Source: a bacterium
Lineage (GTDB): Bacteria; SZUA-182; DTGQ01
Reading direction: 5' to 3'
Assembly (NCBI GenBank): GCA_040752695.1
Contig: JBFMGO010000007.1
Span: 32,370 to 96,369, forward strand
DNA: 64,000 nt
Shown here: in pieces, positions 1 through 64,000 of the stretch
How positions within the stretch are numbered: the stretch's first letter is position 1
How the letters are laid out: each line of letters begins with the position of its first letter
The notes under the pieces: model-generated
Databases searched by the model: none
The model's input: the letters and a program-made list of their open reading frames with translations, nothing else
What the model was told of the DNA's origin: nothing
Translations under genes and position numbers: made by a program

Positions 1-879
1 GAAAATACTTATGATAGTGTCTTTCAAGGCATTGGGTGAAACCATAAATTCGCGATACGGCATGATGGCGATTACGGACCAATCTCTTCCGATGACCGGA
101 GCATAGGACAGATAACCATCTACGTCCGAAAGCATGGCGTGCCCAAAGCCGGATTCCATGGCCCTGGCCCTTCGGATGATTTCCTGACCTTTGTCCCCCC
201 TGCCAGTCATTCTGCGCAATACCTTATCTTTTTGGGGATGAGATAGTACCGTGCCCTTGGCATCCATAAGCATAAGAAAACCGCTTCTTCCAAATCTGAA
301 TTCCTGAATACCCCTGACTATATAATCTAAGGGAACCCTCCCTATCGTCAGGCAAATAAACTTGCCGGAGGGATTCTGAAGGCAGAACGAAAATTCCATG
401 AAAAGGGCATGAGAATTGGTCGGCGTCGAGAGCACCTGTACGAAAGGCGAGATGAAGATTTTATTCGGGTTGCGGATCGCTTCTTGAAAGCATGGTGTCT
501 GGCTGAGGTCGGAAAGCTCGTCAGATTTTTCCCCGTAAACGAGCTTCACTTCTTCCCGTCCGCTCTCATTGACAAGAGCCAGAATGGGGAACGTCTGCTT
601 ATAGCGGGCAAGGTATCCTTCCAGCAATTCTTTGTAATGCTCAAAGTAGATCTTTATGGGCTCACCTTGGGCGATCCCTTCGAGCTCACCGGCTGTGCTC
701 TCAACGGATGAACTTACCTGCCTGGCCTGACTCTGCGCAATATATTCGAGACTCCTTTCCTGATTTTGCCTTAAAGAATCAACCATGAAAAAGTAACTCG
801 AAAGTCCGATAGCAGAAGCAACCATGAGGATCAATCCGATTTGAAAGACAAGAGTTTTGACCCTGATCGATATGAACAT
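1..879 (-). CDS. Membrane sensor with periplasmic dCache-like domain, probably a histidine kinase or similar; 3' part runs off the window
   Basis: Not in the ORF track; translated by hand from ATG at 879: MFISIRVKTLVFQIGLILMVASAIGLSSYFF (TM) ... FGRSGFLMLMDAKGTVLSHPQK ... LSYAPVIGRDWSVIAIMP (Cache-like). Open to position 1. Confidence 0.8.
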   Translation of the reverse strand, partial: MFISIRVKTLVFQIGLILMVASAIGLSSYFFMVDSLRQNQERSLEYIAQSQARQVSSSVESTAGELEGIAQGEPIKIYFEHYKELLEGYLARYKQTFPILALVNESGREEVKLVYGEKSDELSDLSQTPCFQEAIRNPNKIFISPFVQVLSTPTNSHALFMEFSFCLQNPSGKFICLTIGRVPLDYIVRGIQEFRFGRSGFLMLMDAKGTVLSHPQKDKVLRRMTGRGDKGQEIIRRARAMESGFGHAMLSDVDGYLSYAPVIGRDWSVIAIMPYREFMVSPNALKDTIISIF

Positions 880-983
880 ATCCACTCTTCATGAGAAAAT
901 GGATTGTACCAAGAGGCTATTTCGAAAAATTCCTTTTAAGGTGAATGGTTGCACATCCCGCCTGAGGTTTTTAGGACAGACTC

Positions 984-1433
984 TTAACATCCTCCATTCA
1001 GGGGAATTTTGACAATGGCCAAAAACAGGCCAAGCATGCGAATCGCTTCGGAAAACTGCTCATACTCCACAGGTTTGGTTACGTAGACATTGCACCCGAG
1101 TTCGTAGCACTTTGAAATCTCCTGAGGACTATCGGTGGTAGTCAGGATAACCACCGGAATATGACGGGTCCTTTCATTTCCCTTAAGGATCTTGAGAACC
1201 TGATATCCATCGAGCACAGGAAGGTTAAGATCAAGTAAAATCAGTACCGGAATAATACAATGAGCCCCCTGGTATTCTCCCTGGCTGAGAAGGTAATCAA
1301 CGGCCGTCTGGCCGTTATCGAATTTGACGATACTATTGCTGATGCCTCCACGCCTCAGGTTTTTCTCGACCAAACGGGCATGACCTGCATCGTCTTCCAC
1401 CAATAATATGGTGACAGCTTGTTGCTCATTCAC
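984..1433 (-). CDS. Single-domain response regulator (CheY/Rcp-like receiver)
   Basis: Motifs ILLVEDD, LILLDLNLP, LTTT and KP; GTG start with GGAGG RBS; follows a histidine kinase. Confidence 0.92.
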   Translation of the reverse strand: MNEQQAVTILLVEDDAGHARLVEKNLRRGGISNSIVKFDNGQTAVDYLLSQGEYQGAHCIIPVLILLDLNLPVLDGYQVLKILKGNERTRHIPVVILTTTDSPQEISKCYELGCNVYVTKPVEYEQFSEAIRMLGLFLAIVKIPLNGGC

Positions 1434-1483
1434 AATTGCACCTCCATATTTTTTTCAGTCTGATACACTGGATGTCTCAAGCC

Positions 1484-3865
1484 TCATACTCCGGCCCCTT
1501 GGGCTTCCCTGCATGGCAGCGTCTTCCGGGGAATTGCAAAGCTGAAGGTTGTCCCTGCTCCCAGCTTCGATTCGCACCAGATGTGCCCGCCATGTCGGCG
1601 GAGCAAGGTTTTCACATAGGCTAATCCCATTCCCTCTCCCGGTTTATCCTGAACTCCGGCCCGGCGGAAGATTTCGAATACTTTATGTATGTCGTCCTCG
1701 GCTATTCCGCGTCCATTATCGCGGAAGTGAAAAATGGTTTCTTCGTGGCTGCACTCCGCGCTCATTTCAATCTCTAAAGGCCGGTCGGGATGGAAATATT
1801 TTATGGCGTTATCCAAAAGATTACCCATGATCTGCTCAATATCGGTTCTATCAACGACTATCTCAGGCAATTTCCCCACGATTACCTGAGCGCTGCATTG
1901 CTCAAGCTGGTGCGCCATCGTCTTCACGATAGATTGAACGACTGCCCCGGTGTCTACCAGTTCGAGCCGATGCTCTCTGTGTCCGAGGCGCGATAATTTC
2001 AGGATGGAATTGATCTGCCTATCCATCCTTTGAACCGATGACCTGATAAATTCCAGAGCTTCGGGCATATCTTCCTTAAAAGCACGGGAAAGAGTCTCCC
2101 GGTCCTCCTCGTCGATCCGGGGCAGGTATTTCTCTATGACGGATAACCCTTCTTTTACTGCCAAAGAAAGTTCATCTGAAAAGCCTTTGATATTAACCAG
2201 AGGTACCCGCAAATCATGGGAGACGATGTAGGCAAACGATTTCAATTCCTCGTTGGCTTCTTTCACCTCTTCAGCGGAAAACCGCAGTTTCTCCTCTGCA
2301 CGTTTTTGTTCGGTTATATCCATGGCTATACATACTATCCCCTCTACCTTGCCGTCACTATCACGCATCACTGAGCCGGAGAAGAGTACCGGTATTTTTC
2401 GTCCCCCCTTGGACAAATAGGTTTTTTCCTCGTTGGCGATAACCTGTTTACCCGTACCATGTTCCGGATCTCCGAATAATAACCCGAACAGCAGATCTTC
2501 CTCTCTTTCTTCTGTAAAAATCATCCCAATCGGCTGATTTAAAAGTTCATCCCTTGTATAACCCAAAAGGTCCAAAGTGGCCTGATTGACCATGATAATC
2601 GCAGCCTCCGGCGACACCACGATCAGGCTGTCGGCCATTGTGGAAATAATGTTGTCCACATAATTTTTGGAAACCGTGCTCTTTTTCAGGTCCTGGGTCA
2701 TTTTTTGGAGAGATGCCGCCAGTTGGCCGATTTCGCCCTTCGCCCTGACTTCAATCCGGGTATCCAGACTTCCCATGCCGATACGGGTTGCAGCATCCGT
2801 GAGTGTGGTAACGGGCCGGGAGATGGAGATGGAGAAAAAGGCCCCCATGAGAACAGCCAACAAGGTTACGGCCAGAGAGACAATCAGGATATCTCTCTTG
2901 AGCTTATTCACGGGAGCGAAAATCGCCTTTGTTTCGTGATCTACCATGAAAACCATGCCTAGCAGATGAGACCTCGAATGTGCATGCCCGGATAACATTT
3001 CGCCATGCCGGGCATTGTAAGCCAGAAATACGAATGTCTGTCTTTGCCTGTGGTTTTCAATTCGGGACAATAAACGGCTATTATCCTCCAGCATAGTAAA
3101 TTCATCGGTAGAATAAAGCAGCCTTCCCCGCTGATCGATGAGCTTATAGAAAGCTCTCTGTTTTTTGTGCAGCCTGATTGTTTCGAATTTTTTTATTATT
3201 CTCGCTATATCTTCGATATTCAAAACAGCTCTCATTGCACCAATAAAATGACCATTCTTATCATTAATTCTTATCCCGATCTCCAAAGCGTATATATTTG
3301 AACTTTCATCGTAAATGACATCTCCTATGGCTAGGTCGTTCTTTTTCATCTCCTGCCACCATTTTTTATCATCCTGCCTGAAGTCGGCCGCTTTTTCGGT
3401 TTGAGCAGCAATAGCTCCATATTTATTGGTTACCACTATTTCCCCGAAAACTTCATAACCGTATTTTTGTCTATAATATTCTGATACTTCGCGCAATTCC
3501 ACTGCTGTTTTCCTATTCAATAATCCCTGCATAAAAGGAGTTACGGTGCTCTTTGGTGCTAAAATCCATGCTTGATTCTTTTGATGAATATACTCCTGTA
3601 TATTGTCCAATTCTTCATACGCCTGGTTCGATGCTTTGATGCATTCTTGCAACACGGTATCATTGCAATATCCCTCAAGGGATTCAATCCGTTGAAAAAT
3701 ATTTGTTTCTATTTCATCCATAATCCCGGCAGCCAGAGTCATCGAACTTTCTTCGATAGATTTCTGCAAAGCTTCCTGACTCCTTACAATAGCAAGGTAT
3801 CCTGCCAGTGAGATAAGAAAAGCAATCGCCAAAAATCCCATGATCAACTTATAGCGTATTTTCAT
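1484..3865 (-). CDS. Membrane histidine kinase (Cache-HAMP-PAS-HisKA-HATPase)
   Basis: Two TM helices, HAMP, PAS (VNQATLDLLGY...DITEQK), H-box SHDLRVPL, NLLDNAIKY, DNGRGI, GEGMGL. Start taken at MKIRYKL (3865) instead of 3970. Confidence 0.92.
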   Translation of the reverse strand: MKIRYKLIMGFLAIAFLISLAGYLAIVRSQEALQKSIEESSMTLAAGIMDEIETNIFQRIESLEGYCNDTVLQECIKASNQAYEELDNIQEYIHQKNQAWILAPKSTVTPFMQGLLNRKTAVELREVSEYYRQKYGYEVFGEIVVTNKYGAIAAQTEKAADFRQDDKKWWQEMKKNDLAIGDVIYDESSNIYALEIGIRINDKNGHFIGAMRAVLNIEDIARIIKKFETIRLHKKQRAFYKLIDQRGRLLYSTDEFTMLEDNSRLLSRIENHRQRQTFVFLAYNARHGEMLSGHAHSRSHLLGMVFMVDHETKAIFAPVNKLKRDILIVSLAVTLLAVLMGAFFSISISRPVTTLTDAATRIGMGSLDTRIEVRAKGEIGQLAASLQKMTQDLKKSTVSKNYVDNIISTMADSLIVVSPEAAIIMVNQATLDLLGYTRDELLNQPIGMIFTEEREEDLLFGLLFGDPEHGTGKQVIANEEKTYLSKGGRKIPVLFSGSVMRDSDGKVEGIVCIAMDITEQKRAEEKLRFSAEEVKEANEELKSFAYIVSHDLRVPLVNIKGFSDELSLAVKEGLSVIEKYLPRIDEEDRETLSRAFKEDMPEALEFIRSSVQRMDRQINSILKLSRLGHREHRLELVDTGAVVQSIVKTMAHQLEQCSAQVIVGKLPEIVVDRTDIEQIMGNLLDNAIKYFHPDRPLEIEMSAECSHEETIFHFRDNGRGIAEDDIHKVFEIFRRAGVQDKPGEGMGLAYVKTLLRRHGGHIWCESKLGAGTTFSFAIPRKTLPCREAQGAGV

Positions 3866-4021
3866 TCCCGCTTTTCTCCATGGCTGTTTTCTCTCCAATA
3901 GCGGTATCGGTGGATACCGGCCGCTTATTCGGGAATACTTCCTGCCGCTCAAGGGATAGCCGATTTCCATTATTCAGGAGCCATAATAATGAGCCTTTTA
4001 CAGGAAACAATTCATAAAATT

Positions 4022-4050
4022 TTGACATTGGCAAGAAAATTGAGTATGAT
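4022..4050 (+). promoter_or_regulatory. Sigma70-type promoter for the dcd-like gene
   Basis: TTGACA-17 nt-TATGAT about 85 nt upstream of the ATG at 4136. Confidence 0.65.
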
Positions 4051-4135
4051 AAATTTATATCCTCATTATTCCGGTTATGCCATTCAAGTCTATGTAGTTT
4101 CTATATAATTTCAATAATCTCAAATCGAGGCATAA

Positions 4136-4765
4136 ATGATTAAGGATGGAGCCTTAATAGATAAAGATATCAAAGCATTAATGATGGAAGGGGTAAAAAT
4201 CGTTGATCCTTTCGAAGAGAGTTTCTTACAGCCCGCCTCTATAGACCTGCAATTAGGAAATACCCTCTATACCTACAGTATGGAAGATTATGTTTTAGGA
4301 GAAGAGATCGACGACTGCAAGGTAGAGCAAAACACATTGAAAGAATACACGTTACTGAACGGCAAGGTTGTTTACGTTGGCCTCCATGAAAAGATAACGA
4401 TACCTGAAAACATACTTGGTCTTATAGTACCGAGAAGCAGTATTACAAGATTAGGTATATCAATTACTCCAATCTATGTAAATCCCGGATACAGAGGACA
4501 GCCGCCGCTGACAATCGTCAATAACAGTGGCAGCAACATTATCTTAAGGCCCGGAACAAGGGCAGTACAGTTACTTTTATTCTTTCTGTCAGGAATCCCT
4601 GAAAGAATTTATGGTAGTGCTGCCGATGCCAAGTATCTTGACGAAAAGGCTGATTACTCGAAATTGCATATGGATGAAGAAATAAAAAGAGCGATAAACG
4701 AGGTTCTGGAACAGGAAACATCAGATCTTTTTAAAAAGGTAAAAGAAAAAATCCTCCATGAATAA
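4136..4765 (+). CDS. dCTP deaminase/trimeric dUTPase-fold protein with atypical active site
   Basis: LQPASIDLQLG, PRSSITRLGI, NPGYRG and G.RAVQL match the Dcd family; canonical DPG and LE appear as NPG and LT. Confidence 0.82.
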   Translation: MIKDGALIDKDIKALMMEGVKIVDPFEESFLQPASIDLQLGNTLYTYSMEDYVLGEEIDDCKVEQNTLKEYTLLNGKVVYVGLHEKITIPENILGLIVPRSSITRLGISITPIYVNPGYRGQPPLTIVNNSGSNIILRPGTRAVQLLLFFLSGIPERIYGSAADAKYLDEKADYSKLHMDEEIKRAINEVLEQETSDLFKKVKEKILHE

Positions 4766-5211
4766 GCGGCAGGAAGCTGAAAAAACCATTTTAAAATACG
4801 TTACTGACTTGATTTCTTTATCAAGTCTTACTAAAATTTTACCAAAATAAACCATCTCATCTAAAAGAGTTTAATGAGGCAGATTTCAAAAGAATCATCA
4901 ATCCAATGGTAATATTTTCAGTGATAGAAGATTATAACAAAGTAATTCTCAGTGACGAAATTAAAAAGATTGTGATCAATGACTGCAAAGATGCTCTGAT
5001 GAAACGAACCAGCCTTGATAAGTGGCTGGAAGCGGGAATAGTCATAACGACTGTTATTCTTACCATTATTTTCTTTTTGTTATCAACGTCGTTAACTCCT
5101 GACCTGCAAACCATCAAAAATTCTATCTGGGCTGTGAAAATCACTTCCAGTGCGGCTTTTGTTTTGTTAATAATCGAATTAGTACTTTATATAATTCTTA
5201 AATATAAATGA
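4758..5211 (+). pseudogene. Probable ~150-aa 2-TM membrane protein split by a +1 frameshift; the track ORF 4906-5211 is its C-terminal part
   Basis: ATG at 4758 overlaps the dcd-like stop and gives MNKRQEAEKTILKYVTDLISL...*. The next frame is open from about 4813 (FLYQVLLKFYQNKPSHLKEFNEADFKRIINPMVIF...) into two hydrophobic helices. AT-rich. Confidence 0.5.
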
Positions 5212-5232
5212 GTTTTCTATATCATCAACTCA

Positions 5233-5379
5233 CTACCGGACACTTTTACTGTCATTCCCGCGAAAGCGGGAATCCATGCATGGTTGCAGCCCCCCCTGGA
5301 TTCCCGCCTACGCGGGAATGACGGGAAATGTCTGTACTTACTGACGTATACAGAATCATAGATAAAAAGTGTCCGGTAG
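5233..5379. mobile_element. MITE/REP-like nested palindromic element
   Basis: 15-bp perfect outer inverted repeats CTACCGGACACTTTT / AAAAGTGTCCGGTAG enclose an inner inverted pair GTCATTCCCGCGAAAGCGGGAATCC (5251) and GGATTCCCGCCTACGCGGGAATGAC (to 5322), of ATTCCC-N8-GGGAAT type. Confidence 0.7.
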
Positions 5380-5429
5380 AGAGATCATCAATTCAGACAG
5401 GCTATCCTGGTCCCCCGCCTTTAAAAGTT

Positions 5430-5497
5430 ACCTGTTCCAACCGGCCCGTAAAATCAAAATGAGACCTGTTCAAACCGGCTGTAAAATCAAAATGAGA
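5430..5497. repeat. Imperfect ~34-bp tandem duplication
   Basis: CCTGTTCCAACCGGCCCGTAAAATCAAAATGAGA followed by CCTGTTCAAACCGGCTGTAAAATCAAAATGAGA. Confidence 0.85.
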
Positions 5498-5608
5498 AGA
5501 GCATGATCATTTTTCTTGCTTTTTCCTTCTTCTCATATATTATTAAGGCAAACTTTCCCTTTTTCTTCCATATTCGAAACCCATAAACGAAAGGAATATG
5601 AGACAACC

Positions 5609-7309
5609 ATGGAAAAAATTCTGACTTCTCTTTTAGCTTCGTTTGTGGCTCCTCAAAATCTCAACCAGGCCATAGTCGATACTATCGGGCAGATCGGGCA
5701 GCATCTGGCTTTGCAGCGCAGCTATATCATGAAATTGCGGCCGCAGGAAAACGTACTTGATAACATCCATGAATGGTGCGCACCCGGCATTCCTCCCCGC
5801 AGGGAGGAATTATGGGGGGTCCCTTTGGCATCTCTTCCTGAGTGGATGGAGCCTCTGAAAAAGAATCAGCATATTATCTTCCCGGAAATGAAAAACGCCG
5901 CCTTTGCGTCTTCATCTTCCCCCTTTGTGGCAGCGGGAATTCAGGCGCTTCTTATCATCCCCCTGTGGTTTGGTGGCCGGTTTTCCGGCTTTATCGGCTT
6001 TGAAGACCTGTCCGGTCCGAGGGATTGGCGAGCGGAGGATATTCAGTCCCTGAAAATAGCGGCGGGAGTCTATGCCCTGGCCGCTGAAAGCCTTCATATC
6101 AAAAACCTGCCAGGGGAAACATCGGATGGTTCCGGCCAGGAAATTCAAAGGAGCTGTACTCCTGCCCCTGTGATAGCCGAAGAGCTCAAAAATCAACTGG
6201 AAGCGGTGTTCAATTGCATTGCAGACCCTCTCAATATTCAAGACCGCTCACTCACCATCTTGATGTGCAACCCGGCCAGAGCGTCGCTTTACAATATGCA
6301 CGTTCACGATGTCATCGGGAAAAAATGTTACGAGATTTTTCAAGACCGCACCACGCCCTGTCTTTCATGTGCGGTCATCGATGCCTTTCAGACCGGCAAG
6401 CCGTCCTATCGGCTGCGGTACCGGGAAAGCAACGAGCGGGCTGCCTCATGGGCCGAGGTTTTCGCCTATCCCATTTATAATGCCCAGGGGGAAGTCATTC
6501 AGGCCGTTGAGTTCGCCAGGGATATCACGCAGCGCAAGCAGGCTGAGGATGAAATCAGAAAGCTTTACGCGGAATTGGAGCAAAAAGTGGAAGGCAGGAC
6601 CAGGGAACTGCAAAAAATCCAGGAAGAACTGGTCCACAAAGAGAAACTGGCCGTCATCGGGCAGCTCATCGGCAGCGTAGGACATGAATTCCGCAGTTCC
6701 CTGACCATTCTGTCCGGCATATTGTATCTGTTGAAAAACCGGGGGGAATCGGAGAATATCGAGGAATTTATCGATACTCTGGAGGAGGAAATCCACAAAA
6801 TGAGCAAATTCGTCGAGGACCTCCTGGACTTCTCCCGCACCTCTGCACCCACCTTTCAAGAAGTCGATCTGGAGAAAGTTATCCAGAAACTGCGCCAGAA
6901 GATCGACATTCCTTCTCAGATCCAGGTCTTCATCGACTGCCCGAAAGACCTCCCTAAGGCATACGTGGACCCGGATCACGCTGAGCAGATCTTCCATAAC
7001 ATTATCTCTAACGCCATCCAGGCCATGCCTTCCGGCGGCACGCTCAGGGTTCGAGGAAAGCAGGAAGGATCGAGGGTCGTTCTTTCCTTTACCGATACCG
7101 GAGTCGGCATATCTCCCATCAATATCCGTAAAATCTTCACGCCTCTTTTCACCACCAAGGCCAAAGGAACCGGGCTGGGATTGTCTATCGTCAATATGCT
7201 GATTAAGAAAAATAAAGGGTCAGTGTCAGTTGAGAGTGTTCCTAATCAGGGGACTACCTTTACTCTGTCTTTCCAGACCAGCCCTGAGCCGGAAAAAGAG
7301 GTGCTTTAA
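5609..7309 (+). CDS. Soluble GAF-PAS histidine kinase
   Basis: GAF (NIHEWCAPGI...GFIGF), PAS with CxxC (KKCYEIF...PCLSC), H-box GHEFRS, NAIQAM, DTGVGI, PLFTTK, GTGLGL. Start taken at MEKIL (5609). Confidence 0.9.
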   Translation: MEKILTSLLASFVAPQNLNQAIVDTIGQIGQHLALQRSYIMKLRPQENVLDNIHEWCAPGIPPRREELWGVPLASLPEWMEPLKKNQHIIFPEMKNAAFASSSSPFVAAGIQALLIIPLWFGGRFSGFIGFEDLSGPRDWRAEDIQSLKIAAGVYALAAESLHIKNLPGETSDGSGQEIQRSCTPAPVIAEELKNQLEAVFNCIADPLNIQDRSLTILMCNPARASLYNMHVHDVIGKKCYEIFQDRTTPCLSCAVIDAFQTGKPSYRLRYRESNERAASWAEVFAYPIYNAQGEVIQAVEFARDITQRKQAEDEIRKLYAELEQKVEGRTRELQKIQEELVHKEKLAVIGQLIGSVGHEFRSSLTILSGILYLLKNRGESENIEEFIDTLEEEIHKMSKFVEDLLDFSRTSAPTFQEVDLEKVIQKLRQKIDIPSQIQVFIDCPKDLPKAYVDPDHAEQIFHNIISNAIQAMPSGGTLRVRGKQEGSRVVLSFTDTGVGISPINIRKIFTPLFTTKAKGTGLGLSIVNMLIKKNKGSVSVESVPNQGTTFTLSFQTSPEPEKEVL

Positions 7310-7352
7310 CCTGAATACGGAATTCCGGGGAACCTTTGCGCCGGCAAAATCC

Positions 7353-9152
7353 TTATTCTGGATTTTGATTTCTGCTCTTGCTTTCTTTCCCCAGGTTTCC
7401 GAGTGCATCCATGTGCGTCTGCCACTGTTTCATCTCCTTTTGCACGGTACTGCCAGTCTCCCCCTGCATTGCACCGCTGTTGCTTTCTTTACGCAGGTTT
7501 CCGAGTGCATCCATTTGTGTCTGCCACTGTTTCATCTCCTTTTGCACGGTACTGCCAGTCTCCCCCTGCATTGCACCGCTGTTGCTTTCTTGTTCCCTCC
7601 CTTTTCCGGGGGAAGGGTCGGAGGGGGGGGAATCCTGCTCTCTGCCGGTGTCCGGTTTCTGGCAGCTTGAAACCAGATAGGGAGTAAGAAGGATAACCAG
7701 TTCCTTCCTTTGGGTCTGGGTGGATGACTTGGAAAACAGGAGCCTTCCCAGAATGGGAATTTTCCCGAGAACGGGCAGGCGGCCTCTGGCTTTAATTTCC
7801 GAATTTCTGATCAGCCCGCCGATAAAGATTGTCTCCCCTGCCTTGACCATAACCGAGGTAGTAACCGATGTCGTGGTCTTTTGTGGCAATCCCCCGCTGA
7901 GTACACCGTCGCTGACTTCCGGTTGAATATTCAGGAGGATATTGCCGTCTTCGGCTATATGGGGAGTCAATTTCAGTTGGGTGCCGATATCCAGAAATTC
8001 TACACTTTGCATGGTGCTGGTTTGCGTGGTTGTGGTGAGGTAATAGCCCAGTTTACCGCCAATGAGAATCTGGGCCGCTTTTCCGTCCAGCACCAGGATG
8101 CGCGGCTTGGCCAGGGTTTTTACATCGCCTTTTTTCTCCAGGGCATTCAGCTTGAAGTAGAAATGGGGGCTGATGACGCCAAAGAGAAACTGTGAAGTAT
8201 CCCGCGAACTGAGACTTTGATAGGATACCTGTGAGTTGCCCTGACTGGACGAATCCCCGGAAATTGAGCCTGGTGGAAGGGCCGTCTGTCCCGGTGAGAT
8301 AAGATAACCGTCTGCATTGCCCCCTTGAGAGAACGTGCCGCTCCAGTCGATACCATAAGTCATATCGTCACTGAGGTTAATTTCCAGAATCTGGGCCTCA
8401 ATCATGGCCTGCTCGGGTGGGATATCCAGGGAGCGGATAATCCTTTCAACTTCTTCGAGTTCTTTATCAGAACCCTCAACCAGGAGCATCCCCTCCTGCG
8501 GGTAAACCGTTGTCCTGGGTTTCGTGCCCTCCGATTTCTCGAAAGACCATTGAATCACTTTTGATAATTCCTTAATATCAGCATAGTTGATATGAAACAC
8601 CTTGACCGACCGGAGAACATCTTTCTTTTCCTCTTTTCCCTCTTTTCCATCTATTCCCTTTTCTTCCTCCTTCCCCGCTTCACCCTGATCCTTTTCCGTT
8701 GCTTCTTTGAGACTGCTCTTTTCCTTTTCCCCCTGGCTGAGGATATAAAGTGAACCCTCTTTGGTCCAGATCAATCCCATGATTCTGGCAATTGCGGTTA
8801 ATGAATCTTCCAGGTTCGCCTCTTTAAGATTCAAGCTTATGCGACCCTTCACCTCAGGGGTGCTCACGATATTGGCTCTGTACTTCATGGAAAGGGCCTT
8901 GAGCAGGGTATTGATATCCATATCCCTGATACTCATGGCAGAGCTTGCGTAGGCACCTTCCATATCCTCTGCGGTACTGCCCGATCCGGGAACGATAAGC
9001 AGCACAATGCCTGCCAGAAAGGTACTTACCAATAAGGTATGTACCAGTAAGAAAAGGTTTCCTTTTAAAGCCGATGGCTGGTGAATGGTCTGTCTGCTCC
9101 TGAATTTCTTCCTTCTGGTGCTCATTTTCCTCATGTCCCCCTTTGTTCGCAA
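7353..9152 (-). CDS. pilQ: Secretin (GspD/PilQ family) with repeated C-terminal tail
   Basis: N domains, then LDIPPEQAMIEAQILE, LAKPRILVLDG, GETIFIGGLI, LPVLGKIPILGRLLF, KELVILLTP; last gene of the pilus locus; start uncertain. Confidence 0.92.
   Translation of the reverse strand: MRTKGDMRKMSTRRKKFRSRQTIHQPSALKGNLFLLVHTLLVSTFLAGIVLLIVPGSGSTAEDMEGAYASSAMSIRDMDINTLLKALSMKYRANIVSTPEVKGRISLNLKEANLEDSLTAIARIMGLIWTKEGSLYILSQGEKEKSSLKEATEKDQGEAGKEEEKGIDGKEGKEEKKDVLRSVKVFHINYADIKELSKVIQWSFEKSEGTKPRTTVYPQEGMLLVEGSDKELEEVERIIRSLDIPPEQAMIEAQILEINLSDDMTYGIDWSGTFSQGGNADGYLISPGQTALPPGSISGDSSSQGNSQVSYQSLSSRDTSQFLFGVISPHFYFKLNALEKKGDVKTLAKPRILVLDGKAAQILIGGKLGYYLTTTTQTSTMQSVEFLDIGTQLKLTPHIAEDGNILLNIQPEVSDGVLSGGLPQKTTTSVTTSVMVKAGETIFIGGLIRNSEIKARGRLPVLGKIPILGRLLFSKSSTQTQRKELVILLTPYLVSSCQKPDTGREQDSPPSDPSPGKGREQESNSGAMQGETGSTVQKEMKQWQTQMDALGNLRKESNSGAMQGETGSTVQKEMKQWQTHMDALGNLGKESKSRNQNPE
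7378..7591. repeat. 102-bp near-perfect tandem duplication in the secretin 3' end (34-aa repeat x2)
   Basis: ESNSGAMQGETGSTVQKEMKQWQT(Q/H)MDALGNL twice; DNA units start at 7378 and 7480. Confidence 0.95.
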
Positions 9153-9191
9153 AGGGAACTTGTTTCCCCCCTTTTTAAAAGGGGCGGGGGG

Positions 9192-9782
9192 CTACTCCTC
9201 CGGTGAGATTTTCAGGACAACATCCTCTCCATCCCTGGTGAGTATGGCCTCTTTGTCCTTTATTTCCCGTAGTTGGTAACCCGAAATGCTCTGGCCGATC
9301 GCAAGTGGCTGATTGTTGATCACCGCGATAGGCGCCCCTCCGGTTAATGTCGCTTCGAGCTTGAACCGGGAAGATGCAACTTTGGCCGGCTGCTCTCCAT
9401 GTTCCCCTTTTCGGCTTACATCCGTGGCCGCTCCGGTTGCCCGCCGGGTCTTTTCGTCAGGCGTTTGATCCTGCATGGTGCCAAAGCTGAAAATATCCCT
9501 TACCAGATGGTCCGGCCATCCCTGAATTTCTTTCAAGCCCTTTTCGGAAGAAGGCAGAATGAATTTTTCTCCGAGAATCTGGCTGATCCCGGAAAGCGAT
9601 AAGCCGATATCCTTTAGGGCTGATTCACCCGCACGTTCGGTTTCACCCATAGACCGCATCCTCCAGGCAGAGATCCGTTGTTTGATCTTCCCGTTAAAAA
9701 CCAGGACCAGGAGGAGTAGGGCCAGAAGGATAGAAAATTTAACGCTCTGTGATTTCGACATTTTCCGATTTCCTGATTCCAT
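9192..9782 (-). CDS. PilP/GspC/MshK-like assembly protein
   Basis: N-terminal TM; C-terminal FKLEATL..GAPIAVINNQ.LAIGQSISGYQLREI beta domain; lies between pilO and the secretin. Confidence 0.65.
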   Translation of the reverse strand: MESGNRKMSKSQSVKFSILLALLLLVLVFNGKIKQRISAWRMRSMGETERAGESALKDIGLSLSGISQILGEKFILPSSEKGLKEIQGWPDHLVRDIFSFGTMQDQTPDEKTRRATGAATDVSRKGEHGEQPAKVASSRFKLEATLTGGAPIAVINNQPLAIGQSISGYQLREIKDKEAILTRDGEDVVLKISPEE

Positions 9783-9809
9783 GATTGGATTCTCCTTGCC
9801 GCTGGCAGT

Positions 9810-10346
9810 TTAAGGAGGGGACATGACAGTGAGGTCGAATTGAACCTCTTCCAGACACACGTTTGCTTCAGCCTGATCTATAATTTTCAGGGTATTGGCT
9901 TTCAGTGAGGGGGTGGATTTCTCGAATATGGCCAGGAAGCGATAAAACGAGAGAAAATCGCCGTTGAGCCTGATGAGTAATGAGCCCTGCTGATACTGAT
10001 CGCTTTTCGGTATTAACTGGGGCTGTACCAGAATTACGGTGAGCCCTGCATCTTCAGCCATATTACTTAAACTCTGCATAAGATCCCACAGACGGTCGGC
10101 TTTGAAAAAGGCGGCTTCCAGAGATGCGATTTCCCGGTTTATTTCGTCCTTTGTCTGGTTTAACTGCTCTAATTTAGCTTCCATACCCTCCACCGAAAGG
10201 CTGCTTTCCGAAAGAATCCGTATTTCAGACCGCAGTTCCTTAAGCTTTCTATTGACAGGCCGCTGGAACATCAGAAGGTAGCCAAGAATAATCATAAGGC
10301 CTGCCGCAGCAAAGGTGATGTCAATCTGGCGCTGATTCAGTCGCAT
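9810..10346 (-). CDS. pilO: Type IV pilus PilO-like protein
   Basis: TM, coiled coil and IRLNGDFLSFYRFL ferredoxin-like motif; synteny. Confidence 0.78.
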   Translation of the reverse strand: MRLNQRQIDITFAAAGLMIILGYLLMFQRPVNRKLKELRSEIRILSESSLSVEGMEAKLEQLNQTKDEINREIASLEAAFFKADRLWDLMQSLSNMAEDAGLTVILVQPQLIPKSDQYQQGSLLIRLNGDFLSFYRFLAIFEKSTPSLKANTLKIIDQAEANVCLEEVQFDLTVMSPP

Positions 10347-10453
10347 GAGTTTTCAGTCTCTCTTACCTTACGGTATATTCCCGCCCCTTAATTTCGGAAA
10401 AAGGGGAGGAGGTATTTTCCAGGCTTAAAAAGATACGTTACCGGGCAATCTCC

Positions 10454-11041
10454 CTAATCCTGTCCCGTCCCCCGGTATATCAACGATATTTCAAAACTGA
10501 TAAAGGAATTCTCCTTTTTATCCATATCCGACCTGATCAGCCTGATTTCCTGAAAGGATTTGTCCTGTTGCAGGTGCAGGAGAAAATTGCTCAGGCTTTG
10601 ATACGACTGGCTTATTCCCTGCAAGGTAAGTTCATAGTAATCCGCCGTCTCTGAAGAGGCAGTGCTCTTCCCCCTGTGCACCTGAAGATGGACGAGTCTG
10701 GTCTTTGTATCCATGTCCCGAGCCAGATTGATCAGGATAGGAGTAAAGCACTGTTTCCGTGTCAGGTTCAACAAAGCATCCCTTTTTTTCTGGACATCCT
10801 CGATGCCCTGATAGGTTGCGACCAGCCTGGCTCCCGCCTGTTTCATCTCGCGGTTATGGATACGCCGGGTTGCTGCCCTGCCCTCCACCCTCCTGAGATA
10901 GCTATAAAAGACTATTCCCAGAAAGCAGAAACAGACGATCTGACAGGCGATGAGAATCGACCATTTCCTGATTCTCCGCCGGTTTCTCTGGTCCCCGACT
11001 ATCTCAGGTGGAACGAGATTGATGTCATTCACTCCCGGCAT
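10454..11041 (-). CDS. pilN: Type IV pilus PilN-like protein
   Basis: N-terminal INLVP motif, TM and LTLQGIS...LSNFL; follows pilM. Confidence 0.85.
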   Translation of the reverse strand: MPGVNDINLVPPEIVGDQRNRRRIRKWSILIACQIVCFCFLGIVFYSYLRRVEGRAATRRIHNREMKQAGARLVATYQGIEDVQKKRDALLNLTRKQCFTPILINLARDMDTKTRLVHLQVHRGKSTASSETADYYELTLQGISQSYQSLSNFLLHLQQDKSFQEIRLIRSDMDKKENSFISFEISLIYRGTGQD

Positions 11042-11107
11042 TTTTTAGAGCCTCTCGAAATGCATTGAAATCTCCCTTCTTGCCCCCTTGAAAAAAGGAG
11101 GAAATTT

Positions 11108-12229
11108 TCAGCGATCGCTGACGGAGAGCGGCTTACTTACCTGGCTGCTCTTAATCCCTCGCAGGGCCAGCCCCAGGGCGACCTCGAAAAAAGGGTATGC
11201 CTCTTCCAGTTCCTTTACCGGGGGTACATCATGCCAGACCGTAATGTGTATGCCGGTCCTTTGCTGGATGAATTGATCAAGACCCCTGATCATGGATCCT
11301 TCTCCGATCAGGAGTGCCCGGTCGATCACCCGCTGCTGGACCATAGAAACACAATAAGAGAGGACTTTCTGAATCTCCTGACAGAAATCCTCAAGAGCCG
11401 GGCTGAGTACTTCGGTTATTACCTGACACCGGCTGCGCCAGAGTGAATCTCCTTCACCCGGTAAAGAGTCGGTTTTTTCCCCTCCGGGATGCTCTCCTCT
11501 CCCCGGATCAACTCCGTAGTATCGAAGAACATGATTCACCCTTCCTCCTTTTAATCCCAATAAGTTCCCCACCCTTTCTTTTATGGCGTTGATACCCCAG
11601 TTCAGTTCCCGCACCACCAGGATCTGTTCGTCCACCAGCACCATGAACATGGCGTCATTCTCTTCCAGAGAAAAGACGAATTGGTCTTTCAGGGGCTCCC
11701 CTTGCTGAGCCCATTGAATTGCCCGGAACAAAGCGCAGTAGCGGGGCTCGATAACGGATGCCTCCAATCCTGCTGCCTTGAAAAGGTTCAGGTATTTTAA
11801 GATATCCTCTCTTTGTGCAGCCATAAGGAGAGCGGCCAGCGTCTGCACCTTGGTTTGTTGTGATCTTTGGTCGGATGCGGGAAGGTTAAGGTAATCGATG
11901 ACGCCGTTCTCCAGGGGGAACGAAAGATAGTTGCGTGCCTCGCGAAGAATGGCCTGATCCGTTCCTTCTCCCTCTTTGAGGGTAAATTTAATCGGAATCG
12001 TGGTAACCAGGCTGTTAGGCAGGGCAGCCATGACCTGATTGCCTTTGTACTTTCCCCTGGATAAAAGATTTCGCAGCGCATCGGTCAATCCTTTTTCGTC
12101 CTGATGGCAGTCCAACACGGTTTGAGATGCCTGGTGAATCGAAAGGCTTTCCTTCTGCCATCTAAGCTGCAAAAGTCTTATCCTGTCTGAAGCTATATCG
12201 AGGCCGATCACCGAGTAGTTTCTCTTCAT
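11108..12229 (-). CDS. pilM: Type IV pilus PilM (actin-like)
   Basis: VIGLDIAS, YLSFPLENGVIDY, LIGEGSMIRGL, VALGLALRG. Confidence 0.88.
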   Translation of the reverse strand: MKRNYSVIGLDIASDRIRLLQLRWQKESLSIHQASQTVLDCHQDEKGLTDALRNLLSRGKYKGNQVMAALPNSLVTTIPIKFTLKEGEGTDQAILREARNYLSFPLENGVIDYLNLPASDQRSQQTKVQTLAALLMAAQREDILKYLNLFKAAGLEASVIEPRYCALFRAIQWAQQGEPLKDQFVFSLEENDAMFMVLVDEQILVVRELNWGINAIKERVGNLLGLKGGRVNHVLRYYGVDPGRGEHPGGEKTDSLPGEGDSLWRSRCQVITEVLSPALEDFCQEIQKVLSYCVSMVQQRVIDRALLIGEGSMIRGLDQFIQQRTGIHITVWHDVPPVKELEEAYPFFEVALGLALRGIKSSQVSKPLSVSDR

Positions 12230-12356
12230 TCCCGCTCTCTTTCGTCATTCACAAGAAACAGGGAGTCCCGCTGGCAGCCAGGGTCCAGTCTTTTCATGGA
12301 GATTGCTTTCGTCGCGTACATCGCTCTTATGCAGGGTGCTCTTTCGGCCATCATGG

Positions 12357-13397
12357 CTACGGCCTCCTCCAATCCAGGTAATAGACAGTCAGTTTGGGGC
12401 TGAGGGCAGGGTTAGTTGTATTGGCACTGCTGTGGAACCTGTATTCGTAGTTGCCGGACTGGGAAGATGCCTCCAGAATCAGGCCATAGTTCGAAGATGG
12501 ATATTTCATCCAGAAGCGGGTCAGGCCGGTGGCGTGCCAGGTTTGCCATCCCAGGTCTGTAAAGGTGCGGCTGTCTTCGGAACCGGCATTAAAATCACCG
12601 CCTGGCGCGGCCCAGGGGTGATAATTGTACCGGTTTCTCCATGTCGTTTCCAGATCTATCCATCGATTGGTGATCCTATGGAGGCGATAGCTGACTTGTG
12701 GCCAGTTTAAAGGGTCATCCGAAGGACCCTTAAACAGATAAAGAGAAAACCGGCTCGATACGATCGCGGCATCAGCAGGCAGCGGGTATTTCCCGAGATC
12801 GAAACGGACAAGGGTCCGATACAGTTTGTTCGTTTCGCTGTCCAGCATGAGTCTTTTCGGCTCGTTGTCCTCATACTTATCGTCCTCATGCTCGTCGGAG
12901 ATATAGGTATCCTCCCCTCTGAAAATGCCGCTGCTTTGCGGCTGAATCGTCAGCCAGAAAACGTTTCTTCCCGCGGATGATTTCGTTCCCTGAGCCACTG
13001 CCCGGCTATCGATAGAGACGCAGTGACGGGGGATATCCTCAGTGAAGGAAACCGTATAGGAGCCGTCACCCAATGAGAGATCAGTCATTTGAGCCCGCCA
13101 GTTCGGGTCCTGCGCCAATTGCCATAACCCGTGGGCAAGGCCGGCTTCGGCCAGATACAAAGCCTTTACTTTTTTTATCCGGTTAAAGGCCATCATGGTC
13201 TGAATACCCCTGGACTGGGCCAAAAAAAAACAGACCATTTCCAGGATGAATACGGTAACCAGGACCATAGCCAGGGCAAAACCGGACTGCTCGGTAAAAA
13301 CGAGCCTTTGAGAGAGAACCTTTTTCTCTTTCATCGATGTACTCTTTTTCTGAATGGGCTGCTTCCTCTTGTCCTCCCCTTGCCAGCGGCTATCCAA
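12357..13397 (-). CDS. PilX/GspK-like minor pilin with C-terminal DNRLRE-like domain
   Basis: GFALAMVLV (no Glu5), ALYLAEAGL; C-terminal EDTYIS...RTLVRFDL...PGGDF...NYGLIL...FHSS...PKLTVYY. Alternative start 13334. Confidence 0.75.
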   Translation of the reverse strand: MDSRWQGEDKRKQPIQKKSTSMKEKKVLSQRLVFTEQSGFALAMVLVTVFILEMVCFFLAQSRGIQTMMAFNRIKKVKALYLAEAGLAHGLWQLAQDPNWRAQMTDLSLGDGSYTVSFTEDIPRHCVSIDSRAVAQGTKSSAGRNVFWLTIQPQSSGIFRGEDTYISDEHEDDKYEDNEPKRLMLDSETNKLYRTLVRFDLGKYPLPADAAIVSSRFSLYLFKGPSDDPLNWPQVSYRLHRITNRWIDLETTWRNRYNYHPWAAPGGDFNAGSEDSRTFTDLGWQTWHATGLTRFWMKYPSSNYGLILEASSQSGNYEYRFHSSANTTNPALSPKLTVYYLDWRRP

Positions 13398-13403
13398 CGG
13401 ATT

Positions 13404-14252
13404 TTAATGGATGATGCCCTTTAAATAGACCTGGCTCTCGATGCGAACCTCCTCCCCATTGGAAGTAGTCACGCCCAGGGTCAAAGAGACGCCCGAAATA
13501 GTGCCTGACTCTATCCGGGTAACCTGAAAAATCGTCACCCCTTCAAGAAGAATTTCGGCCTGCCCGGTACAGTACCTTTCCATCAGGTTGCTATTAGGAT
13601 CAAGGTAATAAACCCAATATTCAACCGGATCTTCGTCTATCAGGCCATCCTCATCATCGTCACCGGTATTTCTCTCATCGATCTGTCCATTGCCGTTATC
13701 ATCCTTGCCGCTCACTCCCGAATACCCGTCATCGTTGATATCCCCGCCCGGATCCTCATCTCTGTAACCATCTCCATCATGATCCTGCCCATCCATAGGA
13801 TCCTCGTTCACCTGCCACCACCAAAAGAAACGAAAGCCATCCTCATCATCGTCACTGCTCGTGGTTTCGTCGATATCTCCGTCACCATCGTCATCGATGC
13901 CCGAAATACCCGGTGCGCCATCCCCGGTAACATCCGCCCCCGGATCTTCATCTATCAATCCATCTGCGTCGGTATCGACCATAGCCGAGAAAGCCAGTAC
14001 CTGCGAAGGATAGCCGGGACCTGAGCCTTTGAAAGGAAGCAGAAGCCGCATCGAGGGCCTGACCTTACTCAGGATATGATCCAGAGCCCAGCAGGCATTG
14101 TGCATAGCTTCACTTTGCTGCCTGCTGTAATTCCAGGACTCTACGGCGGTGACCAGAACCTGAGAGGTCACTCCGGCCAGAAGAGAGATAATACTCACGG
14201 CCACGAGTAATTCCAGCAAACTCAGCCCTGAATTTCCGATGTCCCTTAGCAT
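13404..14252 (-). CDS. Minor (pseudo)pilin, GspJ/PilW-like, with Asp/Gly-rich putative Ca-binding insertion
   Basis: Prepilin motif GLSLLELLVAV; multiple DxDGDGxIDED repeats. Confidence 0.8.
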   Translation of the reverse strand: MLRDIGNSGLSLLELLVAVSIISLLAGVTSQVLVTAVESWNYSRQQSEAMHNACWALDHILSKVRPSMRLLLPFKGSGPGYPSQVLAFSAMVDTDADGLIDEDPGADVTGDGAPGISGIDDDGDGDIDETTSSDDDEDGFRFFWWWQVNEDPMDGQDHDGDGYRDEDPGGDINDDGYSGVSGKDDNGNGQIDERNTGDDDEDGLIDEDPVEYWVYYLDPNSNLMERYCTGQAEILLEGVTIFQVTRIESGTISGVSLTLGVTTSNGEEVRIESQVYLKGIIH

Positions 14253-14255
14253 ATC

Positions 14256-14684
14256 CTACAATCCGTCAGCGCCCTGAGAAGGCATTTTAACCCTCAACGT
14301 CTCCAGCCTTATCTCTCCCGCCTGAAGAAGAACATGCTTCAGATCCGGATCCGGCGTGGAATCCCCGTCTGCGTCATAGGCAGATATACTTACCTGCCAG
14401 GGAATGCTCACCCCCAGGATTTGGCTGCCATTGGCGTCGGACATAAGGTTAAAATCCTGAGCCAGTATCTCCTCCATCTTGGCCTGAGCAAGATAGCTTT
14501 GCCGGGCCAGTATATTCCCATCGGATCCGATTTTGACGCTCCCGGCAAGGTTCTGGGTTATCGGGACCATAGCCACGGAAATAATGGCCATGGCCAGAAC
14601 CACCTCCAGGAGTGAAAAGCCCTGCTCTTTATAATACCTGTAGGAATCCATAATGATCCGCTGCCCGTAATCCGAGGCATTCAA
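14256..14684 (-). CDS. Minor (pseudo)pilin, GspI/PilV-like
   Basis: Prepilin motif GFSLLEVVLAM; YLAQAKMEEI. Confidence 0.82.
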   Translation of the reverse strand: MNASDYGQRIIMDSYRYYKEQGFSLLEVVLAMAIISVAMVPITQNLAGSVKIGSDGNILARQSYLAQAKMEEILAQDFNLMSDANGSQILGVSIPWQVSISAYDADGDSTPDPDLKHVLLQAGEIRLETLRVKMPSQGADGL

Positions 14685-15244
14685 TCGCCGGTAAAGGCTA
14701 CCCTGCCGATTCTGCTGACCGTAATGGTGTAGGAGGAATCGGCTCCCGCAAGGGTGATCCGTCCCTCATGGTTCGGCTCTCCCATCGAATTGAACTCTAC
14801 CCACGGATTTCCTCCAAAATCAGCTTCGGTAATACGGCTGTCACTCGTTAATCCCTCCTGATTCATTCTGGTTATATAGGGTTTTTTCAGCAATGGGTTT
14901 AACAGCACATTATTCGGATCAACAACAGGTGCCCCCTGTGCGTCATAACCTTTCTGCAGATAGCAGGTAACTTCCTGGCTGCCTTCGGTTAAATCAAAGA
15001 ACAGGCCGAAGCTGCAGTTTTGGTTTAAGGCCTGCTGCTGCGTATAGGTAAGCGCTGTAAATATTTCGCGCGCTTTTTTCTCCAATCCCATCTGAAAGAG
15101 GAATGCCGAGAAATGCGGCATTACCACAGACAGTAAGATAGCCAGAATGAACAATACCCAGGTCAGTTCCAAAAGGGTGAAACCCTCTTGTGCGGTTCGT
15201 GTCATACGGCACCATGCAGGCCGAGTGCATCCTCCTTTGTGCAT
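14681..15244 (-). CDS. Minor (pseudo)pilin, GspH/FimT-like
   Basis: GFTLLELTWV; C-terminal VEFNSMGEP...TITVSRIGRV. Confidence 0.82.
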   Translation of the reverse strand: MHKGGCTRPAWCRMTRTAQEGFTLLELTWVLFILAILLSVVMPHFSAFLFQMGLEKKAREIFTALTYTQQQALNQNCSFGLFFDLTEGSQEVTCYLQKGYDAQGAPVVDPNNVLLNPLLKKPYITRMNQEGLTSDSRITEADFGGNPWVEFNSMGEPNHEGRITLAGADSSYTITVSRIGRVAFTGD

Positions 15245-15259
15245 CAGGCATGTATACTT

Positions 15260-15772
15260 TTAATATTGGTCATACCCAGTCGTATTGGCAATAAATTCAC
15301 CCGTTTTGGACACGTATTTCCATCCGGGATTATTCGGGTCTGCCGCGTCTGCCGCAACGGTGCCTATGGTCGTGAGCGCAGAATCTATCGTAATCTGATC
15401 TGCTACCTCAGCCTTGGCAAAGGGATTTTTCGGAAATCCCTGTTTGAGATAAGGGCCATACTTATAAGTGGTTGTTTTCGTCCTGCTTACATTTCCAGAC
15501 TGATCCGTATACTGAGTCAGTTGTGCTTCAAAATTATTGGGATCAGGGTATTTGCCGTCGTGCTGGACGAGATAGAGCTCCAACGCACCCCGGATGCCGT
15601 TTAAGTTAGACTTTAAGGCAGATACTTTGGCATCCTCTGAAGAACTGGTAAACTGAGGGATAACCACTGCCGCTAAGATGCCCAGAATAATAACGACCAT
15701 CAAGAGCTCGATTAAGGTAAAACCATCGTTTTGCAAAAGTCTCTCCCTGGCGATTTGAACCTTCTTCATCAT
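15260..15772 (-). CDS. gspG: Major pilin/pseudopilin (GspG-like)
   Basis: GFTLIELLMVVIILGILAAVVIPQF, ALELY, YGPYL..FP.NPF; AAGGAGG RBS. Confidence 0.85.
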   Translation of the reverse strand: MMKKVQIARERLLQNDGFTLIELLMVVIILGILAAVVIPQFTSSSEDAKVSALKSNLNGIRGALELYLVQHDGKYPDPNNFEAQLTQYTDQSGNVSRTKTTTYKYGPYLKQGFPKNPFAKAEVADQITIDSALTTIGTVAADAADPNNPGWKYVSKTGEFIANTTGYDQY

Positions 15773-15923
15773 TTTATCCTCCTTGCCTTGTTAACCGGTT
15801 TTACTATGGGAGAAATAAAAAGTTATTCATGACTGCATAAGCGTCAACTGCCCACCCGCCCGGCATCCGGCTTATGCCTTATGGTTTTTTTTGTTCAGTC
15901 AGTGGAAAATGCCATTCACCTCC

Positions 15924-17066
15924 TCAACTTACGCCGCTCGACAGTCGGAAAATAGGGATAATGATTGATAGGACAATGATGCCTACGATGATTCCCATAA
16001 AGACGATGATAACCGGCTCGAGAATAGTGCAAAAGGCTTCCATACCTTTCCGGAATTCCTGGGCATAATGCTCTCCAAGCCGTATGATGACCAGATTCAG
16101 GCTGCCCGTTTCCTCTCCCGTTTGCACCATCTCTCTGACCGTTATGGGTAAAAAGGATTGTTTCCGAAAGGGCGCGGCAAAGCCCCTTCCTTTCTCTGCA
16201 CTGTCAATCAGTTCCTGGACAAACTTCTGAAACACTGCATTGCGGACAAGAGATTTGGTAATCATAAGCCCTTCCAGAAGCGGGACCCCGCCGTTCATGA
16301 GAAATCCTAATGTTGACAGGAAGGTGGAGGTATAGAACTGAATCAGCATCCTGTTTAAAACAGGGATTCTCATCTTCTGGTTTTCAAAGAATTCAACGGC
16401 CTTCTTGTTTCTAAAAAGTGCCCATAACGCCAGACCCGCAGCAATCAGCCCGATGAACACTACGTACCAGTATCCCCGCAGGGAACGGCTCAACCACATG
16501 AGAAAGCGTGTGTTCCAGGGTAAAAGGGCCTCCTTGCCCTCCAGGAACAAGGCCAGCTTGGGAAAAACATAAACGATAACGAAGCAGACAACCAGAAAAG
16601 CGAAGATCATCAAGACCACCGGATAGGTCAACGCCTTTTTGATGGCACTCAGATACTCCTCCCTCTGGTGGTGGTATTCAGCTAATTGCTTCATCATGTG
16701 CTTCAGGAAACCACCACTTTCGCCAGCCTTGATCATGCTGATAAACAGCGGGGAAAAAACTTCCGGATACTTTGCCAGTGCATCGGAAAAAAGGTACCCC
16801 GACTCGATCTGCTCCAGGTTTTTCTCGATGATTTCCTTAAAATAAGGATTTTGAACCTGTGGAGCCAAAACTGCCAGTGCCCGGTTGAGGGGATGGCCCG
16901 TTTCCAGCATCAGAGACAGTTGAGAGGTAAACATCATTAATTCTTTACCCTTCACTCGCTTATGCCAGGGGAGATAGGAGAGAAGATCCTTTTGCCTTTC
17001 GTGTTGTCCGGCATCCAGGTCTTTACTTTTCGCCTTCAGCTTCGGTTGTGTCACACTTACAGCCAT
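15924..17066 (-). CDS. pilC: T2SS F / PilC inner-membrane platform protein
   Basis: FTSQLSLMLETG, AGESGG, ALTYP, GEETGSL, LEP. Confidence 0.93.
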   Translation of the reverse strand: MAVSVTQPKLKAKSKDLDAGQHERQKDLLSYLPWHKRVKGKELMMFTSQLSLMLETGHPLNRALAVLAPQVQNPYFKEIIEKNLEQIESGYLFSDALAKYPEVFSPLFISMIKAGESGGFLKHMMKQLAEYHHQREEYLSAIKKALTYPVVLMIFAFLVVCFVIVYVFPKLALFLEGKEALLPWNTRFLMWLSRSLRGYWYVVFIGLIAAGLALWALFRNKKAVEFFENQKMRIPVLNRMLIQFYTSTFLSTLGFLMNGGVPLLEGLMITKSLVRNAVFQKFVQELIDSAEKGRGFAAPFRKQSFLPITVREMVQTGEETGSLNLVIIRLGEHYAQEFRKGMEAFCTILEPVIIVFMGIIVGIIVLSIIIPIFRLSSGVS

Positions 17067-17174
17067 AGATAATCTCCTGAGCAGGGTTTTTTCATTTTCC
17101 CCTTTTCGTAAGAGACGCTGTTTCCTTCAGCGGCGAAGTGACAAAAATTCCCCCCCCCCGCCCGCTCCCTTTTT

Positions 17175-18890
17175 TTAATCTCCAACCAGCACTGCCCGGT
17201 TGACCTCTTCGATAGTGCTGATACCGTCAAAGACTTTTTTGAGACCCTCGTCTTTCAAGGTCCTGCCTCCTTTTTTGGTCATGAGCTCTCTGAACTGGTT
17301 AATCCCTGCATCTTCCAGGATAAGGCGCTGATAGTCGGGATCAATTTCCAGAAGCTCGTAAATTCCTACTCTCCCCTTATACCCTGAGTCGTAGCATGCG
17401 GGGCAGCCTTCTCCTTTGGCCAACTGGAGGCTCTTTTCGTTTTCCCAGCCAAAGGACTTGAGAATACTTTGATGAGGATAATAAAGGGTTCTGCATTCCG
17501 GGCAGACCTTGCGGATCAGCCTCTGGGCAAGGACTGCCGTAAGTGATGAGGAAATCAGGCACGACTCGATGCCCATGTTCAAAAGCCGCGTAATGGCGCC
17601 GGGGCTGTCGTTGGTATGGAGGGTGGATAAGACCAGGTGTCCGGTAAGTGATGCCTGAATGGCGATTTCTGCGGTTTCCCGGTCCCTGATTTCACCGACC
17701 ATGATGATATCGGGATCCTGACGCAGGGTATGCTTCAGGATGCGGGCAAAAGAAAGGTCGATGGCCTCGTTCGTCTGGTTCTGGTTTATTATGTCCATAT
17801 GGTACTCCACCGGGTCCTCGATAGTGACGATATTCTTTTCCATCGTGTTGAGGAAATTGAGTGCGGAGTACAGGGTCGTTGTTTTGCCGCTTCCCGTTGG
17901 CCCGGTAACCAGGATCAGGCCGAAGGTATTTTTCAGGGTTTTTTTGAAGCGGGTCAACTGTTCCGGATCGAAACCGAGTTTGTTGATGTCCAGAATGGCC
18001 CTTTTGCTGTCGAGAATGCGAAGGACAACCTTCTCGCCCAGAACGCCGGGCAAAGAGGAAAAGCGCAGGTCTATCATTCTTCCTTCGGCCTTGATCTGGA
18101 TGCGGCCGTCCTGGGGCTGTCTGCGCTCGGCGATATCCAGATTGGCCATAATCTTCAGGCGGGAGATGACCGCCGGGAAAAGATCGGACCGGGGCGTCAT
18201 GACCTGATACAAAACACCATCGATGCGGTAGCGCACCCGGAATTTGTTCCGGTCCGGTTCCAGGTGTATGTCGCTGGCCCTGTCCTGGACCGCCTTGAGA
18301 ATGATCATGTTGACCAGGTTAATGATCGGGCTGTCTTCGGCCTGCGCCGATATACTCTGGTAGTCTTTATCGAGAGGGTTTTCTACCAGTTGCAGGTCAC
18401 TCTCTTCGAGATCCGCCAAAAAGTCGTCTACCTGAACGTTTTCCCTGTCCTGATAGTACTCTTCGATGGCCGACAGGATATCGTCCGTCCTGCAAACCAC
18501 GGGATTGATTTCACAGCCCGTCATCTTGGCCAGGGTATCGAAGACGAATATGGCCTGCGGGTCGGCAGTGGCGACCGCGAGCGTATTCTTCACCTTGAAC
18601 ATGGGGATGACCTGATAGAGTCTGGCCTTTTCCTGGGGAATGATATGGACGATTTTAGGATCCACCAGTCCCTTGCGCAGCCAGACATGGGGTATGCCCA
18701 GTTGCTCGCCCAGAATGGTATCGAGCGCCTCCTCGGAGATGAGTTTTTTCTCCAGAAGAATGCGGCCCAGCCGTTTGCCCGTCTCCTTCTGGGCTCTGAG
18801 GGCATCTGCCAGTTGCTCCGGGCTGATCAGGCCGGCATCAACCAGAAACTCTCCCAGTTTTTTCCTTCGGAATCCATTGATTACGGGCAT
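17175..18890 (-). CDS. pilB: GspE/PilB assembly ATPase with N-terminal MshEN c-di-GMP-binding motif
   Basis: KKLGEFLVDAGLISPEQLADALRAQ/KRLGRILLEKKLISEEALDTILGEQ, ASDIHLEP, GPTGSGKTT, LRQDPD, tetracysteine motif. Start taken at 18890 (GGAG RBS). Confidence 0.95.
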   Translation of the reverse strand: MPVINGFRRKKLGEFLVDAGLISPEQLADALRAQKETGKRLGRILLEKKLISEEALDTILGEQLGIPHVWLRKGLVDPKIVHIIPQEKARLYQVIPMFKVKNTLAVATADPQAIFVFDTLAKMTGCEINPVVCRTDDILSAIEEYYQDRENVQVDDFLADLEESDLQLVENPLDKDYQSISAQAEDSPIINLVNMIILKAVQDRASDIHLEPDRNKFRVRYRIDGVLYQVMTPRSDLFPAVISRLKIMANLDIAERRQPQDGRIQIKAEGRMIDLRFSSLPGVLGEKVVLRILDSKRAILDINKLGFDPEQLTRFKKTLKNTFGLILVTGPTGSGKTTTLYSALNFLNTMEKNIVTIEDPVEYHMDIINQNQTNEAIDLSFARILKHTLRQDPDIIMVGEIRDRETAEIAIQASLTGHLVLSTLHTNDSPGAITRLLNMGIESCLISSSLTAVLAQRLIRKVCPECRTLYYPHQSILKSFGWENEKSLQLAKGEGCPACYDSGYKGRVGIYELLEIDPDYQRLILEDAGINQFRELMTKKGGRTLKDEGLKKVFDGISTIEEVNRAVLVGD

Positions 18891-18909
18891 GGAAAACTCC
18901 GGACCACGG

Positions 18910-19245
18910 TCATAGAGAACTCCTGTAAGCTTTTTCCTGATCTGAGAAAATTTCGAAGACATTGGTCATTCTGGTCGCCAGAAAAATATCCATGATCAGG
19001 GGACCGGCATTAACCAGTTTGAGACTGCCGCTGGTTTTACGGAATTTCATAAGGGCGTCCCATAAAAGCTCCAGCCCTGCGCTATCGATCAGAGGGACCT
19101 CTTTCAAATCAATAAGGATCCGCAGATCTCCGTTGCTGAGGCATTGATCGAGCCGCTCTTTCAAAAGGCCCGCATGCTCCTCAACCAAAGGGCCAACTAG
19201 AGCCAGAATAGTGACTAAGCCTAATTTGGTTTCTTTGATTTTCAT
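18910..19245 (-). CDS. STAS domain protein (anti-sigma-factor antagonist-like)
   Basis: ILIDLKEVPLIDSAGL with the phosphorylatable Ser motif. Confidence 0.88.
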   Translation of the reverse strand: MKIKETKLGLVTILALVGPLVEEHAGLLKERLDQCLSNGDLRILIDLKEVPLIDSAGLELLWDALMKFRKTSGSLKLVNAGPLIMDIFLATRMTNVFEIFSDQEKAYRSSL

Positions 19246-19394
19246 CGCTCTTCAATCCCCCTCACCTTAAGGCCCTCTCCCCTAAAAGGGGAGAGGGGGC
19301 AGACTGCCCGCGGATTTCATGCGCGGTACCCTGAGAATCCTGCCATCGGGTTTTGCGTATCGCTTCATAGGTTGGGATATTTGGGCTAGATGCA

Positions 19395-21155
19395 TCATTT
19401 GTGGCCTTCTCCATCCATACCAGCACCGGCAGGTACCCCTGCATCTTTCCCTGCATCGTCACCGGTATCTGCATCCAGTTTCAGAATATCTCCCTGGCTC
19501 GATTCAGCCATGTCTACAAAAACCTTAACAATATCCGGATCCAACTGGGTTCCGGCCACTCTTTTGATTTCGGCCATAGCTTCCTGGTGAGAGCGACCCA
19601 GGCGGTAAGCACGGTTACTGGTGATGGCATCGTAGGTATCTCCGACGGCGATAATGCGTGCACTCAAGGGGATTTCCTTTCCCTTGAGACCATTGGGGTA
19701 CCCCCTGCCATCATATCTCTCCTGATGATACCGCACTCCGTCCAGGGATGCCTGAAATCCCTGGATAGGCTTCAGGATAATATAGCCGCGCTCCGGATGC
19801 TTTTTGATTTCATCATACTCCCCATCGCTCAGCTTCCCCGGCTTGGTAAGAATTTTTTCGGGGATGCCGATTTTGCCGATATCGTGGAGAATCGAAGCCC
19901 AGTTGAGATTCTCCCTGACGCTCTGAGGAAGGCCCATACGATCGGCAATCAGCATGGAAATATGATTCACTCGTTCCGAATGACCGCGCGTATAAATATC
20001 CTTGGCCTCTATGGCCGAAACAAGGCATTTGACTACGGTAACCAGAAAGGTTTTCAGGTTCTGGTAAAGCTCGGTATTGCTGAGAAGAATGGAAATGACT
20101 TCAGCCATGGACTGAAGCAGCCTTACATCACTGGCGGTAAATGCCCTTCGATGGCCGGAATTCGATGGCTGCTGCTGCCGTAATTCAATGTCTGCCGGCA
20201 GGAGGCATGGCTCAAGGGAAAAAAAAGCGCCAAGAGCTCCCTGACGAAGGCCGTTCATGGTAATGGGAACTGCGATGAGATTTAACGGGATGGAAGAACA
20301 GGACTTGAGTACTTCATTGTTATGCAATTGATCCCAGATAATGAACTCATCTCTCCTCGTTACCAAAGGATCGGCAAAGGCTTTCATCAGGCCTTCCCAC
20401 AGCTTCATCAGGCAGGTCCGCTTGCCTGCTTCATCCGACGTATGGCCGGGGATCCATTTTTCATAACGACCGCTTATGGCAAAAACCTCTTTACCGGGAA
20501 TGACGATAAAGCTGTGGTCAACCTCCAGGGTGTCACTGATTTTATCGATAATGAGCTGGATACTCCTGTCTGTTTCCTGGACCCCTTTCAGCCATCCTCC
20601 CACGTCGTAAAACAGGTTCAGCTCTTCATAGCGGCTGGCCAATTCCTCGGAAAGACTTATTATTTCCATTTGACTGCTGTACTCTTTGGCAATGAGATCG
20701 GCCAGGTCAAGATAAAACTTAAGATCCTCACTCTTCTCATCAAGGCCGAGGGCCTTGAGAGTATTTCGAGCTTTCGAAAGACCCTGACACGGATTGCCGG
20801 CCGCTGACGACGCAGTGGCGTCCTGATGCTCAAGGACGAGCAGGGTCCCCATGAAGGAATCCTCCCGTATGATCGGTATAGCGATCATATGCCGGCCATT
20901 GTCGATGGTCAGCCGGCGGATCTTCCCCCTGGTCAGTTCGCTGTGAAAAAGGTCCTGACAGCTTTGGTCGGAAATAAGATCCTCCTCCGGCTCCGGGCAG
21001 GAAAGAATAACCCTCCCCGCAGGGTCCCTCAATTCAAGGTTCCGATTGAGCATCCTGTAGCCACGCCTCAGCAGGTTGGATAAGGGACTCAGATCAAGAC
21101 GTGAAAATATTTCTTCGCATATAGGTAAGTTTTCCATGTATGTGCCATCCGGCAT
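19395..21155 (-). CDS. HD-GYP phosphodiesterase with N-terminal sensory (GAF-like) domains
   Basis: EAKDIYTRGHSERV, LHDIGKIG, HPERG, HQERYDGRGYP, D.YDAITSNRAYR, GTQLDP. Confidence 0.93.
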   Translation of the reverse strand: MPDGTYMENLPICEEIFSRLDLSPLSNLLRRGYRMLNRNLELRDPAGRVILSCPEPEEDLISDQSCQDLFHSELTRGKIRRLTIDNGRHMIAIPIIREDSFMGTLLVLEHQDATASSAAGNPCQGLSKARNTLKALGLDEKSEDLKFYLDLADLIAKEYSSQMEIISLSEELASRYEELNLFYDVGGWLKGVQETDRSIQLIIDKISDTLEVDHSFIVIPGKEVFAISGRYEKWIPGHTSDEAGKRTCLMKLWEGLMKAFADPLVTRRDEFIIWDQLHNNEVLKSCSSIPLNLIAVPITMNGLRQGALGAFFSLEPCLLPADIELRQQQPSNSGHRRAFTASDVRLLQSMAEVISILLSNTELYQNLKTFLVTVVKCLVSAIEAKDIYTRGHSERVNHISMLIADRMGLPQSVRENLNWASILHDIGKIGIPEKILTKPGKLSDGEYDEIKKHPERGYIILKPIQGFQASLDGVRYHQERYDGRGYPNGLKGKEIPLSARIIAVGDTYDAITSNRAYRLGRSHQEAMAEIKRVAGTQLDPDIVKVFVDMAESSQGDILKLDADTGDDAGKDAGVPAGAGMDGEGHK

Positions 21156-21159
21156 TCGC

Positions 21160-21192
21160 TCAGTTACAATTCAGTTACAATTCAGTTGCAAT
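21160..21192. repeat. 11-bp tandem repeat x3 at a gene junction
   Basis: TCAGTTACAAT TCAGTTACAAT TCAGTTGCAAT; one copy contains the receiver gene stop codon. Confidence 0.85.
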
Positions 21193-21583
21193 ACTGTCCG
21201 ATAATTCTTACTAACTCCTTGGGACTGAACGGCTTTTCAAGGAATACCGTTTTTTCCATCGAGTGGGCCCATTCACGATCATCCTTCTGGAGACTGGAGG
21301 TAATAACAATAGTGAGAAAATCTCTTTCCTTTTTTAAGGGAATTGTTCGGTAGCACAGTTCCTTGCCGCTCAGTTTGGGCATATTGACGTCGCTGATCAC
21401 CACGTCGGGTCTGAGGGATTCGATCTTCTCCAGTGCCTCCAGGCCGTTGGACGCCGTGATTACATCATAACCCGCATTAATTAACTTCAATTTCACCACC
21501 CGGATAACATACGGTTCATCGTCGGCAATCAATATCTTCTTTTTCCCAGCTCCCATGATAAACTCCTCTTTTGATCTGATCAC
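21182..21583 (-). CDS. Single-domain response regulator
   Basis: ILIADDE, ISDVNMP, KPF; start may be a downstream Met. Confidence 0.9.
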   Translation of the reverse strand: MIRSKEEFIMGAGKKKILIADDEPYVIRVVKLKLINAGYDVITASNGLEALEKIESLRPDVVISDVNMPKLSGKELCYRTIPLKKERDFLTIVITSSLQKDDREWAHSMEKTVFLEKPFSPKELVRIIGQYCN

Positions 21584-21593
21584 TTTTCCCTGT

Positions 21594-21646
21594 CTGCCGC
21601 CCTTTCCTTAAAGGGGACATCCGTCCCCCTTTAAGGAAGGGGGCAG
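21594..21646. repeat. GC-rich palindromic (REP-like) element
   Basis: TTCCTTAAAGGGGAC-ATCC-GTCCCCCTTTAAGGAA hairpin; related CCCC...GGGG palindromes near 9166, 10381, 11085, 19272 and 62380-62470. Confidence 0.65.
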
Positions 21647-21778
21647 GGATTTTACGCTGTTATGTTAGAGTGAAGTCAATTCCCACACCAGTATCGAGGC
21701 TCAACTGTCGCACCCTCAGAAGGGAGAAAATCCAATCCTTTTTCGGGTTGATAGAGAATACGATAAGAGAGAATGTTG

Positions 21779-23773
21779 TTAGATGTATACTTCCTCCTTG
21801 GGTAAAATGATCGTGAAAGAGCTGCCGACTCCCAAATTACTTTCTACCTTGATATCCCCCTTGTGCAATTGGACAATGTTCATGGCCAGAGATAATCCTA
21901 ACCCGGTTCCCGATTCCTTTCTGATCTCCTCTCTTTCGGATCTGAAAAACTTGCCGAAAATACGGCTGATTTCGTTTTCAGGAATGCCATGCCCTGAGTC
22001 GCTTACCCTGATCAGTACATGCTCTTCCTCAACGATTCCCTGCAGGATGACCTTGCCGGGAGCAGGGGTATATTTAATGGCGTTCGTGAGGAGATTCAGG
22101 ATCGCTACCTCGATGAGGTCCTTGTCTAAGAACAGATTGGGCATTTTATCTGCCACATCTATCGAAAAATTGATTCCTTTATTTATTGCCTGAGCCCGAA
22201 CGGTCTGATAACAATCTTTGAGCAGTTTATCCACCTTTATGAGTGTCCGGTCGATCTTCAGGCTCCCGGTCTCGATCTTTGATATATTGAGTAAGTTGTT
22301 GATCAATCGTGATAACCTGCTGGCTTCTTCGTTAATGCTGTTAAAGAATTCTCTCTTAGTCTGTTCATCGTCAACTTCGCCGTCGAGGAGCATTTCACTG
22401 TAAGAAAGAAGGGTATTTAAGGGGGTCTTTAACTCATGGGCCACATGGTTCACAAACTCGTGTCTTGCCGATTCCGATTGCTTTTGCGCAGTGATATCGG
22501 TAATGGTCCAGAGAAAACCCAGGGGCTTATCCTCTTCATTCAGAAGATAGGAGCACCCATGGCAGAGTATCAGCGGAGTTTCCCTCTCAGAATCATGTAC
22601 CTCCAAAAAATCATGAGCATAGATATTCTCTTTCCCGCAAAACATACTGAACATCTGCCCCAGGTCCGGATTCGCTTTACGGAGAAATTCTTTCCAGGGT
22701 TTTCCCAGAAAATTCTGTTTCTCTTCTTTTGCGTTGTCAGGTATCAGGAAATGACTGGCAAATTTGTTGGCCAAAATAGCTTTCCCCGTAGAATCGATCA
22801 CGATAAGACCTGCCTTAAGGTTATCGAGAATAGCCCTCAGCCGGCTCTTCTCATACAGCAGAATTTTATTCGATATTTCCAGCTCGGCATTGGACTCTTC
22901 CAGCTTCAGGTTCTTGTCCTGCTGCATAAACAGGAGCTTATTCACCCCTTCGACAAGCTGCCCGATCTCTCCGTTATAAGAGACTTCTATTCTGGGGAAT
23001 TCTCTTCGATGATTTCCGTTATCCGACCTAGCGGCAACAAGATCCTCCCTGACCATCTGCCTCAAGTGATAATTGATCCGGGATAAAGGAGAAAAAAACC
23101 TCTTTAATAAATAATAGAAGAGAAAGACCAGGCCAAAAATCGAAAGAGCAATACCTCCCGTCAGGTAGCTGACCTCTTTATCGAAGTGAAGGTAATTGGA
23201 CAACGCCAGACCGATTTTGACCAGGCCAGCCCTGCCTCCATCAACGTAAATCGGTTTCGAGAACTCATAAATGACCTCTCCGTTTTGATTTTCTATCCGT
23301 CTTTGCGTCAAAAGGTATTCCGGAGATTTTATCGGATCGGGCTCCTCGGCATTTTCACCGGGGTTATGGACTCCTTCTTCGGGAATCTGCCTTCCCAACT
23401 GGATCAGAGGAATCCCTTTATTATCTATAACCAGGCAATAGAGCAATTCTTTTTCTCTGACTACATAGTCCAGCACGTTGAGATTTCGAAAGTTTTCCTC
23501 AACCATGCGAGGGGTTCGGACCAGATCAGCGATAAGACTGCAAAGAGTAAAACCGTCCCGTATTAACTGCTTTTCTCCTATCTTCTTTTCATAGTGATAG
23601 AGTAAAAAAAGTATCAAACAGATAGCTATGGCAGCAACGGTGATGGTCAGCAGACCAAACTGATTGATACTTCTGGAGTTAAGCTGGCATTCATCTGCCG
23701 CTTTCCGAGAGTCGGCAGAATCCTGAGATTCAACAGAAAGTTCACACTTTTTCTGTCTTTTCATTACGGCCAT
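21779..23773 (-). CDS. Membrane histidine kinase (2 TM, HAMP, PAS, HisKA, HATPase)
   Basis: AHELKTPL, NLLTNAIKY, DSGHGI, GTGLGL. Confidence 0.93.
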   Translation of the reverse strand: MAVMKRQKKCELSVESQDSADSRKAADECQLNSRSINQFGLLTITVAAIAICLILFLLYHYEKKIGEKQLIRDGFTLCSLIADLVRTPRMVEENFRNLNVLDYVVREKELLYCLVIDNKGIPLIQLGRQIPEEGVHNPGENAEEPDPIKSPEYLLTQRRIENQNGEVIYEFSKPIYVDGGRAGLVKIGLALSNYLHFDKEVSYLTGGIALSIFGLVFLFYYLLKRFFSPLSRINYHLRQMVREDLVAARSDNGNHRREFPRIEVSYNGEIGQLVEGVNKLLFMQQDKNLKLEESNAELEISNKILLYEKSRLRAILDNLKAGLIVIDSTGKAILANKFASHFLIPDNAKEEKQNFLGKPWKEFLRKANPDLGQMFSMFCGKENIYAHDFLEVHDSERETPLILCHGCSYLLNEEDKPLGFLWTITDITAQKQSESARHEFVNHVAHELKTPLNTLLSYSEMLLDGEVDDEQTKREFFNSINEEASRLSRLINNLLNISKIETGSLKIDRTLIKVDKLLKDCYQTVRAQAINKGINFSIDVADKMPNLFLDKDLIEVAILNLLTNAIKYTPAPGKVILQGIVEEEHVLIRVSDSGHGIPENEISRIFGKFFRSEREEIRKESGTGLGLSLAMNIVQLHKGDIKVESNLGVGSSFTIILPKEEVYI

Positions 23774-24143
23774 GATTGTCGAATATCACCATTCTCTCTG
23801 TGTAAGCTGTGCGTACTTTCAGTTGTACGCTCTCTCCTGTGTAAGCTTGCCGGTAAGCTCTCTACTCGCTCTGTGCAAGTTATATCTTGTTGAAATAATA
23901 ATCCTTTGAGACGCATGAGCATTCTGCTTGTCTTTTGTTTTTTTTATCGGTGAAATGATCCTAAAGTATCGGGATGCTGGCTTCACCGCTCATGACAGGT
24001 ATGGCACGTAACGACGGATTTTTTGTAAGGGGAGGGAAAATTCAAGATGTGACAGACTTGCAGGATCTCAATTGTTCTGTAAAAAAGAGGGCGCCCGCTC
24101 AACAAGGTAAAGGGGTACCCTCCATGATGGGAGAACAGGTTCC

Positions 24144-25193
24144 CTAAGGGATGTTTACACTGGCTCTTTCAGTTTCTTGTGAAAAGACTTCTTCCTGACC
24201 GGTGGACTGATGAGCTTGATGGTCGTTGATTTTCTCAATCGCCTTTTTCACCGAATTTATGACCAATTCGTCATGCTCTGTCTCCAGGCACTTTTTCAGG
24301 GCCGGAAGAGCCGAGGCATCTTTGATATTCCCCAAAGCCATGGCAGCCCTCCATCGAATGCCGGGAATGCCATCGGTCAATGCATTGATCAGGGCAGGAG
24401 TTGCCCTGCTGTCACCGATTTTGGCCAGTGATAGAATGGCCTCCTGCTGGTTATTCTTATTCGTGCAAATGGAACAGCCTAACAGGCTCACGAGGGCTGG
24501 CACGGTTTCCTGATCATAAACGCGGCCCAGGGCATTGATTGCCTCCCATTGTATCCACGATGAATGATTCGTCAGGCCATGTTTGAGAACGGGGATGGCC
24601 TCCGGGCGATAGAAAGAGCTCAGCGCCACCGCTGCATTCCATCTGATTCTTTCATCCTGGCCTTTCAGGGCATCGATCAGGGGCGGAAGGATCATTTCCT
24701 GCGGCATGGTGCCAAGAGCCCAAATGGATCGCCAACGAACATGATGATCGGTTGATCGCAGGGATTGCTCCACAAGATAAGGAGATGCCTTGGCATCCGC
24801 GATACAACCCATTATGTTTACCGCTTCCCAGCAGGGGATGAAGTCACTGGTGCTTTTCAGAAGATCGGCCAGGGCCGGAATAGCCGCACTCCCTGCTTTA
24901 ATCAGAGACTCCCTGGCCTGGTCCCTGACAGCCTTATTTTCATTTCTGAGGAGTTGGACCCAGGATTGGATTTCGTCTGATGCCTTTTGGTTAATCTCTG
25001 AAATTTCTTCCTGATTGATCTGTGGGACCTCTCCCTGGTTGGCATCGAGAGCTTTTATCCGGGTGACGGCCTCCGGGATTTTGGATGTGTCTGGACGACT
25101 GCTTTGGCTGCTCACGTGGGCACAACCATTCATCAGAATAAGAAATGAAATAATGCCACTATTTAAAAGTAATATGATTTTTCCCTTAGTCAT
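24144..25193 (-). CDS. HEAT/PBS-lyase repeat lipoprotein
   Basis: Lipobox-like LMNGC; repeats VRWRSIWALG, IRWNAAVAL, IRWRAAMALG. Confidence 0.85.
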   Translation of the reverse strand: MTKGKIILLLNSGIISFLILMNGCAHVSSQSSRPDTSKIPEAVTRIKALDANQGEVPQINQEEISEINQKASDEIQSWVQLLRNENKAVRDQARESLIKAGSAAIPALADLLKSTSDFIPCWEAVNIMGCIADAKASPYLVEQSLRSTDHHVRWRSIWALGTMPQEMILPPLIDALKGQDERIRWNAAVALSSFYRPEAIPVLKHGLTNHSSWIQWEAINALGRVYDQETVPALVSLLGCSICTNKNNQQEAILSLAKIGDSRATPALINALTDGIPGIRWRAAMALGNIKDASALPALKKCLETEHDELVINSVKKAIEKINDHQAHQSTGQEEVFSQETERASVNIP

Positions 25194-25279
25194 GGCTTTT
25201 TCCTCTCATTTCTGCAAGGTCAGGAATGAACAAAACACCCTCGGCGTTTGCTCCGTTGTTGTATACCTTGAAAAATGAA

Positions 25280-25330
25280 GCGAGGGTTAATCAGTACGGG
25301 ATTCCTCCCGGTCATTTGATTAACCCTCGC
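25280..25330. terminator. Stem-loop downstream of the secreted-protein gene (probable terminator or stabiliser)
   Basis: 14-bp perfect IR GCGAGGGTTAATCA/TGATTAACCCTCGC with inner CGGGA...TCCCG. Confidence 0.6.
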
Positions 25331-25382
25331 GGGGGTTTTTAATTCACCTCATCTATCTTTACATTATCTGATCTTCCCTTTC

Positions 25383-26522
25383 TTACTGACGGAAAGGAAG
25401 CCGAGTCTGATTCTGTGTTCTCCACCACGGAGGACGAATCGGATCGAAGGGTTTTTCATCCATCTTGGTCTCGATCGCCTCGACTTCATTGTCAATTTCA
25501 TTCACGGTAGTCTGGGTATCAGTTACCCTGGGCTGCATATCGGTAGTCTGGGCACTGATTGAATTGACGGTGTTTTGTAACGTAGTCAGTGCAGCACTGA
25601 TGTTGTTTATCGACGTTGTCAGGAGGTCCAGCTTGGCTTCGAGCGCTTCAAGGGTAACTGGCGGAGGAACAGCTTGCTGGGTGCAGTAGATCTCTCTGGT
25701 TAACAATGTTGGGTAGATGGCGGTGCCGTATGCATATTCTGCGGTCATGGTAGAGGCCAGAACTTTTCCGGAGCCGAGGGGATAAAGGATCATCGTGGGA
25801 TCACCGCTCATTCCATCGGTCAATATGGTTGTAGTGCCGGTGGGCAACTGTGCTGCATCGAAATATCCATGAGCGGAGTATTGCCAATTCTGGAAGGCGG
25901 AAGCGGGCTGTGCCGGCGATGTCGCTATTATACAGTTATTGGGAGCGCTTATGAGGATGCTGTTTGTTCCACCTTGCAGCACTCCGTAAGGAGTATAACC
26001 AGCATTAAACCCTCCTGAGGTATAAGGCAGAATCTGTCTGCCATCTATTACACCATTGTTGGGTCCTTCGACTAAATGGACGATGGCGAATACGCCTCCC
26101 TGAACAGCTAACTGCAGGTTGGTAATATTGGCGGTAACATTTGCATAAAAGGTATTATCCTGGTCCCCCGGGATAATGATAATTTTATATGCCTGCAATT
26201 GAGCTTTCGTCATGGTTCTAAATGTTATGGAATTTACCCGATCGTATATTTTGGCAAGCCCGTTTAATGCCTGTTCAACAGCGCCAAGGACCGGAATGGC
26301 GGCACAATTCGGAGAATATTGCCAGGGAAGGACATCTTCGACTAAAAGCACTTCCGGTCCTACGCTGGTTATCTCCTGCACAGGATTAGTAGTACAAGCC
26401 GGTGGTATCGGGATGGTGGAATTGGGCGCCGACCATGCCATCTTCGCCTGAAGCCCCAACATTGCTGTTAAAGCTACTGCTATGCATACAACCAGAGAAA
26501 GTTTTTTCAAATACCTTTCCAT
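25383..26522 (-). CDS. Secreted protein of unknown function with C-terminal coiled coil
   Basis: Signal peptide from MERYLKK (AAGGAGG RBS); globular alpha/beta region; heptad tail LEALEAKLDLLTTSINNISAAL... Confidence 0.75.
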   Translation of the reverse strand: MERYLKKLSLVVCIAVALTAMLGLQAKMAWSAPNSTIPIPPACTTNPVQEITSVGPEVLLVEDVLPWQYSPNCAAIPVLGAVEQALNGLAKIYDRVNSITFRTMTKAQLQAYKIIIIPGDQDNTFYANVTANITNLQLAVQGGVFAIVHLVEGPNNGVIDGRQILPYTSGGFNAGYTPYGVLQGGTNSILISAPNNCIIATSPAQPASAFQNWQYSAHGYFDAAQLPTGTTTILTDGMSGDPTMILYPLGSGKVLASTMTAEYAYGTAIYPTLLTREIYCTQQAVPPPVTLEALEAKLDLLTTSINNISAALTTLQNTVNSISAQTTDMQPRVTDTQTTVNEIDNEVEAIETKMDEKPFDPIRPPWWRTQNQTRLPFRQ

Positions 26523-27506
26523 TTTTGAAAGCCTCCTTCTTTCCTCACATTTACCGGTTATCGTTTTACCTTCATTTCTCACGAGAATACTGCTCTACTT
26601 CCTGCTCATCTACGAACCTGCCTGCCTGCTTTTCCTATCTTTCCCTCCTTCACCTGCTTTTCTCTCACTCCCATTATCCTTTACTCAAAACAAATCCATC
26701 CACTCACCTCCTTTTTCCCGCCTGTTTAGCAGGGGGATCTTATTATGATTAATTGACTGCACCGGCAGATTTCTCCCTTTTTTTAAGCAGTTTTTGGTGA
26801 TCTGCCTTTCGGATTAATGGCCTTCTTCTACACCAGGCAAAACTACACTGCCATGCCAGGCAAAACTTCCATTTCTCCATCAGTTAAAACTACGTCAGGA
26901 GATGGAGACGCAAGAGATGTACATCTGTGGCTGATCGGGCTCGATCCTGGTCCTGATCGAGTTTCGATGATGCAAATGATTCCAATTTAGAGTCGCTTGC
27001 GCAGGGAGCGAACAATTTTCCGTCTGAACAGCTACACCTGTGCACTGCTGGATAAAGAAACGGAGATTCATGCGAGTAATAATTGGATAAATATTGACTC
27101 ATTTTGCACCTTTTTTACTGTTTGCTGAGATTCTTATTTACTATCCTATATCGATCAATCAGAATAAAATTACTACAATAATTATCTTTATTAATGAATT
27201 TTAACCGCATGCCTAAGTTAAGTTGCATATATTTTTTGTAATGGTATATCGGAATAGCCCTGCTTTAGGTACTACCGTTATGTTAATTCATATGCGTAAA
27301 TAAGTAATAATTAGTAATTTATTGAATATTGGATTGATCTGCTGGAGGGCCGCCTGCGTATCTTTCGAGTAAAGGGGGGATTGCTTTATGGAATATCAAG
27401 AACGTTTTTTATTGGAGGGAATAAAGATGTGACCGATAAACAAACACTGTTCAGCTATCGACTAAAGCAATTTGAAGGGGAAGAATCTACCCTTATCGGC
27501 ATGGCT

Positions 27507-29543
27507 TCACCGAGCTGTCTCCCCCGCCCTGGTGATGTCCCAGACTAAGGAAGGAGAAGCGTGTCTGATTCCCCGTATGGGTGAATAATTCATCCGGTCG
27601 AGGAAGAGCTCCCAGACCCTTTCGGAATCCCTCTGCCGGAGCATCCGGTAAATCCATCCACCTTGTTCTGGTCCGCCTTGTTCTGGCGGCCCTTGCCTTT
27701 GGCCCAGGTCTTCTGGCCGCTTTTGTCTTTGCTTTACCCTCTGTATCCGGTAAAAGGCTGGCGGAGTGTCAGACGCGGACCATCCGGACAAAAGGCAAAG
27801 CCCAAGCTCCCGCGGAGAAAGCGGGCGTGAGGAAGCGATAATGGACTCACCCGGCAGCAGGGGGAAATCCACCCCAGGCATACCTGAAACTGCCGCCGGA
27901 GGAGGAATCTGTGCAATCAGGGCTTGCAGAAACTCTGAGAGCTTCATCTCCCCTTTTGTTCTCTCCATCACTCCTGGTTTTCCCACTTCCCTCCCTTTCT
28001 CCTTCTCTTTCTTTCCTCCTTCCTCATCAATGAGTGATTTGATAAAATTCAAGACCCTGATCAGGCGAAAGAGGGTGACAAGGTCCAGGCGGCTGAAGCA
28101 GTCCGTTTCGATGGGAAAGGCCGAAGAGCGTAAGATACTGAAGCCGCCATCAGCCGGCAGCCAGCCGTTTTCCCGGCATTCGCAGTACATGTCCATGCCG
28201 GGGGTGGCGTAGAAAATACTGGGTGCGATCAGCACTCTTTGTCCTGCCAAAAAGCGGATGGATTCAACCATTTCCTCAAGATCGGAGCCTGGCAGGCCCA
28301 GGATCAGGTAGCCGGTGATGAAAAAGCCGCTCTCTCCTCTCTTCCCCTCTCCTCTCTTACACCCTGCTTCATGAATCCCGGCATCACGTATCCCTGCCGC
28401 ATCGGCATCCGCCGCTTCATTGGCCGCCTCTTCGCTGGCTGCCGCCTCATCCATGCCGGCCTCACTGACCGTGCGGCTGAAGGAGGCAGGTGATCCTGGC
28501 CGGTTCAACTTTTTCAGGATTCTTTTTGAGGATGTGACCAGAGGGAGGTTCAGATGGCGGCAGCCGAGCCTGTTAAGCCTGTCCAGAATTTCGCGGTCAA
28601 GGCAGTGGGGGAAAAGGCCGTTTTCGAAGAGCAGGCGAAAGGTTTCATCCTGGCCGAATTCCGACTCGATGGCGTCAAGCAGCCGCAAGGTTCGCTCTTT
28701 TTGCCAGGTAAAGTGCTCATCTTCGAAGTCGAAAATCCTGATCTGATACTGGTCGTAGCACAGCCGCATCTCGGCCAGAATGCTTTCGATGGAGCGATGG
28801 CGCACGCTGTTGCCCATAACCGCATGTCCTGCGCAGAACCTGCACTGGAAGGGGCAGCCCCGGCTAGAGAGCATCATGGTGTATCGGCTGCCCTGAAAGC
28901 GGTATCGGTCAGGGTCCAAAAGTGAGCGGTCAGGGACGGGCAGGTCGTCCAGAGCAGGTAACAGCCCTTTGGGAGGGGAGAGCCTGATGAGCCCATGTCT
29001 CCGCAAAGCCAGCCCGTCGATGGATTCAATCGCTCTCCGGCCGCAGATGGCTTCAGCCAGAGCTACGAGCCTGGTTTCTCCCTCACCGCAGATGACATAG
29101 TCTAAAGCGGGATCCTCCATCAGGTGCAAGGCTGCGACTGTAGCGTGATTTCCCCCAAGGACGGTGAGTTTCCCCATCCCCTTGGCTATCCGGGCAACCC
29201 CAAGGGCTTCTTCCTCATAGGGCGTAAACAGTGAGCTGATTCCCACAAGGTCAGCATCACGGAGCTTTTCGCGGATCTTTTCATCGCTGAGGCCGAAATG
29301 GTGAAAGCGGCCAAAGAGCCGGAAAGGACTTTTATCTTCGTCCGGGTAATATTCTCTCAGGTAATTCATTGCCGGCGGAATCGGCAGCACCGTTTTTTGC
29401 TCCGGCCCGAAGGCGTCCAGAACCTGGCAGGCAAAGCCTGCCCTCTTCAGGGATGCTGCCAGATACAAAAGCCCCAGCGGGTACATCCTGTGACCGGTAT
29501 GATAAAAATCTCGGACAGGCGGCTGAACAAGGAGGATCTTCAT
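27507..29543 (-). CDS. B12-binding domain radical SAM protein
   Basis: MKILLVQPP, YPLGLLYLAASL, VLGGNHAT, GEGE, SRGCPFQCRFC; low-complexity insertions. Confidence 0.9.
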   Translation of the reverse strand: MKILLVQPPVRDFYHTGHRMYPLGLLYLAASLKRAGFACQVLDAFGPEQKTVLPIPPAMNYLREYYPDEDKSPFRLFGRFHHFGLSDEKIREKLRDADLVGISSLFTPYEEEALGVARIAKGMGKLTVLGGNHATVAALHLMEDPALDYVICGEGETRLVALAEAICGRRAIESIDGLALRRHGLIRLSPPKGLLPALDDLPVPDRSLLDPDRYRFQGSRYTMMLSSRGCPFQCRFCAGHAVMGNSVRHRSIESILAEMRLCYDQYQIRIFDFEDEHFTWQKERTLRLLDAIESEFGQDETFRLLFENGLFPHCLDREILDRLNRLGCRHLNLPLVTSSKRILKKLNRPGSPASFSRTVSEAGMDEAAASEEAANEAADADAAGIRDAGIHEAGCKRGEGKRGESGFFITGYLILGLPGSDLEEMVESIRFLAGQRVLIAPSIFYATPGMDMYCECRENGWLPADGGFSILRSSAFPIETDCFSRLDLVTLFRLIRVLNFIKSLIDEEGGKKEKEKGREVGKPGVMERTKGEMKLSEFLQALIAQIPPPAAVSGMPGVDFPLLPGESIIASSRPLSPRELGLCLLSGWSASDTPPAFYRIQRVKQRQKRPEDLGQRQGPPEQGGPEQGGWIYRMLRQRDSERVWELFLDRMNYSPIRGIRHASPSLVWDITRAGETAR

Positions 29544-29574
29544 GGGTACCTATTGTACCTCTCCTGCCGGCAAT

Positions 29575-29685
29575 CTGCAACAGTCAGGAAACTGCAACAG
29601 CCGGAAATTGCAGCAGACAGCAAACTGCATCAGCCATTACTTTGAGGCAGCCGTTTTTACGGCAATAACCAGGAAACTGCACCCG
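29575..29685. repeat. Degenerate ~16-17-bp repeats in a divergent intergenic region
   Basis: TGCAACAGTCAGGAAAC, TGCAACAGCCGGAAAT, TGCAGCAGACAGCAAAC, CAGGAAACTGCA. Confidence 0.55.
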
Positions 29686-29820
29686 CCCCTCATTTACAAC
29701 CCGTACCTTGCGCATTGAACAGCCGAAAACAAAGGTAACTGTGATTTTTAAGATAGATTTTCACCTTCTTTTATGTTATGCTTTTTTCCTTTCCAAGAAT
29801 ACTTTATCAGGAGTTAGAGC

Positions 29821-31278
29821 ATGATCTGTATACCCATTACTGCTATAGCTACAGGAGCGGCCCTGCGGGAGATTCAGCAGGCGGAAGAAGTAGCCGATAT
29901 TTTAGAATTGCGGATTGATTACCTGGCGGATCCTGACCTGGGGGAACTTCTTGGTGCCAGAAAAAAACCGGTCATCATCACCAACAGGAAAACCGATGAG
30001 GGAGGAAAATTCCCTGGCACTGAAACAGAGCGGCTTCAACTCCTGGAGGAGGCGGTCCGCCTGGGGGCAGAGCATATCGATTTGGAATGGAGCTGCGGGC
30101 CGAACGTCTTGCGGCACTTCAAGGAACTGTGCAGGGGAGGCAAAACCCGTATTATCTCCTCCTGGCACAATTTTCTGGAGACTCCGGGGAATCTTGATGA
30201 ATTATACACTTCGATGAAATCGGCGGGTGCCGATATCATCAAGATCGTCACCCATGCCAATTCGATCAACGATAACCTGAAGGTCTTTGACCTGATCTTC
30301 AGGGCACAGGAAGATGATCAGGAGATTATCGCCCTGTGCATGGGGCCCTGCGGAGAAATCAGCCGGATACTGGCTCCGCTCTTGGGAGCGTATTTAACCT
30401 TCGGCTCCTTGCAGCAGGGGAAGGAATCCGCGCCAGGGCAGGTCGAAGCACAGCTTTTGCGGGATGTCTACCGGCTCAGCGACCTGAAAGATACCGATTT
30501 TCGGCTCTACGGCCTGGTGGGTAATCCGGTCAGCCAGAGCAAGGGAATTCATATCCATAACAATGCCTTCCGGAGCCAGCAACTGGACAGCCTGTATGCC
30601 AATTTTCTAGTGGAGGATGTTGCTTCCTTTATGCAGGGCTTCAAAGGCTACATCTGCGGCCTCAGCGTCACCATGCCCCATAAGCAGAAAATTATGGATT
30701 ATCTGCCCCAGGTCGATCCCATGGCCCGCAGGATTGGGGCCATCAACACCGTAGTGAAAAAAAAGGGCACTCTGATTGGCTATAATACTGATGTTACGGG
30801 GGCTATTCAGGCCATCGAGGCGGTTACCCCCATCGCTGACAAGAAAGTGGTTCTCCTTGGAGCAGGTGGTGTGGCCAGGGCCATCGCCTATGGGATTGTA
30901 GACCGGGGAGGCAGGCTTACCATCTTGAACCGTACCTTCAACCGGGCCCAAAGCCTGGCCAGAGAGCTGTTTTGCCAATGCGGCGATCTTGCAGGAATTC
31001 AGAACATCGAGGCTGATATTCTCATTAATGGCACATCGGTCGGTATGGCACCAAAGACCGAGGAGATGCCGGTTCCCGAATCAGTCCTAAAGCCCGGTCT
31101 GGTCGTATTCGATACGGTCTACCATCCTGCAAAGACACGCCTGCTCAAAGAAGCCATGGCACGAGGCTGCATCACCGTCTCTGGTGTGGATATGTTTCTG
31201 AACCAGGCAGCAGCTCAATTTAAACTGTGGACCGGCATCGAGGCACCAAGAGAGGTTATGAAGGCTGCTCTTGAGTAA
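29821..31278 (+). CDS. aroE: Bifunctional type I 3-dehydroquinate dehydratase / shikimate dehydrogenase (AroD-AroE)
   Basis: ELRIDYL, IISSWHNF, SAPGQ; then GLSVTMPHK, GAINT, GYNTD, LGAGGVARA, DTVY. Confidence 0.95.
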   Translation: MICIPITAIATGAALREIQQAEEVADILELRIDYLADPDLGELLGARKKPVIITNRKTDEGGKFPGTETERLQLLEEAVRLGAEHIDLEWSCGPNVLRHFKELCRGGKTRIISSWHNFLETPGNLDELYTSMKSAGADIIKIVTHANSINDNLKVFDLIFRAQEDDQEIIALCMGPCGEISRILAPLLGAYLTFGSLQQGKESAPGQVEAQLLRDVYRLSDLKDTDFRLYGLVGNPVSQSKGIHIHNNAFRSQQLDSLYANFLVEDVASFMQGFKGYICGLSVTMPHKQKIMDYLPQVDPMARRIGAINTVVKKKGTLIGYNTDVTGAIQAIEAVTPIADKKVVLLGAGGVARAIAYGIVDRGGRLTILNRTFNRAQSLARELFCQCGDLAGIQNIEADILINGTSVGMAPKTEEMPVPESVLKPGLVVFDTVYHPAKTRLLKEAMARGCITVSGVDMFLNQAAAQFKLWTGIEAPREVMKAALE

Positions 31279-31291
31279 GCTCAAAGAGTCA

Positions 31292-31445
31292 ATGAACCAG
31301 CATCCAAAAACCAACATTCATGAGCCGGCATCCAGAAACCAGCATCCAGAAACCATGAGCCGGGAACCATGAGCTAGCATCCAGCATCCATGATCCAGCA
31401 TCCAGCCAGCATCGAGAAACCATGAGCCAAAAACCAGGAACCATC
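31292..31445. repeat. Degenerate heptamer repeat tract
   Basis: CAGCATC/CAGAAAC/CATGAGC units repeated about 20 times between aroDE and aroA. Confidence 0.8.
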
Positions 31446-31447
31446 GT

Positions 31448-32755
31448 ATGAACCTGATAGCGCACAAGACAGCCCGTTTGGCCGGGGATATATCCATTCC
31501 CGGCTCGAAATCCCACACTATCCGGGGTGTGGTCATGGCCTCTTTAGCCAATGGCACATCGCGTCTGAAAAATCCGCTGGATTCGGCCGATACCCTGGCC
31601 GCCTTCAATGCAGCCCAAAGTTTCGGGGCCAGGATCGATACTTCCCATCCCGGAGAGTGGATCATCGAAGGATTCGGCAGCCATCCCCAAAAGCTTCCGG
31701 GGGGTCCGATCGACATGCTTAACAGCGGCACATCCACCAATCTGTTCGCCTCAGTAGCTGCATTGGGGGACTTCGAGATCATCATCGATGGGGACGCCTC
31801 CATTCGCCGGCGGCCGGTGCAGCCCCTTTTGGATGCCCTTTTGCAACTGGGAGCCGAGGCGCAATCGATCGGGAAAAACGGATGCCCCCCGCTTCGGATC
31901 AAAGGCCCTTTAAGAGGAGGCGAAGCCGAGGTTGACTGCCGCAGCTCACAGTACGTCTCAAGCCTTTTGATCACCTGCCCGCTCATCCACCCTGGCCAGA
32001 CCACAACAATCAGGGTTCGCAACGTGTGTGAGGTGCCCTACATCCAGATGACCCTCGACTGGCTGAAGTCCCTGGGCATTCAGGTGGAGCAAAAAGGGTA
32101 TGAGTGCTTTCGGATTCCGGGCGGGCAAAGCTACCAGCCCTTTGTCCGGGAAATTCCGGCTGACTGGTCATCGGCCACTTTCCCTTTATGTGCCGCTGCC
32201 ATGATTGAGGGCTCGGACTGCCTGATCAAGGGGCTCGATATCCAGGACTCCCAGGCTGACCGGCAGGTGCTGGAACATCTTCAGAAGATGGGAGCAGGAA
32301 TCGAGGTCACTGACCAGGGGATCAGGGTTTGCGGCCAGGGCCTGCACGGCACAGAGCTCGATCTGAACAATACCCCCGATGCCCTGCCAGCCATAGCCGC
32401 GACAGCCTGCATGGCCGAAGGGGTTACCGTTATCGGCAATGTGGCCCATGCCAGAATCAAGGAGACAGACCGCATCCAGGTTATGGCGCAAGAGCTTGGC
32501 CGGATGGGGGCAAAAATAAAGGAAACCCCCGACGGGCTGATTATCGAAAAGAGCAGCCTGCATGGTTCAACCGTGGAGGGGCACCACGATCATCGCGTGG
32601 TTATGGCTCTCTCCCTGGCCGCGATGGCGGCTTCGGGCCACACCTCGATTACGACCGCCGAGGCGGTGAACGTGACCTTTCCCACCTATGTCAGCCTCAT
32701 GCAGGGCCTTGGAGCCTGCCTGGAAATGACGGACGGGAAGCCCAGACCGGTATAG
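31448..32755 (+). CDS. aroA: 3-phosphoshikimate 1-carboxyvinyltransferase (EPSP synthase)
   Basis: PGSKSHT, NSGT, SSQYVS, DWSSA, RIKETDRI, DHRVVM. Confidence 0.97.
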   Translation: MNLIAHKTARLAGDISIPGSKSHTIRGVVMASLANGTSRLKNPLDSADTLAAFNAAQSFGARIDTSHPGEWIIEGFGSHPQKLPGGPIDMLNSGTSTNLFASVAALGDFEIIIDGDASIRRRPVQPLLDALLQLGAEAQSIGKNGCPPLRIKGPLRGGEAEVDCRSSQYVSSLLITCPLIHPGQTTTIRVRNVCEVPYIQMTLDWLKSLGIQVEQKGYECFRIPGGQSYQPFVREIPADWSSATFPLCAAAMIEGSDCLIKGLDIQDSQADRQVLEHLQKMGAGIEVTDQGIRVCGQGLHGTELDLNNTPDALPAIAATACMAEGVTVIGNVAHARIKETDRIQVMAQELGRMGAKIKETPDGLIIEKSSLHGSTVEGHHDHRVVMALSLAAMAASGHTSITTAEAVNVTFPTYVSLMQGLGACLEMTDGKPRPV

Positions 32756-35700
32756 CCATAAGCTCCTCAAGAACTGATAAAAACTGCGCCTTAATAACCC
32801 TTTCCCATGACATGGCTTTTGAAAGTGCTGCGCCTCTATCTATGAGAAGTCGGCGATCATTATCATTCTGAGGGAGTAACGAGTAAAGCTGTTCAGCAAG
32901 TTTTTCGCTGGTTTGCTCTTCATAGGTATCGATCTCATCACGAGTCGTAGTGGATACTACAGAAAATAGCCGGTCAGAAAAGATGTGATCTTTTTTGGTA
33001 ATATTCTCACGTGAAAGCTTTCCCTCTATCTTCTTACGCAATGGATCTAAAAAATCGGCTCTTAAAATATTTTTATCAAGTGCCAGGAGGGCTTTTTCTC
33101 TTTCTCTTGTGTTAAGCTTGTCAATCTCGGTTGCCCGCAGCCAATCGAGCATGCCCATGGATCCCGCAGATTTTGACAAAACGCAAATCGCTCCACAGCT
33201 TAACGGCTCCAGGGCAGACAGCCCAAATGACTCGTATGCACTGAGGCCGAGAGCGGCATCCGTTGCCCGATGCAGATCATCTCTTGTGAAGGATGGAGCC
33301 GGCAGATATTTACCTTCAACTTTCTCGGTTTGCTCAGGCCAGCGCGGAGCGTTCACGATCCGTACAAATACGCTGCCGTCAGCTTTGTCGAATTCGTATT
33401 TTTCAATATTATCCTTGATTTTGGAAATTATCGGATCATCACCACTCCATGATGTGACTATCAGCAACAAGGCTTGCTGCCTATTATCGGCTAAAATCTT
33501 CTGGAGCGATTTTAATAGTAATATGTCCCGGTGTATCGCCTTGCACATCATCGGTCGAGCAATGCGTGTTATCACGAAACACCGGTCGGGATCTGATGTA
33601 TTGATTTTTGGAAATCCCCATTTCTGAGCTGCATAAGTCAAGAGATTGGCACGGCAGCGCCTTTTCATTTCCACCGAGCAATTTATCTGCCTGTTCCCAT
33701 GGTAGAATACGGGGGTGTCTCCTTTCCTTCTGAAATTACCGTCAAGAAAAAGTAATTCATCAAAAACATAGTCGCTTACGGTCATAATTCGATCTAATTT
33801 CCATGCCTGTTGAATAAGACGCAAGTCCGAATGCATGGATATGTGCTGAAGTTGATTAAAATCGTGGATAGTTTTTCTTGGGGATTCCTCATCTTTTGAA
33901 AAGGATTCCGCACCCTTTAAAGGAATCGAAAATTCTATAAGATTGCGAACCTTGACATCTGACGATAATCCACCTCCCAATACGTATTCTTTCGCATCCG
34001 TAGTGAATGCAGCCCCTGATGCTGTTATTCCTTCGACTAAATTGCGTATCGTCTTTATTTCTCCGGCATAATACAGGGTGCGTAGCCGAAAAGGTTTGTA
34101 ATTTCCCAGTCTTCTCCCCTTCTTATTACTATCCGTATCACGCTTATAGCTGCCGGTTAGATTTCTCCTTCGATGCAAAAGAGCGGCGTATCCTGTAGGG
34201 AGCGAGAAGTAATCCTGAACGGTGATTACACAAACCTCTTTACTGCTCAGTAATGCCTGTACAGCTTCAACTGCCGGTTCAGCCAATAAAAGGCCGTAAA
34301 CATAGTCATTGTCGATGTGACGGTAGATGCCCTCGTTATTTTCGATAGCGGAAGTCCACCACTTGTTAAGAACAGCATTATTTACCAGGTTTACCCCAAG
34401 AGAATTGGATACGGCAGCCAGAATTTCAAATAAGGGGGGATATTGGCGAATATTTCCATAACTTAAGTCCAGATCCAATTCATGTTTCAGCCGGTCTAAA
34501 AATAATTTAAGTGATGGTGAATACACATTGCGAGGCGTTACGCATGCAGTGAGGTTAAAGAGCAGGCGCTCTAAAACGTGTCCATCGTATTCGGAAGACT
34601 TGCGGTCTCGCATATAAACGATCTCCACGCCGTGGCAGCGTTCTATCTGTCGGAACGTATCAGTTATGTAAGATGCCACAGTACTGTTAAGGGTACTGTT
34701 GGTTCGATACAGGATTTCCGCATCCAGTCTTTCCAGCACATCCTCGACAGTCTCGAAGGGATCATATTCCTTGGACGTTATAGGCGGGAACAGCGGGCCG
34801 ATAAGGAGTGTCCGCGTAACCGTGTCCCTGTATTTTTCATCGTCTACAAGATTAGATAACACCATCCCGACTCCACCCATCTGTCGCGATGCTTCCCAGG
34901 TAACCCAGGCAAGCGTTCTTTTTTTTCGGCTTTCGTTCGGTGAGGCAATCCAGATGCGCTCGGCTCTCCGGCCATTTCCCACTCTCATTGCGTGATGCTC
35001 AATCTTTTTTATGGTTGAAGTCCCCTCCATCTGAGACTTGTAACACGATAATCCATCTCTCTTTCTTTTCCAAAATCCCTCAAGGTCTACCAACAAAGGC
35101 TGCAAATGGTAGGAGGATAATCCCATTGAAGATTGCAGATGAGAGGACAGTCCCATCGCTAATTCCTCAATCTCCCCCTCGGATTTCTCCTCAGCATAGG
35201 GTAACTCTTCATAGTACAACAGTTGACCGGGATCTATTTCTGCCTCTTTTGCCGCCTTTATGGTCGCATAGAGGGCTATGAGATGATCAATATGCCCCGA
35301 TATTACTCCCAGGGGTACATAAATAGCTGCATTAATAGCTACATTTTTTGCCTCTCGCCGAAAAAAAACCGACAGCCTTTCCGCAACTGCATTGAGGAGA
35401 GTGAGCTCCTCTGCATCATTCACGCTGCGGCGATACTCCTCCCCTGCAATACTATAGCGAATGCTGGAATCATCGAAGTTGAGCCTTTCTAATCTGCAAC
35501 CTGTTTGTTTACAGAACAATTCTTCCTCTTCCGCCCGTATTGACGAGATTCCCTCTATACCATATTTTTGCCATTCAAAGTTAAAGGTGAATTTACTGCG
35601 CGAAAAAATCGTTATAATAGTTGCATCAGCCAGTTTTAAAGGAGGGGTTACAAGGCTTGAAAAACAGGAAAAAGCTATATCATCCGGATGCGGTGATATA

Positions 35701-35783
35701 AAATAGCGTTTTGGCAGTACGGACATAAGGTATTTATTCTCCCTTGAAAGTATAATTCTTATCCCAGATTTGGTTCTCCACAA
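32697..35783 (-). CDS. Fusion of PIG-L/LmbE-family deacetylase and GT-B (glycogen-synthase/GT3-like) glycosyltransferase
   Basis: SPHPDD, RAEEE, GHIDH and YYEELPY in the first ~280 aa; then VTWEASRQMGGVG and YESFGLSALEPLSCG. Likely start 35726; 3' end overlaps aroA. Confidence 0.78.
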   Translation of the reverse strand: MWRTKSGIRIILSRENKYLMSVLPKRYFISPHPDDIAFSCFSSLVTPPLKLADATIITIFSRSKFTFNFEWQKYGIEGISSIRAEEEELFCKQTGCRLERLNFDDSSIRYSIAGEEYRRSVNDAEELTLLNAVAERLSVFFRREAKNVAINAAIYVPLGVISGHIDHLIALYATIKAAKEAEIDPGQLLYYEELPYAEEKSEGEIEELAMGLSSHLQSSMGLSSYHLQPLLVDLEGFWKRKRDGLSCYKSQMEGTSTIKKIEHHAMRVGNGRRAERIWIASPNESRKKRTLAWVTWEASRQMGGVGMVLSNLVDDEKYRDTVTRTLLIGPLFPPITSKEYDPFETVEDVLERLDAEILYRTNSTLNSTVASYITDTFRQIERCHGVEIVYMRDRKSSEYDGHVLERLLFNLTACVTPRNVYSPSLKLFLDRLKHELDLDLSYGNIRQYPPLFEILAAVSNSLGVNLVNNAVLNKWWTSAIENNEGIYRHIDNDYVYGLLLAEPAVEAVQALLSSKEVCVITVQDYFSLPTGYAALLHRRRNLTGSYKRDTDSNKKGRRLGNYKPFRLRTLYYAGEIKTIRNLVEGITASGAAFTTDAKEYVLGGGLSSDVKVRNLIEFSIPLKGAESFSKDEESPRKTIHDFNQLQHISMHSDLRLIQQAWKLDRIMTVSDYVFDELLFLDGNFRRKGDTPVFYHGNRQINCSVEMKRRCRANLLTYAAQKWGFPKINTSDPDRCFVITRIARPMMCKAIHRDILLLKSLQKILADNRQQALLLIVTSWSGDDPIISKIKDNIEKYEFDKADGSVFVRIVNAPRWPEQTEKVEGKYLPAPSFTRDDLHRATDAALGLSAYESFGLSALEPLSCGAICVLSKSAGSMGMLDWLRATEIDKLNTREREKALLALDKNILRADFLDPLRKKIEGKLSRENITKKDHIFSDRLFSVVSTTTRDEIDTYEEQTSEKLAEQLYSLLPQNDNDRRLLIDRGAALSKAMSWERVIKAQFLSVLEELMAIPVWASRPSFPGRLQGPA

Positions 35784-35890
35784 AAGTCCATTTTCCCCTG
35801 CACTTGCCGATCAGCCATTAATTTTATATTACAGTCTGTTATGGCTATTTTGCTGATTGAAATACAAATATGTACGAATACGATGGAACT

Positions 35891-38644
35891 TCAGGCATCC
35901 ATACCGTTTTTACGATCCACACCTCCGACCCAGTCGTCTAATTCCGACAGCCGGTTTTTCATATTCAGCTCTTCCAGGACCATTTGAGCAGCCTGCTTAT
36001 AATGCTGACTATCTTCATCCTCGCCCTTTCCCGCTTTAAGACGGGCTAAAAGTAAATTGGCCTCCGCCAGGGTAACGGTATTTCTTTGCTGGTATAATTC
36101 CAAAACCTTCAAGGCGCGGCTCTGCGCCTTATCCATATCTCCCAATTGATATTCTGCTATGGCCAGGTCCAGGGCATAGCGATGGACTGCCCATTCATCC
36201 CCTTGTTTTTGAGCCTCATCCATAGCCATTTGCAGCCATTTTTCCACTTTCCCGAGATCACCTTTCAACTGATAGAGTAATCCCTTTGAGCGGAAAATCT
36301 TCTGTTTCATCCAGGATATATCGGTATTTTGGGTAGTTGAGATAAATTCGTTCAATAGCTTTTCCGCTTTCTCTACCTCGCGTCCCCGTATGGCATACTC
36401 TATTCCATTGGCCAATATTTCAGCGAGTAAATGTGGAGAATGAGCATTGCGGGCAATATCCACCGCATCCTGGAATATCCCATTCGCCTCGGGTTTATTC
36501 CCGGCTCTGAAATGGAGCCACGAAATTTTGTTCAGTAATCCTGCCTCCATAAATCTGTATTCTTTCTCTCTCGCAAGATCAACGACTTGCTGGCAATAAT
36601 CTATCGCTTTTTTCCATTCGCCTTTCTTCTCAGAGAAATACGCCAGATCTTCAAGGCAGGTAGTTTTTTTAAGCCACTGAGGATTTTTACCTTGCTCTAT
36701 CAGGTTCAGGGTCTGCTCGTAATAATGGATGGACGTTTCCTCTTTTCCTATTATTTTATAAGCCTGGGCAAGGTTAAAATAAGCTAATACCTGCCCTTCG
36801 GAGTCTGCCTGATCTTCCGCCGCTTTTAAGGCTTCCGATATGTTTTTGATTACCGAACGCGAATCCTGCTCTACCCGGAGTTTTAGAAATATCCCGGCAC
36901 ATCTGGCCATATGCAGTGCCAGGCCCGTCTTTTTTGCCATTTCCCATGCCTGATTATATTCGTCCAGCACATCGGGAGGTGCATTTTGTCCATTGCATTG
37001 ATATACTGCCTCCAATGTCAGGAGCATGTGAAGCAATTCATGCAGGTTGTTTGACTCGCTTGCTAATCTTATTGCCTTTTCCATCTGTGATTTGGCAAGT
37101 TCCAAATTTTCCATGGTATGGATACGAATGTTGGAATCGAGATCCAGGAGGGAAATCTCGACGGTAATATCCTTTTCCCTTTCCGGTATTTTCCCGAAAT
37201 TACTTAATCCGCAGTTTGTATGATAAGCCGCTTCGTTCAGGGCACATATACGCCATGCCTTCTGCCCCGCTCTTAATCTGAATTTCGCTGCTTTATGATA
37301 GGTATGCGCTGATTCATAGTGAACAGCTATCTCACCAAAAGGAATGTCGATCTGATCGATAAATGAATGCTCGTAAATTTCGGCAATCTTTTTGTGGAGT
37401 TCGCCTTTTTCAGCTTCACCTAAACTATCGTATATTACCTGATGATATACGGTATGCGAGAATTTAAAATTTTTATCAAAATTATTCGGCTCATAAGTTA
37501 CGGATTCCTCTATTAACCTGCACTTTTGTCGGATTTTGGTTAAATGTTTAAGTACCTCCAGGTGATCTACGCCGAGGAGTTTTGCCAGAACTGTCGAGTG
37601 AAATTCCTCCCCCTCGACACTTGCATAATTTATTACCGTCACTAAATTATTATCGAGGAGTCCCAATCTTTCAAGGATGATGTCTTGAACCTCAAGGGGA
37701 ACTTTTTTCGGATTAAACGCTGAACTCACCTGCCAGCGGCCTTGATCCAGTTGAATATGGCTTTTCTCTTCTAAGAATTGAAATATGAGAGACATGAACA
37801 AAGGCCATCCCTCGGTATGCTTGCAAAGCCAATCAGTGAATGACTTATTGTCTTCCAATCCGGGATATTCTCTCTTTATATATTCACTAATCTCCTGCTT
37901 ATAAAGATTTTTCAGGGTAATAAATTTGGCTGAATTGTGACGGCGCAGTTCAGAAATCACTTTTTTCAAAGGTTTTAACGGATTAGACGGGGATTCTATT
38001 TCAACGGGGCGATATGTTCCGATCATCAGGATGGGAAGAGATTCCAGATAATGCGACAGGGTAAATAATAGATTAATCGAAGGCCCATCAGCCCAATGTA
38101 AGTCATCTATAAAGATTATTAATGGGGTCTTGCCAGCTATGGAACTGAAGAACTCGATATATCTCGAATTAACTCTATTGATAATATCTACGGCATTTTC
38201 TCCCGTTAATTTACCTTTTTTCCATTCATGAATCAGGTCTACAAAATCATAGAAGAATCCAAACCTGGGCGATATCTTGCTCATGCTGCGTCCTAACTGG
38301 TTCAGTGCTTCTTTGTAGAAATTCGGATTTCGATGAACAAGTTCGGTAATAATTTTATCGAAAGGAACAAATGGTTCTCCCACTGAGGCCAAATCGGTAC
38401 ACTTGGCCTCAATGAACTTAATTGTTAGGTTCTTTTCTCTTTTTGCCTTTCGGCATAATGGTCCGATCAAAAGGTTGTATGAATGATTTATTAAAGCGGT
38501 TTTCCCGATACCGGCCTCTCCCTCGATAAGAATGAGTGAGCCCTTGCCATTCAGGAATTTTTCGGCGGCCTCTTGTAATTGCCTCAGTGCATCTTCACGT
38601 CCAACGAATCTCCCCTGATCAGGGATAGATAAAGCCTTCGACAT
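35891..38644 (-). CDS. STAND-class (AAA_16-type) ATPase with C-terminal TPR repeats, no effector domain
   Basis: FVGRE, GEAGIGKT, IFIDDLHWAD, GTYRP, TEGWPLF, FKFSH; helical TPR-like C-terminal half. Confidence 0.87.
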   Translation of the reverse strand: MSKALSIPDQGRFVGREDALRQLQEAAEKFLNGKGSLILIEGEAGIGKTALINHSYNLLIGPLCRKAKREKNLTIKFIEAKCTDLASVGEPFVPFDKIITELVHRNPNFYKEALNQLGRSMSKISPRFGFFYDFVDLIHEWKKGKLTGENAVDIINRVNSRYIEFFSSIAGKTPLIIFIDDLHWADGPSINLLFTLSHYLESLPILMIGTYRPVEIESPSNPLKPLKKVISELRRHNSAKFITLKNLYKQEISEYIKREYPGLEDNKSFTDWLCKHTEGWPLFMSLIFQFLEEKSHIQLDQGRWQVSSAFNPKKVPLEVQDIILERLGLLDNNLVTVINYASVEGEEFHSTVLAKLLGVDHLEVLKHLTKIRQKCRLIEESVTYEPNNFDKNFKFSHTVYHQVIYDSLGEAEKGELHKKIAEIYEHSFIDQIDIPFGEIAVHYESAHTYHKAAKFRLRAGQKAWRICALNEAAYHTNCGLSNFGKIPEREKDITVEISLLDLDSNIRIHTMENLELAKSQMEKAIRLASESNNLHELLHMLLTLEAVYQCNGQNAPPDVLDEYNQAWEMAKKTGLALHMARCAGIFLKLRVEQDSRSVIKNISEALKAAEDQADSEGQVLAYFNLAQAYKIIGKEETSIHYYEQTLNLIEQGKNPQWLKKTTCLEDLAYFSEKKGEWKKAIDYCQQVVDLAREKEYRFMEAGLLNKISWLHFRAGNKPEANGIFQDAVDIARNAHSPHLLAEILANGIEYAIRGREVEKAEKLLNEFISTTQNTDISWMKQKIFRSKGLLYQLKGDLGKVEKWLQMAMDEAQKQGDEWAVHRYALDLAIAEYQLGDMDKAQSRALKVLELYQQRNTVTLAEANLLLARLKAGKGEDEDSQHYKQAAQMVLEELNMKNRLSELDDWVGGVDRKNGMDA

Positions 38645-39023
38645 GAATATCCCCCCTTAGACTTACGGTTAGTCTCTTTCGGCTATTATGTATTAATAAC
38701 ATAACGAACATTTACATTATTATTTATAATAGATACAAAGAGTTATGGCTATATCTGTTCAATGCGGGCTTAGGATAGAATTGATATTGATGATAGTATT
38801 GATGGTGATGGATGGTGATAAGATGAAAGGGACGTACTAGATTTATCATTCTATACCTTAGGCCGGTATATGTCGGTAATAGTAGTTTTCCGTCCTGGGG
38901 CAGAGCAACATTACACGAGGGGGCGAAAGGAGTACCCCCTTGTCAGGTGGTGGTTGGAAGCCTCCATTGCGGAGTCGATCGGGCACCCCTCACAAGTGAA
39001 ACGTAATCTGCAACATTAACTTT

Positions 39024-39052
39024 AATATACTATAATTTGACCTGATGGGCAA
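39024..39052 (-). promoter_or_regulatory. Candidate sigma70 promoter for the STAND island
   Basis: Minus strand TTGCCC-17 nt-TATATT, about 380 nt upstream of the STAND ATG. Confidence 0.45.
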
Positions 39053-39152
39053 CAAATAAAATTTTCGGGCTGGCTCCAGCTCTTTCATGGCACGCCATGA
39101 AAAGACAGGATAAACCGGCCGCGTAATTCCCGCGACCTGAAGTATTTAGTGC

Positions 39153-39212
39153 CTATCCCAAAACCTCCGGCAACAGGTGTAATCATTCATCTAAAATGGG
39201 GTTTGGGGATAG
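39153..39212. repeat. Inverted-repeat element after the ExeA fusion gene (REP-like or terminator)
   Basis: CTATCCCAAAACC ... GGTTTGGGGATAG. Confidence 0.55.
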
Positions 39213-39223
39213 CCTCTTAGTCT

Positions 39224-41317
39224 CTACAGTCTGCGGTAGATAGCATCCGGTATGTAGTAGTTTCTCCGGTTCAGCACTACGCCCAGGATGGGCACTGCGC
39301 CATTGAGGGCGTTCTTTGTCTTGCGGACGATTTCCATCCGGGTTTTACCTGCCTGAACGACCAGGACGAGGCCGTCCATTTGTGATCCCAGAAGGAGTGC
39401 ATCGGAATTGGCGCTGACAGCACTGGTATCGAATAAAATATGATCGAAGTGCTCCTGAAACTCTTGAACCGTCCTTTCCAGAACTGCGCATTTGAGCAAG
39501 TGCGCGGGGTTTCCCACAATCTCCCCGGCGGTTATGATGGAAAGGTTGGGGACTTTGCAGGATCGCAGGCAATCCTTCCAGCCAATTTTCCCCAGGATTA
39601 TCTCGCTCATCCCTTCGGCTTTCGACAGGCCGAAAAACCGGTGCAGTTTCGGGGACCGGAAATTGGTATCCACCAGAAGAACCTTGACCTCTTCTGTCAG
39701 GGCAAAAGTAATGGCGAAATTAATGGCTACCGTGGAAGTGCCCTCTCCCGGTTTCGAACTGGCGAACACGAGGGTCTGAATCTTGTTCGATGGATTGGCC
39801 AGGAAGAGATTGTTCTTGATCTTCTGGTATTCCTCAAGCACTTTGGACGGTAAGGAGAGTGGTTTTTTCCCTATCAGGCGGCGGGCGCTTCGTATGATGA
39901 GATTGGGGAAAAAGCTCAGGCACCCTCTCAGCAGGCCCCCTTCTCTTGCACCCGAAGAGAAGATATTTAAGGACTCGATCTGCCTGATGTACTCCGGTGA
40001 GAGGGATTTTCGGTTGATGAGCCCATTTGCATTGCGGTTTTTTACTGTTGGCGCTGCTCCTTTTGAGACTTTCGGGGTATCCTCAGAGAGCGACCTTGGC
40101 GTCTCCTCTTTTCTGCCCGGGATTCCGCCGGCCTGGGCATCGCCCTTGAAGGAAATCTGCGGCTGCTCCTCGCTGTCGGGAAGATTGCGGGGCAATCTTC
40201 CCCTGGTGCTGAATGGTTCTTCCTGCACGTTAGCGCCGGGTTCCCATTTACGTCGTGGATGCCCCTGGACTTGATTCCGCCCCAGGACCGTGCGCAGCCC
40301 TTCGTGCAGGAATCTAAAGACTTCGTCCCCTAAAGGCGGCAGAGGGTGGATTCTTGTGCCGGTATTTATTATCTGGTATTCCCTGCCCGTTATCTTAAGC
40401 TGATCCTCTTTTTCATCCCCATACGTGCCGGAGGTATCGGGCATTTCGTGCAACCTGGCAGTGGGGGGGCGGTTCCAATCGTTTTGAACAATGGCTTTTT
40501 GTGCGGGGTTCCCTTGCGGGTTTTCGAAGAGCAGGGAAAGTTCCCGGATGATATCGTAATCGATAAAGTGTTGTTGGCGGGTAAATCCCAACAGTAAGGC
40601 CTTATCGCAAAGATTGTTGATAAGTCGGGGGATTCCCTGCGCCCTGCGATGGACTTCCTGCACCGCTTCATAGGAGAAGATGTCCTGCTGATCCCGGCCC
40701 GCTCTTCTCAACCGATATTCAACATATTGGAAACTTTCCAATTCATTTAAAGGATCGATCCGGCAGCTCAAATCTATCCGCTGCTTGAGCTGCTGGACTG
40801 TGGGCTGATTCAGTTTGCTCTGTAGTTCCGGCTGCCCGACCAGAACGATCTGCAGAAGCTTCTGGTCTGAAGTCTCCAGGTTTAACAGAAGCCTGATCTG
40901 CTCCAATTGCTGCCAATCGAGGCTCTGGGCCTCATCGACCACCAGGACTACGGAGATTCCCTGCTGAACCTGGTACAACAGACCCTCCCGCAGCAGCTCG
41001 AAATTATCTTTGGACGAATCCGAACCGCATACGCCGATCTTTTGCAGGAGATGACCGAGAAGTATATTGAACTCCGCGCCGGTATTGAGAAAAAAGATCA
41101 TCTTGACCATCTGGCCGATTTCTCTCTGGATAACGTGCAGAAGTGCCGTCTTGCCGGTACCCGGTTTACCTGCAACTGTGATAAGCCCCTTTTTTTCCCG
41201 GATGGCATACAACAGAAAAAGGAGTGCACGCTGATGCCCGGTACTCATAAAGAAGAAATCAGGATCGGGTGTATTGTTAAAGGGTAAATTAGTAAACCCG
41301 TAAAAATCGGTGTACAT
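39224..41317 (-). CDS. ExeA/GspA-type AAA ATPase fused to a CpsD/CapB-type tyrosine kinase domain
   Basis: YGFTNLPFNNTPDP, GKPGTGKT, VVDEAQ, LVGQPEL, GIPRLIN; C-terminal SSKPGEGTST, VLLVDTNFRSP, GVVLNRRNYYIP. Confidence 0.85.
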   Translation of the reverse strand: MYTDFYGFTNLPFNNTPDPDFFFMSTGHQRALLFLLYAIREKKGLITVAGKPGTGKTALLHVIQREIGQMVKMIFFLNTGAEFNILLGHLLQKIGVCGSDSSKDNFELLREGLLYQVQQGISVVLVVDEAQSLDWQQLEQIRLLLNLETSDQKLLQIVLVGQPELQSKLNQPTVQQLKQRIDLSCRIDPLNELESFQYVEYRLRRAGRDQQDIFSYEAVQEVHRRAQGIPRLINNLCDKALLLGFTRQQHFIDYDIIRELSLLFENPQGNPAQKAIVQNDWNRPPTARLHEMPDTSGTYGDEKEDQLKITGREYQIINTGTRIHPLPPLGDEVFRFLHEGLRTVLGRNQVQGHPRRKWEPGANVQEEPFSTRGRLPRNLPDSEEQPQISFKGDAQAGGIPGRKEETPRSLSEDTPKVSKGAAPTVKNRNANGLINRKSLSPEYIRQIESLNIFSSGAREGGLLRGCLSFFPNLIIRSARRLIGKKPLSLPSKVLEEYQKIKNNLFLANPSNKIQTLVFASSKPGEGTSTVAINFAITFALTEEVKVLLVDTNFRSPKLHRFFGLSKAEGMSEIILGKIGWKDCLRSCKVPNLSIITAGEIVGNPAHLLKCAVLERTVQEFQEHFDHILFDTSAVSANSDALLLGSQMDGLVLVVQAGKTRMEIVRKTKNALNGAVPILGVVLNRRNYYIPDAIYRRL

Positions 41318-41335
41318 AATTATTCCTTTACCATG

Positions 41336-42898
41336 TTACTCTTTGACCTCCGGGATTGAGCCCAAAACCGGTAAATCCAATGATGCCTCCAGCTCTTCTG
41401 CGGTTCCGATGGAGTGGTCCATCAACTCGAAGAGCAGGGCTGTTCCCAGACCTGCCGCGAGCCCTAATACGACGGCTACAAAAACCTTAACCATCTTCAT
41501 GGATGGTTTTGGCAAAAGGGGAGTCAAGGCAGGCTCAATAACACTGATATTGGCAAAGCGGGCTGTATCCATGGCATCGGAAATCCGGTTTTCTTCAACC
41601 TTTTTCCTGTAGAGCCGGAAATTTTCTTCCTCGATTTTAATCTGGCGCTGCAATTGATTGAGCTCCACTTCGGTTTCATTAAGATCGTTCAGCTTTTGTT
41701 CGCAGATGAGCAGGTTTTTTTCGAGATTGTCTCTCTTGGCCATAAAGGATCTCAGGTCAGCCTGATTTTTCAGGATCGATTCGGTCAGTCTGAGATAAAG
41801 GTCATTGAGTCCTACCCGCACTTCGAATTGCTCAGGACCGGGCAATTTTTTCAATTGTGATTCAACATCGCCGATCTCTTTGCGGATATCGAGGATTCTG
41901 CGCTGATTGGCGTCGGCAAACATGTTCATCAATCTTTGTTCCTGAAGTTTGAGTTGGGAGAGCTGCGAGTCAAGTTGCTCTTTCAGGGGATTTACTCTTG
42001 AAATCTCGTATTGCCAGATTATGTGCTCCTGATCCGCAAGCTGATCTTCCTGCTGCTGCAACTGCTCCTTAGTCCCGTCAATGCTGCTTTCCACCTGCTC
42101 CAGGCCGCTCTCATACTCTCCCTTTTGCCTGAGGAGGATCTCTCTTTGTAAATCTAATTCAGCCAGGGAAGACCGCTTTTTGAATTCTTCCAGCCTTTTT
42201 TCCGAGTCCTCCAGCTTTTGCTGAAATTCGATAGCCTGATCGGAGAAAAACTGGTAGGCTCCGGGCGTTTTGTGCACCAAAAGGTGATGATCGAGGTAGA
42301 AATCCAAAAGGGTGTTAATCACATCAACGGTCACCCTGGGATCAGGGGAGGAAAAACTGACCTGGATTACATTGGAATTCTCGACCAGTTGAACAGCAAG
42401 ATGCCTTTGTATGGTAAGCACCGCGGATTCAAATGGTGATAAAGGCGAAGAGGTCAGAAGGGGAGAGGGAAACAGGTGGCTGAGCAGGTTTTTGAGCGCC
42501 TGAATGCTGTTGGACAGAATCTGGCTTATGGCCGAACGAGCGGGAGCCTGACCAGTGTCGGCTGAAGAGGAGGTTAAATCGTATCCCAGTTTCTCTACCA
42601 CTTTCTCGGCCAGCAGTCTGCTGCGAAGGATTTCGATCTCCGAATTGATATCTTCCAGGCGGGTGGTGTCCATAATCCGCTCAGGCACGTCCATTACGGC
42701 CGTGGTAGGAGTAGAGTTTTCTCTGCCTTCCTTGACCAGGATCTTGGCCGTACTCACATAGACTGGCTTCTGCATGCTGATTACAAGAACCGCCAGAGCG
42801 AACACTGTCAGGAAAACCAGCACGATTTTGCCCTTATGTTTGAAAATAACATAGAGCAGATCCCGCAAGGACTTGTTTGTGACCCTGTATTCGTCCAC
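41336..42898 (-). CDS. wzc: Polysaccharide co-polymerase (Wzc/GumC N-terminal type)
   Basis: Two TM flanking a long coiled coil; PVYVSTAKILV, SEIEILRS, NISVIEPA, LPVLGSIP. Confidence 0.88.
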   Translation of the reverse strand: MDEYRVTNKSLRDLLYVIFKHKGKIVLVFLTVFALAVLVISMQKPVYVSTAKILVKEGRENSTPTTAVMDVPERIMDTTRLEDINSEIEILRSRLLAEKVVEKLGYDLTSSSADTGQAPARSAISQILSNSIQALKNLLSHLFPSPLLTSSPLSPFESAVLTIQRHLAVQLVENSNVIQVSFSSPDPRVTVDVINTLLDFYLDHHLLVHKTPGAYQFFSDQAIEFQQKLEDSEKRLEEFKKRSSLAELDLQREILLRQKGEYESGLEQVESSIDGTKEQLQQQEDQLADQEHIIWQYEISRVNPLKEQLDSQLSQLKLQEQRLMNMFADANQRRILDIRKEIGDVESQLKKLPGPEQFEVRVGLNDLYLRLTESILKNQADLRSFMAKRDNLEKNLLICEQKLNDLNETEVELNQLQRQIKIEEENFRLYRKKVEENRISDAMDTARFANISVIEPALTPLLPKPSMKMVKVFVAVVLGLAAGLGTALLFELMDHSIGTAEELEASLDLPVLGSIPEVKE

Positions 42899-42934
42899 CT
42901 GAAGCTTTCTCCTGAAGCAGTAAAAACCAAAAAG

Positions 42935-43687
42935 TTACTTTCCTCGAATCAGGTCAGTGAAAACCTGGCTCGGAACGATCTTGTTCATATATTGATCAAC
43001 AAATTGATCCACTTTACTGATCAAAGTCTTCGGTACAAAAACTACATCACTTGGCTGCAACTGGAGGTCATTTTTTACCAGCTTCTTGCTCAGGAACAAT
43101 TTCATAAGGTCAACTTTGATTACCCGAAAGTCCGGTTGTCCGATCTTTCTCAGGATAAGAACACTGCGCATTTCTGCCGATTCCTTGAACCCACCGGCTG
43201 CAAAGATGGCCTGGAGTGCTGTTTTGCCGCTCTCGAAGTTGACCATCTGTGGATTGGCCACTTCCCCGCCGACGTAAACCTTCTGAGAAAAATTGGTTAC
43301 GATTACCGTAACCGCGGGCTCACGAACGACTTTTGCGTATTCATCCCGAATGATCTGTTGAACCTTGGAAGGGGTCATTCCCCCTGCCTTGACATCTCCG
43401 ATGAGCTGAAGCGAGATAATCCCGTCAGGCCGGATAACGGTTTTAGTATTGAACTCCGGCGTATAATAAAATTTGATCTCCAGTTCGTCTCCGCTTTGCA
43501 GGATATATTCAGTTCCCGGTTGTTCCCCCTGGTAATTCGATCGCATGACTTGCATGTTATCGACATCGTCATACACATAAGACGGTCCGCATCCCCAAAT
43601 ATTGCACATGAAAAGGATGACACCAAGAATAAGAGCCCAAATACTGAACGGATGGGAAGAGGGCATCCGCCTCCTTTTTTCTTTCAT
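42935..43687 (-). CDS. wza: Polysaccharide export outer-membrane lipoprotein (Wza/OPX)
   Basis: Lipobox IWGC, YILQSGD, IRPDGIISL, VYVGGEVANP, LQPSDVVFVP. Confidence 0.9.
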   Translation of the reverse strand: MKEKRRRMPSSHPFSIWALILGVILFMCNIWGCGPSYVYDDVDNMQVMRSNYQGEQPGTEYILQSGDELEIKFYYTPEFNTKTVIRPDGIISLQLIGDVKAGGMTPSKVQQIIRDEYAKVVREPAVTVIVTNFSQKVYVGGEVANPQMVNFESGKTALQAIFAAGGFKESAEMRSVLILRKIGQPDFRVIKVDLMKLFLSKKLVKNDLQLQPSDVVFVPKTLISKVDQFVDQYMNKIVPSQVFTDLIRGK

Positions 43688-44014
43688 GATAACACCTCTC
43701 CAACTTTTGAGTAATGTATTGTCAATTCATTTTAAGCATCAATTTCCTTTTGGGCTGCAAGATAAACAGCCCTTTTTGAGCAATTTTTCTCCATGGCCTA
43801 AAGCAAGTGGTCATTTATAGGTCATGCATCCAATTGGATGCACAGTTGATGCGAAAAGCAGCGGTCTTCGGACGCGATACACCGCACATGTTTATTCCCT
43901 GGCCGCGTAATTTCCGCGGGCCGTACAAGGCTCTTGGGTTCAAGATTTTTGGTGTATATGACGAATAGTAAAGTTGTAGTCTGCATATTGTTAAAGAGGC
44001 TAACCTGTTTTTAC

Positions 44015-44030
44015 GCATAAATTGTACCAA
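44015..44030 (-). promoter_or_regulatory. Candidate sigma54 promoter facing wza
   Basis: Minus strand TTGGTAC-AATTT-ATGC (GG-N10-GC). Confidence 0.4.
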
Positions 44031-44223
44031 AAGAGGACCTGGACGAATCCCTTGTCTGAATTATCTGTAAGAAGAAAAGCAAGCCGGGTTTCGTTGCATA
44101 ATGGCAACTTCAAACCAGGTTCGGAAGGTTAAGAGAACTATGGAGGCGTGCTTCTATTTGTTCTGTCCTGCAAATCACATCAAAGGCCGGACTCAAACTC
44201 CCGAACCTTATTAACCCCCCTTA

Positions 44224-44252
44224 TTGACAAGGAAGTCTATTGGTTGTAAAAT
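44224..44252 (+). promoter_or_regulatory. Sigma70-type promoter upstream of the dnaJ-degP fusion
   Basis: TTGACA-17 nt-TAAAAT. Confidence 0.65.
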
Positions 44253-44298
44253 GATCAGTCAGCTCTTGGTATGAGCGAATTGAATGTAATTATCAATC

Positions 44299-44323
44299 AA
44301 AAGATTGACAGAGTCAATCTTTT
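44299..44323. promoter_or_regulatory. Perfect palindrome, candidate operator
   Basis: AAAAGATTGAC-AGA-GTCAATCTTTT between the promoter and the dnaJ start. Confidence 0.5.
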
Positions 44324-44386
44324 ATTTTTGAAAAGGTTTGATAAGAAGATTTGATAGCAGGTTAACAAGGCAAGGATATTGAGATT

Positions 44387-46882
44387 ATGATCAAGAAGAA
44401 TTACTATGAAGTCCTGGAAGTTGCTCAAGACGCCAGTGCGGAAGAGATAAAAAAAGCATATCGGAAAAAGGCCTTGCAATACCATCCGGACCGCAATCCG
44501 GGGAACCCGGAAGCGGAGGAAAAATTTAAGGAGGCCTCCGAGGCGTATGAGGTCCTGAGCGACTCGCAAAAAAGAAGCCTCTATGACCAGTATGGGCCGG
44601 AAGGGCTTCGAAGTTCAGGCTTTAGCGGCTTCAATTTCGACGACATATTCGGCAACGATGTGTTCAGCAGTTTTACTGACATTTTTGGAGATCTTTTCGG
44701 GTTAAGAGGGGGCAGGACCGGTGGCCGGCCTCGTCCAATCAGAGGAGCGGACCTGCGGCATGATGTAACGATTGCCTTCCGTGAGGCGGCTTTCGGAGTG
44801 GAAACCGATATCGAAGCGGAACGGTACGAAACCTGTCCCGTCTGTAAGGGCAGCAGAGCCAAGCCAGGCACATCACCAACGGTATGCCGCACATGCGGGG
44901 GAAAGGGGCAGGTCCGGCTCACGCAGGGCTTTTTAAGCATCACCACCACCTGTCCGCAGTGCAGAGGTGTCGGTCAGATCATCGAGGCTCCCTGTCCGGA
45001 GTGCCGGGGACAGGGTAAGGTAGTGAAGAAAAGAACCCTGCACATCAAGATTCCTGCGGGTGTTGATAACGGTTCCCAGCTTCGGCTCATGGGAGAGGGA
45101 GCTCACGGCGAACAGGGAGGCCTGCCGGGTGACCTCTATATCTTCATCCAGGTCAAGGAGGATGAGTTTTTCTCCCGGCAGGATGACGATATCCTGTGCA
45201 CCGTGCCCATATCCTTTCCCCAGGCAGCCCTGGGAGCGGAAATCGAGGTTCCCACTCTTTCCGGGCCCCACAAGATGGATATCCCCAAAGGGACTCAGAG
45301 CGGCACGGTAATGCGCATCAAAAAGGCAGGTTTTCCCAACGTCTATGGCAAGGGCAAGGGGGACCAACTGGTGAAAGTCATCGTGGAGGTACCCACGAAA
45401 CTGAGCCGGAAGCAGGAAGAGTTATTGCGCGAATATGCCAAAGAAAGCGGCGAAGAAGATCAGCATGAGAAGCATCATAAGAAAGGCTTTTTTCACTTTC
45501 TGGGAGCGATCCTGGTCTTTCTTTTCCTGCTCCTTATGACGGCCCCTTCGGTCGTCAGAGCGGGCGAAGCAGCGGATGATTCCCCTCCTGCCAGCGATTC
45601 GCGCAAGACGCCGGTGGTAAAGGTTGTCGAAAAAGTAAGTCCTGCTGTCGTTAACATCAGCACCGAAAGGATCGTGCAGGAGAGGGTGAACCCTTTTGGC
45701 AATCCTTTTTTCGATAATTTTTTCGATAATTTTTTCGATACCTTTCCTCAGAAAAGCTATAAGCAGCAAAGTCTGGGATCAGGTGTCATCATTGATCCCA
45801 AAGGACATGTCCTGACCAATGAGCATGTCATTTTAAAGGCATCGAAGATCAAAATCACCCTGTCCGATAACCGTGAGTTCGAGGGCAAACTGGTTGGCTC
45901 CGATCCCAAATCGGATCTGGCCATAATAAAAATAGACTCCGCTGGGAATCTTCCCCACATTACCGTAGGGAACTCCGACGACCTGATGGTGGGCGAAACC
46001 GTAGTGGCCATCGGTAATCCTTTCGGCCTGTCTCATACCGTGACCAGCGGGGTAGTCAGCGCCATCAACCGCACGGTAAAGGTTAACAACGAGCTGGCTT
46101 ACCACGGCTTCATCCAGACAGATGCCTCCATCAATCCCGGAAACAGCGGGGGGCCGCTGCTGAATATCAGGGGAGAATTGATCGGCATTAACACCGCCAT
46201 TTACCAGAAAGCCGAGGGGATAGGTTTTGCTATTCCCATCGACCGGGCCAAAAGGATCGTCGCAGATTTGATTACCTACGGAAAGGTACGAAAAGCTTGG
46301 CTCGGTCTCCGTGTTCAGGATCTTAACAGGGATCTGGCCAGTTACTTTAATCTCGGCCACCCCTCAGGGGTTATCATCACCCGTGTCATTGCCGGCAGTC
46401 CGGCAGAAAAGGCCGGCCTGCAAAGAGGCGATGTCATTCAGAAAATCAACAAGGAAAAGATCGATTCCCAGGATATCTACCGCTCGGTTGTGGCTGGATT
46501 TACCGCAGACAGTACCATGGATATTTCGGTACTGCGGGAAGGAAAGCCCCGTACGTTCAGCTTCAAACTTGCCCGGATGACTCAAGATGACGGCGAAAAG
46601 ATCGCCAGGGATTTATTTGGAGTAACGGTTCAGGATTTTAAGGCCTTATCAAGGAGCAGAGGTCAGAGGAATTTTGGCGTGATTGTGACCGCCGTCAGGG
46701 CCAAAAGCCCTGTCAGCAAGACAGGTATCCGAAAGGGTGATATTATCCATCAGGTCAATGACAAGGAAATAAGAGACCTGAAAGATTTCCATGAGGCCGT
46801 TATTTCGAATGCCGACCAGGACAGCCTGCTCCTTTTAGTCCAGCGAGGCCCTTACATGTATCCGGTCACGATCAGTTTTTGA
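44387..46882 (+). CDS. dnaJ: Class A DnaJ fused via a TM helix to a DegP/Do-family serine protease (trypsin domain + 2 PDZ)
   Basis: HPD J-domain, G/F region, four CxxCxGxG, C-terminal domain; [12 protein letters not shown]; then TNEHV, SDLAII, GNSGGPL and two PDZ domains; single uninterrupted frame. Confidence 0.88.
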
Positions 46883-47023
46883 AATCTGGCCGATAGAAAT
46901 AGTATCCTCTCTTTAATCACGAGCTGTTCGATTTTCTGCCTTTTGTCTCAGAGTATTTCTCTTGAGATCAACAGTATTCCTGTTTTTATACCCAAAAATT
47001 AGCATAAACGCTCATAGTATCGA

Positions 47024-47040
47024 CCGGCATAAAAGTTGCT
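47024..47040 (+). promoter_or_regulatory. Candidate sigma54 promoter for the QTYPQY-repeat gene
   Basis: CCGGCAT-AAAAG-TTGCT (GG-N10-GC), about 100 nt upstream of ATG 47144. Confidence 0.5.
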
Positions 47041-47143
47041 CCTTGCACAAAAAAGTGTATGCTCTTTTCAGAGTCTCGCGCAATTAGTGAATTTGGGCTC
47101 GATAAGAATCACCTGTGTTTATTTTAGTGTCAAGGAGATCACG

Positions 47144-48268
47144 ATGAAGAAGTTGAATACCCCGGGACGGTTTTCTGTGCCTTTGATTGTTCAGGTCCTC
47201 CCCTGTCTCTTACTCTTTTTCTGCCTGCTTATTTCACATGGAGACTGTCAGTCTCTTTACTCCTACTCCTCTTCATATCCATCTCAGTCTTATCTGCCAT
47301 CCGCGTATTCCAGTACTTCGGGCACCGGGTACTCCTATACCGTGAATCAATATCCAGGGCAATCGGCTTTTGTGAGCACCCCTTATACAGCTTCTCCTTA
47401 CTCTGGTTATGTCGATCCCTATGGCCAACTGGTTACAACCCAAGCCTACGGTTCCCCGTATCCTGCGTATGGGACCCCTGTATATGGCGCTCCGTCATAT
47501 AATATCCCTGTATATACCGCGCCTGTGTATACTGCTCCTACGTATGGCGCACCAACATATGGTACTCCGACGACGTACAGTGCTCCAGGGTACGTAGTAG
47601 TGATTGCATCCACTTCTTCTTCCTACGACCCATACGCCTCAACCTATTCGCCTGTTACCTACCCGGCCACGACCTATCCGAGAGTATCGTATCAATATAA
47701 TCCTTATACCACCTATCCAACGAGTCAGTCAGGCTATTCGCCGATATCAGGCTATTCACAGACGTATCCGCAATACCAGACGTATCCACAATACCAGACG
47801 TATCCGCAGTACCAGACATACCCGCAGTACCAGACGTATCCGCAATACCAGACGTATCCGCAATACCAGACGTATCCGCAGTATCAGACGTATCCGCAGT
47901 ATCAGACCTATCCACAATATCAGACCTATCCGACGTCATCGAGTGTGACGGGGAACTGGACAGGCTCATGGTCGAGCAACGGAACCCAGGGAAGCGCTAC
48001 ACTCACGCTGACACAGAACGGGACCAATCTGAACGGTACGATCAGTTTTACTGCCCAGAACAATCAGCCGAAACTGAGCACCAGCGTCAGCGGGATCATC
48101 AATGGCACTACCATCCAGATTTGGGCAACCATCAACGGATCAACGGATGTCTACAATCTGACTGTTGTTGGAAATGTTAATTCAAGCGTTCTGAATGGAA
48201 ATTACTATATCACCAATAATAGCAGTGTTAATCTGGAATCAGGGACTATTAACCTGGTCAAGTACTAA
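47144..48268 (+). CDS. Secreted Tyr/Pro/Ser/Thr-rich protein with (QTYPQY)9 repeats and a C-terminal beta-barrel-like domain
   Basis: AAGGAG RBS before MKKLN; signal peptide; tail VTGNWTGSWS...ATLTLTQNGTNLNGT. Confidence 0.8.
   Translation: MKKLNTPGRFSVPLIVQVLPCLLLFFCLLISHGDCQSLYSYSSSYPSQSYLPSAYSSTSGTGYSYTVNQYPGQSAFVSTPYTASPYSGYVDPYGQLVTTQAYGSPYPAYGTPVYGAPSYNIPVYTAPVYTAPTYGAPTYGTPTTYSAPGYVVVIASTSSSYDPYASTYSPVTYPATTYPRVSYQYNPYTTYPTSQSGYSPISGYSQTYPQYQTYPQYQTYPQYQTYPQYQTYPQYQTYPQYQTYPQYQTYPQYQTYPQYQTYPTSSSVTGNWTGSWSSNGTQGSATLTLTQNGTNLNGTISFTAQNNQPKLSTSVSGIINGTTIQIWATINGSTDVYNLTVVGNVNSSVLNGNYYITNNSSVNLESGTINLVKY
47759..47932 (+). repeat. 18-bp coding tandem repeat (9 full copies plus a partial)
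   Basis: CAGACGTATCCGCAATAC variants that differ only at synonymous positions. Confidence 0.95.
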
Positions 48269-48495
48269 AAATAAAAGTACAGGCCGCAGTGAATAGAGCC
48301 GGTGAGAGCCAGCAAGGAAAGGAAAGGTTAACAGGTATGGGTATGAGATGTAGTTACGTATTACATTGTTCAGGCTGCCAATAAAAGGGCATGTAAGAAT
48401 CCGGAATTGCCCGAAATTGAGATGCTGCTACTGTTTATTCATCTAAAGAACCGGGGTGTGCATATATCCCCGCTAGAGGAGAGGGCAAAAGGGCC

Positions 48496-48822
48496 ATGGA
48501 TAGAGAGGAACTCTCGAAAAAGCTGAGTAAGAGTAAGGAAAAGTTACAACTCCATATGGAAAGATTTAACACGCTTCGCGAAGAGGGAAAGTCCCAGGAG
48601 GCTTTGGAAGAGTTGAAAATAGCCCTGAATTTTGCTGCTCAAACTCTGGAATATTCCAATTCCATATTGCATCAGATACATAATGATTTCGCTAGTATGC
48701 CCAGGGAAACCAGGCAAAAGACCATACAGGAAATCGAGGCCAACCGTAAGCGGGTCCCTCAGATCCGTTTACAGGACCCTCTTTTGAATATTTGTGTACC
48801 GGAAAAAAAGACGCTCCATTAG
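48496..48822 (+). CDS. Small helical hypothetical protein
   Basis: 108-aa ORF with purine-rich RBS region and charged helical composition. Confidence 0.65.
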   Translation: MDREELSKKLSKSKEKLQLHMERFNTLREEGKSQEALEELKIALNFAAQTLEYSNSILHQIHNDFASMPRETRQKTIQEIEANRKRVPQIRLQDPLLNICVPEKKTLH

Positions 48823-48837
48823 CAGATGCCTAAAAAA

Positions 48838-48859
48838 ATACCCCTCTTTCGAGGGGTAT
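48838..48859. terminator. Intrinsic terminator between convergent genes
   Basis: ATACCCCTC-TTTC-GAGGGGTAT with an adjacent A-tract (U-tract on the minus strand). Confidence 0.7.
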
Positions 48860-49181
48860 CTCAGTAAGGATGTATATGTAAACTAGGGGTAGGAGGAGAG
48901 CCTAGCTTGAAGATTGTCCACGTCTCAATCATCTGTTATAGAAGACGGAGATCGAACGCATCCGTTACTCAAAAAGGATAATATTTGTGGTCGCCGGATG
49001 CTCGATCCAGGTACCGGCCAGGGTCGCCGGATGCTCGATGCCGGGGATTGACCGTTTTGCGCGGGAGAGGAAAAATGGCTCAGTACGTGGTGCAAAGAAA
49101 CCATGCACCACGTACTGAGCACCTCACATGTCTTAAGAGGACTGGATCGGTTCCCCCGTCCAAGTTGAGTTCACAGTGTCT

Positions 49182-52100
49182 TTACTGTCCTCCATGAATG
49201 GCGTAAATTCGCCAATTTTGGCTTCCTATATAGACCGTGTTATCCGTGCCTATCACCGGGATTGCGGTAACCGCTCCCCCTTTGGTGAAAAATCGCCACT
49301 TTTGCTCTCCTGTGCCTGAGTCAAAGGCGTACAGGTAGCAGTCGTTGCTTCCGATATAAACAGTGCCGTCAGGACCGATGCAGGCCGAGGAGCGGACTTT
49401 CCCTTCGGTGGTTGCGGACCACTTGAGTGTCCCATTGGGGTTGAGGGCATAGAGCATGGCATCGTCACTTCCAACATAGATCGTGCCGTCAGGGCCAAGA
49501 GAAGGAGAGGAAAGAACTTCTCCTTTCGTGAGATAGCTCCATTTGGTGTTACCCGTGGCAGGATAAAGGGCGTAGATTTTCTTGTCTCCGCTTCCGACGT
49601 AAATCGTCCCATCCGGGCCTATGGCGGGGCGACAGAGGGTATAAACGGAGGCAATCCACTTTCGTTCCCCATTGCCGGGATCAAGAGCATAGAGCTGGCC
49701 CTTTCCCGTCCAGTTTCCTGCTCCCACATAAATAGTCCCATCCGGGCCGATTGCCGGGGAGGAAACCATATTTTCCAAGGGGCTCGACCATTTCTTTTGG
49801 CCGTCTGCCGCATTCAGTGCATAGAGGCAGCCGTCGTTGCACCCGATATAAAGGGTACCGTCAGCCCCGAGTGCGGCAGTGGAAAGGATGGCATCGGGCA
49901 GAGCCGTTGCCCATTTTTTCTCTCCTTGCAGGGTAATGCCATAGACAGAGCGGTCACTGCTGCCGATATACAGGGCACCACGATTCGGATCTATGGTTGG
50001 AGAGGTGAAGACTGCTCCGAGCGTGGTAAAGGTCCACTTGATGCTTCCATCGGGATTGACAGCGTAAATCTTGCCGTCATCATAGCTGCCCGCATAGATA
50101 GTGCCGTCGGAGCCAAGTGACAGCGAAGAATAGATGCGTCCGCCAGTGCCGACAGCCCATTTTTCGACTCCCGAAAACTTTATGCACGTGAAGTGAAGGT
50201 TTGAGCTGTTTGCCCCATGGATAGTAATACTCACCGATTCGGGCTCGAACCGGCATCCTGACCGGACGGGGGTGAGTGCATAGCTCCCGTCAGGGGCGCT
50301 GAGGCTGAAGTTTCCCTGATCATCCGTTTGTGCCTCAGCCACGGTGTTTGCTCCCCCAGACCTCAGGGTCAGGATGACACCTCCTTGAACTTCCCCGGAA
50401 ATGGTGCCGGAAATGGTATAAAGGGAAGAAAGGGAAGAAGAGGAAAAATCATTATTGGGGCAATCACTGTCTTGAATAGTGATCTCTCTTTGAGGAGGGG
50501 AGAAGGTATAACCCGGTCTTGAGGCTTTGAGAATATAGTGGCCGCTGGGAAGTTGAAAGGAAAACTCCCCCTTTTCATCGGAAACTGCCGTGGCCGAACT
50601 GTCGCCGGATACGGCCAGCGTTACCGATTCTTTGACAGCGCCGGTTATGGTTCCTGAGAGGATAAAGCCTGCTTGCTTGTCAGAAGCGGTAAAATGATTG
50701 CCGCTTATTGACCCGGAATTGCCTATGGTGATCTGCCTGTTGCCAGGGGTGAAGGAATACCCCGAAAGAGAGGGAGTGATGGTATAGGAGCCTCTATAGA
50801 CGGTAAACTCATAGCTGCCATTCGCTCTTGTCGTGGTCATCACTTCCACCGCAACTCCCTCAGCCGTATTTCCATCCAGATACACAGTCACACCGGACCG
50901 GACATCTCCGCTCACGACGCCTGAGATAACACAGGTTTTCAGGGTAGAGATGAAATTGACCTCGCGATTCTGGGTGAGCTCGACGGTCTGCATACCGGGG
51001 ATGAATGCGTAGCCATCCAAAAGAGGAGTCAAGGTATAAGAGGCTCCTCTGGGCAAAGAAAAGTCAAATTTCCCAAGCTCTCCGGTGACTGTGGAATCGA
51101 TCTGGGATGATCCTTTCCTTACCGATATGGTCACTCCCTTCAGGACTGCACCGCTCATGGTTCCTGACACACGGCAGGCTGCATAAGCGGTAAAATTATT
51201 CCTGCCGTTTTGAGTGCCTGTGGTCATAACATCGATGGTTCTGGGAGTGAAGCTGTATCCTTCTCTATCCGCCGAGAGAGTGTAGGCACCGGGATGGACG
51301 CCGTTGAAGGTGAATGTGCCATCGGTCGAGGTCTCGGTAGAGAGGAAAAGATCTTTTTGCGTGCTGCTTAAGGATACGGTCACCTTGTCCGAGACGGCAC
51401 CGCTGACCCGTCCTGAAATGGAACACAGGGAGTTGAGAGGCATGGCCCCCTTGTGGCTGCTCCCTTTTCGAAACATGGGCCACACAGAACCGGCCGCATC
51501 CAGGGCCGGATTGGCAAGGGCGTAGAGCGCCCGATCATTGCTGCCGATGTAAATCCTCCCTTCCGTTTGCCCAGCCGGGCTCAGGCAGACTGACGACAGA
51601 CAGGGAGAGGAGAGGATTCCTCCATCCGCCAGAAAAGCTGCCTGGACCGTGCCATCGGGAGTAAGGGCATAGAAGGTTCCGTCCTCACAGCCAAAATAGA
51701 TGATCTTCCTCTGATCGAGAGCGGGAGAAGAGGAAACAGCCGAATTGGTCTTGTAGGACCATTTCCGGGTGCCGTCTTGTGCCAGTGCATAGAGGCAGTG
51801 ATCACAACAGCCGAAATAGATAGTTCCATCCTCTGAAAGGGCGCAGGATGAATGAATTTCGCCTCCGGTGCTGTGTGCCCACTTTTGCTTTCCCTCCGGG
51901 TTGAGGGCGTAAAAAGTGTGATCGCAACTGCCGATATAGATCGTAGTATCGGTGCCGATGACCGGGGATGAACGAATGACTCCACGGGTCGGGAATTTCC
52001 ATCTCAATTTTCCGTCCGGAGAGAGTGCATAGAGATTCATATCATTGCTTCCAACGTAGATGACGCCGTTGGCATCGATGGCTGGTGAGGATTGGATTTC

Positions 52101-53021
52101 CCCGCCTGTTTTATACGACCAGAGAAGTTTTCCTTCCGGAGAAAGAGCATGGAGGGAGGAATCATCGCTGCCGATGTATACCTTTCCGAAATCGTCGATG
52201 GCAGGAGAGGACTGAACGGCTCCTCCGGTCTTATAAGACCAGTGCTGTTTTCCATCGGCAGGATCGAGCGCATAGAGGGAATGATCGGTGCTGCCAACAT
52301 AGATGACCCCCCGCTGGTCGATGGCTGGCGAGGAATGAATGGCTCCCTTGGTGGAATAGCTCCATTTGAGACCTCCGGTCGGACTGAATGCGTACACGGA
52401 AGAATCGCTGCTTCCCACATAGACTGTGCCGTCGCGGTCAACGGCGGGGGAAGAAGAGATTTCACCTTCCGATTGTCCGGACCAGAGGGCCTTATCCTTG
52501 AGACTTTTCACCAGCAGGAAATTGCAATCCAGACCATCCCTGCCGGAGACAACGATGTGCTGACTCTGCGGTATAGACAGATAACCATCCAGTGAGGCGG
52601 TGAGGGTATATTCCCCATCGGGAAGATCAAATTGATAAAACCCGCTGCTTCCGGTCCTGGCCTTTAGCTCCCTGTCTCTTTCCACCACGGTAACGGTTAC
52701 TCCTTCAGTGACTTCACCTTCGATGAAGCCGTAAACCGTGGCTTCCTTTTTTTCTTTTCCAGCACTCCCGCACCCTCCCAGGGAGAGCAGGGAAAGGAAC
52801 AGGATCAGGCAAAGGGCAGCTTTTTTCAACCCACCGGAGCAAAACCACTGACAGGGAAAAAACCCCTGAGCGGGTGATACCCAAAGGTGGTGCCCTGCAC
52901 GGTATCTTTCTTCCTCTTTGGACATTTTCCTTTCTTTTCCTCTTGTTTGTTTGAACAGTCCTTTCAATGAGAGCTTAAGCCTCCTCAAGTTTGAAGGGTC
53001 CTGGCAATAAGGGTTCATCAT
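49182..53021 (-). CDS. Large lipoprotein with two PQQ-like beta-propellers and multiple carboxypeptidase-regulatory-like beta-sandwich domains
   Basis: Lipobox LGGC; many SSPAID..G.IYVGS.D..LYAL repeats; WPMF motif; ISG.VSG...G.Y.F...G.YTLTP...GY.F.P modules. Start may be 52925. Confidence 0.88.
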   Translation of the reverse strand: MMNPYCQDPSNLRRLKLSLKGLFKQTRGKERKMSKEEERYRAGHHLWVSPAQGFFPCQWFCSGGLKKAALCLILFLSLLSLGGCGSAGKEKKEATVYGFIEGEVTEGVTVTVVERDRELKARTGSSGFYQFDLPDGEYTLTASLDGYLSIPQSQHIVVSGRDGLDCNFLLVKSLKDKALWSGQSEGEISSSPAVDRDGTVYVGSSDSSVYAFSPTGGLKWSYSTKGAIHSSPAIDQRGVIYVGSTDHSLYALDPADGKQHWSYKTGGAVQSSPAIDDFGKVYIGSDDSSLHALSPEGKLLWSYKTGGEIQSSPAIDANGVIYVGSNDMNLYALSPDGKLRWKFPTRGVIRSSPVIGTDTTIYIGSCDHTFYALNPEGKQKWAHSTGGEIHSSCALSEDGTIYFGCCDHCLYALAQDGTRKWSYKTNSAVSSSPALDQRKIIYFGCEDGTFYALTPDGTVQAAFLADGGILSSPCLSSVCLSPAGQTEGRIYIGSNDRALYALANPALDAAGSVWPMFRKGSSHKGAMPLNSLCSISGRVSGAVSDKVTVSLSSTQKDLFLSTETSTDGTFTFNGVHPGAYTLSADREGYSFTPRTIDVMTTGTQNGRNNFTAYAACRVSGTMSGAVLKGVTISVRKGSSQIDSTVTGELGKFDFSLPRGASYTLTPLLDGYAFIPGMQTVELTQNREVNFISTLKTCVISGVVSGDVRSGVTVYLDGNTAEGVAVEVMTTTRANGSYEFTVYRGSYTITPSLSGYSFTPGNRQITIGNSGSISGNHFTASDKQAGFILSGTITGAVKESVTLAVSGDSSATAVSDEKGEFSFQLPSGHYILKASRPGYTFSPPQREITIQDSDCPNNDFSSSSLSSLYTISGTISGEVQGGVILTLRSGGANTVAEAQTDDQGNFSLSAPDGSYALTPVRSGCRFEPESVSITIHGANSSNLHFTCIKFSGVEKWAVGTGGRIYSSLSLGSDGTIYAGSYDDGKIYAVNPDGSIKWTFTTLGAVFTSPTIDPNRGALYIGSSDRSVYGITLQGEKKWATALPDAILSTAALGADGTLYIGCNDGCLYALNAADGQKKWSSPLENMVSSPAIGPDGTIYVGAGNWTGKGQLYALDPGNGERKWIASVYTLCRPAIGPDGTIYVGSGDKKIYALYPATGNTKWSYLTKGEVLSSPSLGPDGTIYVGSDDAMLYALNPNGTLKWSATTEGKVRSSACIGPDGTVYIGSNDCYLYAFDSGTGEQKWRFFTKGGAVTAIPVIGTDNTVYIGSQNWRIYAIHGGQ

Positions 53022-53023
53022 CC

Positions 53024-54208
53024 TCAGGATGGGTTGATAATTCCCTCAACGGCATAAACCTTGCCATCCTGTCCGCCAAAATAGATAGTGCTATCTTTCC
53101 CGATGAGTGGAATGGAAGTAACCTTCCCAAAGGTCGGGAACGTTCCCTTCTGGACGCCTTCATGGCCATGACCTGCAAAAGCGTACAGGTTGCGATCGTT
53201 GCAGCCGATATAAATGATTCCATCCCGGCCCACGGCAGCCGAGGAGCGGATTTTGTCCCCTGCGGCAGCGAACCAAAGGAGTGATCCGTCAGGATTAAGA
53301 GCATACAGCTTGGCATCGTCGCTTCCTACGTAAACAATGCCAAAAGGTCCAAGGACAGGCGAGGAAATAACCGGGCCCCCTGTGGTGTATTTCCATACTA
53401 TGCTGCCATCGTCGCTGGAATCCAGGGCGTAGATACGTCCATCAGTGCTTCCTGCATAGACAATCCCGTGAGAGTCAACAGCCGGTCTTGAGAAGATGCT
53501 GATTTCCCGGCTCCATTCGATATGGCCATCTGCGGGATTCACTGCGTAAAGACTTCCCACCGACCGGGGGGGATTGAACCAGTCCACCTGCCCGCTTCCT
53601 ACATAGATGACGTGATCAGGCCCTACGGCAGGCGAGGAAACCCACCCGCCCAACTCGGCACTCCATTTTTCTCGGCCGTCGGGGTATAAAGCGTAGAGCT
53701 TCCCGTCATTGCTGCCCACGTAAATGATGCCGCTGTTGGGGTCTATGGCAGGAGAGGAAAAAATTTTATCTCCGGTGGGATAAGACCATTTGTAACTGCC
53801 ATCCGGGTTAATGGCATACAGGTGCGTATCCCGGCTGCCCATGTAGATGGTGCCGTCAGATCCGACAGCAGGGGAGGAAAAGACATTTCCTTCCGTCTCA
53901 TGAGCTCCTGCCGTTTCATCGGTTTTGAACTTCCAGCGCAAGTCACCATTCGGGTACAGGGCATAGAGATAGTTATCATTGCTGCCGATGTACACAGTGC
54001 CGTCTGAAGCAAGGGCAGGCGAGGATATGATGCTCTGGCCAGTGAGAAAATCCCACTTTTTCTCAAAACCATCAGCCGTGAGAGTATGGCCTTGATTACC
54101 GCCGCCACCCCCTCCACCCCCACCACAAGAGGAGATGAGCAAAAAGGGCATGAGCAGAAATAAACCGGCGAGTATTGCAACAGATATTCGGGGAATTTTG
54201 CTGCACAT
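53024..54208 (-). CDS. PQQ-like beta-propeller lipoprotein
   Basis: ISSC lipobox plus poly-Gly linker; about 8 SSPA..DGT.Y.GS.D repeats. Confidence 0.88.
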   Translation of the reverse strand: MCSKIPRISVAILAGLFLLMPFLLISSCGGGGGGGGGNQGHTLTADGFEKKWDFLTGQSIISSPALASDGTVYIGSNDNYLYALYPNGDLRWKFKTDETAGAHETEGNVFSSPAVGSDGTIYMGSRDTHLYAINPDGSYKWSYPTGDKIFSSPAIDPNSGIIYVGSNDGKLYALYPDGREKWSAELGGWVSSPAVGPDHVIYVGSGQVDWFNPPRSVGSLYAVNPADGHIEWSREISIFSRPAVDSHGIVYAGSTDGRIYALDSSDDGSIVWKYTTGGPVISSPVLGPFGIVYVGSDDAKLYALNPDGSLLWFAAAGDKIRSSAAVGRDGIIYIGCNDRNLYAFAGHGHEGVQKGTFPTFGKVTSIPLIGKDSTIYFGGQDGKVYAVEGIINPS

Positions 54209-54565
54209 CTTTTTTCTCCTTGAAAAGGTTTTTTAAGAGTTGTTGGTAACTGCCAAAGCCTCTTCGTTAAGGGGGACCATCCTCTTTTTAAACGGTATCA
54301 TACTTTTTGCAGACAAAAGAATGCACTTTTTTTCAATAAGATAAGATTATTTTTTGAAAAATATGATTTATGGATGGATATTTATTCGGTCTTTTTTCCT
54401 TAATACGACTACAGACAGTCGTACAAATAAGGCGGGAAGGCCAGCGGAAGGCCAAAAGATGGAAGGGGGTAGTCAACGTTGAACCAGGTTCTCCTGCTCC
54501 CTTTTTAAGGGAGCAGGGGAAGATTTTTGAGGTTATGATTGTGGCCTGTATGCTTTTGTATAATG

Positions 54566-55195
54566 CTAGGGGTAAACTAAAGACCCTGCGGTCACCAGTG
54601 AAGTTATGCTGGGAGCTGGAGCTACAAGAGAAACCAAAAGATTGCTTAAGCCTGGTAAAGCCGTTGTAAGAGAAGGAGGCAGAGCGATCGGATTGGCAGC
54701 CAGGGCGAAAGTGGGATAAGTGCTGAGATAAGTCAGATTGGCGACCGGGACGTTGTTTGACAGCCAGGTGGCGCTGGTGGGAGTCAGATACTGGTAGCCG
54801 AGAGCCAGGGTGATAGGCTGCGGAAGCCCGGTCGTCGGATTAAGGAGATAGTTGGGCGGCCAGGTATTTACTCCCTGGAATGGATCATAATAAGCCATGC
54901 CTACCGGTGTATTATACAGAAGAAAAGGATAGGCCCAACTCGGATCCCAGGTCAACCCGGGCTGAACTGGTAATACGGTCGTTCTGCTCAGGTTGGTCAC
55001 GATAGGCGTTGGCACTCCTGTAATCGGGTCCTTGGGAGACAGGACAGATGGCCACAGGGGCCACAGGGTATTATAGGGAGGAAGAGCCTTCCAGTTCTGT
55101 GCTTCAGCCAGTGGAGAAAGCAGAAAGCCAAGAACTCCAAAAAACAGTAAGGCGAGAAAAAAAGTATGGGCGGTTTTTCGTCGACTCATCATCAT
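54566..55195 (-). CDS. Secreted Pro/Trp-rich protein of unknown function (paralog 2)
   Basis: Signal peptide ending AEA-Q; core NW.ALPPYNTLWPLW...LPVQPGLTWDP...LLYNTP.G..YYDP shared with its neighbour. Confidence 0.8.
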   Translation of the reverse strand: MMMSRRKTAHTFFLALLFFGVLGFLLSPLAEAQNWKALPPYNTLWPLWPSVLSPKDPITGVPTPIVTNLSRTTVLPVQPGLTWDPSWAYPFLLYNTPVGMAYYDPFQGVNTWPPNYLLNPTTGLPQPITLALGYQYLTPTSATWLSNNVPVANLTYLSTYPTFALAANPIALPPSLTTALPGLSNLLVSLVAPAPSITSLVTAGSLVYP

Positions 55196-55250
55196 TCTCC
55201 TTTTTTTCAGGTTCGTTCGGTTTGGGCTTGTTTTGATTCTTTCAAAAAAA

Positions 55251-55814
55251 CTACCAGCCGAGTAAAATGGCCGGGGTCAAAAGGGATGAGAGCGGGGGAG
55301 TAGAAGCCACGGCCGCAGGAGGATAGGTATTAAAAAAGTATACATTGGCTACGGGAACATTAGCTGCCAGCCAGGATGAACTGGTTGGAGCCAAAGCTGT
55401 ATAGGCAATCTTGAGCGTAACCAGGTCGATAGGTGCAGGCAGTCCGGTCAAAGGATCGAGAAGAGAGGAGGGAGGCCAGGAGTTAATCCCGTAGTAAGGG
55501 TCATAATAGCAAAGACCTAAGGGAGTGTTATACAGAAGCCAGGGATAGGTTTTACGGGGGTCCCAGGTCAGCCCGGGCTGTACGGGAAGGACCGTGCTTC
55601 TGCTGATCTGATTGACAATCGGCGTGGGCAGTCCGGTTAATGCATTGACAGGAGACAGCGGCGGTGACCACAAGGGCCATAATGTATTGTACGGCGGCAG
55701 CGGCTGCCAGTTGGCCGCTGCCGCAGTCGAACTTTGAATGGCGAGTAATCCTGAAATAAGAATAAATAAAGCCAAAATGAAAAACCTTTGGCATGTGCGC
55801 TTCTCGGCATTCAT
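55251..55814 (-). CDS. Secreted Pro/Trp-rich protein of unknown function (paralog 1)
   Basis: Signal peptide; same conserved core as 54566-55195; AAGGAG RBS. Confidence 0.8.
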   Translation of the reverse strand: MNAEKRTCQRFFILALFILISGLLAIQSSTAAAANWQPLPPYNTLWPLWSPPLSPVNALTGLPTPIVNQISRSTVLPVQPGLTWDPRKTYPWLLYNTPLGLCYYDPYYGINSWPPSSLLDPLTGLPAPIDLVTLKIAYTALAPTSSSWLAANVPVANVYFFNTYPPAAVASTPPLSSLLTPAILLGW

Positions 55815-55925
55815 ACCTTATACTCCTTTATTCCTTTTTTTTCTTATATTATACCTGTACAAAAGCCTAAGTGAAAAAACAGGTCAGCAAAAAGCCATCA
55901 TCACCTCCTTCTTTCTTTCATAGAG

Positions 55926-56100
55926 CCTTGCGGTAAAGGCCGGTTTCTCACTCACCTTATGGGCTCTCGCTGATACACTCACCCCCCTTAAGGATGTCTC
56001 ATTCACTGCTGGCTGATTACGCTTCACTTGAGGCCCGGTTTCTCGCTCACTGCGGACGGAAATTTCACTCATGGTTGACCACTGTGGATGTACCGCAAGG
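55926..56100 (-). ncRNA. Candidate structured RNA or degenerate repeat array
   Basis: 10-bp terminal IR CCTTGCGGTA/TACCGCAAGG enclosing six ~21-27-nt units of GTGAGYGAGAAACC-like repeat plus variable 6-9 nt. Confidence 0.4.
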
Positions 56101-56230
56101 GTTAACGTTGATTGGTAATCATGAAAGGTTTAAAATAAGAGAATAAAAAATAAATACCTATATATAAATAATATAATATTCAAATAAAAATTTCAAGTAA
56201 TTCTGTATAAAATGAAACGATTTTTGAGGT

Positions 56231-57964
56231 TCACCTCAGGAGGGGAGAGAGTGTTTCGATGGACCATTGCTGCAGTAAGGTCCCTTCGGAAACCTGCAGG
56301 TCGATATGGGCTTTGATTTGTCCGATGATGGCTGTAACCTCATTTACCTGGGCCTCGGTAAGGTCTCGCTGGACCTGAAAGACCTTAAAATTGGTGGATC
56401 TGCCCACGCGAAATGTCTCCTGTTCGACTTTGAGTTTTTCTTCCTGCATGATGCGGTTGGCCCTCGATGCTGTAATCTGTTCCGTGCAACTGTTAATCTC
56501 CACAATGGCCTTGCGGATTTCAACCTGAATCGACTGCTTCAGGTTGGCAATGCTCTCCTGATACTGAAGCCGGGTGAGGCTGGCCCTGCGGGCTTGAGCC
56601 TTTGCCCTCGTATTGCCGAGAGGCCGGGACAAATTGAAACCGGCGACATAGTCAGAATCGTCGAACTCGCTGAAAGAAGCGGGAAATTCGGGACCGGATG
56701 CCATCTGCTTCAAAGTAATGAAAAAATCCAGGCGGGGCAGGAGCCCGTTTTGGGTCCGCACCACTTCCAGATCTCCCTTTTTATAATTAAGATGCGCCTG
56801 ATTGATATCAGGCCGAAAGCGCATGGCAGCGGTCACGTGCTCATGAATGCCTCCGATTTCACGCTCAATGGGAGCCGGCGGGGTGGTGAGGTTCACTTTT
56901 TGGTCCCACAGCGTTTCCACATCGGGATTGAGGAGGTAGAGAAAATCCAGTGTCCGTTTGGACAGGGTGTTTTTGGCATCGATCAGCTTGGCCTTTTCTG
57001 AAGCCACTTCCGCCTGGGCGGAAACAAGCTCGGACTCAGCCTGTTTTCCCAGATTGATCCGCTCTTGCGTTTCATTCATCTGGCGCTCGGCCAGATCCAG
57101 GGATTTTTCCCTGATTTTCAGGGTCTCTTCGGCCAGAACCAGGTTCCAGTAATTTTTCTGGACCTTGGCCACCAGTTCAATCGCGTATTGCTGGAGCTCA
57201 TAGGCGGAAATCTGCCTGTCTATTTCAGCCTGATTGGCGAGCGAGAGATTGATTTTTCTGCCCATCCCCCGCAGGAGGGGCTGGGTGAGCGTGATGCTTC
57301 CGGAGTTGGAATAGGTGGAACAGGAGATGGATAATTTGTCCGTGATGAAAGCTTTCTGTGTCGTCTGTTCTCGCTCCTGATCGGAATATTGACTTTGAAG
57401 GCCGATCTCCAGTTTGGTGCCGGTGGAAAAGAGTTTCGAGAAACCAAGGGCCGCTGTGGGAGTTTGCGAACTGTTCGTGGTTGTGATCTTCAGCACGTCG
57501 CCGAAATACTTGTTATATTCTTCTTCCGGTATTCTGGAGTAATCTCTCCGTAAATCGTCCTGGTTCTGACTGCTTTCATCCCTCGTTTGTCCGATCTGCA
57601 GCTTGAGAAATGGCTCAAGATCAAAGTCTGACATATGCTCTTGCGCCCTGGTCTGGGCAATTTGGGGATTGAGGATCTGAACCTTGAGGTCCCGGTTGCG
57701 GTTTAAGGCAAGCAAAACGGCATCCTCTACCGAGAGTGTAAGTGGCTGCTGGCCGGAGGTAGTCAGATCGGCCAGACCCTCTCTTCTTTCCGGTGACTCC
57801 TGCGCTCTTACGAAAGGAGCGAAAAAAACCGACAGCAGGGATAGAAGTAACCAAAAAACAAGGAGAAGCCGGGGAGACCGGAATTCAGAAGTCGGAACAA
57901 AAGCGGTTTTTCCCCTGACTCCTGACTCCTGGCTCCTGTATTCTTCCTTATAGCTGGCTTTCAT
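56231..57964 (-). CDS. tolC: TolC-family outer membrane efflux protein
   Basis: LSVEDAVLLALNRNRDL, LTQPLLRG, LLPRLD, EQETFRVGRST; start taken at MKASY (57964). Confidence 0.88.
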   Translation of the reverse strand: MKASYKEEYRSQESGVRGKTAFVPTSEFRSPRLLLVFWLLLSLLSVFFAPFVRAQESPERREGLADLTTSGQQPLTLSVEDAVLLALNRNRDLKVQILNPQIAQTRAQEHMSDFDLEPFLKLQIGQTRDESSQNQDDLRRDYSRIPEEEYNKYFGDVLKITTTNSSQTPTAALGFSKLFSTGTKLEIGLQSQYSDQEREQTTQKAFITDKLSISCSTYSNSGSITLTQPLLRGMGRKINLSLANQAEIDRQISAYELQQYAIELVAKVQKNYWNLVLAEETLKIREKSLDLAERQMNETQERINLGKQAESELVSAQAEVASEKAKLIDAKNTLSKRTLDFLYLLNPDVETLWDQKVNLTTPPAPIEREIGGIHEHVTAAMRFRPDINQAHLNYKKGDLEVVRTQNGLLPRLDFFITLKQMASGPEFPASFSEFDDSDYVAGFNLSRPLGNTRAKAQARRASLTRLQYQESIANLKQSIQVEIRKAIVEINSCTEQITASRANRIMQEEKLKVEQETFRVGRSTNFKVFQVQRDLTEAQVNEVTAIIGQIKAHIDLQVSEGTLLQQWSIETLSPLLR

Positions 57965-58013
57965 AGGTTCTCCTTTGATGAAGAGAGGTTCTCCTTTGAT
58001 GAACAAAAAAGGG

Positions 58014-59222
58014 TTACTCATATCGTAAAGCCTCGATCGGATCTTGCTTTGCTGCCCGCAAGGCCGGATAAAAGCCGAAAAAAGTTCCTACTCCGGCAGA
58101 AAAGGAAAAGGCGACCACGACATAAAGAGGGCGAATCAGAGTATAAAAGCTGAAGCAGGAGTCGATCAGACAGCAGACGCCGATGCCCATTCCGATGCCG
58201 ATTCCGCCGCCGAGAATACTGATGAGGGTGGACTCGAAGAGAAACTGCCGCAGGATATCACGGTTCTTAGCGCCCAGGGCCTTGCGGATGCCGATTTCCC
58301 GTGTCCTTTCGGTTACGGTAACCAGCATGATATTCATGATCCCGATGCCTCCCACCAAAAGAGAGATGCTGGCGATTCCGCCCAGCAAAAGGGTGAGTGC
58401 CAGAGAGATGGAGTTGAGGGTCTGCAGGACTTCCGCCTGGCTCTGGAGCGTGAAATCCGACGGGATGCCGTCGGGGATCTTATGCTGGTGTCTCATGACG
58501 GCAGTAATTTTTTTATCTGCCACCTCAGGATCGATCCCCTGTCTGATCTGAAGATCGATTCCTCCCAGGGAATCGAGTCCCAGGAGCTGATTCATGGCTG
58601 TAGTGTAGGGGATAATGATTTGGTTATCGGGGTTATACCACCCTTCGTCACCTTTGACATCCAGGACTCCGAGCACCTTGAAGTTCAGGCCGTTGACCTT
58701 GATAATCCTGCTCACGACATTGCTCCTCTTGAACAGGTCATCAGCGGTTTGAGAGCCGATAACAGCTACCCGCGCCTGCTCCCTGGTCTCGGTTTCCGTA
58801 AAAATCCTCCCTCTTTGGAGGGTAAAGTTCCGGATCGGAAAGTAAGTGACCGCGGCGCCGGTGATCGGCACCCGGGTATTTTGATTCAGATACTTTACCT
58901 GCCCGTTGCCCCGGACTACGGGTGAGAGATGGAGGACTTCGGGAACTTTCTGCAGTATGGCTTCGGCATCCTCCAGGGTAAGGTTGGCGTAGGATCCGTT
59001 TTGCACACCGTGGCTTCCCTTTTGTCCGGGCCGCAAGATCATCAGATTGCTCCCTAAAGAGGACACTTTTTGGGTGATCTGCATTTTAGCCCCTTCGCCG
59101 AGGGCCAGCATGGCAATTACCGCCCCGACTCCAATAATGATGCCCAGGGTGGCCAGAAAAGATCGCATTTTATTGGCCCACAGACTTTTGATTGAAACCT
59201 TGATCAGAGTCCACAAAAGCAT
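58014..59222 (-). CDS. macB: MacB-family ABC transporter permease
   Basis: RSFLATLGIIIGV, VGGIGIMNIMLVTVTERTREIGIRKALGA, DPIEALRYE. Confidence 0.93.
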   Translation of the reverse strand: MLLWTLIKVSIKSLWANKMRSFLATLGIIIGVGAVIAMLALGEGAKMQITQKVSSLGSNLMILRPGQKGSHGVQNGSYANLTLEDAEAILQKVPEVLHLSPVVRGNGQVKYLNQNTRVPITGAAVTYFPIRNFTLQRGRIFTETETREQARVAVIGSQTADDLFKRSNVVSRIIKVNGLNFKVLGVLDVKGDEGWYNPDNQIIIPYTTAMNQLLGLDSLGGIDLQIRQGIDPEVADKKITAVMRHQHKIPDGIPSDFTLQSQAEVLQTLNSISLALTLLLGGIASISLLVGGIGIMNIMLVTVTERTREIGIRKALGAKNRDILRQFLFESTLISILGGGIGIGMGIGVCCLIDSCFSFYTLIRPLYVVVAFSFSAGVGTFFGFYPALRAAKQDPIEALRYE

Positions 59223-59234
59223 TTTTTATCCCCG

Positions 59235-59888
59235 TTAGATAATCTGCCCGTCGCGGATGCGGATCTGGCGCTGGCATTTCTGGGCAATTTCCTGCTCGTG
59301 GGTAACAATGATAATGGTCCTGCCCTTCTGGTTCAGATTCTGGAAAACGGTCATGATCTCTTCGCTTGATCTGGTGTCCAGGTTTCCGGTGGGTTCGTCA
59401 GCCAGAATAATGGTAGGGTTGGTTACCAGTGCCCGGGCAATAGCCACGCGCTGCCTCTGGCCGCCGGAGAGCTGATTCGGTTCATGCTGCATGCGGGAGC
59501 CAAGACCGACCTGCTCAAGAGCCTTGGCAGCCGCTGATTTGGCCGCAGGATGTCCCGCATAAAGGAGAGGGAGTTCCACATTTTCCAGGGCATTCATGCG
59601 GGGCAGAAGATTGAAGGTTTGAAATACAAAGCCTATCTCCTGATTGCGGATTTTGGCCAGAGCATCCTTTTTCAGCTTGGAAATATCTCTCCCATTGAGG
59701 AAATAGTGGCCTGAATCGGGATGATCCAGACAGCCCAGAATATGCATGAGGGTGGATTTCCCACTCCCCGAAGCGCCCACGATAGCTACCATTTCAGAGT
59801 GCTGCACTTTCAAGGAAACCTTGTCAAGGGCCTTTACCACCTGATCTCCCATTTTGTATTCCTTGGAGATTTCATCAACAAGCAGCAT
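59235..59888 (-). CDS. ABC transporter ATP-binding protein (MacB/LolD type)
   Basis: [27 protein letters not shown]. Confidence 0.95.
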
Positions 59889-59978
59889 GAAAGACTTCCT
59901 CCTTCAGTCTTGTTTCGTAAAGATACACGGGCATCGACCCTTTTTTTAGCCTAACGAATAACCGGGAGTTTCCTGCTG

Positions 59979-61316
59979 TCATTTTTGCATCGCCGTGGAA
60001 GACGTTTTATTCTGTTGAATATCTTTTTGTTTTCCTGCATTCGACCATTTGCTGTGGACCTGCCCCGGGTTTAAGCGTACTTCGTTCCCCTCTCTCAAAC
60101 CTGCAACGACTTCCGCCACTCCCCCATTGTCAAGGCCCAAGGTGATGAGCCGGGAGGCAGTTTTGCCGGATGGCAAAACGATCAGGGCACGCGGACCTTC
60201 AGGCGAAAATTCGATAGCTTCACTCGGAATCAATAATACATTGGGTTTTTCAGTGGAAATAATCTGGACATTGGCTGTCATCTCCGGCTTCAATAAGGAT
60301 TTATTTTTCCCCAGAACTTCGATCTTGACATCAAAGGTTACTACATTACTGATATTCACTCCCCGTGTAGCGATTTGATCCACCCTGCCAGGAAAGAGCT
60401 CCTCTGGATACGAATCTACGGTAATCTCGGCTTTCTGCCCCAGCTTGACTGTTCCGATATCGCTCTCATCCACTGAGGCGATGATAAAGATCCGGGAAAG
60501 ATCCGACAAGGTCAGGATCGAAGTCCCTCCGCCCACATTGTTGATCCCTGAGGAGATGATCTGGCCGATCTGTACGTTCCTTGCGGTTACAATCCCATCC
60601 ATGGGTGAAAGAATACGGGTATCCTTGAGTCTCTGCCTGGCAATCTCGAGGTCTATCGTGGCTGCCCGGACCCTGCTTTCCTCCATCTGGACAGCCTGCC
60701 GCTTGAGTTCAAGCTCCATCTCCCTGATTTTCAGCTCTTCCTGCCTGACCAGCGCCTGTTCATAGGCAGCCTTGGCCCTTGCAGCTTCCGCTTTGCTTTT
60801 ATCCAGTTCTTCCTGACTGGATAATTTCTTCCTGTAGAGCTGCTCTTCCCGTTTCGCTTTACTTTCCGCTTCCTCCAGAGTGGCCCTGGCAGAGGAAATC
60901 CCGGCCTGAATGTCCAGCCTGGCGGTTACGAGCTGGTTTTCGGCAATAGTCAGATCCTGTCTGGCGTGGCTGAGCTGGGCCATAGAGGCTTCCAGCGTTG
61001 CCTGGGCCTTTTCCAGGTTTCTTTGCTCATCCATGGGGTCCAGTTCCACCAACAGGTCGGAGGCATGGACCGGATCACTGATATCGAAAGGAAGCTTTTT
61101 CACCTCCCCGCTGGCCTTTGACTTGATCTCCACATCCTGATTGGATACCACCTTTCCCGTACAGGCAACGCTTACCTGAATGGAGCCCCGCTTGATCTGC
61201 GCGGTAGCACATTCACTCTCTTTATCTCCCCCCTGTGAAGAGAAGGTTTTGAACCGTACGACAAGAACCAGAAATACGAGGAGAACCAGAGTCGTCAGAA
61301 TAATCCACCGTTTCAT
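59979..61316 (-). CDS. macA: Periplasmic adaptor / membrane fusion protein (MacA-like)
   Basis: N-terminal TM, lipoyl halves, long hairpin, VDESDIG.V..GQ, LKPEMTANV. Confidence 0.9.
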   Translation of the reverse strand: MKRWIILTTLVLLVFLVLVVRFKTFSSQGGDKESECATAQIKRGSIQVSVACTGKVVSNQDVEIKSKASGEVKKLPFDISDPVHASDLLVELDPMDEQRNLEKAQATLEASMAQLSHARQDLTIAENQLVTARLDIQAGISSARATLEEAESKAKREEQLYRKKLSSQEELDKSKAEAARAKAAYEQALVRQEELKIREMELELKRQAVQMEESRVRAATIDLEIARQRLKDTRILSPMDGIVTARNVQIGQIISSGINNVGGGTSILTLSDLSRIFIIASVDESDIGTVKLGQKAEITVDSYPEELFPGRVDQIATRGVNISNVVTFDVKIEVLGKNKSLLKPEMTANVQIISTEKPNVLLIPSEAIEFSPEGPRALIVLPSGKTASRLITLGLDNGGVAEVVAGLREGNEVRLNPGQVHSKWSNAGKQKDIQQNKTSSTAMQK

Positions 61317-61382
61317 GCCTGCCCTCCGAAAATCGTTATCAAGAGATTATTATCAAGATCAAGACTCTATACCGTCCCAACC

Positions 61383-61481
61383 AACCATCTGGAAACCATC
61401 TTTGTTTATTCATCTGGAAATCATCCATCTGGAAACCGTCCATCAGGAAATCATCCCCGTTCATTCATCTAGAAGTCATCT
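61383..61481. repeat. Degenerate ~15-bp repeats (CATCTGGAAA core)
   Basis: CATCTGGAAACC, CATCTGGAAATC, CATCTGGAAACC, CATCAGGAAATC, CATCTAGAAGTC. Confidence 0.7.
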
Positions 61482-62125
61482 TTGCTCATTTTGTCCTCTA
61501 CTTCATTCAGGTGGCAGGTATCGTTGAGACTGGCCAGGATAAATCTCTCCGCCTGGTAATCCAGAATGGACAGACCGGCGGTATCCTGCTTAACCTGCCA
61601 GAAATGCGAATTATCCAGGCCGAGCACTGAGCAGAAAAGAATCTTAATGATTACCCTGTGGGAGATTACGGCTATGGTGGCCGAGTCCTCGACCTGCCCA
61701 TGCTGGATAACGAGTTTATCCAGAAAAATTTCGATGCGCTGCCGGATCGAAGAAAGATTCTCCCCGTCCGGAATCTGAACCGTATGAGGGGCGCGAAGCC
61801 ATTGTTCATAAGGCTCCGGATACTCCTGCCGGACCTGAAGGTGGCTTTTCTTCTCCCATGATCCATAATCGATATCGATAAGGTGATCGTCCTGAATGAT
61901 CGGAGTAGATCCCGTCTGCCCTTTCTGGACAGCCAGGGCTGTTTCCACTGCACGCTTTAACGGACTGGTATAGATACTCTTTATCGGGTGTATGCTCAGC
62001 CTCCGGCCAAGAAGTCCGGCTTGCTTTTGCCCAATTTCACTAAGGCTTATGTCTACCCGGCCCCGGAAGATCTTCTCTTTGTTCCACGAGGTTTCTCCGT
62101 GGCGGATAACCAGAATTTTCAGCAT
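61469..62125 (-). CDS. Histidine phosphatase (phosphoglycerate mutase/CobC family)
   Basis: IRHGET, YTSPLKRAVETA, DGEN, ISH, NDTCHL. Confidence 0.92.
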   Translation of the reverse strand: MLKILVIRHGETSWNKEKIFRGRVDISLSEIGQKQAGLLGRRLSIHPIKSIYTSPLKRAVETALAVQKGQTGSTPIIQDDHLIDIDYGSWEKKSHLQVRQEYPEPYEQWLRAPHTVQIPDGENLSSIRQRIEIFLDKLVIQHGQVEDSATIAVISHRVIIKILFCSVLGLDNSHFWQVKQDTAGLSILDYQAERFILASLNDTCHLNEVEDKMSKDDF

Positions 62126-62507
62126 CGCTTTTCACCTGTTTTTATGAAAATAAGGATAATACAATAATAAAGAAAAGGATGATACGATAGTATCTTTTCG
62201 GTTGAAAGAAGAATTTCCCGCTAGGGAGAGGATACATTTTTTCTTGATCCGCCCCTTCATGCCCCTCACACGAGCTGCCAAATCCTGCCGGGAGGCTGTC
62301 TATCCACGCCCCACGTCAGGAGGCTGTCATCCGCCTGGAAGGGGCAATGGCATGAGCTTAAGGGGTGGCCACCCATACCACCCTCTTTATCAAGGGGAAG
62401 ATTTTGCCCTTCAGTTAATGGCATTGCCTTAAAGGGGGGAAGGGGGGATTTTGGGGAAATATCCCCCCCACTCAATAACCGGCCGGGAAGCTCTCCAAAA
62501 AGTGTAC

Positions 62508-63926
62508 TTAGCAGTGCTGGTAATCGTAGAGGGAAATTACCTTCCCTTCCAGCCCGTCGGGAGTGTGCGCATCCATAATATGCAAGATGGTCGGTGTCAC
62601 GTCCAGGATGTCGAAATGACCGGGGTTCTGGAAACTGGAGCTTGCAGGAAGGGATGGGTCATGCAGGATGAAAATCCCCTCCTGGGCATGGTTGGCATCA
62701 TCCGGGCCGGTATCATTCTCGAAGGTATGAATGGTCCCAAGCCCCACACTTCCCACGGAACGCCAATCCAGATCGCCGAAGTAAACGATCAGGTCAGGAG
62801 CGATACCATTGACCGCCGGATAAATCTCCTGGGGTTTGAAAACCCTGGTTCCGATGGGATTGCCGTTTTCATCGGGCAAAGCTTCCAGCTTGGCCTTGAT
62901 TTCATCCCTTACCTTCTCGTAATCCTGCGGACTGATAACTCCTTCGGGTTCTCTTCCCTGCACGTTCAAAAAGAGGCGTCCGTAGTAACCACCCTCTCCC
63001 CAGCACATGGTCCTGGACCAGTCGACTTTGGCATGCTCGAAGCGAATCGCTCTGGACGGCTGCTCCTTGAGAGTGAGGTATCCTTCCCTCTTTAGCCACT
63101 CGTTAATGACGATCCCTCCCTCCATCTTTTTTGCCCCATGGTCAGAGACGATCATGACCGCGGTCTGGTCATCGAGGAGAGTTAACAGCTCACCGATGCG
63201 CTCATCTACGTATTGATAATACTTCTTGATGGCGTATTCGTAGGGATTCCCTGCCTCGTACTGGCGGTGCTGCGGATCACTGAATTTCCAGAAGGCATGG
63301 TGAATACGGTCCACACCCATTTCCACCATCATGAAAAAGTCCCACTCCTTCTGATTGATCAGATAGCGTGCTGCCTTGAACCGCTTTTCGGTCATCTCGT
63401 AAATCTGCTTGAGCAGCTTGTCCTTATCGTCGGTGCGAAAGTTTTCCACGTCGAGAATATAGCCATTGGTTACCAGCTCGATCTCCGTCTTCAGCGTCTT
63501 GGGATAGGTGAACTGGCAACTGGTATCGGGAGTGAGAAAGCAGGAAATCATGTGTCCGTTGATAGGACGAACCGGATAGGTCTGAGGAATGCCGAGCAGT
63601 ATGGATTTTTTGCCGGACTGGCCGAGCATATCCCATAAAGTATCCTCCTTGACCGTGGTTGAATTGCACATGACCATTTTGGAATAGGAATAATCAGCCC
63701 GGTTCCGAAAACCGTAAAAACCGAGAGTACCGGGGCTTTTGCTCGTCATCATGGCCATCCATGCCGGGCAGGTAATGGCAGGAATCGTGCTTCTCATGGG
63801 GCCGTAAACTCCCTTTTGCATCAGGCCGCTGATGTTCGGCAGATCATCCTTCCATTGGTCGAAAACCAATTGCGGAGTAGCACAATCCAAGCCTATTACA
63901 ACTACCTTTTTTCCTTGCTGAGGCAT
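62508..63926 (-). CDS. Alkaline phosphatase superfamily (type I phosphodiesterase/nucleotide pyrophosphatase) protein
   Basis: VIGLDCA, STIPAITCPAW, DRIHH, VSDHG, DANH, DVTPTIL. Confidence 0.9.
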   Translation of the reverse strand: MPQQGKKVVVIGLDCATPQLVFDQWKDDLPNISGLMQKGVYGPMRSTIPAITCPAWMAMMTSKSPGTLGFYGFRNRADYSYSKMVMCNSTTVKEDTLWDMLGQSGKKSILLGIPQTYPVRPINGHMISCFLTPDTSCQFTYPKTLKTEIELVTNGYILDVENFRTDDKDKLLKQIYEMTEKRFKAARYLINQKEWDFFMMVEMGVDRIHHAFWKFSDPQHRQYEAGNPYEYAIKKYYQYVDERIGELLTLLDDQTAVMIVSDHGAKKMEGGIVINEWLKREGYLTLKEQPSRAIRFEHAKVDWSRTMCWGEGGYYGRLFLNVQGREPEGVISPQDYEKVRDEIKAKLEALPDENGNPIGTRVFKPQEIYPAVNGIAPDLIVYFGDLDWRSVGSVGLGTIHTFENDTGPDDANHAQEGIFILHDPSLPASSSFQNPGHFDILDVTPTILHIMDAHTPDGLEGKVISLYDYQHC

Positions 63927-64000
63927 TGTCGGTCTCCTTTGTGATGGGAATCTGAATTATTCGCAGTCGATTATAGCACATTAAAGTTATCGGCATCAAT

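Follow-up and report, generated by a model that had tools for sequence, protein, structure and literature searches.

Do two neighbouring genes, one for a STAND NTPase that has no output domain and one for a deacetylase fused to a glycosyltransferase, act together, and if so, in what? We analysed a 64,000-nucleotide stretch of bacterial DNA (the window) in which an original prediction had read them as a candidate sensor-effector system. The ORF list places two large co-oriented genes where predicted, filling the whole of 32697-38644 on the minus strand, and their flanks are, as anticipated, aroA and a wzc-like gene:

35891..38644, minus strand: STAND NTPase gene, 917 aa (P0002), from its ORF and Pfam domains
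32697..35726, minus strand: gene for a fusion of a PIG-L/LmbE deacetylase and a large GT-B glycosyltransferase, 1009 aa (P0003)
35727..35890, minus strand: intergenic spacer between the two genes, 164 nt, AT-rich (GC 0.35)
38645..39223, minus strand: intergenic region upstream of the STAND gene, 579 nt
31448-32755, plus strand: flanking gene aroA
39224-41317, minus strand: flanking wzc-like gene, a fusion of pepcterm_ATPase with tyrosine autokinase
41336-42898, co-oriented with the pair: wzz
42935-43687, co-oriented with the pair: wza

The long ORF of the fusion gene spans 32697-35783 on the minus strand. Its more likely start is the ATG at 35726, because the 1009-aa form is the one on record and a GGGAG ribosome-binding site lies ~12 nt upstream; its 3' end overlaps that of the convergent aroA by 59 nt. 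Scanning the spacer revealed neither a terminator-like hairpin nor a minus-strand promoter-like site, so the two genes are likely co-transcribed. The spacer RNA folds with a z of +1.14, and 174 of 200 shuffles fold at least as well. Upstream of the STAND gene, consensus scans placed a terminator-like hairpin at 39137-39117, behind the wzc-like gene, and promoter-like sites at 39052-39024 and 38876-38848, in counts that do not exceed those of shuffled sequence. These signals suggest that the pair is transcribed separately from wza-wzz-wzc. The same 579 nt gave no Rfam match and hold no kinase-domain remnant. Both genes are preceded by the 11-mer ATAGCCATAAC:

38742..38752, minus strand: first exact copy, ending 97 nt upstream of the STAND start codon
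35838..35848, minus strand: second exact copy, ending 111 nt upstream of the fusion gene start codon
32752..32762, plus strand: inverted copy with one mismatch, just beyond the fusion gene stop

The window contains only these two exact copies and, at up to one mismatch, seven matches where 0.59 are expected. We noticed the 11-mer after the fact, and its copies are a possible shared regulatory site. The first and the inverted copy bracket the island as inverted repeat I7; a two-copy short repeat of this sort could have arisen by chance.

Location suggests one role for the pair. It lies directly downstream of wza, wzz and the wzc-like gene, in the same orientation, and these three form an export block of XrtA/PEP-CTERM type with no glycosyltransferase of its own nearby. 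The fusion might thus make or de-N-acetylate a polysaccharide precursor, with the TPR protein as an assembly or regulatory factor of the export locus; deacetylase, GT4 and TPR components of other exopolysaccharide systems offer a loose parallel. However, two congeners keep the block (55-78% identity) within a conserved dnaJ-wza-wzz-wzc arrangement and follow it with other genes instead of the pair: a HepT/MNT toxin-antitoxin pair in one, HhH-GPD and sulfatase-TPR genes in the other. The fusion was found in none of 60 related genomes and no STAND orthologue among 20 relatives. These absences, with the variable congener site, support the pair as an accessory insertion at a position that differs among congeners.

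The original prediction also called the island AT-richer than its flanks and proposed a GC plot. Base composition does set the pair apart, to a moderate degree: GC is 0.438 against 0.4815 for the genome (5.6th percentile of 4851 same-size windows), and GC3 is 0.443 and 0.445 in the two genes against 0.53-0.70 in wza, wzz, the wzc-like gene, aroA, aroDE, a radical-SAM gene and a dnaJ-protease gene, but the tetranucleotide distance is ordinary, 19% of 891 windows being at least as distant. Both proteins look soluble and cytoplasmic; their highest 19-residue Kyte-Doolittle averages, 1.35 for P0002 and 1.42 for P0003, are read as indicating no membrane segment in either. Given also the GC3 below that of the block, the 579-nt gap with its hairpin and promoter-like sites, and no fusion relative in an exopolysaccharide locus among the contexts examined, we consider a role in export very improbable.

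What the STAND protein could contribute is indicated by its architecture and relatives. As predicted, it runs from the NTPase (AAA_16 at 12-208, 72.7 bits against a cut-off of 32.6) to the TPRs (TPR_12 and TPR_MalT, reaching ~residue 895), with a helical/winged-helix region between; Pfam reported no kinase, cyclase, HTH or nuclease family and no output domain at either end. It carries Walker A (GEAGIGKT, 42-49), Walker B (IIFIDDLHWAD, 176-186) and GTYRP (209-213), and its Atlas model matches AAA_16-TPR clusters at TM 0.67-0.77. The missing output domain is no oddity: this architecture is common, accounting for 20 of 119 STAND homologues and for Atlas clusters of 56 to 366 members. Ser/Thr-kinase fusions make up 89 of the 119 best homologues and both clear in-genome paralogues are kinase-fused, from which the family appears to be mainly a signalling one. 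TIR domains in three of the 119 indicate that it is also used in conflict-type architectures. TIGR03903 matches the NTPase and helical region at E 8.8e-34, and fold neighbours in the Atlas carry Trans_reg_C, GerE, HTH_3 or GGDEF domains.

The second protein proved to be the predicted fusion, with PIG-L above its cut-off and the GT-B half recognised by fold:

34926..35717, minus strand: PIG-L/LmbE deacetylase domain, P0003 residues ~4-267
32736..34934, minus strand: large GT-B glycosyltransferase domain, P0003 residues ~265-997

The AlphaFold2 model (mean pLDDT 90.3, pTM 0.81) shows a predicted LmbE deacetylase fold joined to a GT-B fold. PF02585 matches residues 28-177 of the long ORF at 36.5 bits (cut-off 28.2), and Glycos_transf_1 stays below its Pfam cut-off (21.9 versus 26.4 bits). 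The deacetylase domain aligns with teicoplanin deacetylase 2x9l (VIA Z 24.4, rmsd 2.6, 232 residues) and BshB 6ull (Z 20.2). The GT-B domain matches glycogen synthases 4qlb, 8cvz and 4kqm (Foldseek E 1e-17) and aligns with human GYS1 8cvz (VIA Z 22.8, rmsd 3.7, 505 residues), BshA 6d9t (Z 20.6, 370 aligned) and MshA 3c4q (Z 19.9). All three motifs named in the original prediction are present, GIGKT in the Walker A of the STAND protein, HPDD in SPHPDD (P0003 11-16) and YESFG in YESFGLSALE (831-840). The metal motif comprises H13-P-D15-D16 plus H145/H148, matching the HXDD+H motif of LmbE as the text of PMC4101496 defines it, and the GT-B domain carries G284-G285, R724...K729 and E832-x7-E840. 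Across 11 family members H13, D15, D16, D147 and H148 are invariant, and the HXDD+H, GG, R...K and E-x7-E residues show no or almost no variation; both domains have intact catalytic motifs. The family is rare, with about a dozen full-length cluster representatives in 1.84 billion proteins, one of them annotated as coming from a lichen fungus.

A physiological explanation can be built on these relationships: the STAND protein would sense a cellular metabolite, as MalT senses maltotriose, and control the enzyme for ordinary purposes, such as making, under stress, a glucosaminyl polymer for storage or a thiol-like compound of low molecular weight, with no conflict role. In sequence and in fold its relatives are regulators linked to kinase, cyclase or HTH domains, and the nearest solved enzyme analogues (BshA/BshB, MshA and glycogen synthase) are all metabolic. 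Nor is there a defence signal in the window: PADLOC, a check named in the original prediction, has no model for the fusion, gives the STAND protein only faint TPR and PDC-S27 matches, and finds no known system in the 41 other ORFs. Against this, a pair that is foreign in composition and absent from all relatives searched would be unusual as a core physiological circuit, and the one enzyme relative that has a STAND gene next to it is found among genes for TIR and SIR2 effectors. We judge this explanation improbable.

That relative (L029, in a Competibacteraceae MAG) is a split PIG-L+GT pair of the same family. It is flanked by an nSTAND1-WD40 gene and an EAD8-TIR gene, SIR2-EAD8 lies upstream, and the whole group occupies a single stretch of low GC (0.35-0.51) in a 0.64-GC genome. 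Its GT is a distant relative that groups with P0148 outside the fused-protein clade, and its STAND, from a different clade, bears WD40 repeats and is interrupted by an IS element. Elsewhere, the conserved neighbourhood that the original prediction would lead one to look for did not appear. As partner of the closest STAND homologue (P0011, 51% identical, on a 7.6-kb contig) no close relative of the fusion could be detected, and we found no orthologous co-occurrence of the two genes. In four myxobacterial loci (L030, L212, L213 and L214), PIG-L and GT recur with an unknown protein and a NodS-like methyltransferase as a cassette between unrelated flanks, and as far as the contigs reach no STAND lies within ~10 kb. 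One gene of the wider GT family stands in a housekeeping context in Planctomycetota.

The two genes could, then, be chance neighbours in a variable spot. The fusion would be an ordinary biosynthetic enzyme for a small molecule or glycoconjugate that contains glucosamine, a role its myxobacterial relatives seem to have together with a methyltransferase, and the STAND-TPR protein an unlinked orphan signalling or scaffold protein. The recurrence of the STAND-free cassette, the antibiotic-tailoring deacetylases that are the nearest solved PIG-L relatives, the commonness of output-less AAA_16-TPR proteins and the partnerless P0011 all fit, and the unrelated cargo at the same congener site points to a general insertion spot. 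Chance accounts poorly for the equal GC3, the operon-like arrangement with no terminator-like site between the genes, the 11-mer upstream of both, and a PIG-L+GT pair inside a STAND island in an independent lineage; the window also lacks the additional biosynthetic genes of the myxobacterial loci, the methyltransferase among them. We regard chance association as doubtful, yet a serious contender.

The reading we tentatively prefer, while holding it short of probable, is that the pair, a two-gene unit gained horizontally and probably read as one transcript, is an in-trans counterpart of the STAND-glycosyltransferase conflict modules that Kaur et al. 2021 predicted. Equal GC3, a common strand, a separation of 164 nt free of terminator-like sites and the shared upstream 11-mer argue for co-acquisition. 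A link between the STAND protein and the enzyme is favoured by the L029 pair within its STAND/TIR/SIR2 island, by the STAND-GT4 prediction in the text of PMC8195603 and by the TIR-bearing homologues. It is disfavoured by closest relatives that do not co-occur, by the myxobacterial pairs and by the distance of the L029 GT and STAND from ours, as well as by the lack of a PADLOC system, the signalling character of the STAND family, the Planctomycetota context and the absence of an adaptor domain common to P0002 and P0003. The sensor-effector idea thus draws support from the accessory insertion, the matched GC3, L029 and the published prediction, but not from co-occurrence or PADLOC. That the pair serves anti-phage or anti-invader defence strikes us as rather unlikely.

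If the preferred reading holds, the two proteins may work together as sensor and enzyme, a type of pair known so far from predictions alone. P0003 would be a soluble cytoplasmic bifunctional enzyme whose retaining GT-B domain, of GT3 glycogen-synthase build with a BshA/MshA-like nucleotide-sugar site, moves a hexosamine-type sugar onto an acceptor, the UDP-sugar donor most likely being UDP-GlcNAc. The Zn-dependent LmbE domain would then strip the N-acetyl group, leaving a glucosaminyl product, perhaps a conjugate or a short chain with alpha linkages; we infer donor, acceptor and step order alike. P0002 would be a STAND switch that binds ATP and probably senses its ligand through the TPR array. 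Having no output domain of its own, it might, on binding ligand, change state or oligomerise and so gate the neighbouring enzyme, with the output being a tagged target or a drained UDP-sugar pool.

The two-step logic proposed for P0003 is that of MshA/MshB, BshA/BshB, PIG-A/PIG-L and the paromamine step of aminoglycoside pathways. BshA/BshB and MshA/MshB are the first two enzymes of bacillithiol and mycothiol synthesis and act in sequence; PIG-A/PIG-L in GPI synthesis and the GlcNAc-transferase and deacetylase step giving paromamine are comparable pairs. Like P0003, the thiol enzymes combine a retaining GT-B with an LmbE-type Zn deacetylase, and BshA, MshA and BshB are among the top structural matches of its domains (Z 20.6, 19.9 and 20.2). 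Unlike BshA/BshB, P0003 holds both activities in one polypeptide, deacetylase first, with a GT domain of ~730 aa, about twice the size of BshA; and the window contains no later pathway genes. We rejected P0003 as a BshA orthologue (NCBIfam BshA, 17 bits versus a cut-off of 274). The best fold matches for residues 265-997 are GT3 (eukaryote-type) glycogen synthases such as human GYS1 and yeast Gsy2p, similar in overall size and with corresponding insertions, at 12-16% identity. P0003 has no PF05693 match at E up to 1, whereas its relatives give faint ones. Fusion to a deacetylase suggests that the sugar is N-acetylated rather than glucose, and polymer formation is putative. For the N-domain, the best sequence and fold matches are the LmbE-type teicoplanin/A40926 pseudoaglycone deacetylases Orf2* and Dbv21 (profile search E 1.2e-9; VIA Z 24.4 to 23.5, rmsd 2.6; identity 18-24%), which stand alone inside glycopeptide antibiotic clusters; there is no such cluster here.

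On the STAND side, the closest sequence relatives of P0002 are AAA_16-TPR signalling proteins of the MalT/PknK/AfsR type, from which it differs in having no kinase, cyclase or DNA-binding domain and no kinase remnant upstream. Like Avs/AVAST proteins it places a TPR sensor C-terminal to a STAND NTPase, but it has no N-terminal effector domain and matches no PADLOC Avs model at E up to 0.01. The arrangement had been called undescribed. For the PIG-L partner and the in-trans layout this stands within the texts searched: the main text of PMC8195603 uses none of the words PIG-L, LmbE and deacetylase, and that of a 2026 survey of 589 STAND clades mentions neither glycosyltransferase nor deacetylase. 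P0003 also scores 12.5 bits against PF20706, below the cut-off of 26. A STAND protein with a glycosyltransferase effector, in contrast, is already a predicted class: the text of PMC8195603 predicts GT4 domains as conflict effectors fused to AP-ATPase, NACHT and SWACOS STAND clades. The cases described there by Kaur, Iyer, Burroughs and Aravind (2021, eLife e70394) are GT4 fusions to AP-ATPase, NACHT, SWACOS or nSTAND2, whereas here the genes are separate and the STAND is of AAA_16/MalT type. Those systems share with our pair a STAND NTPase with a GT-B as presumed effector or modifier, and a mobile unit of patchy distribution; a relative of our enzyme pair lies among TIR, SIR2 and EAD8 genes.

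As the original prediction had it, the two genes are large and co-oriented. Both are minus-strand ORFs on a 96-kb contig (genome 6.05 Mb in 239 contigs, estimated 96.6% complete), and three export genes lie upstream on the same strand.

The pair and the genes upstream of it, in order of transcription.
42935-43687, minus strand, Wza-like exporter
41336-42898, minus strand, chain-length determinant (wzz)
39224-41317, minus strand, XrtA/PEP-CTERM-type ATPase and tyrosine autokinase fusion (wzc-like)
35891-38644, minus strand, STAND gene (P0002, 917 aa)
32697-35783, minus strand, ORF of the deacetylase-glycosyltransferase fusion gene (P0003); likeliest start ATG at 35726, giving 1009 aa

We placed the fusion start at 35726 on the basis of a 1009-aa form on record and a GGGAG ribosome-binding site upstream. 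Downstream, aroA is convergent with the pair and shares its last 59 nt with the 3' end of the fusion gene (32697-32755). The last ~15 residues of the fusion reach past the end of most homologues and are modelled at pLDDT below 50. A degenerate tandem array at 31295-31437 fills the aroDE-aroA gap (period 14 nt, ~10 copies, consensus AACCAGCATCCAGA, 68% matches).

In the 579-nt gap between the wzc-like gene and the STAND gene, scanning picked out a terminator-like hairpin at 39137-39117 and a pair of promoter-like sites, all of them consensus matches only and no commoner than in shuffled sequence. Within the pair, scans of the 164-nt spacer (GC 0.35) turned up neither a promoter-like site on the minus strand nor a terminator-like hairpin, and its predicted fold is not unusually stable (z +1.14). 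The 11-mer ATAGCCATAAC has just two exact copies within the 64 kb. Upstream of the STAND gene, the copy ends 97 nt short of the start codon, and upstream of the fusion gene it ends 111 nt short; a one-mismatch inverted copy sits just beyond the fusion stop codon. This placement was noticed after the fact, and as a shared signal of both genes we give it little weight. Comparison of the two upstream regions revealed no similarity beyond the 11-mer. The island and its surroundings contain no tRNA, Rfam match, convincing small ORF or integrase, and the only candidate for flanking terminal repeats is an unconvincing 16-nt imperfect inverted pair.

The pair had been described as an AT-rich island. 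Base composition agrees, with a GC content of 0.438 versus 0.4815 for the genome (5.6th percentile of 4851 equal-size windows) and GC3 values of 0.443 and 0.445 versus 0.53-0.70 in seven flanking genes, but tetranucleotide usage is ordinary (19% of 891 windows are equally distant). A vertically conserved core locus, one of two cases named beforehand as fatal to the original prediction, is not what we found. None of 60 related genomes yielded the fusion, save for a weak partial match in one distant genome, and 20 relatives hold only ~26%-identical paralogues of the STAND protein, within much larger proteins. Two congeners (G001 and G002) keep the block of dnaJ-protease, wza, wzz and wzc-like genes at 55-78% identity without the pair. 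Downstream of this block, one congener has a HepT/MNT toxin-antitoxin pair plus selB, and the other an HhH-GPD gene plus a sulfatase-TPR gene; in both, the radical-SAM/aroDE/aroA block is on other contigs. With the block kept and other genes after it, the pair stands at a synteny break and a variable site. The toxin-antitoxin pair, a HepT-like RNase and an MNT nucleotidyltransferase, is directly 3' of the wzc-like gene (L025 in G002:C2, 12600-13416), so the site gathers mobile cargo. The pair is accessory, and its two genes were probably acquired together.

We considered whether the pair is part of an XrtA/PEP-CTERM-type exopolysaccharide export locus and regard this reading as unlikely, since the block occurs without the pair in G001 and G002. 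There is no glycosyltransferase gene near the three-gene export block (wza, wzz and wzc-like). Two other fusions lie in this neighbourhood. One, at 44387-46882 (plus strand), is a chaperone/HtrA-type fusion in which a single 831-aa ORF combines an entire DnaJ, with its J domain, zinc finger and C-terminal domain, with a trypsin-like protease and a pair of PDZ domains; it is kept at ~72% identity in two congeners. The protein encoded at 39224-41317 (minus strand) combines TIGR03015 at residues 1-260 with TIGR01007 at residues 495-686, and the two are kept fused in the congeners (55-62% identity).

The STAND protein starts at its NTPase and ends in TPRs, as claimed, and carries no output domain: Pfam places AAA_16 at residues 12-208 and TPR_12/TPR_MalT to about residue 895, with nothing further. 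It scores as an AAA_16-type STAND (PF13191, 72.7 bits versus 32.6; TPR_12, 66.4 bits; TPR_MalT, 56.7 bits), has Walker A (GEAGIGKT) and Walker B (IIFIDDLHWAD) motifs and is a member of a large AAA_16-TPR family. Its best 119 homologues, by our count, are mostly Ser/Thr kinase fusions (89/119). Trans_reg_C and TIR occur in three each, HTH, cyclase, PF03704 (BTAD) and PF19960 in one each, and 20 have no recognised output domain. The Atlas, a protein cluster and fold resource, likewise includes large output-less AAA_16-TPR clusters (56 to 366 members), so an effector-less STAND-TPR protein is common. Fold neighbours there that do have outputs are transcription regulators or GGDEF proteins, and the two clearest paralogues in the host genome are kinase fusions of ~2000 aa. 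We looked upstream of the STAND gene for a lost kinase domain and found no remnant. Overall, membership of this family points more to signalling than to defence. Among species genomes, close relatives of the protein were limited to five distant paralogues, all from one Anaerolineales MAG. That MAG has at least five such STAND paralogues on separate short contigs (L207-L211), which looks like a lineage-specific expansion.

The fusion of PIG-L and GT-B proposed for the second gene is borne out by its predicted structure. An AlphaFold2 model built with a 60-row alignment (mean pLDDT 90.3, pTM 0.81) matches both folds. Residues 4-267 correspond to LmbE-family deacetylases in VIA structure comparisons, with teicoplanin/A40926 pseudoaglycone deacetylases as the best matches (Z 24.4 to 23.5, rmsd 2.6; teicoplanin-type 2x9l, Z 24.4, rmsd 2.6, 232 residues aligned), followed by diacetylchitobiose deacetylase (Z 20.8) and BshB (6ull, Z 20.2). 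PF02585 (PIG-L) scores 36.5 bits against a cut-off of 28.2, and 39.2 bits in the genome-wide search. LmbE-like proteins are described in the text of PMC4101496 as having an HXD1D2 plus H metal-binding/general-base motif with a spacer of 97-148 residues. The fusion has H13-P14-D15-D16 plus H145/H148 (spacer 129-132 residues), and H13, D15, D16, D147 and H148 are invariant across 11 family sequences.

Residues 265-997 match GT3 glycogen synthases (Foldseek E about 1e-17, probability 1.0). The two-Rossmann-lobe GT-B fold is recovered against GYS1, Gsy2p, BshA and MshA (VIA Z 22.8 to 19.9). Human GYS1 aligns over 505 residues (Z 22.8), with two GT4 enzymes close behind, BshA at Z 20.6 over 370 residues and MshA at Z 19.9. 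The Z values themselves lie within about 3 of each other, and it is the much longer aligned stretch that points to a glycogen-synthase-like build. The likeness to GT3 is at fold level only; PF05693 (GT3 glycogen synthase) gives no match to the fusion at E up to 1 and only faint matches in distant relatives. PF00534 (Glycos_transf_1) falls below its cut-off (21.9 versus 26.4 bits) and covers only residues 816-856 of 1009, and PF20706 (GT4-conflict) reaches 12.5 bits (E 0.14) against a 26-bit cut-off. PF20706 is also unspecific, scoring above cut-off in 14/14 control genomes and in 13 other genes of the host genome. We therefore discounted an Atlas lead to a Myxococcota cluster with GT4-conflict in 47% of members. 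By its sequence, the GT domain is a member of no curated family.

Retaining GT-B enzymes have a nucleotide-sugar site with an E-x7-E motif and a basic R/K pair. The fusion carries E832-x7-E840 and R724...K729; G284-G285, R724, K729 and E840 are invariant in the family alignment, and position 832 is E or D. The motifs named in the original prediction (GIGKT, HPDD and YESFG) were all found, within GEAGIGKT of the STAND protein and SPHPDD and YESFGLSALE of the fusion, which also has GHIDH. With intact and invariant motifs in both domains, both active sites of the fusion look competent. No membrane-spanning hydrophobic stretch is present in either protein of the pair. In the MshA/MshB, BshA/BshB, PIG-A/PIG-L and paromamine pathways, GlcNAc transfer is followed by de-N-acetylation, and by analogy this sequence of reactions would be the likeliest chemistry here.

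The fusion enzyme is real, its structure is well defined, and it is very rare. Among 5.8 billion clusters there were eight matches, and a profile search of 1.84 billion representatives returned about a dozen full-length fused proteins, along with GT-only (~600 aa) and PIG-L-only (~240 aa) proteins. The sole named full-length relative is from Puttea exsequens, a lichen-forming ascomycete. Short members of the cluster of P0009, another relative, are annotated to uncultured Bacteroides, and the full-length members are spread over the uncultured SZUA-182 bacterium, probable Bacteroides relatives and a lichen fungus. P0009 had no match in species genomes, and no relatives of the fusion family were found on viral contigs or plasmids. 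JGI metagenome contigs yielded 18 loci, none fused; one of them (L197) matched residues 9-912 in broken pieces.

The closest relatives of the pair are too rare for a statistical co-occurrence test. Contexts of the two enzyme domains are visible at six loci from three lineages: the window locus, where the AAA_16-TPR STAND gene is directly upstream of the enzyme gene, and the following five.

Other loci with PIG-L and GT genes.
L029 (Competibacteraceae MAG), 2441-13728, one strand, island of SIR2-EAD8, nSTAND1-WD40, PIG-L, GT and EAD8-TIR
L212, 7275-12045, myxobacterial cassette
L213, about 8240-12926, myxobacterial cassette
L214, about 8164-13013, myxobacterial cassette
L030, 921-3540, myxobacterial cassette

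Conservation of the neighbourhood was among the checks proposed with the original prediction. A STAND gene of a different clade recurs at the Competibacteraceae island, a stretch with a GC content of 0.35-0.51 flanked on either side by a TgpA-like transglutaminase gene of GC 0.64. An IS fragment (GC 0.59) splits the nSTAND1-WD40 gene of the island, and the STAND protein that it encodes gave no EAD8 match. P0003 branches early within the fused clade of the GT tree (SH-aLRT 100), and the Competibacteraceae GT groups with the relative P0148 outside the fused clade, beyond the myxobacterial clade. STAND association is therefore seen in two distant GT branches with two unrelated STAND clades. The change of clade disfavours a conserved direct interface between the two proteins, and neither an adaptor nor a probable contact region was identified.

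Other loci speak against the pairing. The myxobacterial cassette, from Archangium and Pyxidicoccus, comprises a conserved unknown protein (~330-365 aa), PIG-L, a large GT and a NodS-like SAM methyltransferase. Flanks of the four copies are unrelated between genomes, and none of the four has a STAND gene, over about 10 kb as far as the contigs reach. The conserved cassette protein (P0294) has no Pfam match and no PDB sequence match; its motifs had led us to guess at a 2OG-Fe(II) oxygenase, but a PF03171 search of its genome gave no support. The only close homologue of the STAND protein (P0011, 51% identity) is on a 7.6-kb contig, with no detectable close fusion homologue among full-length proteins or fragments, a result weakened by word-index limits and the short contig. 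Across 190 loci searched by jackhmmer, either STAND type appeared only at L029 and at five Anaerolineales loci fetched by the STAND query itself. Separately, more distant, GT-only relatives of ~595 aa in Planctomycetota and others (L109-L188) sit amid conserved housekeeping genes. Among 79 such loci, 18 have queF at -2, 10 have queC at -3, 19 have a small unknown protein at -1, 16 have coaE at +1 and 14 have rho at +2; a PIG-L neighbour occurs in none of the 79.

Screening against known defence systems did not support the proposed link. PADLOC matched the STAND protein only to PDC-S27 (E 4.2e-4) and a generic TPR model (E 4.6e-6), with no Avs model at E up to 0.01. An Avs-type fused effector is absent, the NTPase beginning at residue 12 with no other domain, and no conflict or defence genes were found among 41 other ORFs of the window.

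The proposal that the STAND protein senses and the enzyme acts draws on the operon-like layout, the similar composition of the two genes, a single independent relative and analogy. Against it stand the myxobacterial cassette, the partnerless P0011, the signalling family and the lack of defence context. Weighing these, we regard functional coupling of the two proteins as possible but somewhat short of an even bet, and a defence role as unlikely. The fullest version, an NLR-like immune module, strikes us as more doubtful again. Here the TPR array would sense an invader protein and switch on the GlcNAc-transferase/deacetylase, which would either tag an invader or host macromolecule with glucosamine or polymerise and drain UDP-GlcNAc, halting cell-wall synthesis and growth. 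The enzyme module would have been exchanged between bacteria and lichen-forming fungi and could combine with unrelated STAND clades, with AAA_16-TPR in the present case and with nSTAND1-WD40 in a Competibacteraceae genome. The output of such a module would be sugar chemistry rather than nuclease, protease or NAD breakdown. Coupling, if true, would give bacterial STAND/NLR-type switches a new output, glycosyl transfer followed by de-N-acetylation, and provide an experimental handle on the prediction that glycosyltransferases are immune effectors. If untrue, what remains is a rare accessory enzyme whose neighbour is an orphan signalling ATPase of a common type. The enzyme merits attention in its own right, since it joins an LmbE deacetylase to a GT-B domain as large as a glycogen synthase in a fold predicted with confidence.

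That prediction is already in print. The text of Kaur et al. 2021 (PMC8195603) presents GT4 domains as predicted effectors in bacterial conflict systems, often fused to AP-ATPase, NACHT or SWACOS STAND modules and also found in an nSTAND2 operon of two genes. In Kaur et al. 2020 (PMC7159879), EADs, EAD8 included, are described as effector-recruiting adaptors, and the effectors mentioned include three families of glycosyltransferases. Neither main text contains the words PIG-L, LmbE or deacetylase, and that of a 2026 survey covering 589 STAND clades (10.64898/2026.01.04.697583) contains neither glycosyltransferase nor deacetylase. Full-text literature gave no description of PIG-L/LmbE with STAND and glycosyltransferase in a conflict or defence setting, although supplementary tables might list it. 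The conflict-gene neighbourhood of the STAND-glycosyltransferase systems of Kaur et al. 2021 is seen at the Competibacteraceae island (TIR, SIR2 and EAD8) but not in the window. In the window, STAND and GT are adjacent, co-oriented, compositionally alike and unfused, and their adjacency recurs once more, with a different STAND clade. The claim of a new arrangement thus holds for the exact layout, which is undescribed in the texts searched, but not for the class; as a sensor-effector system, the pair is plausible as a variant of one already predicted in print.
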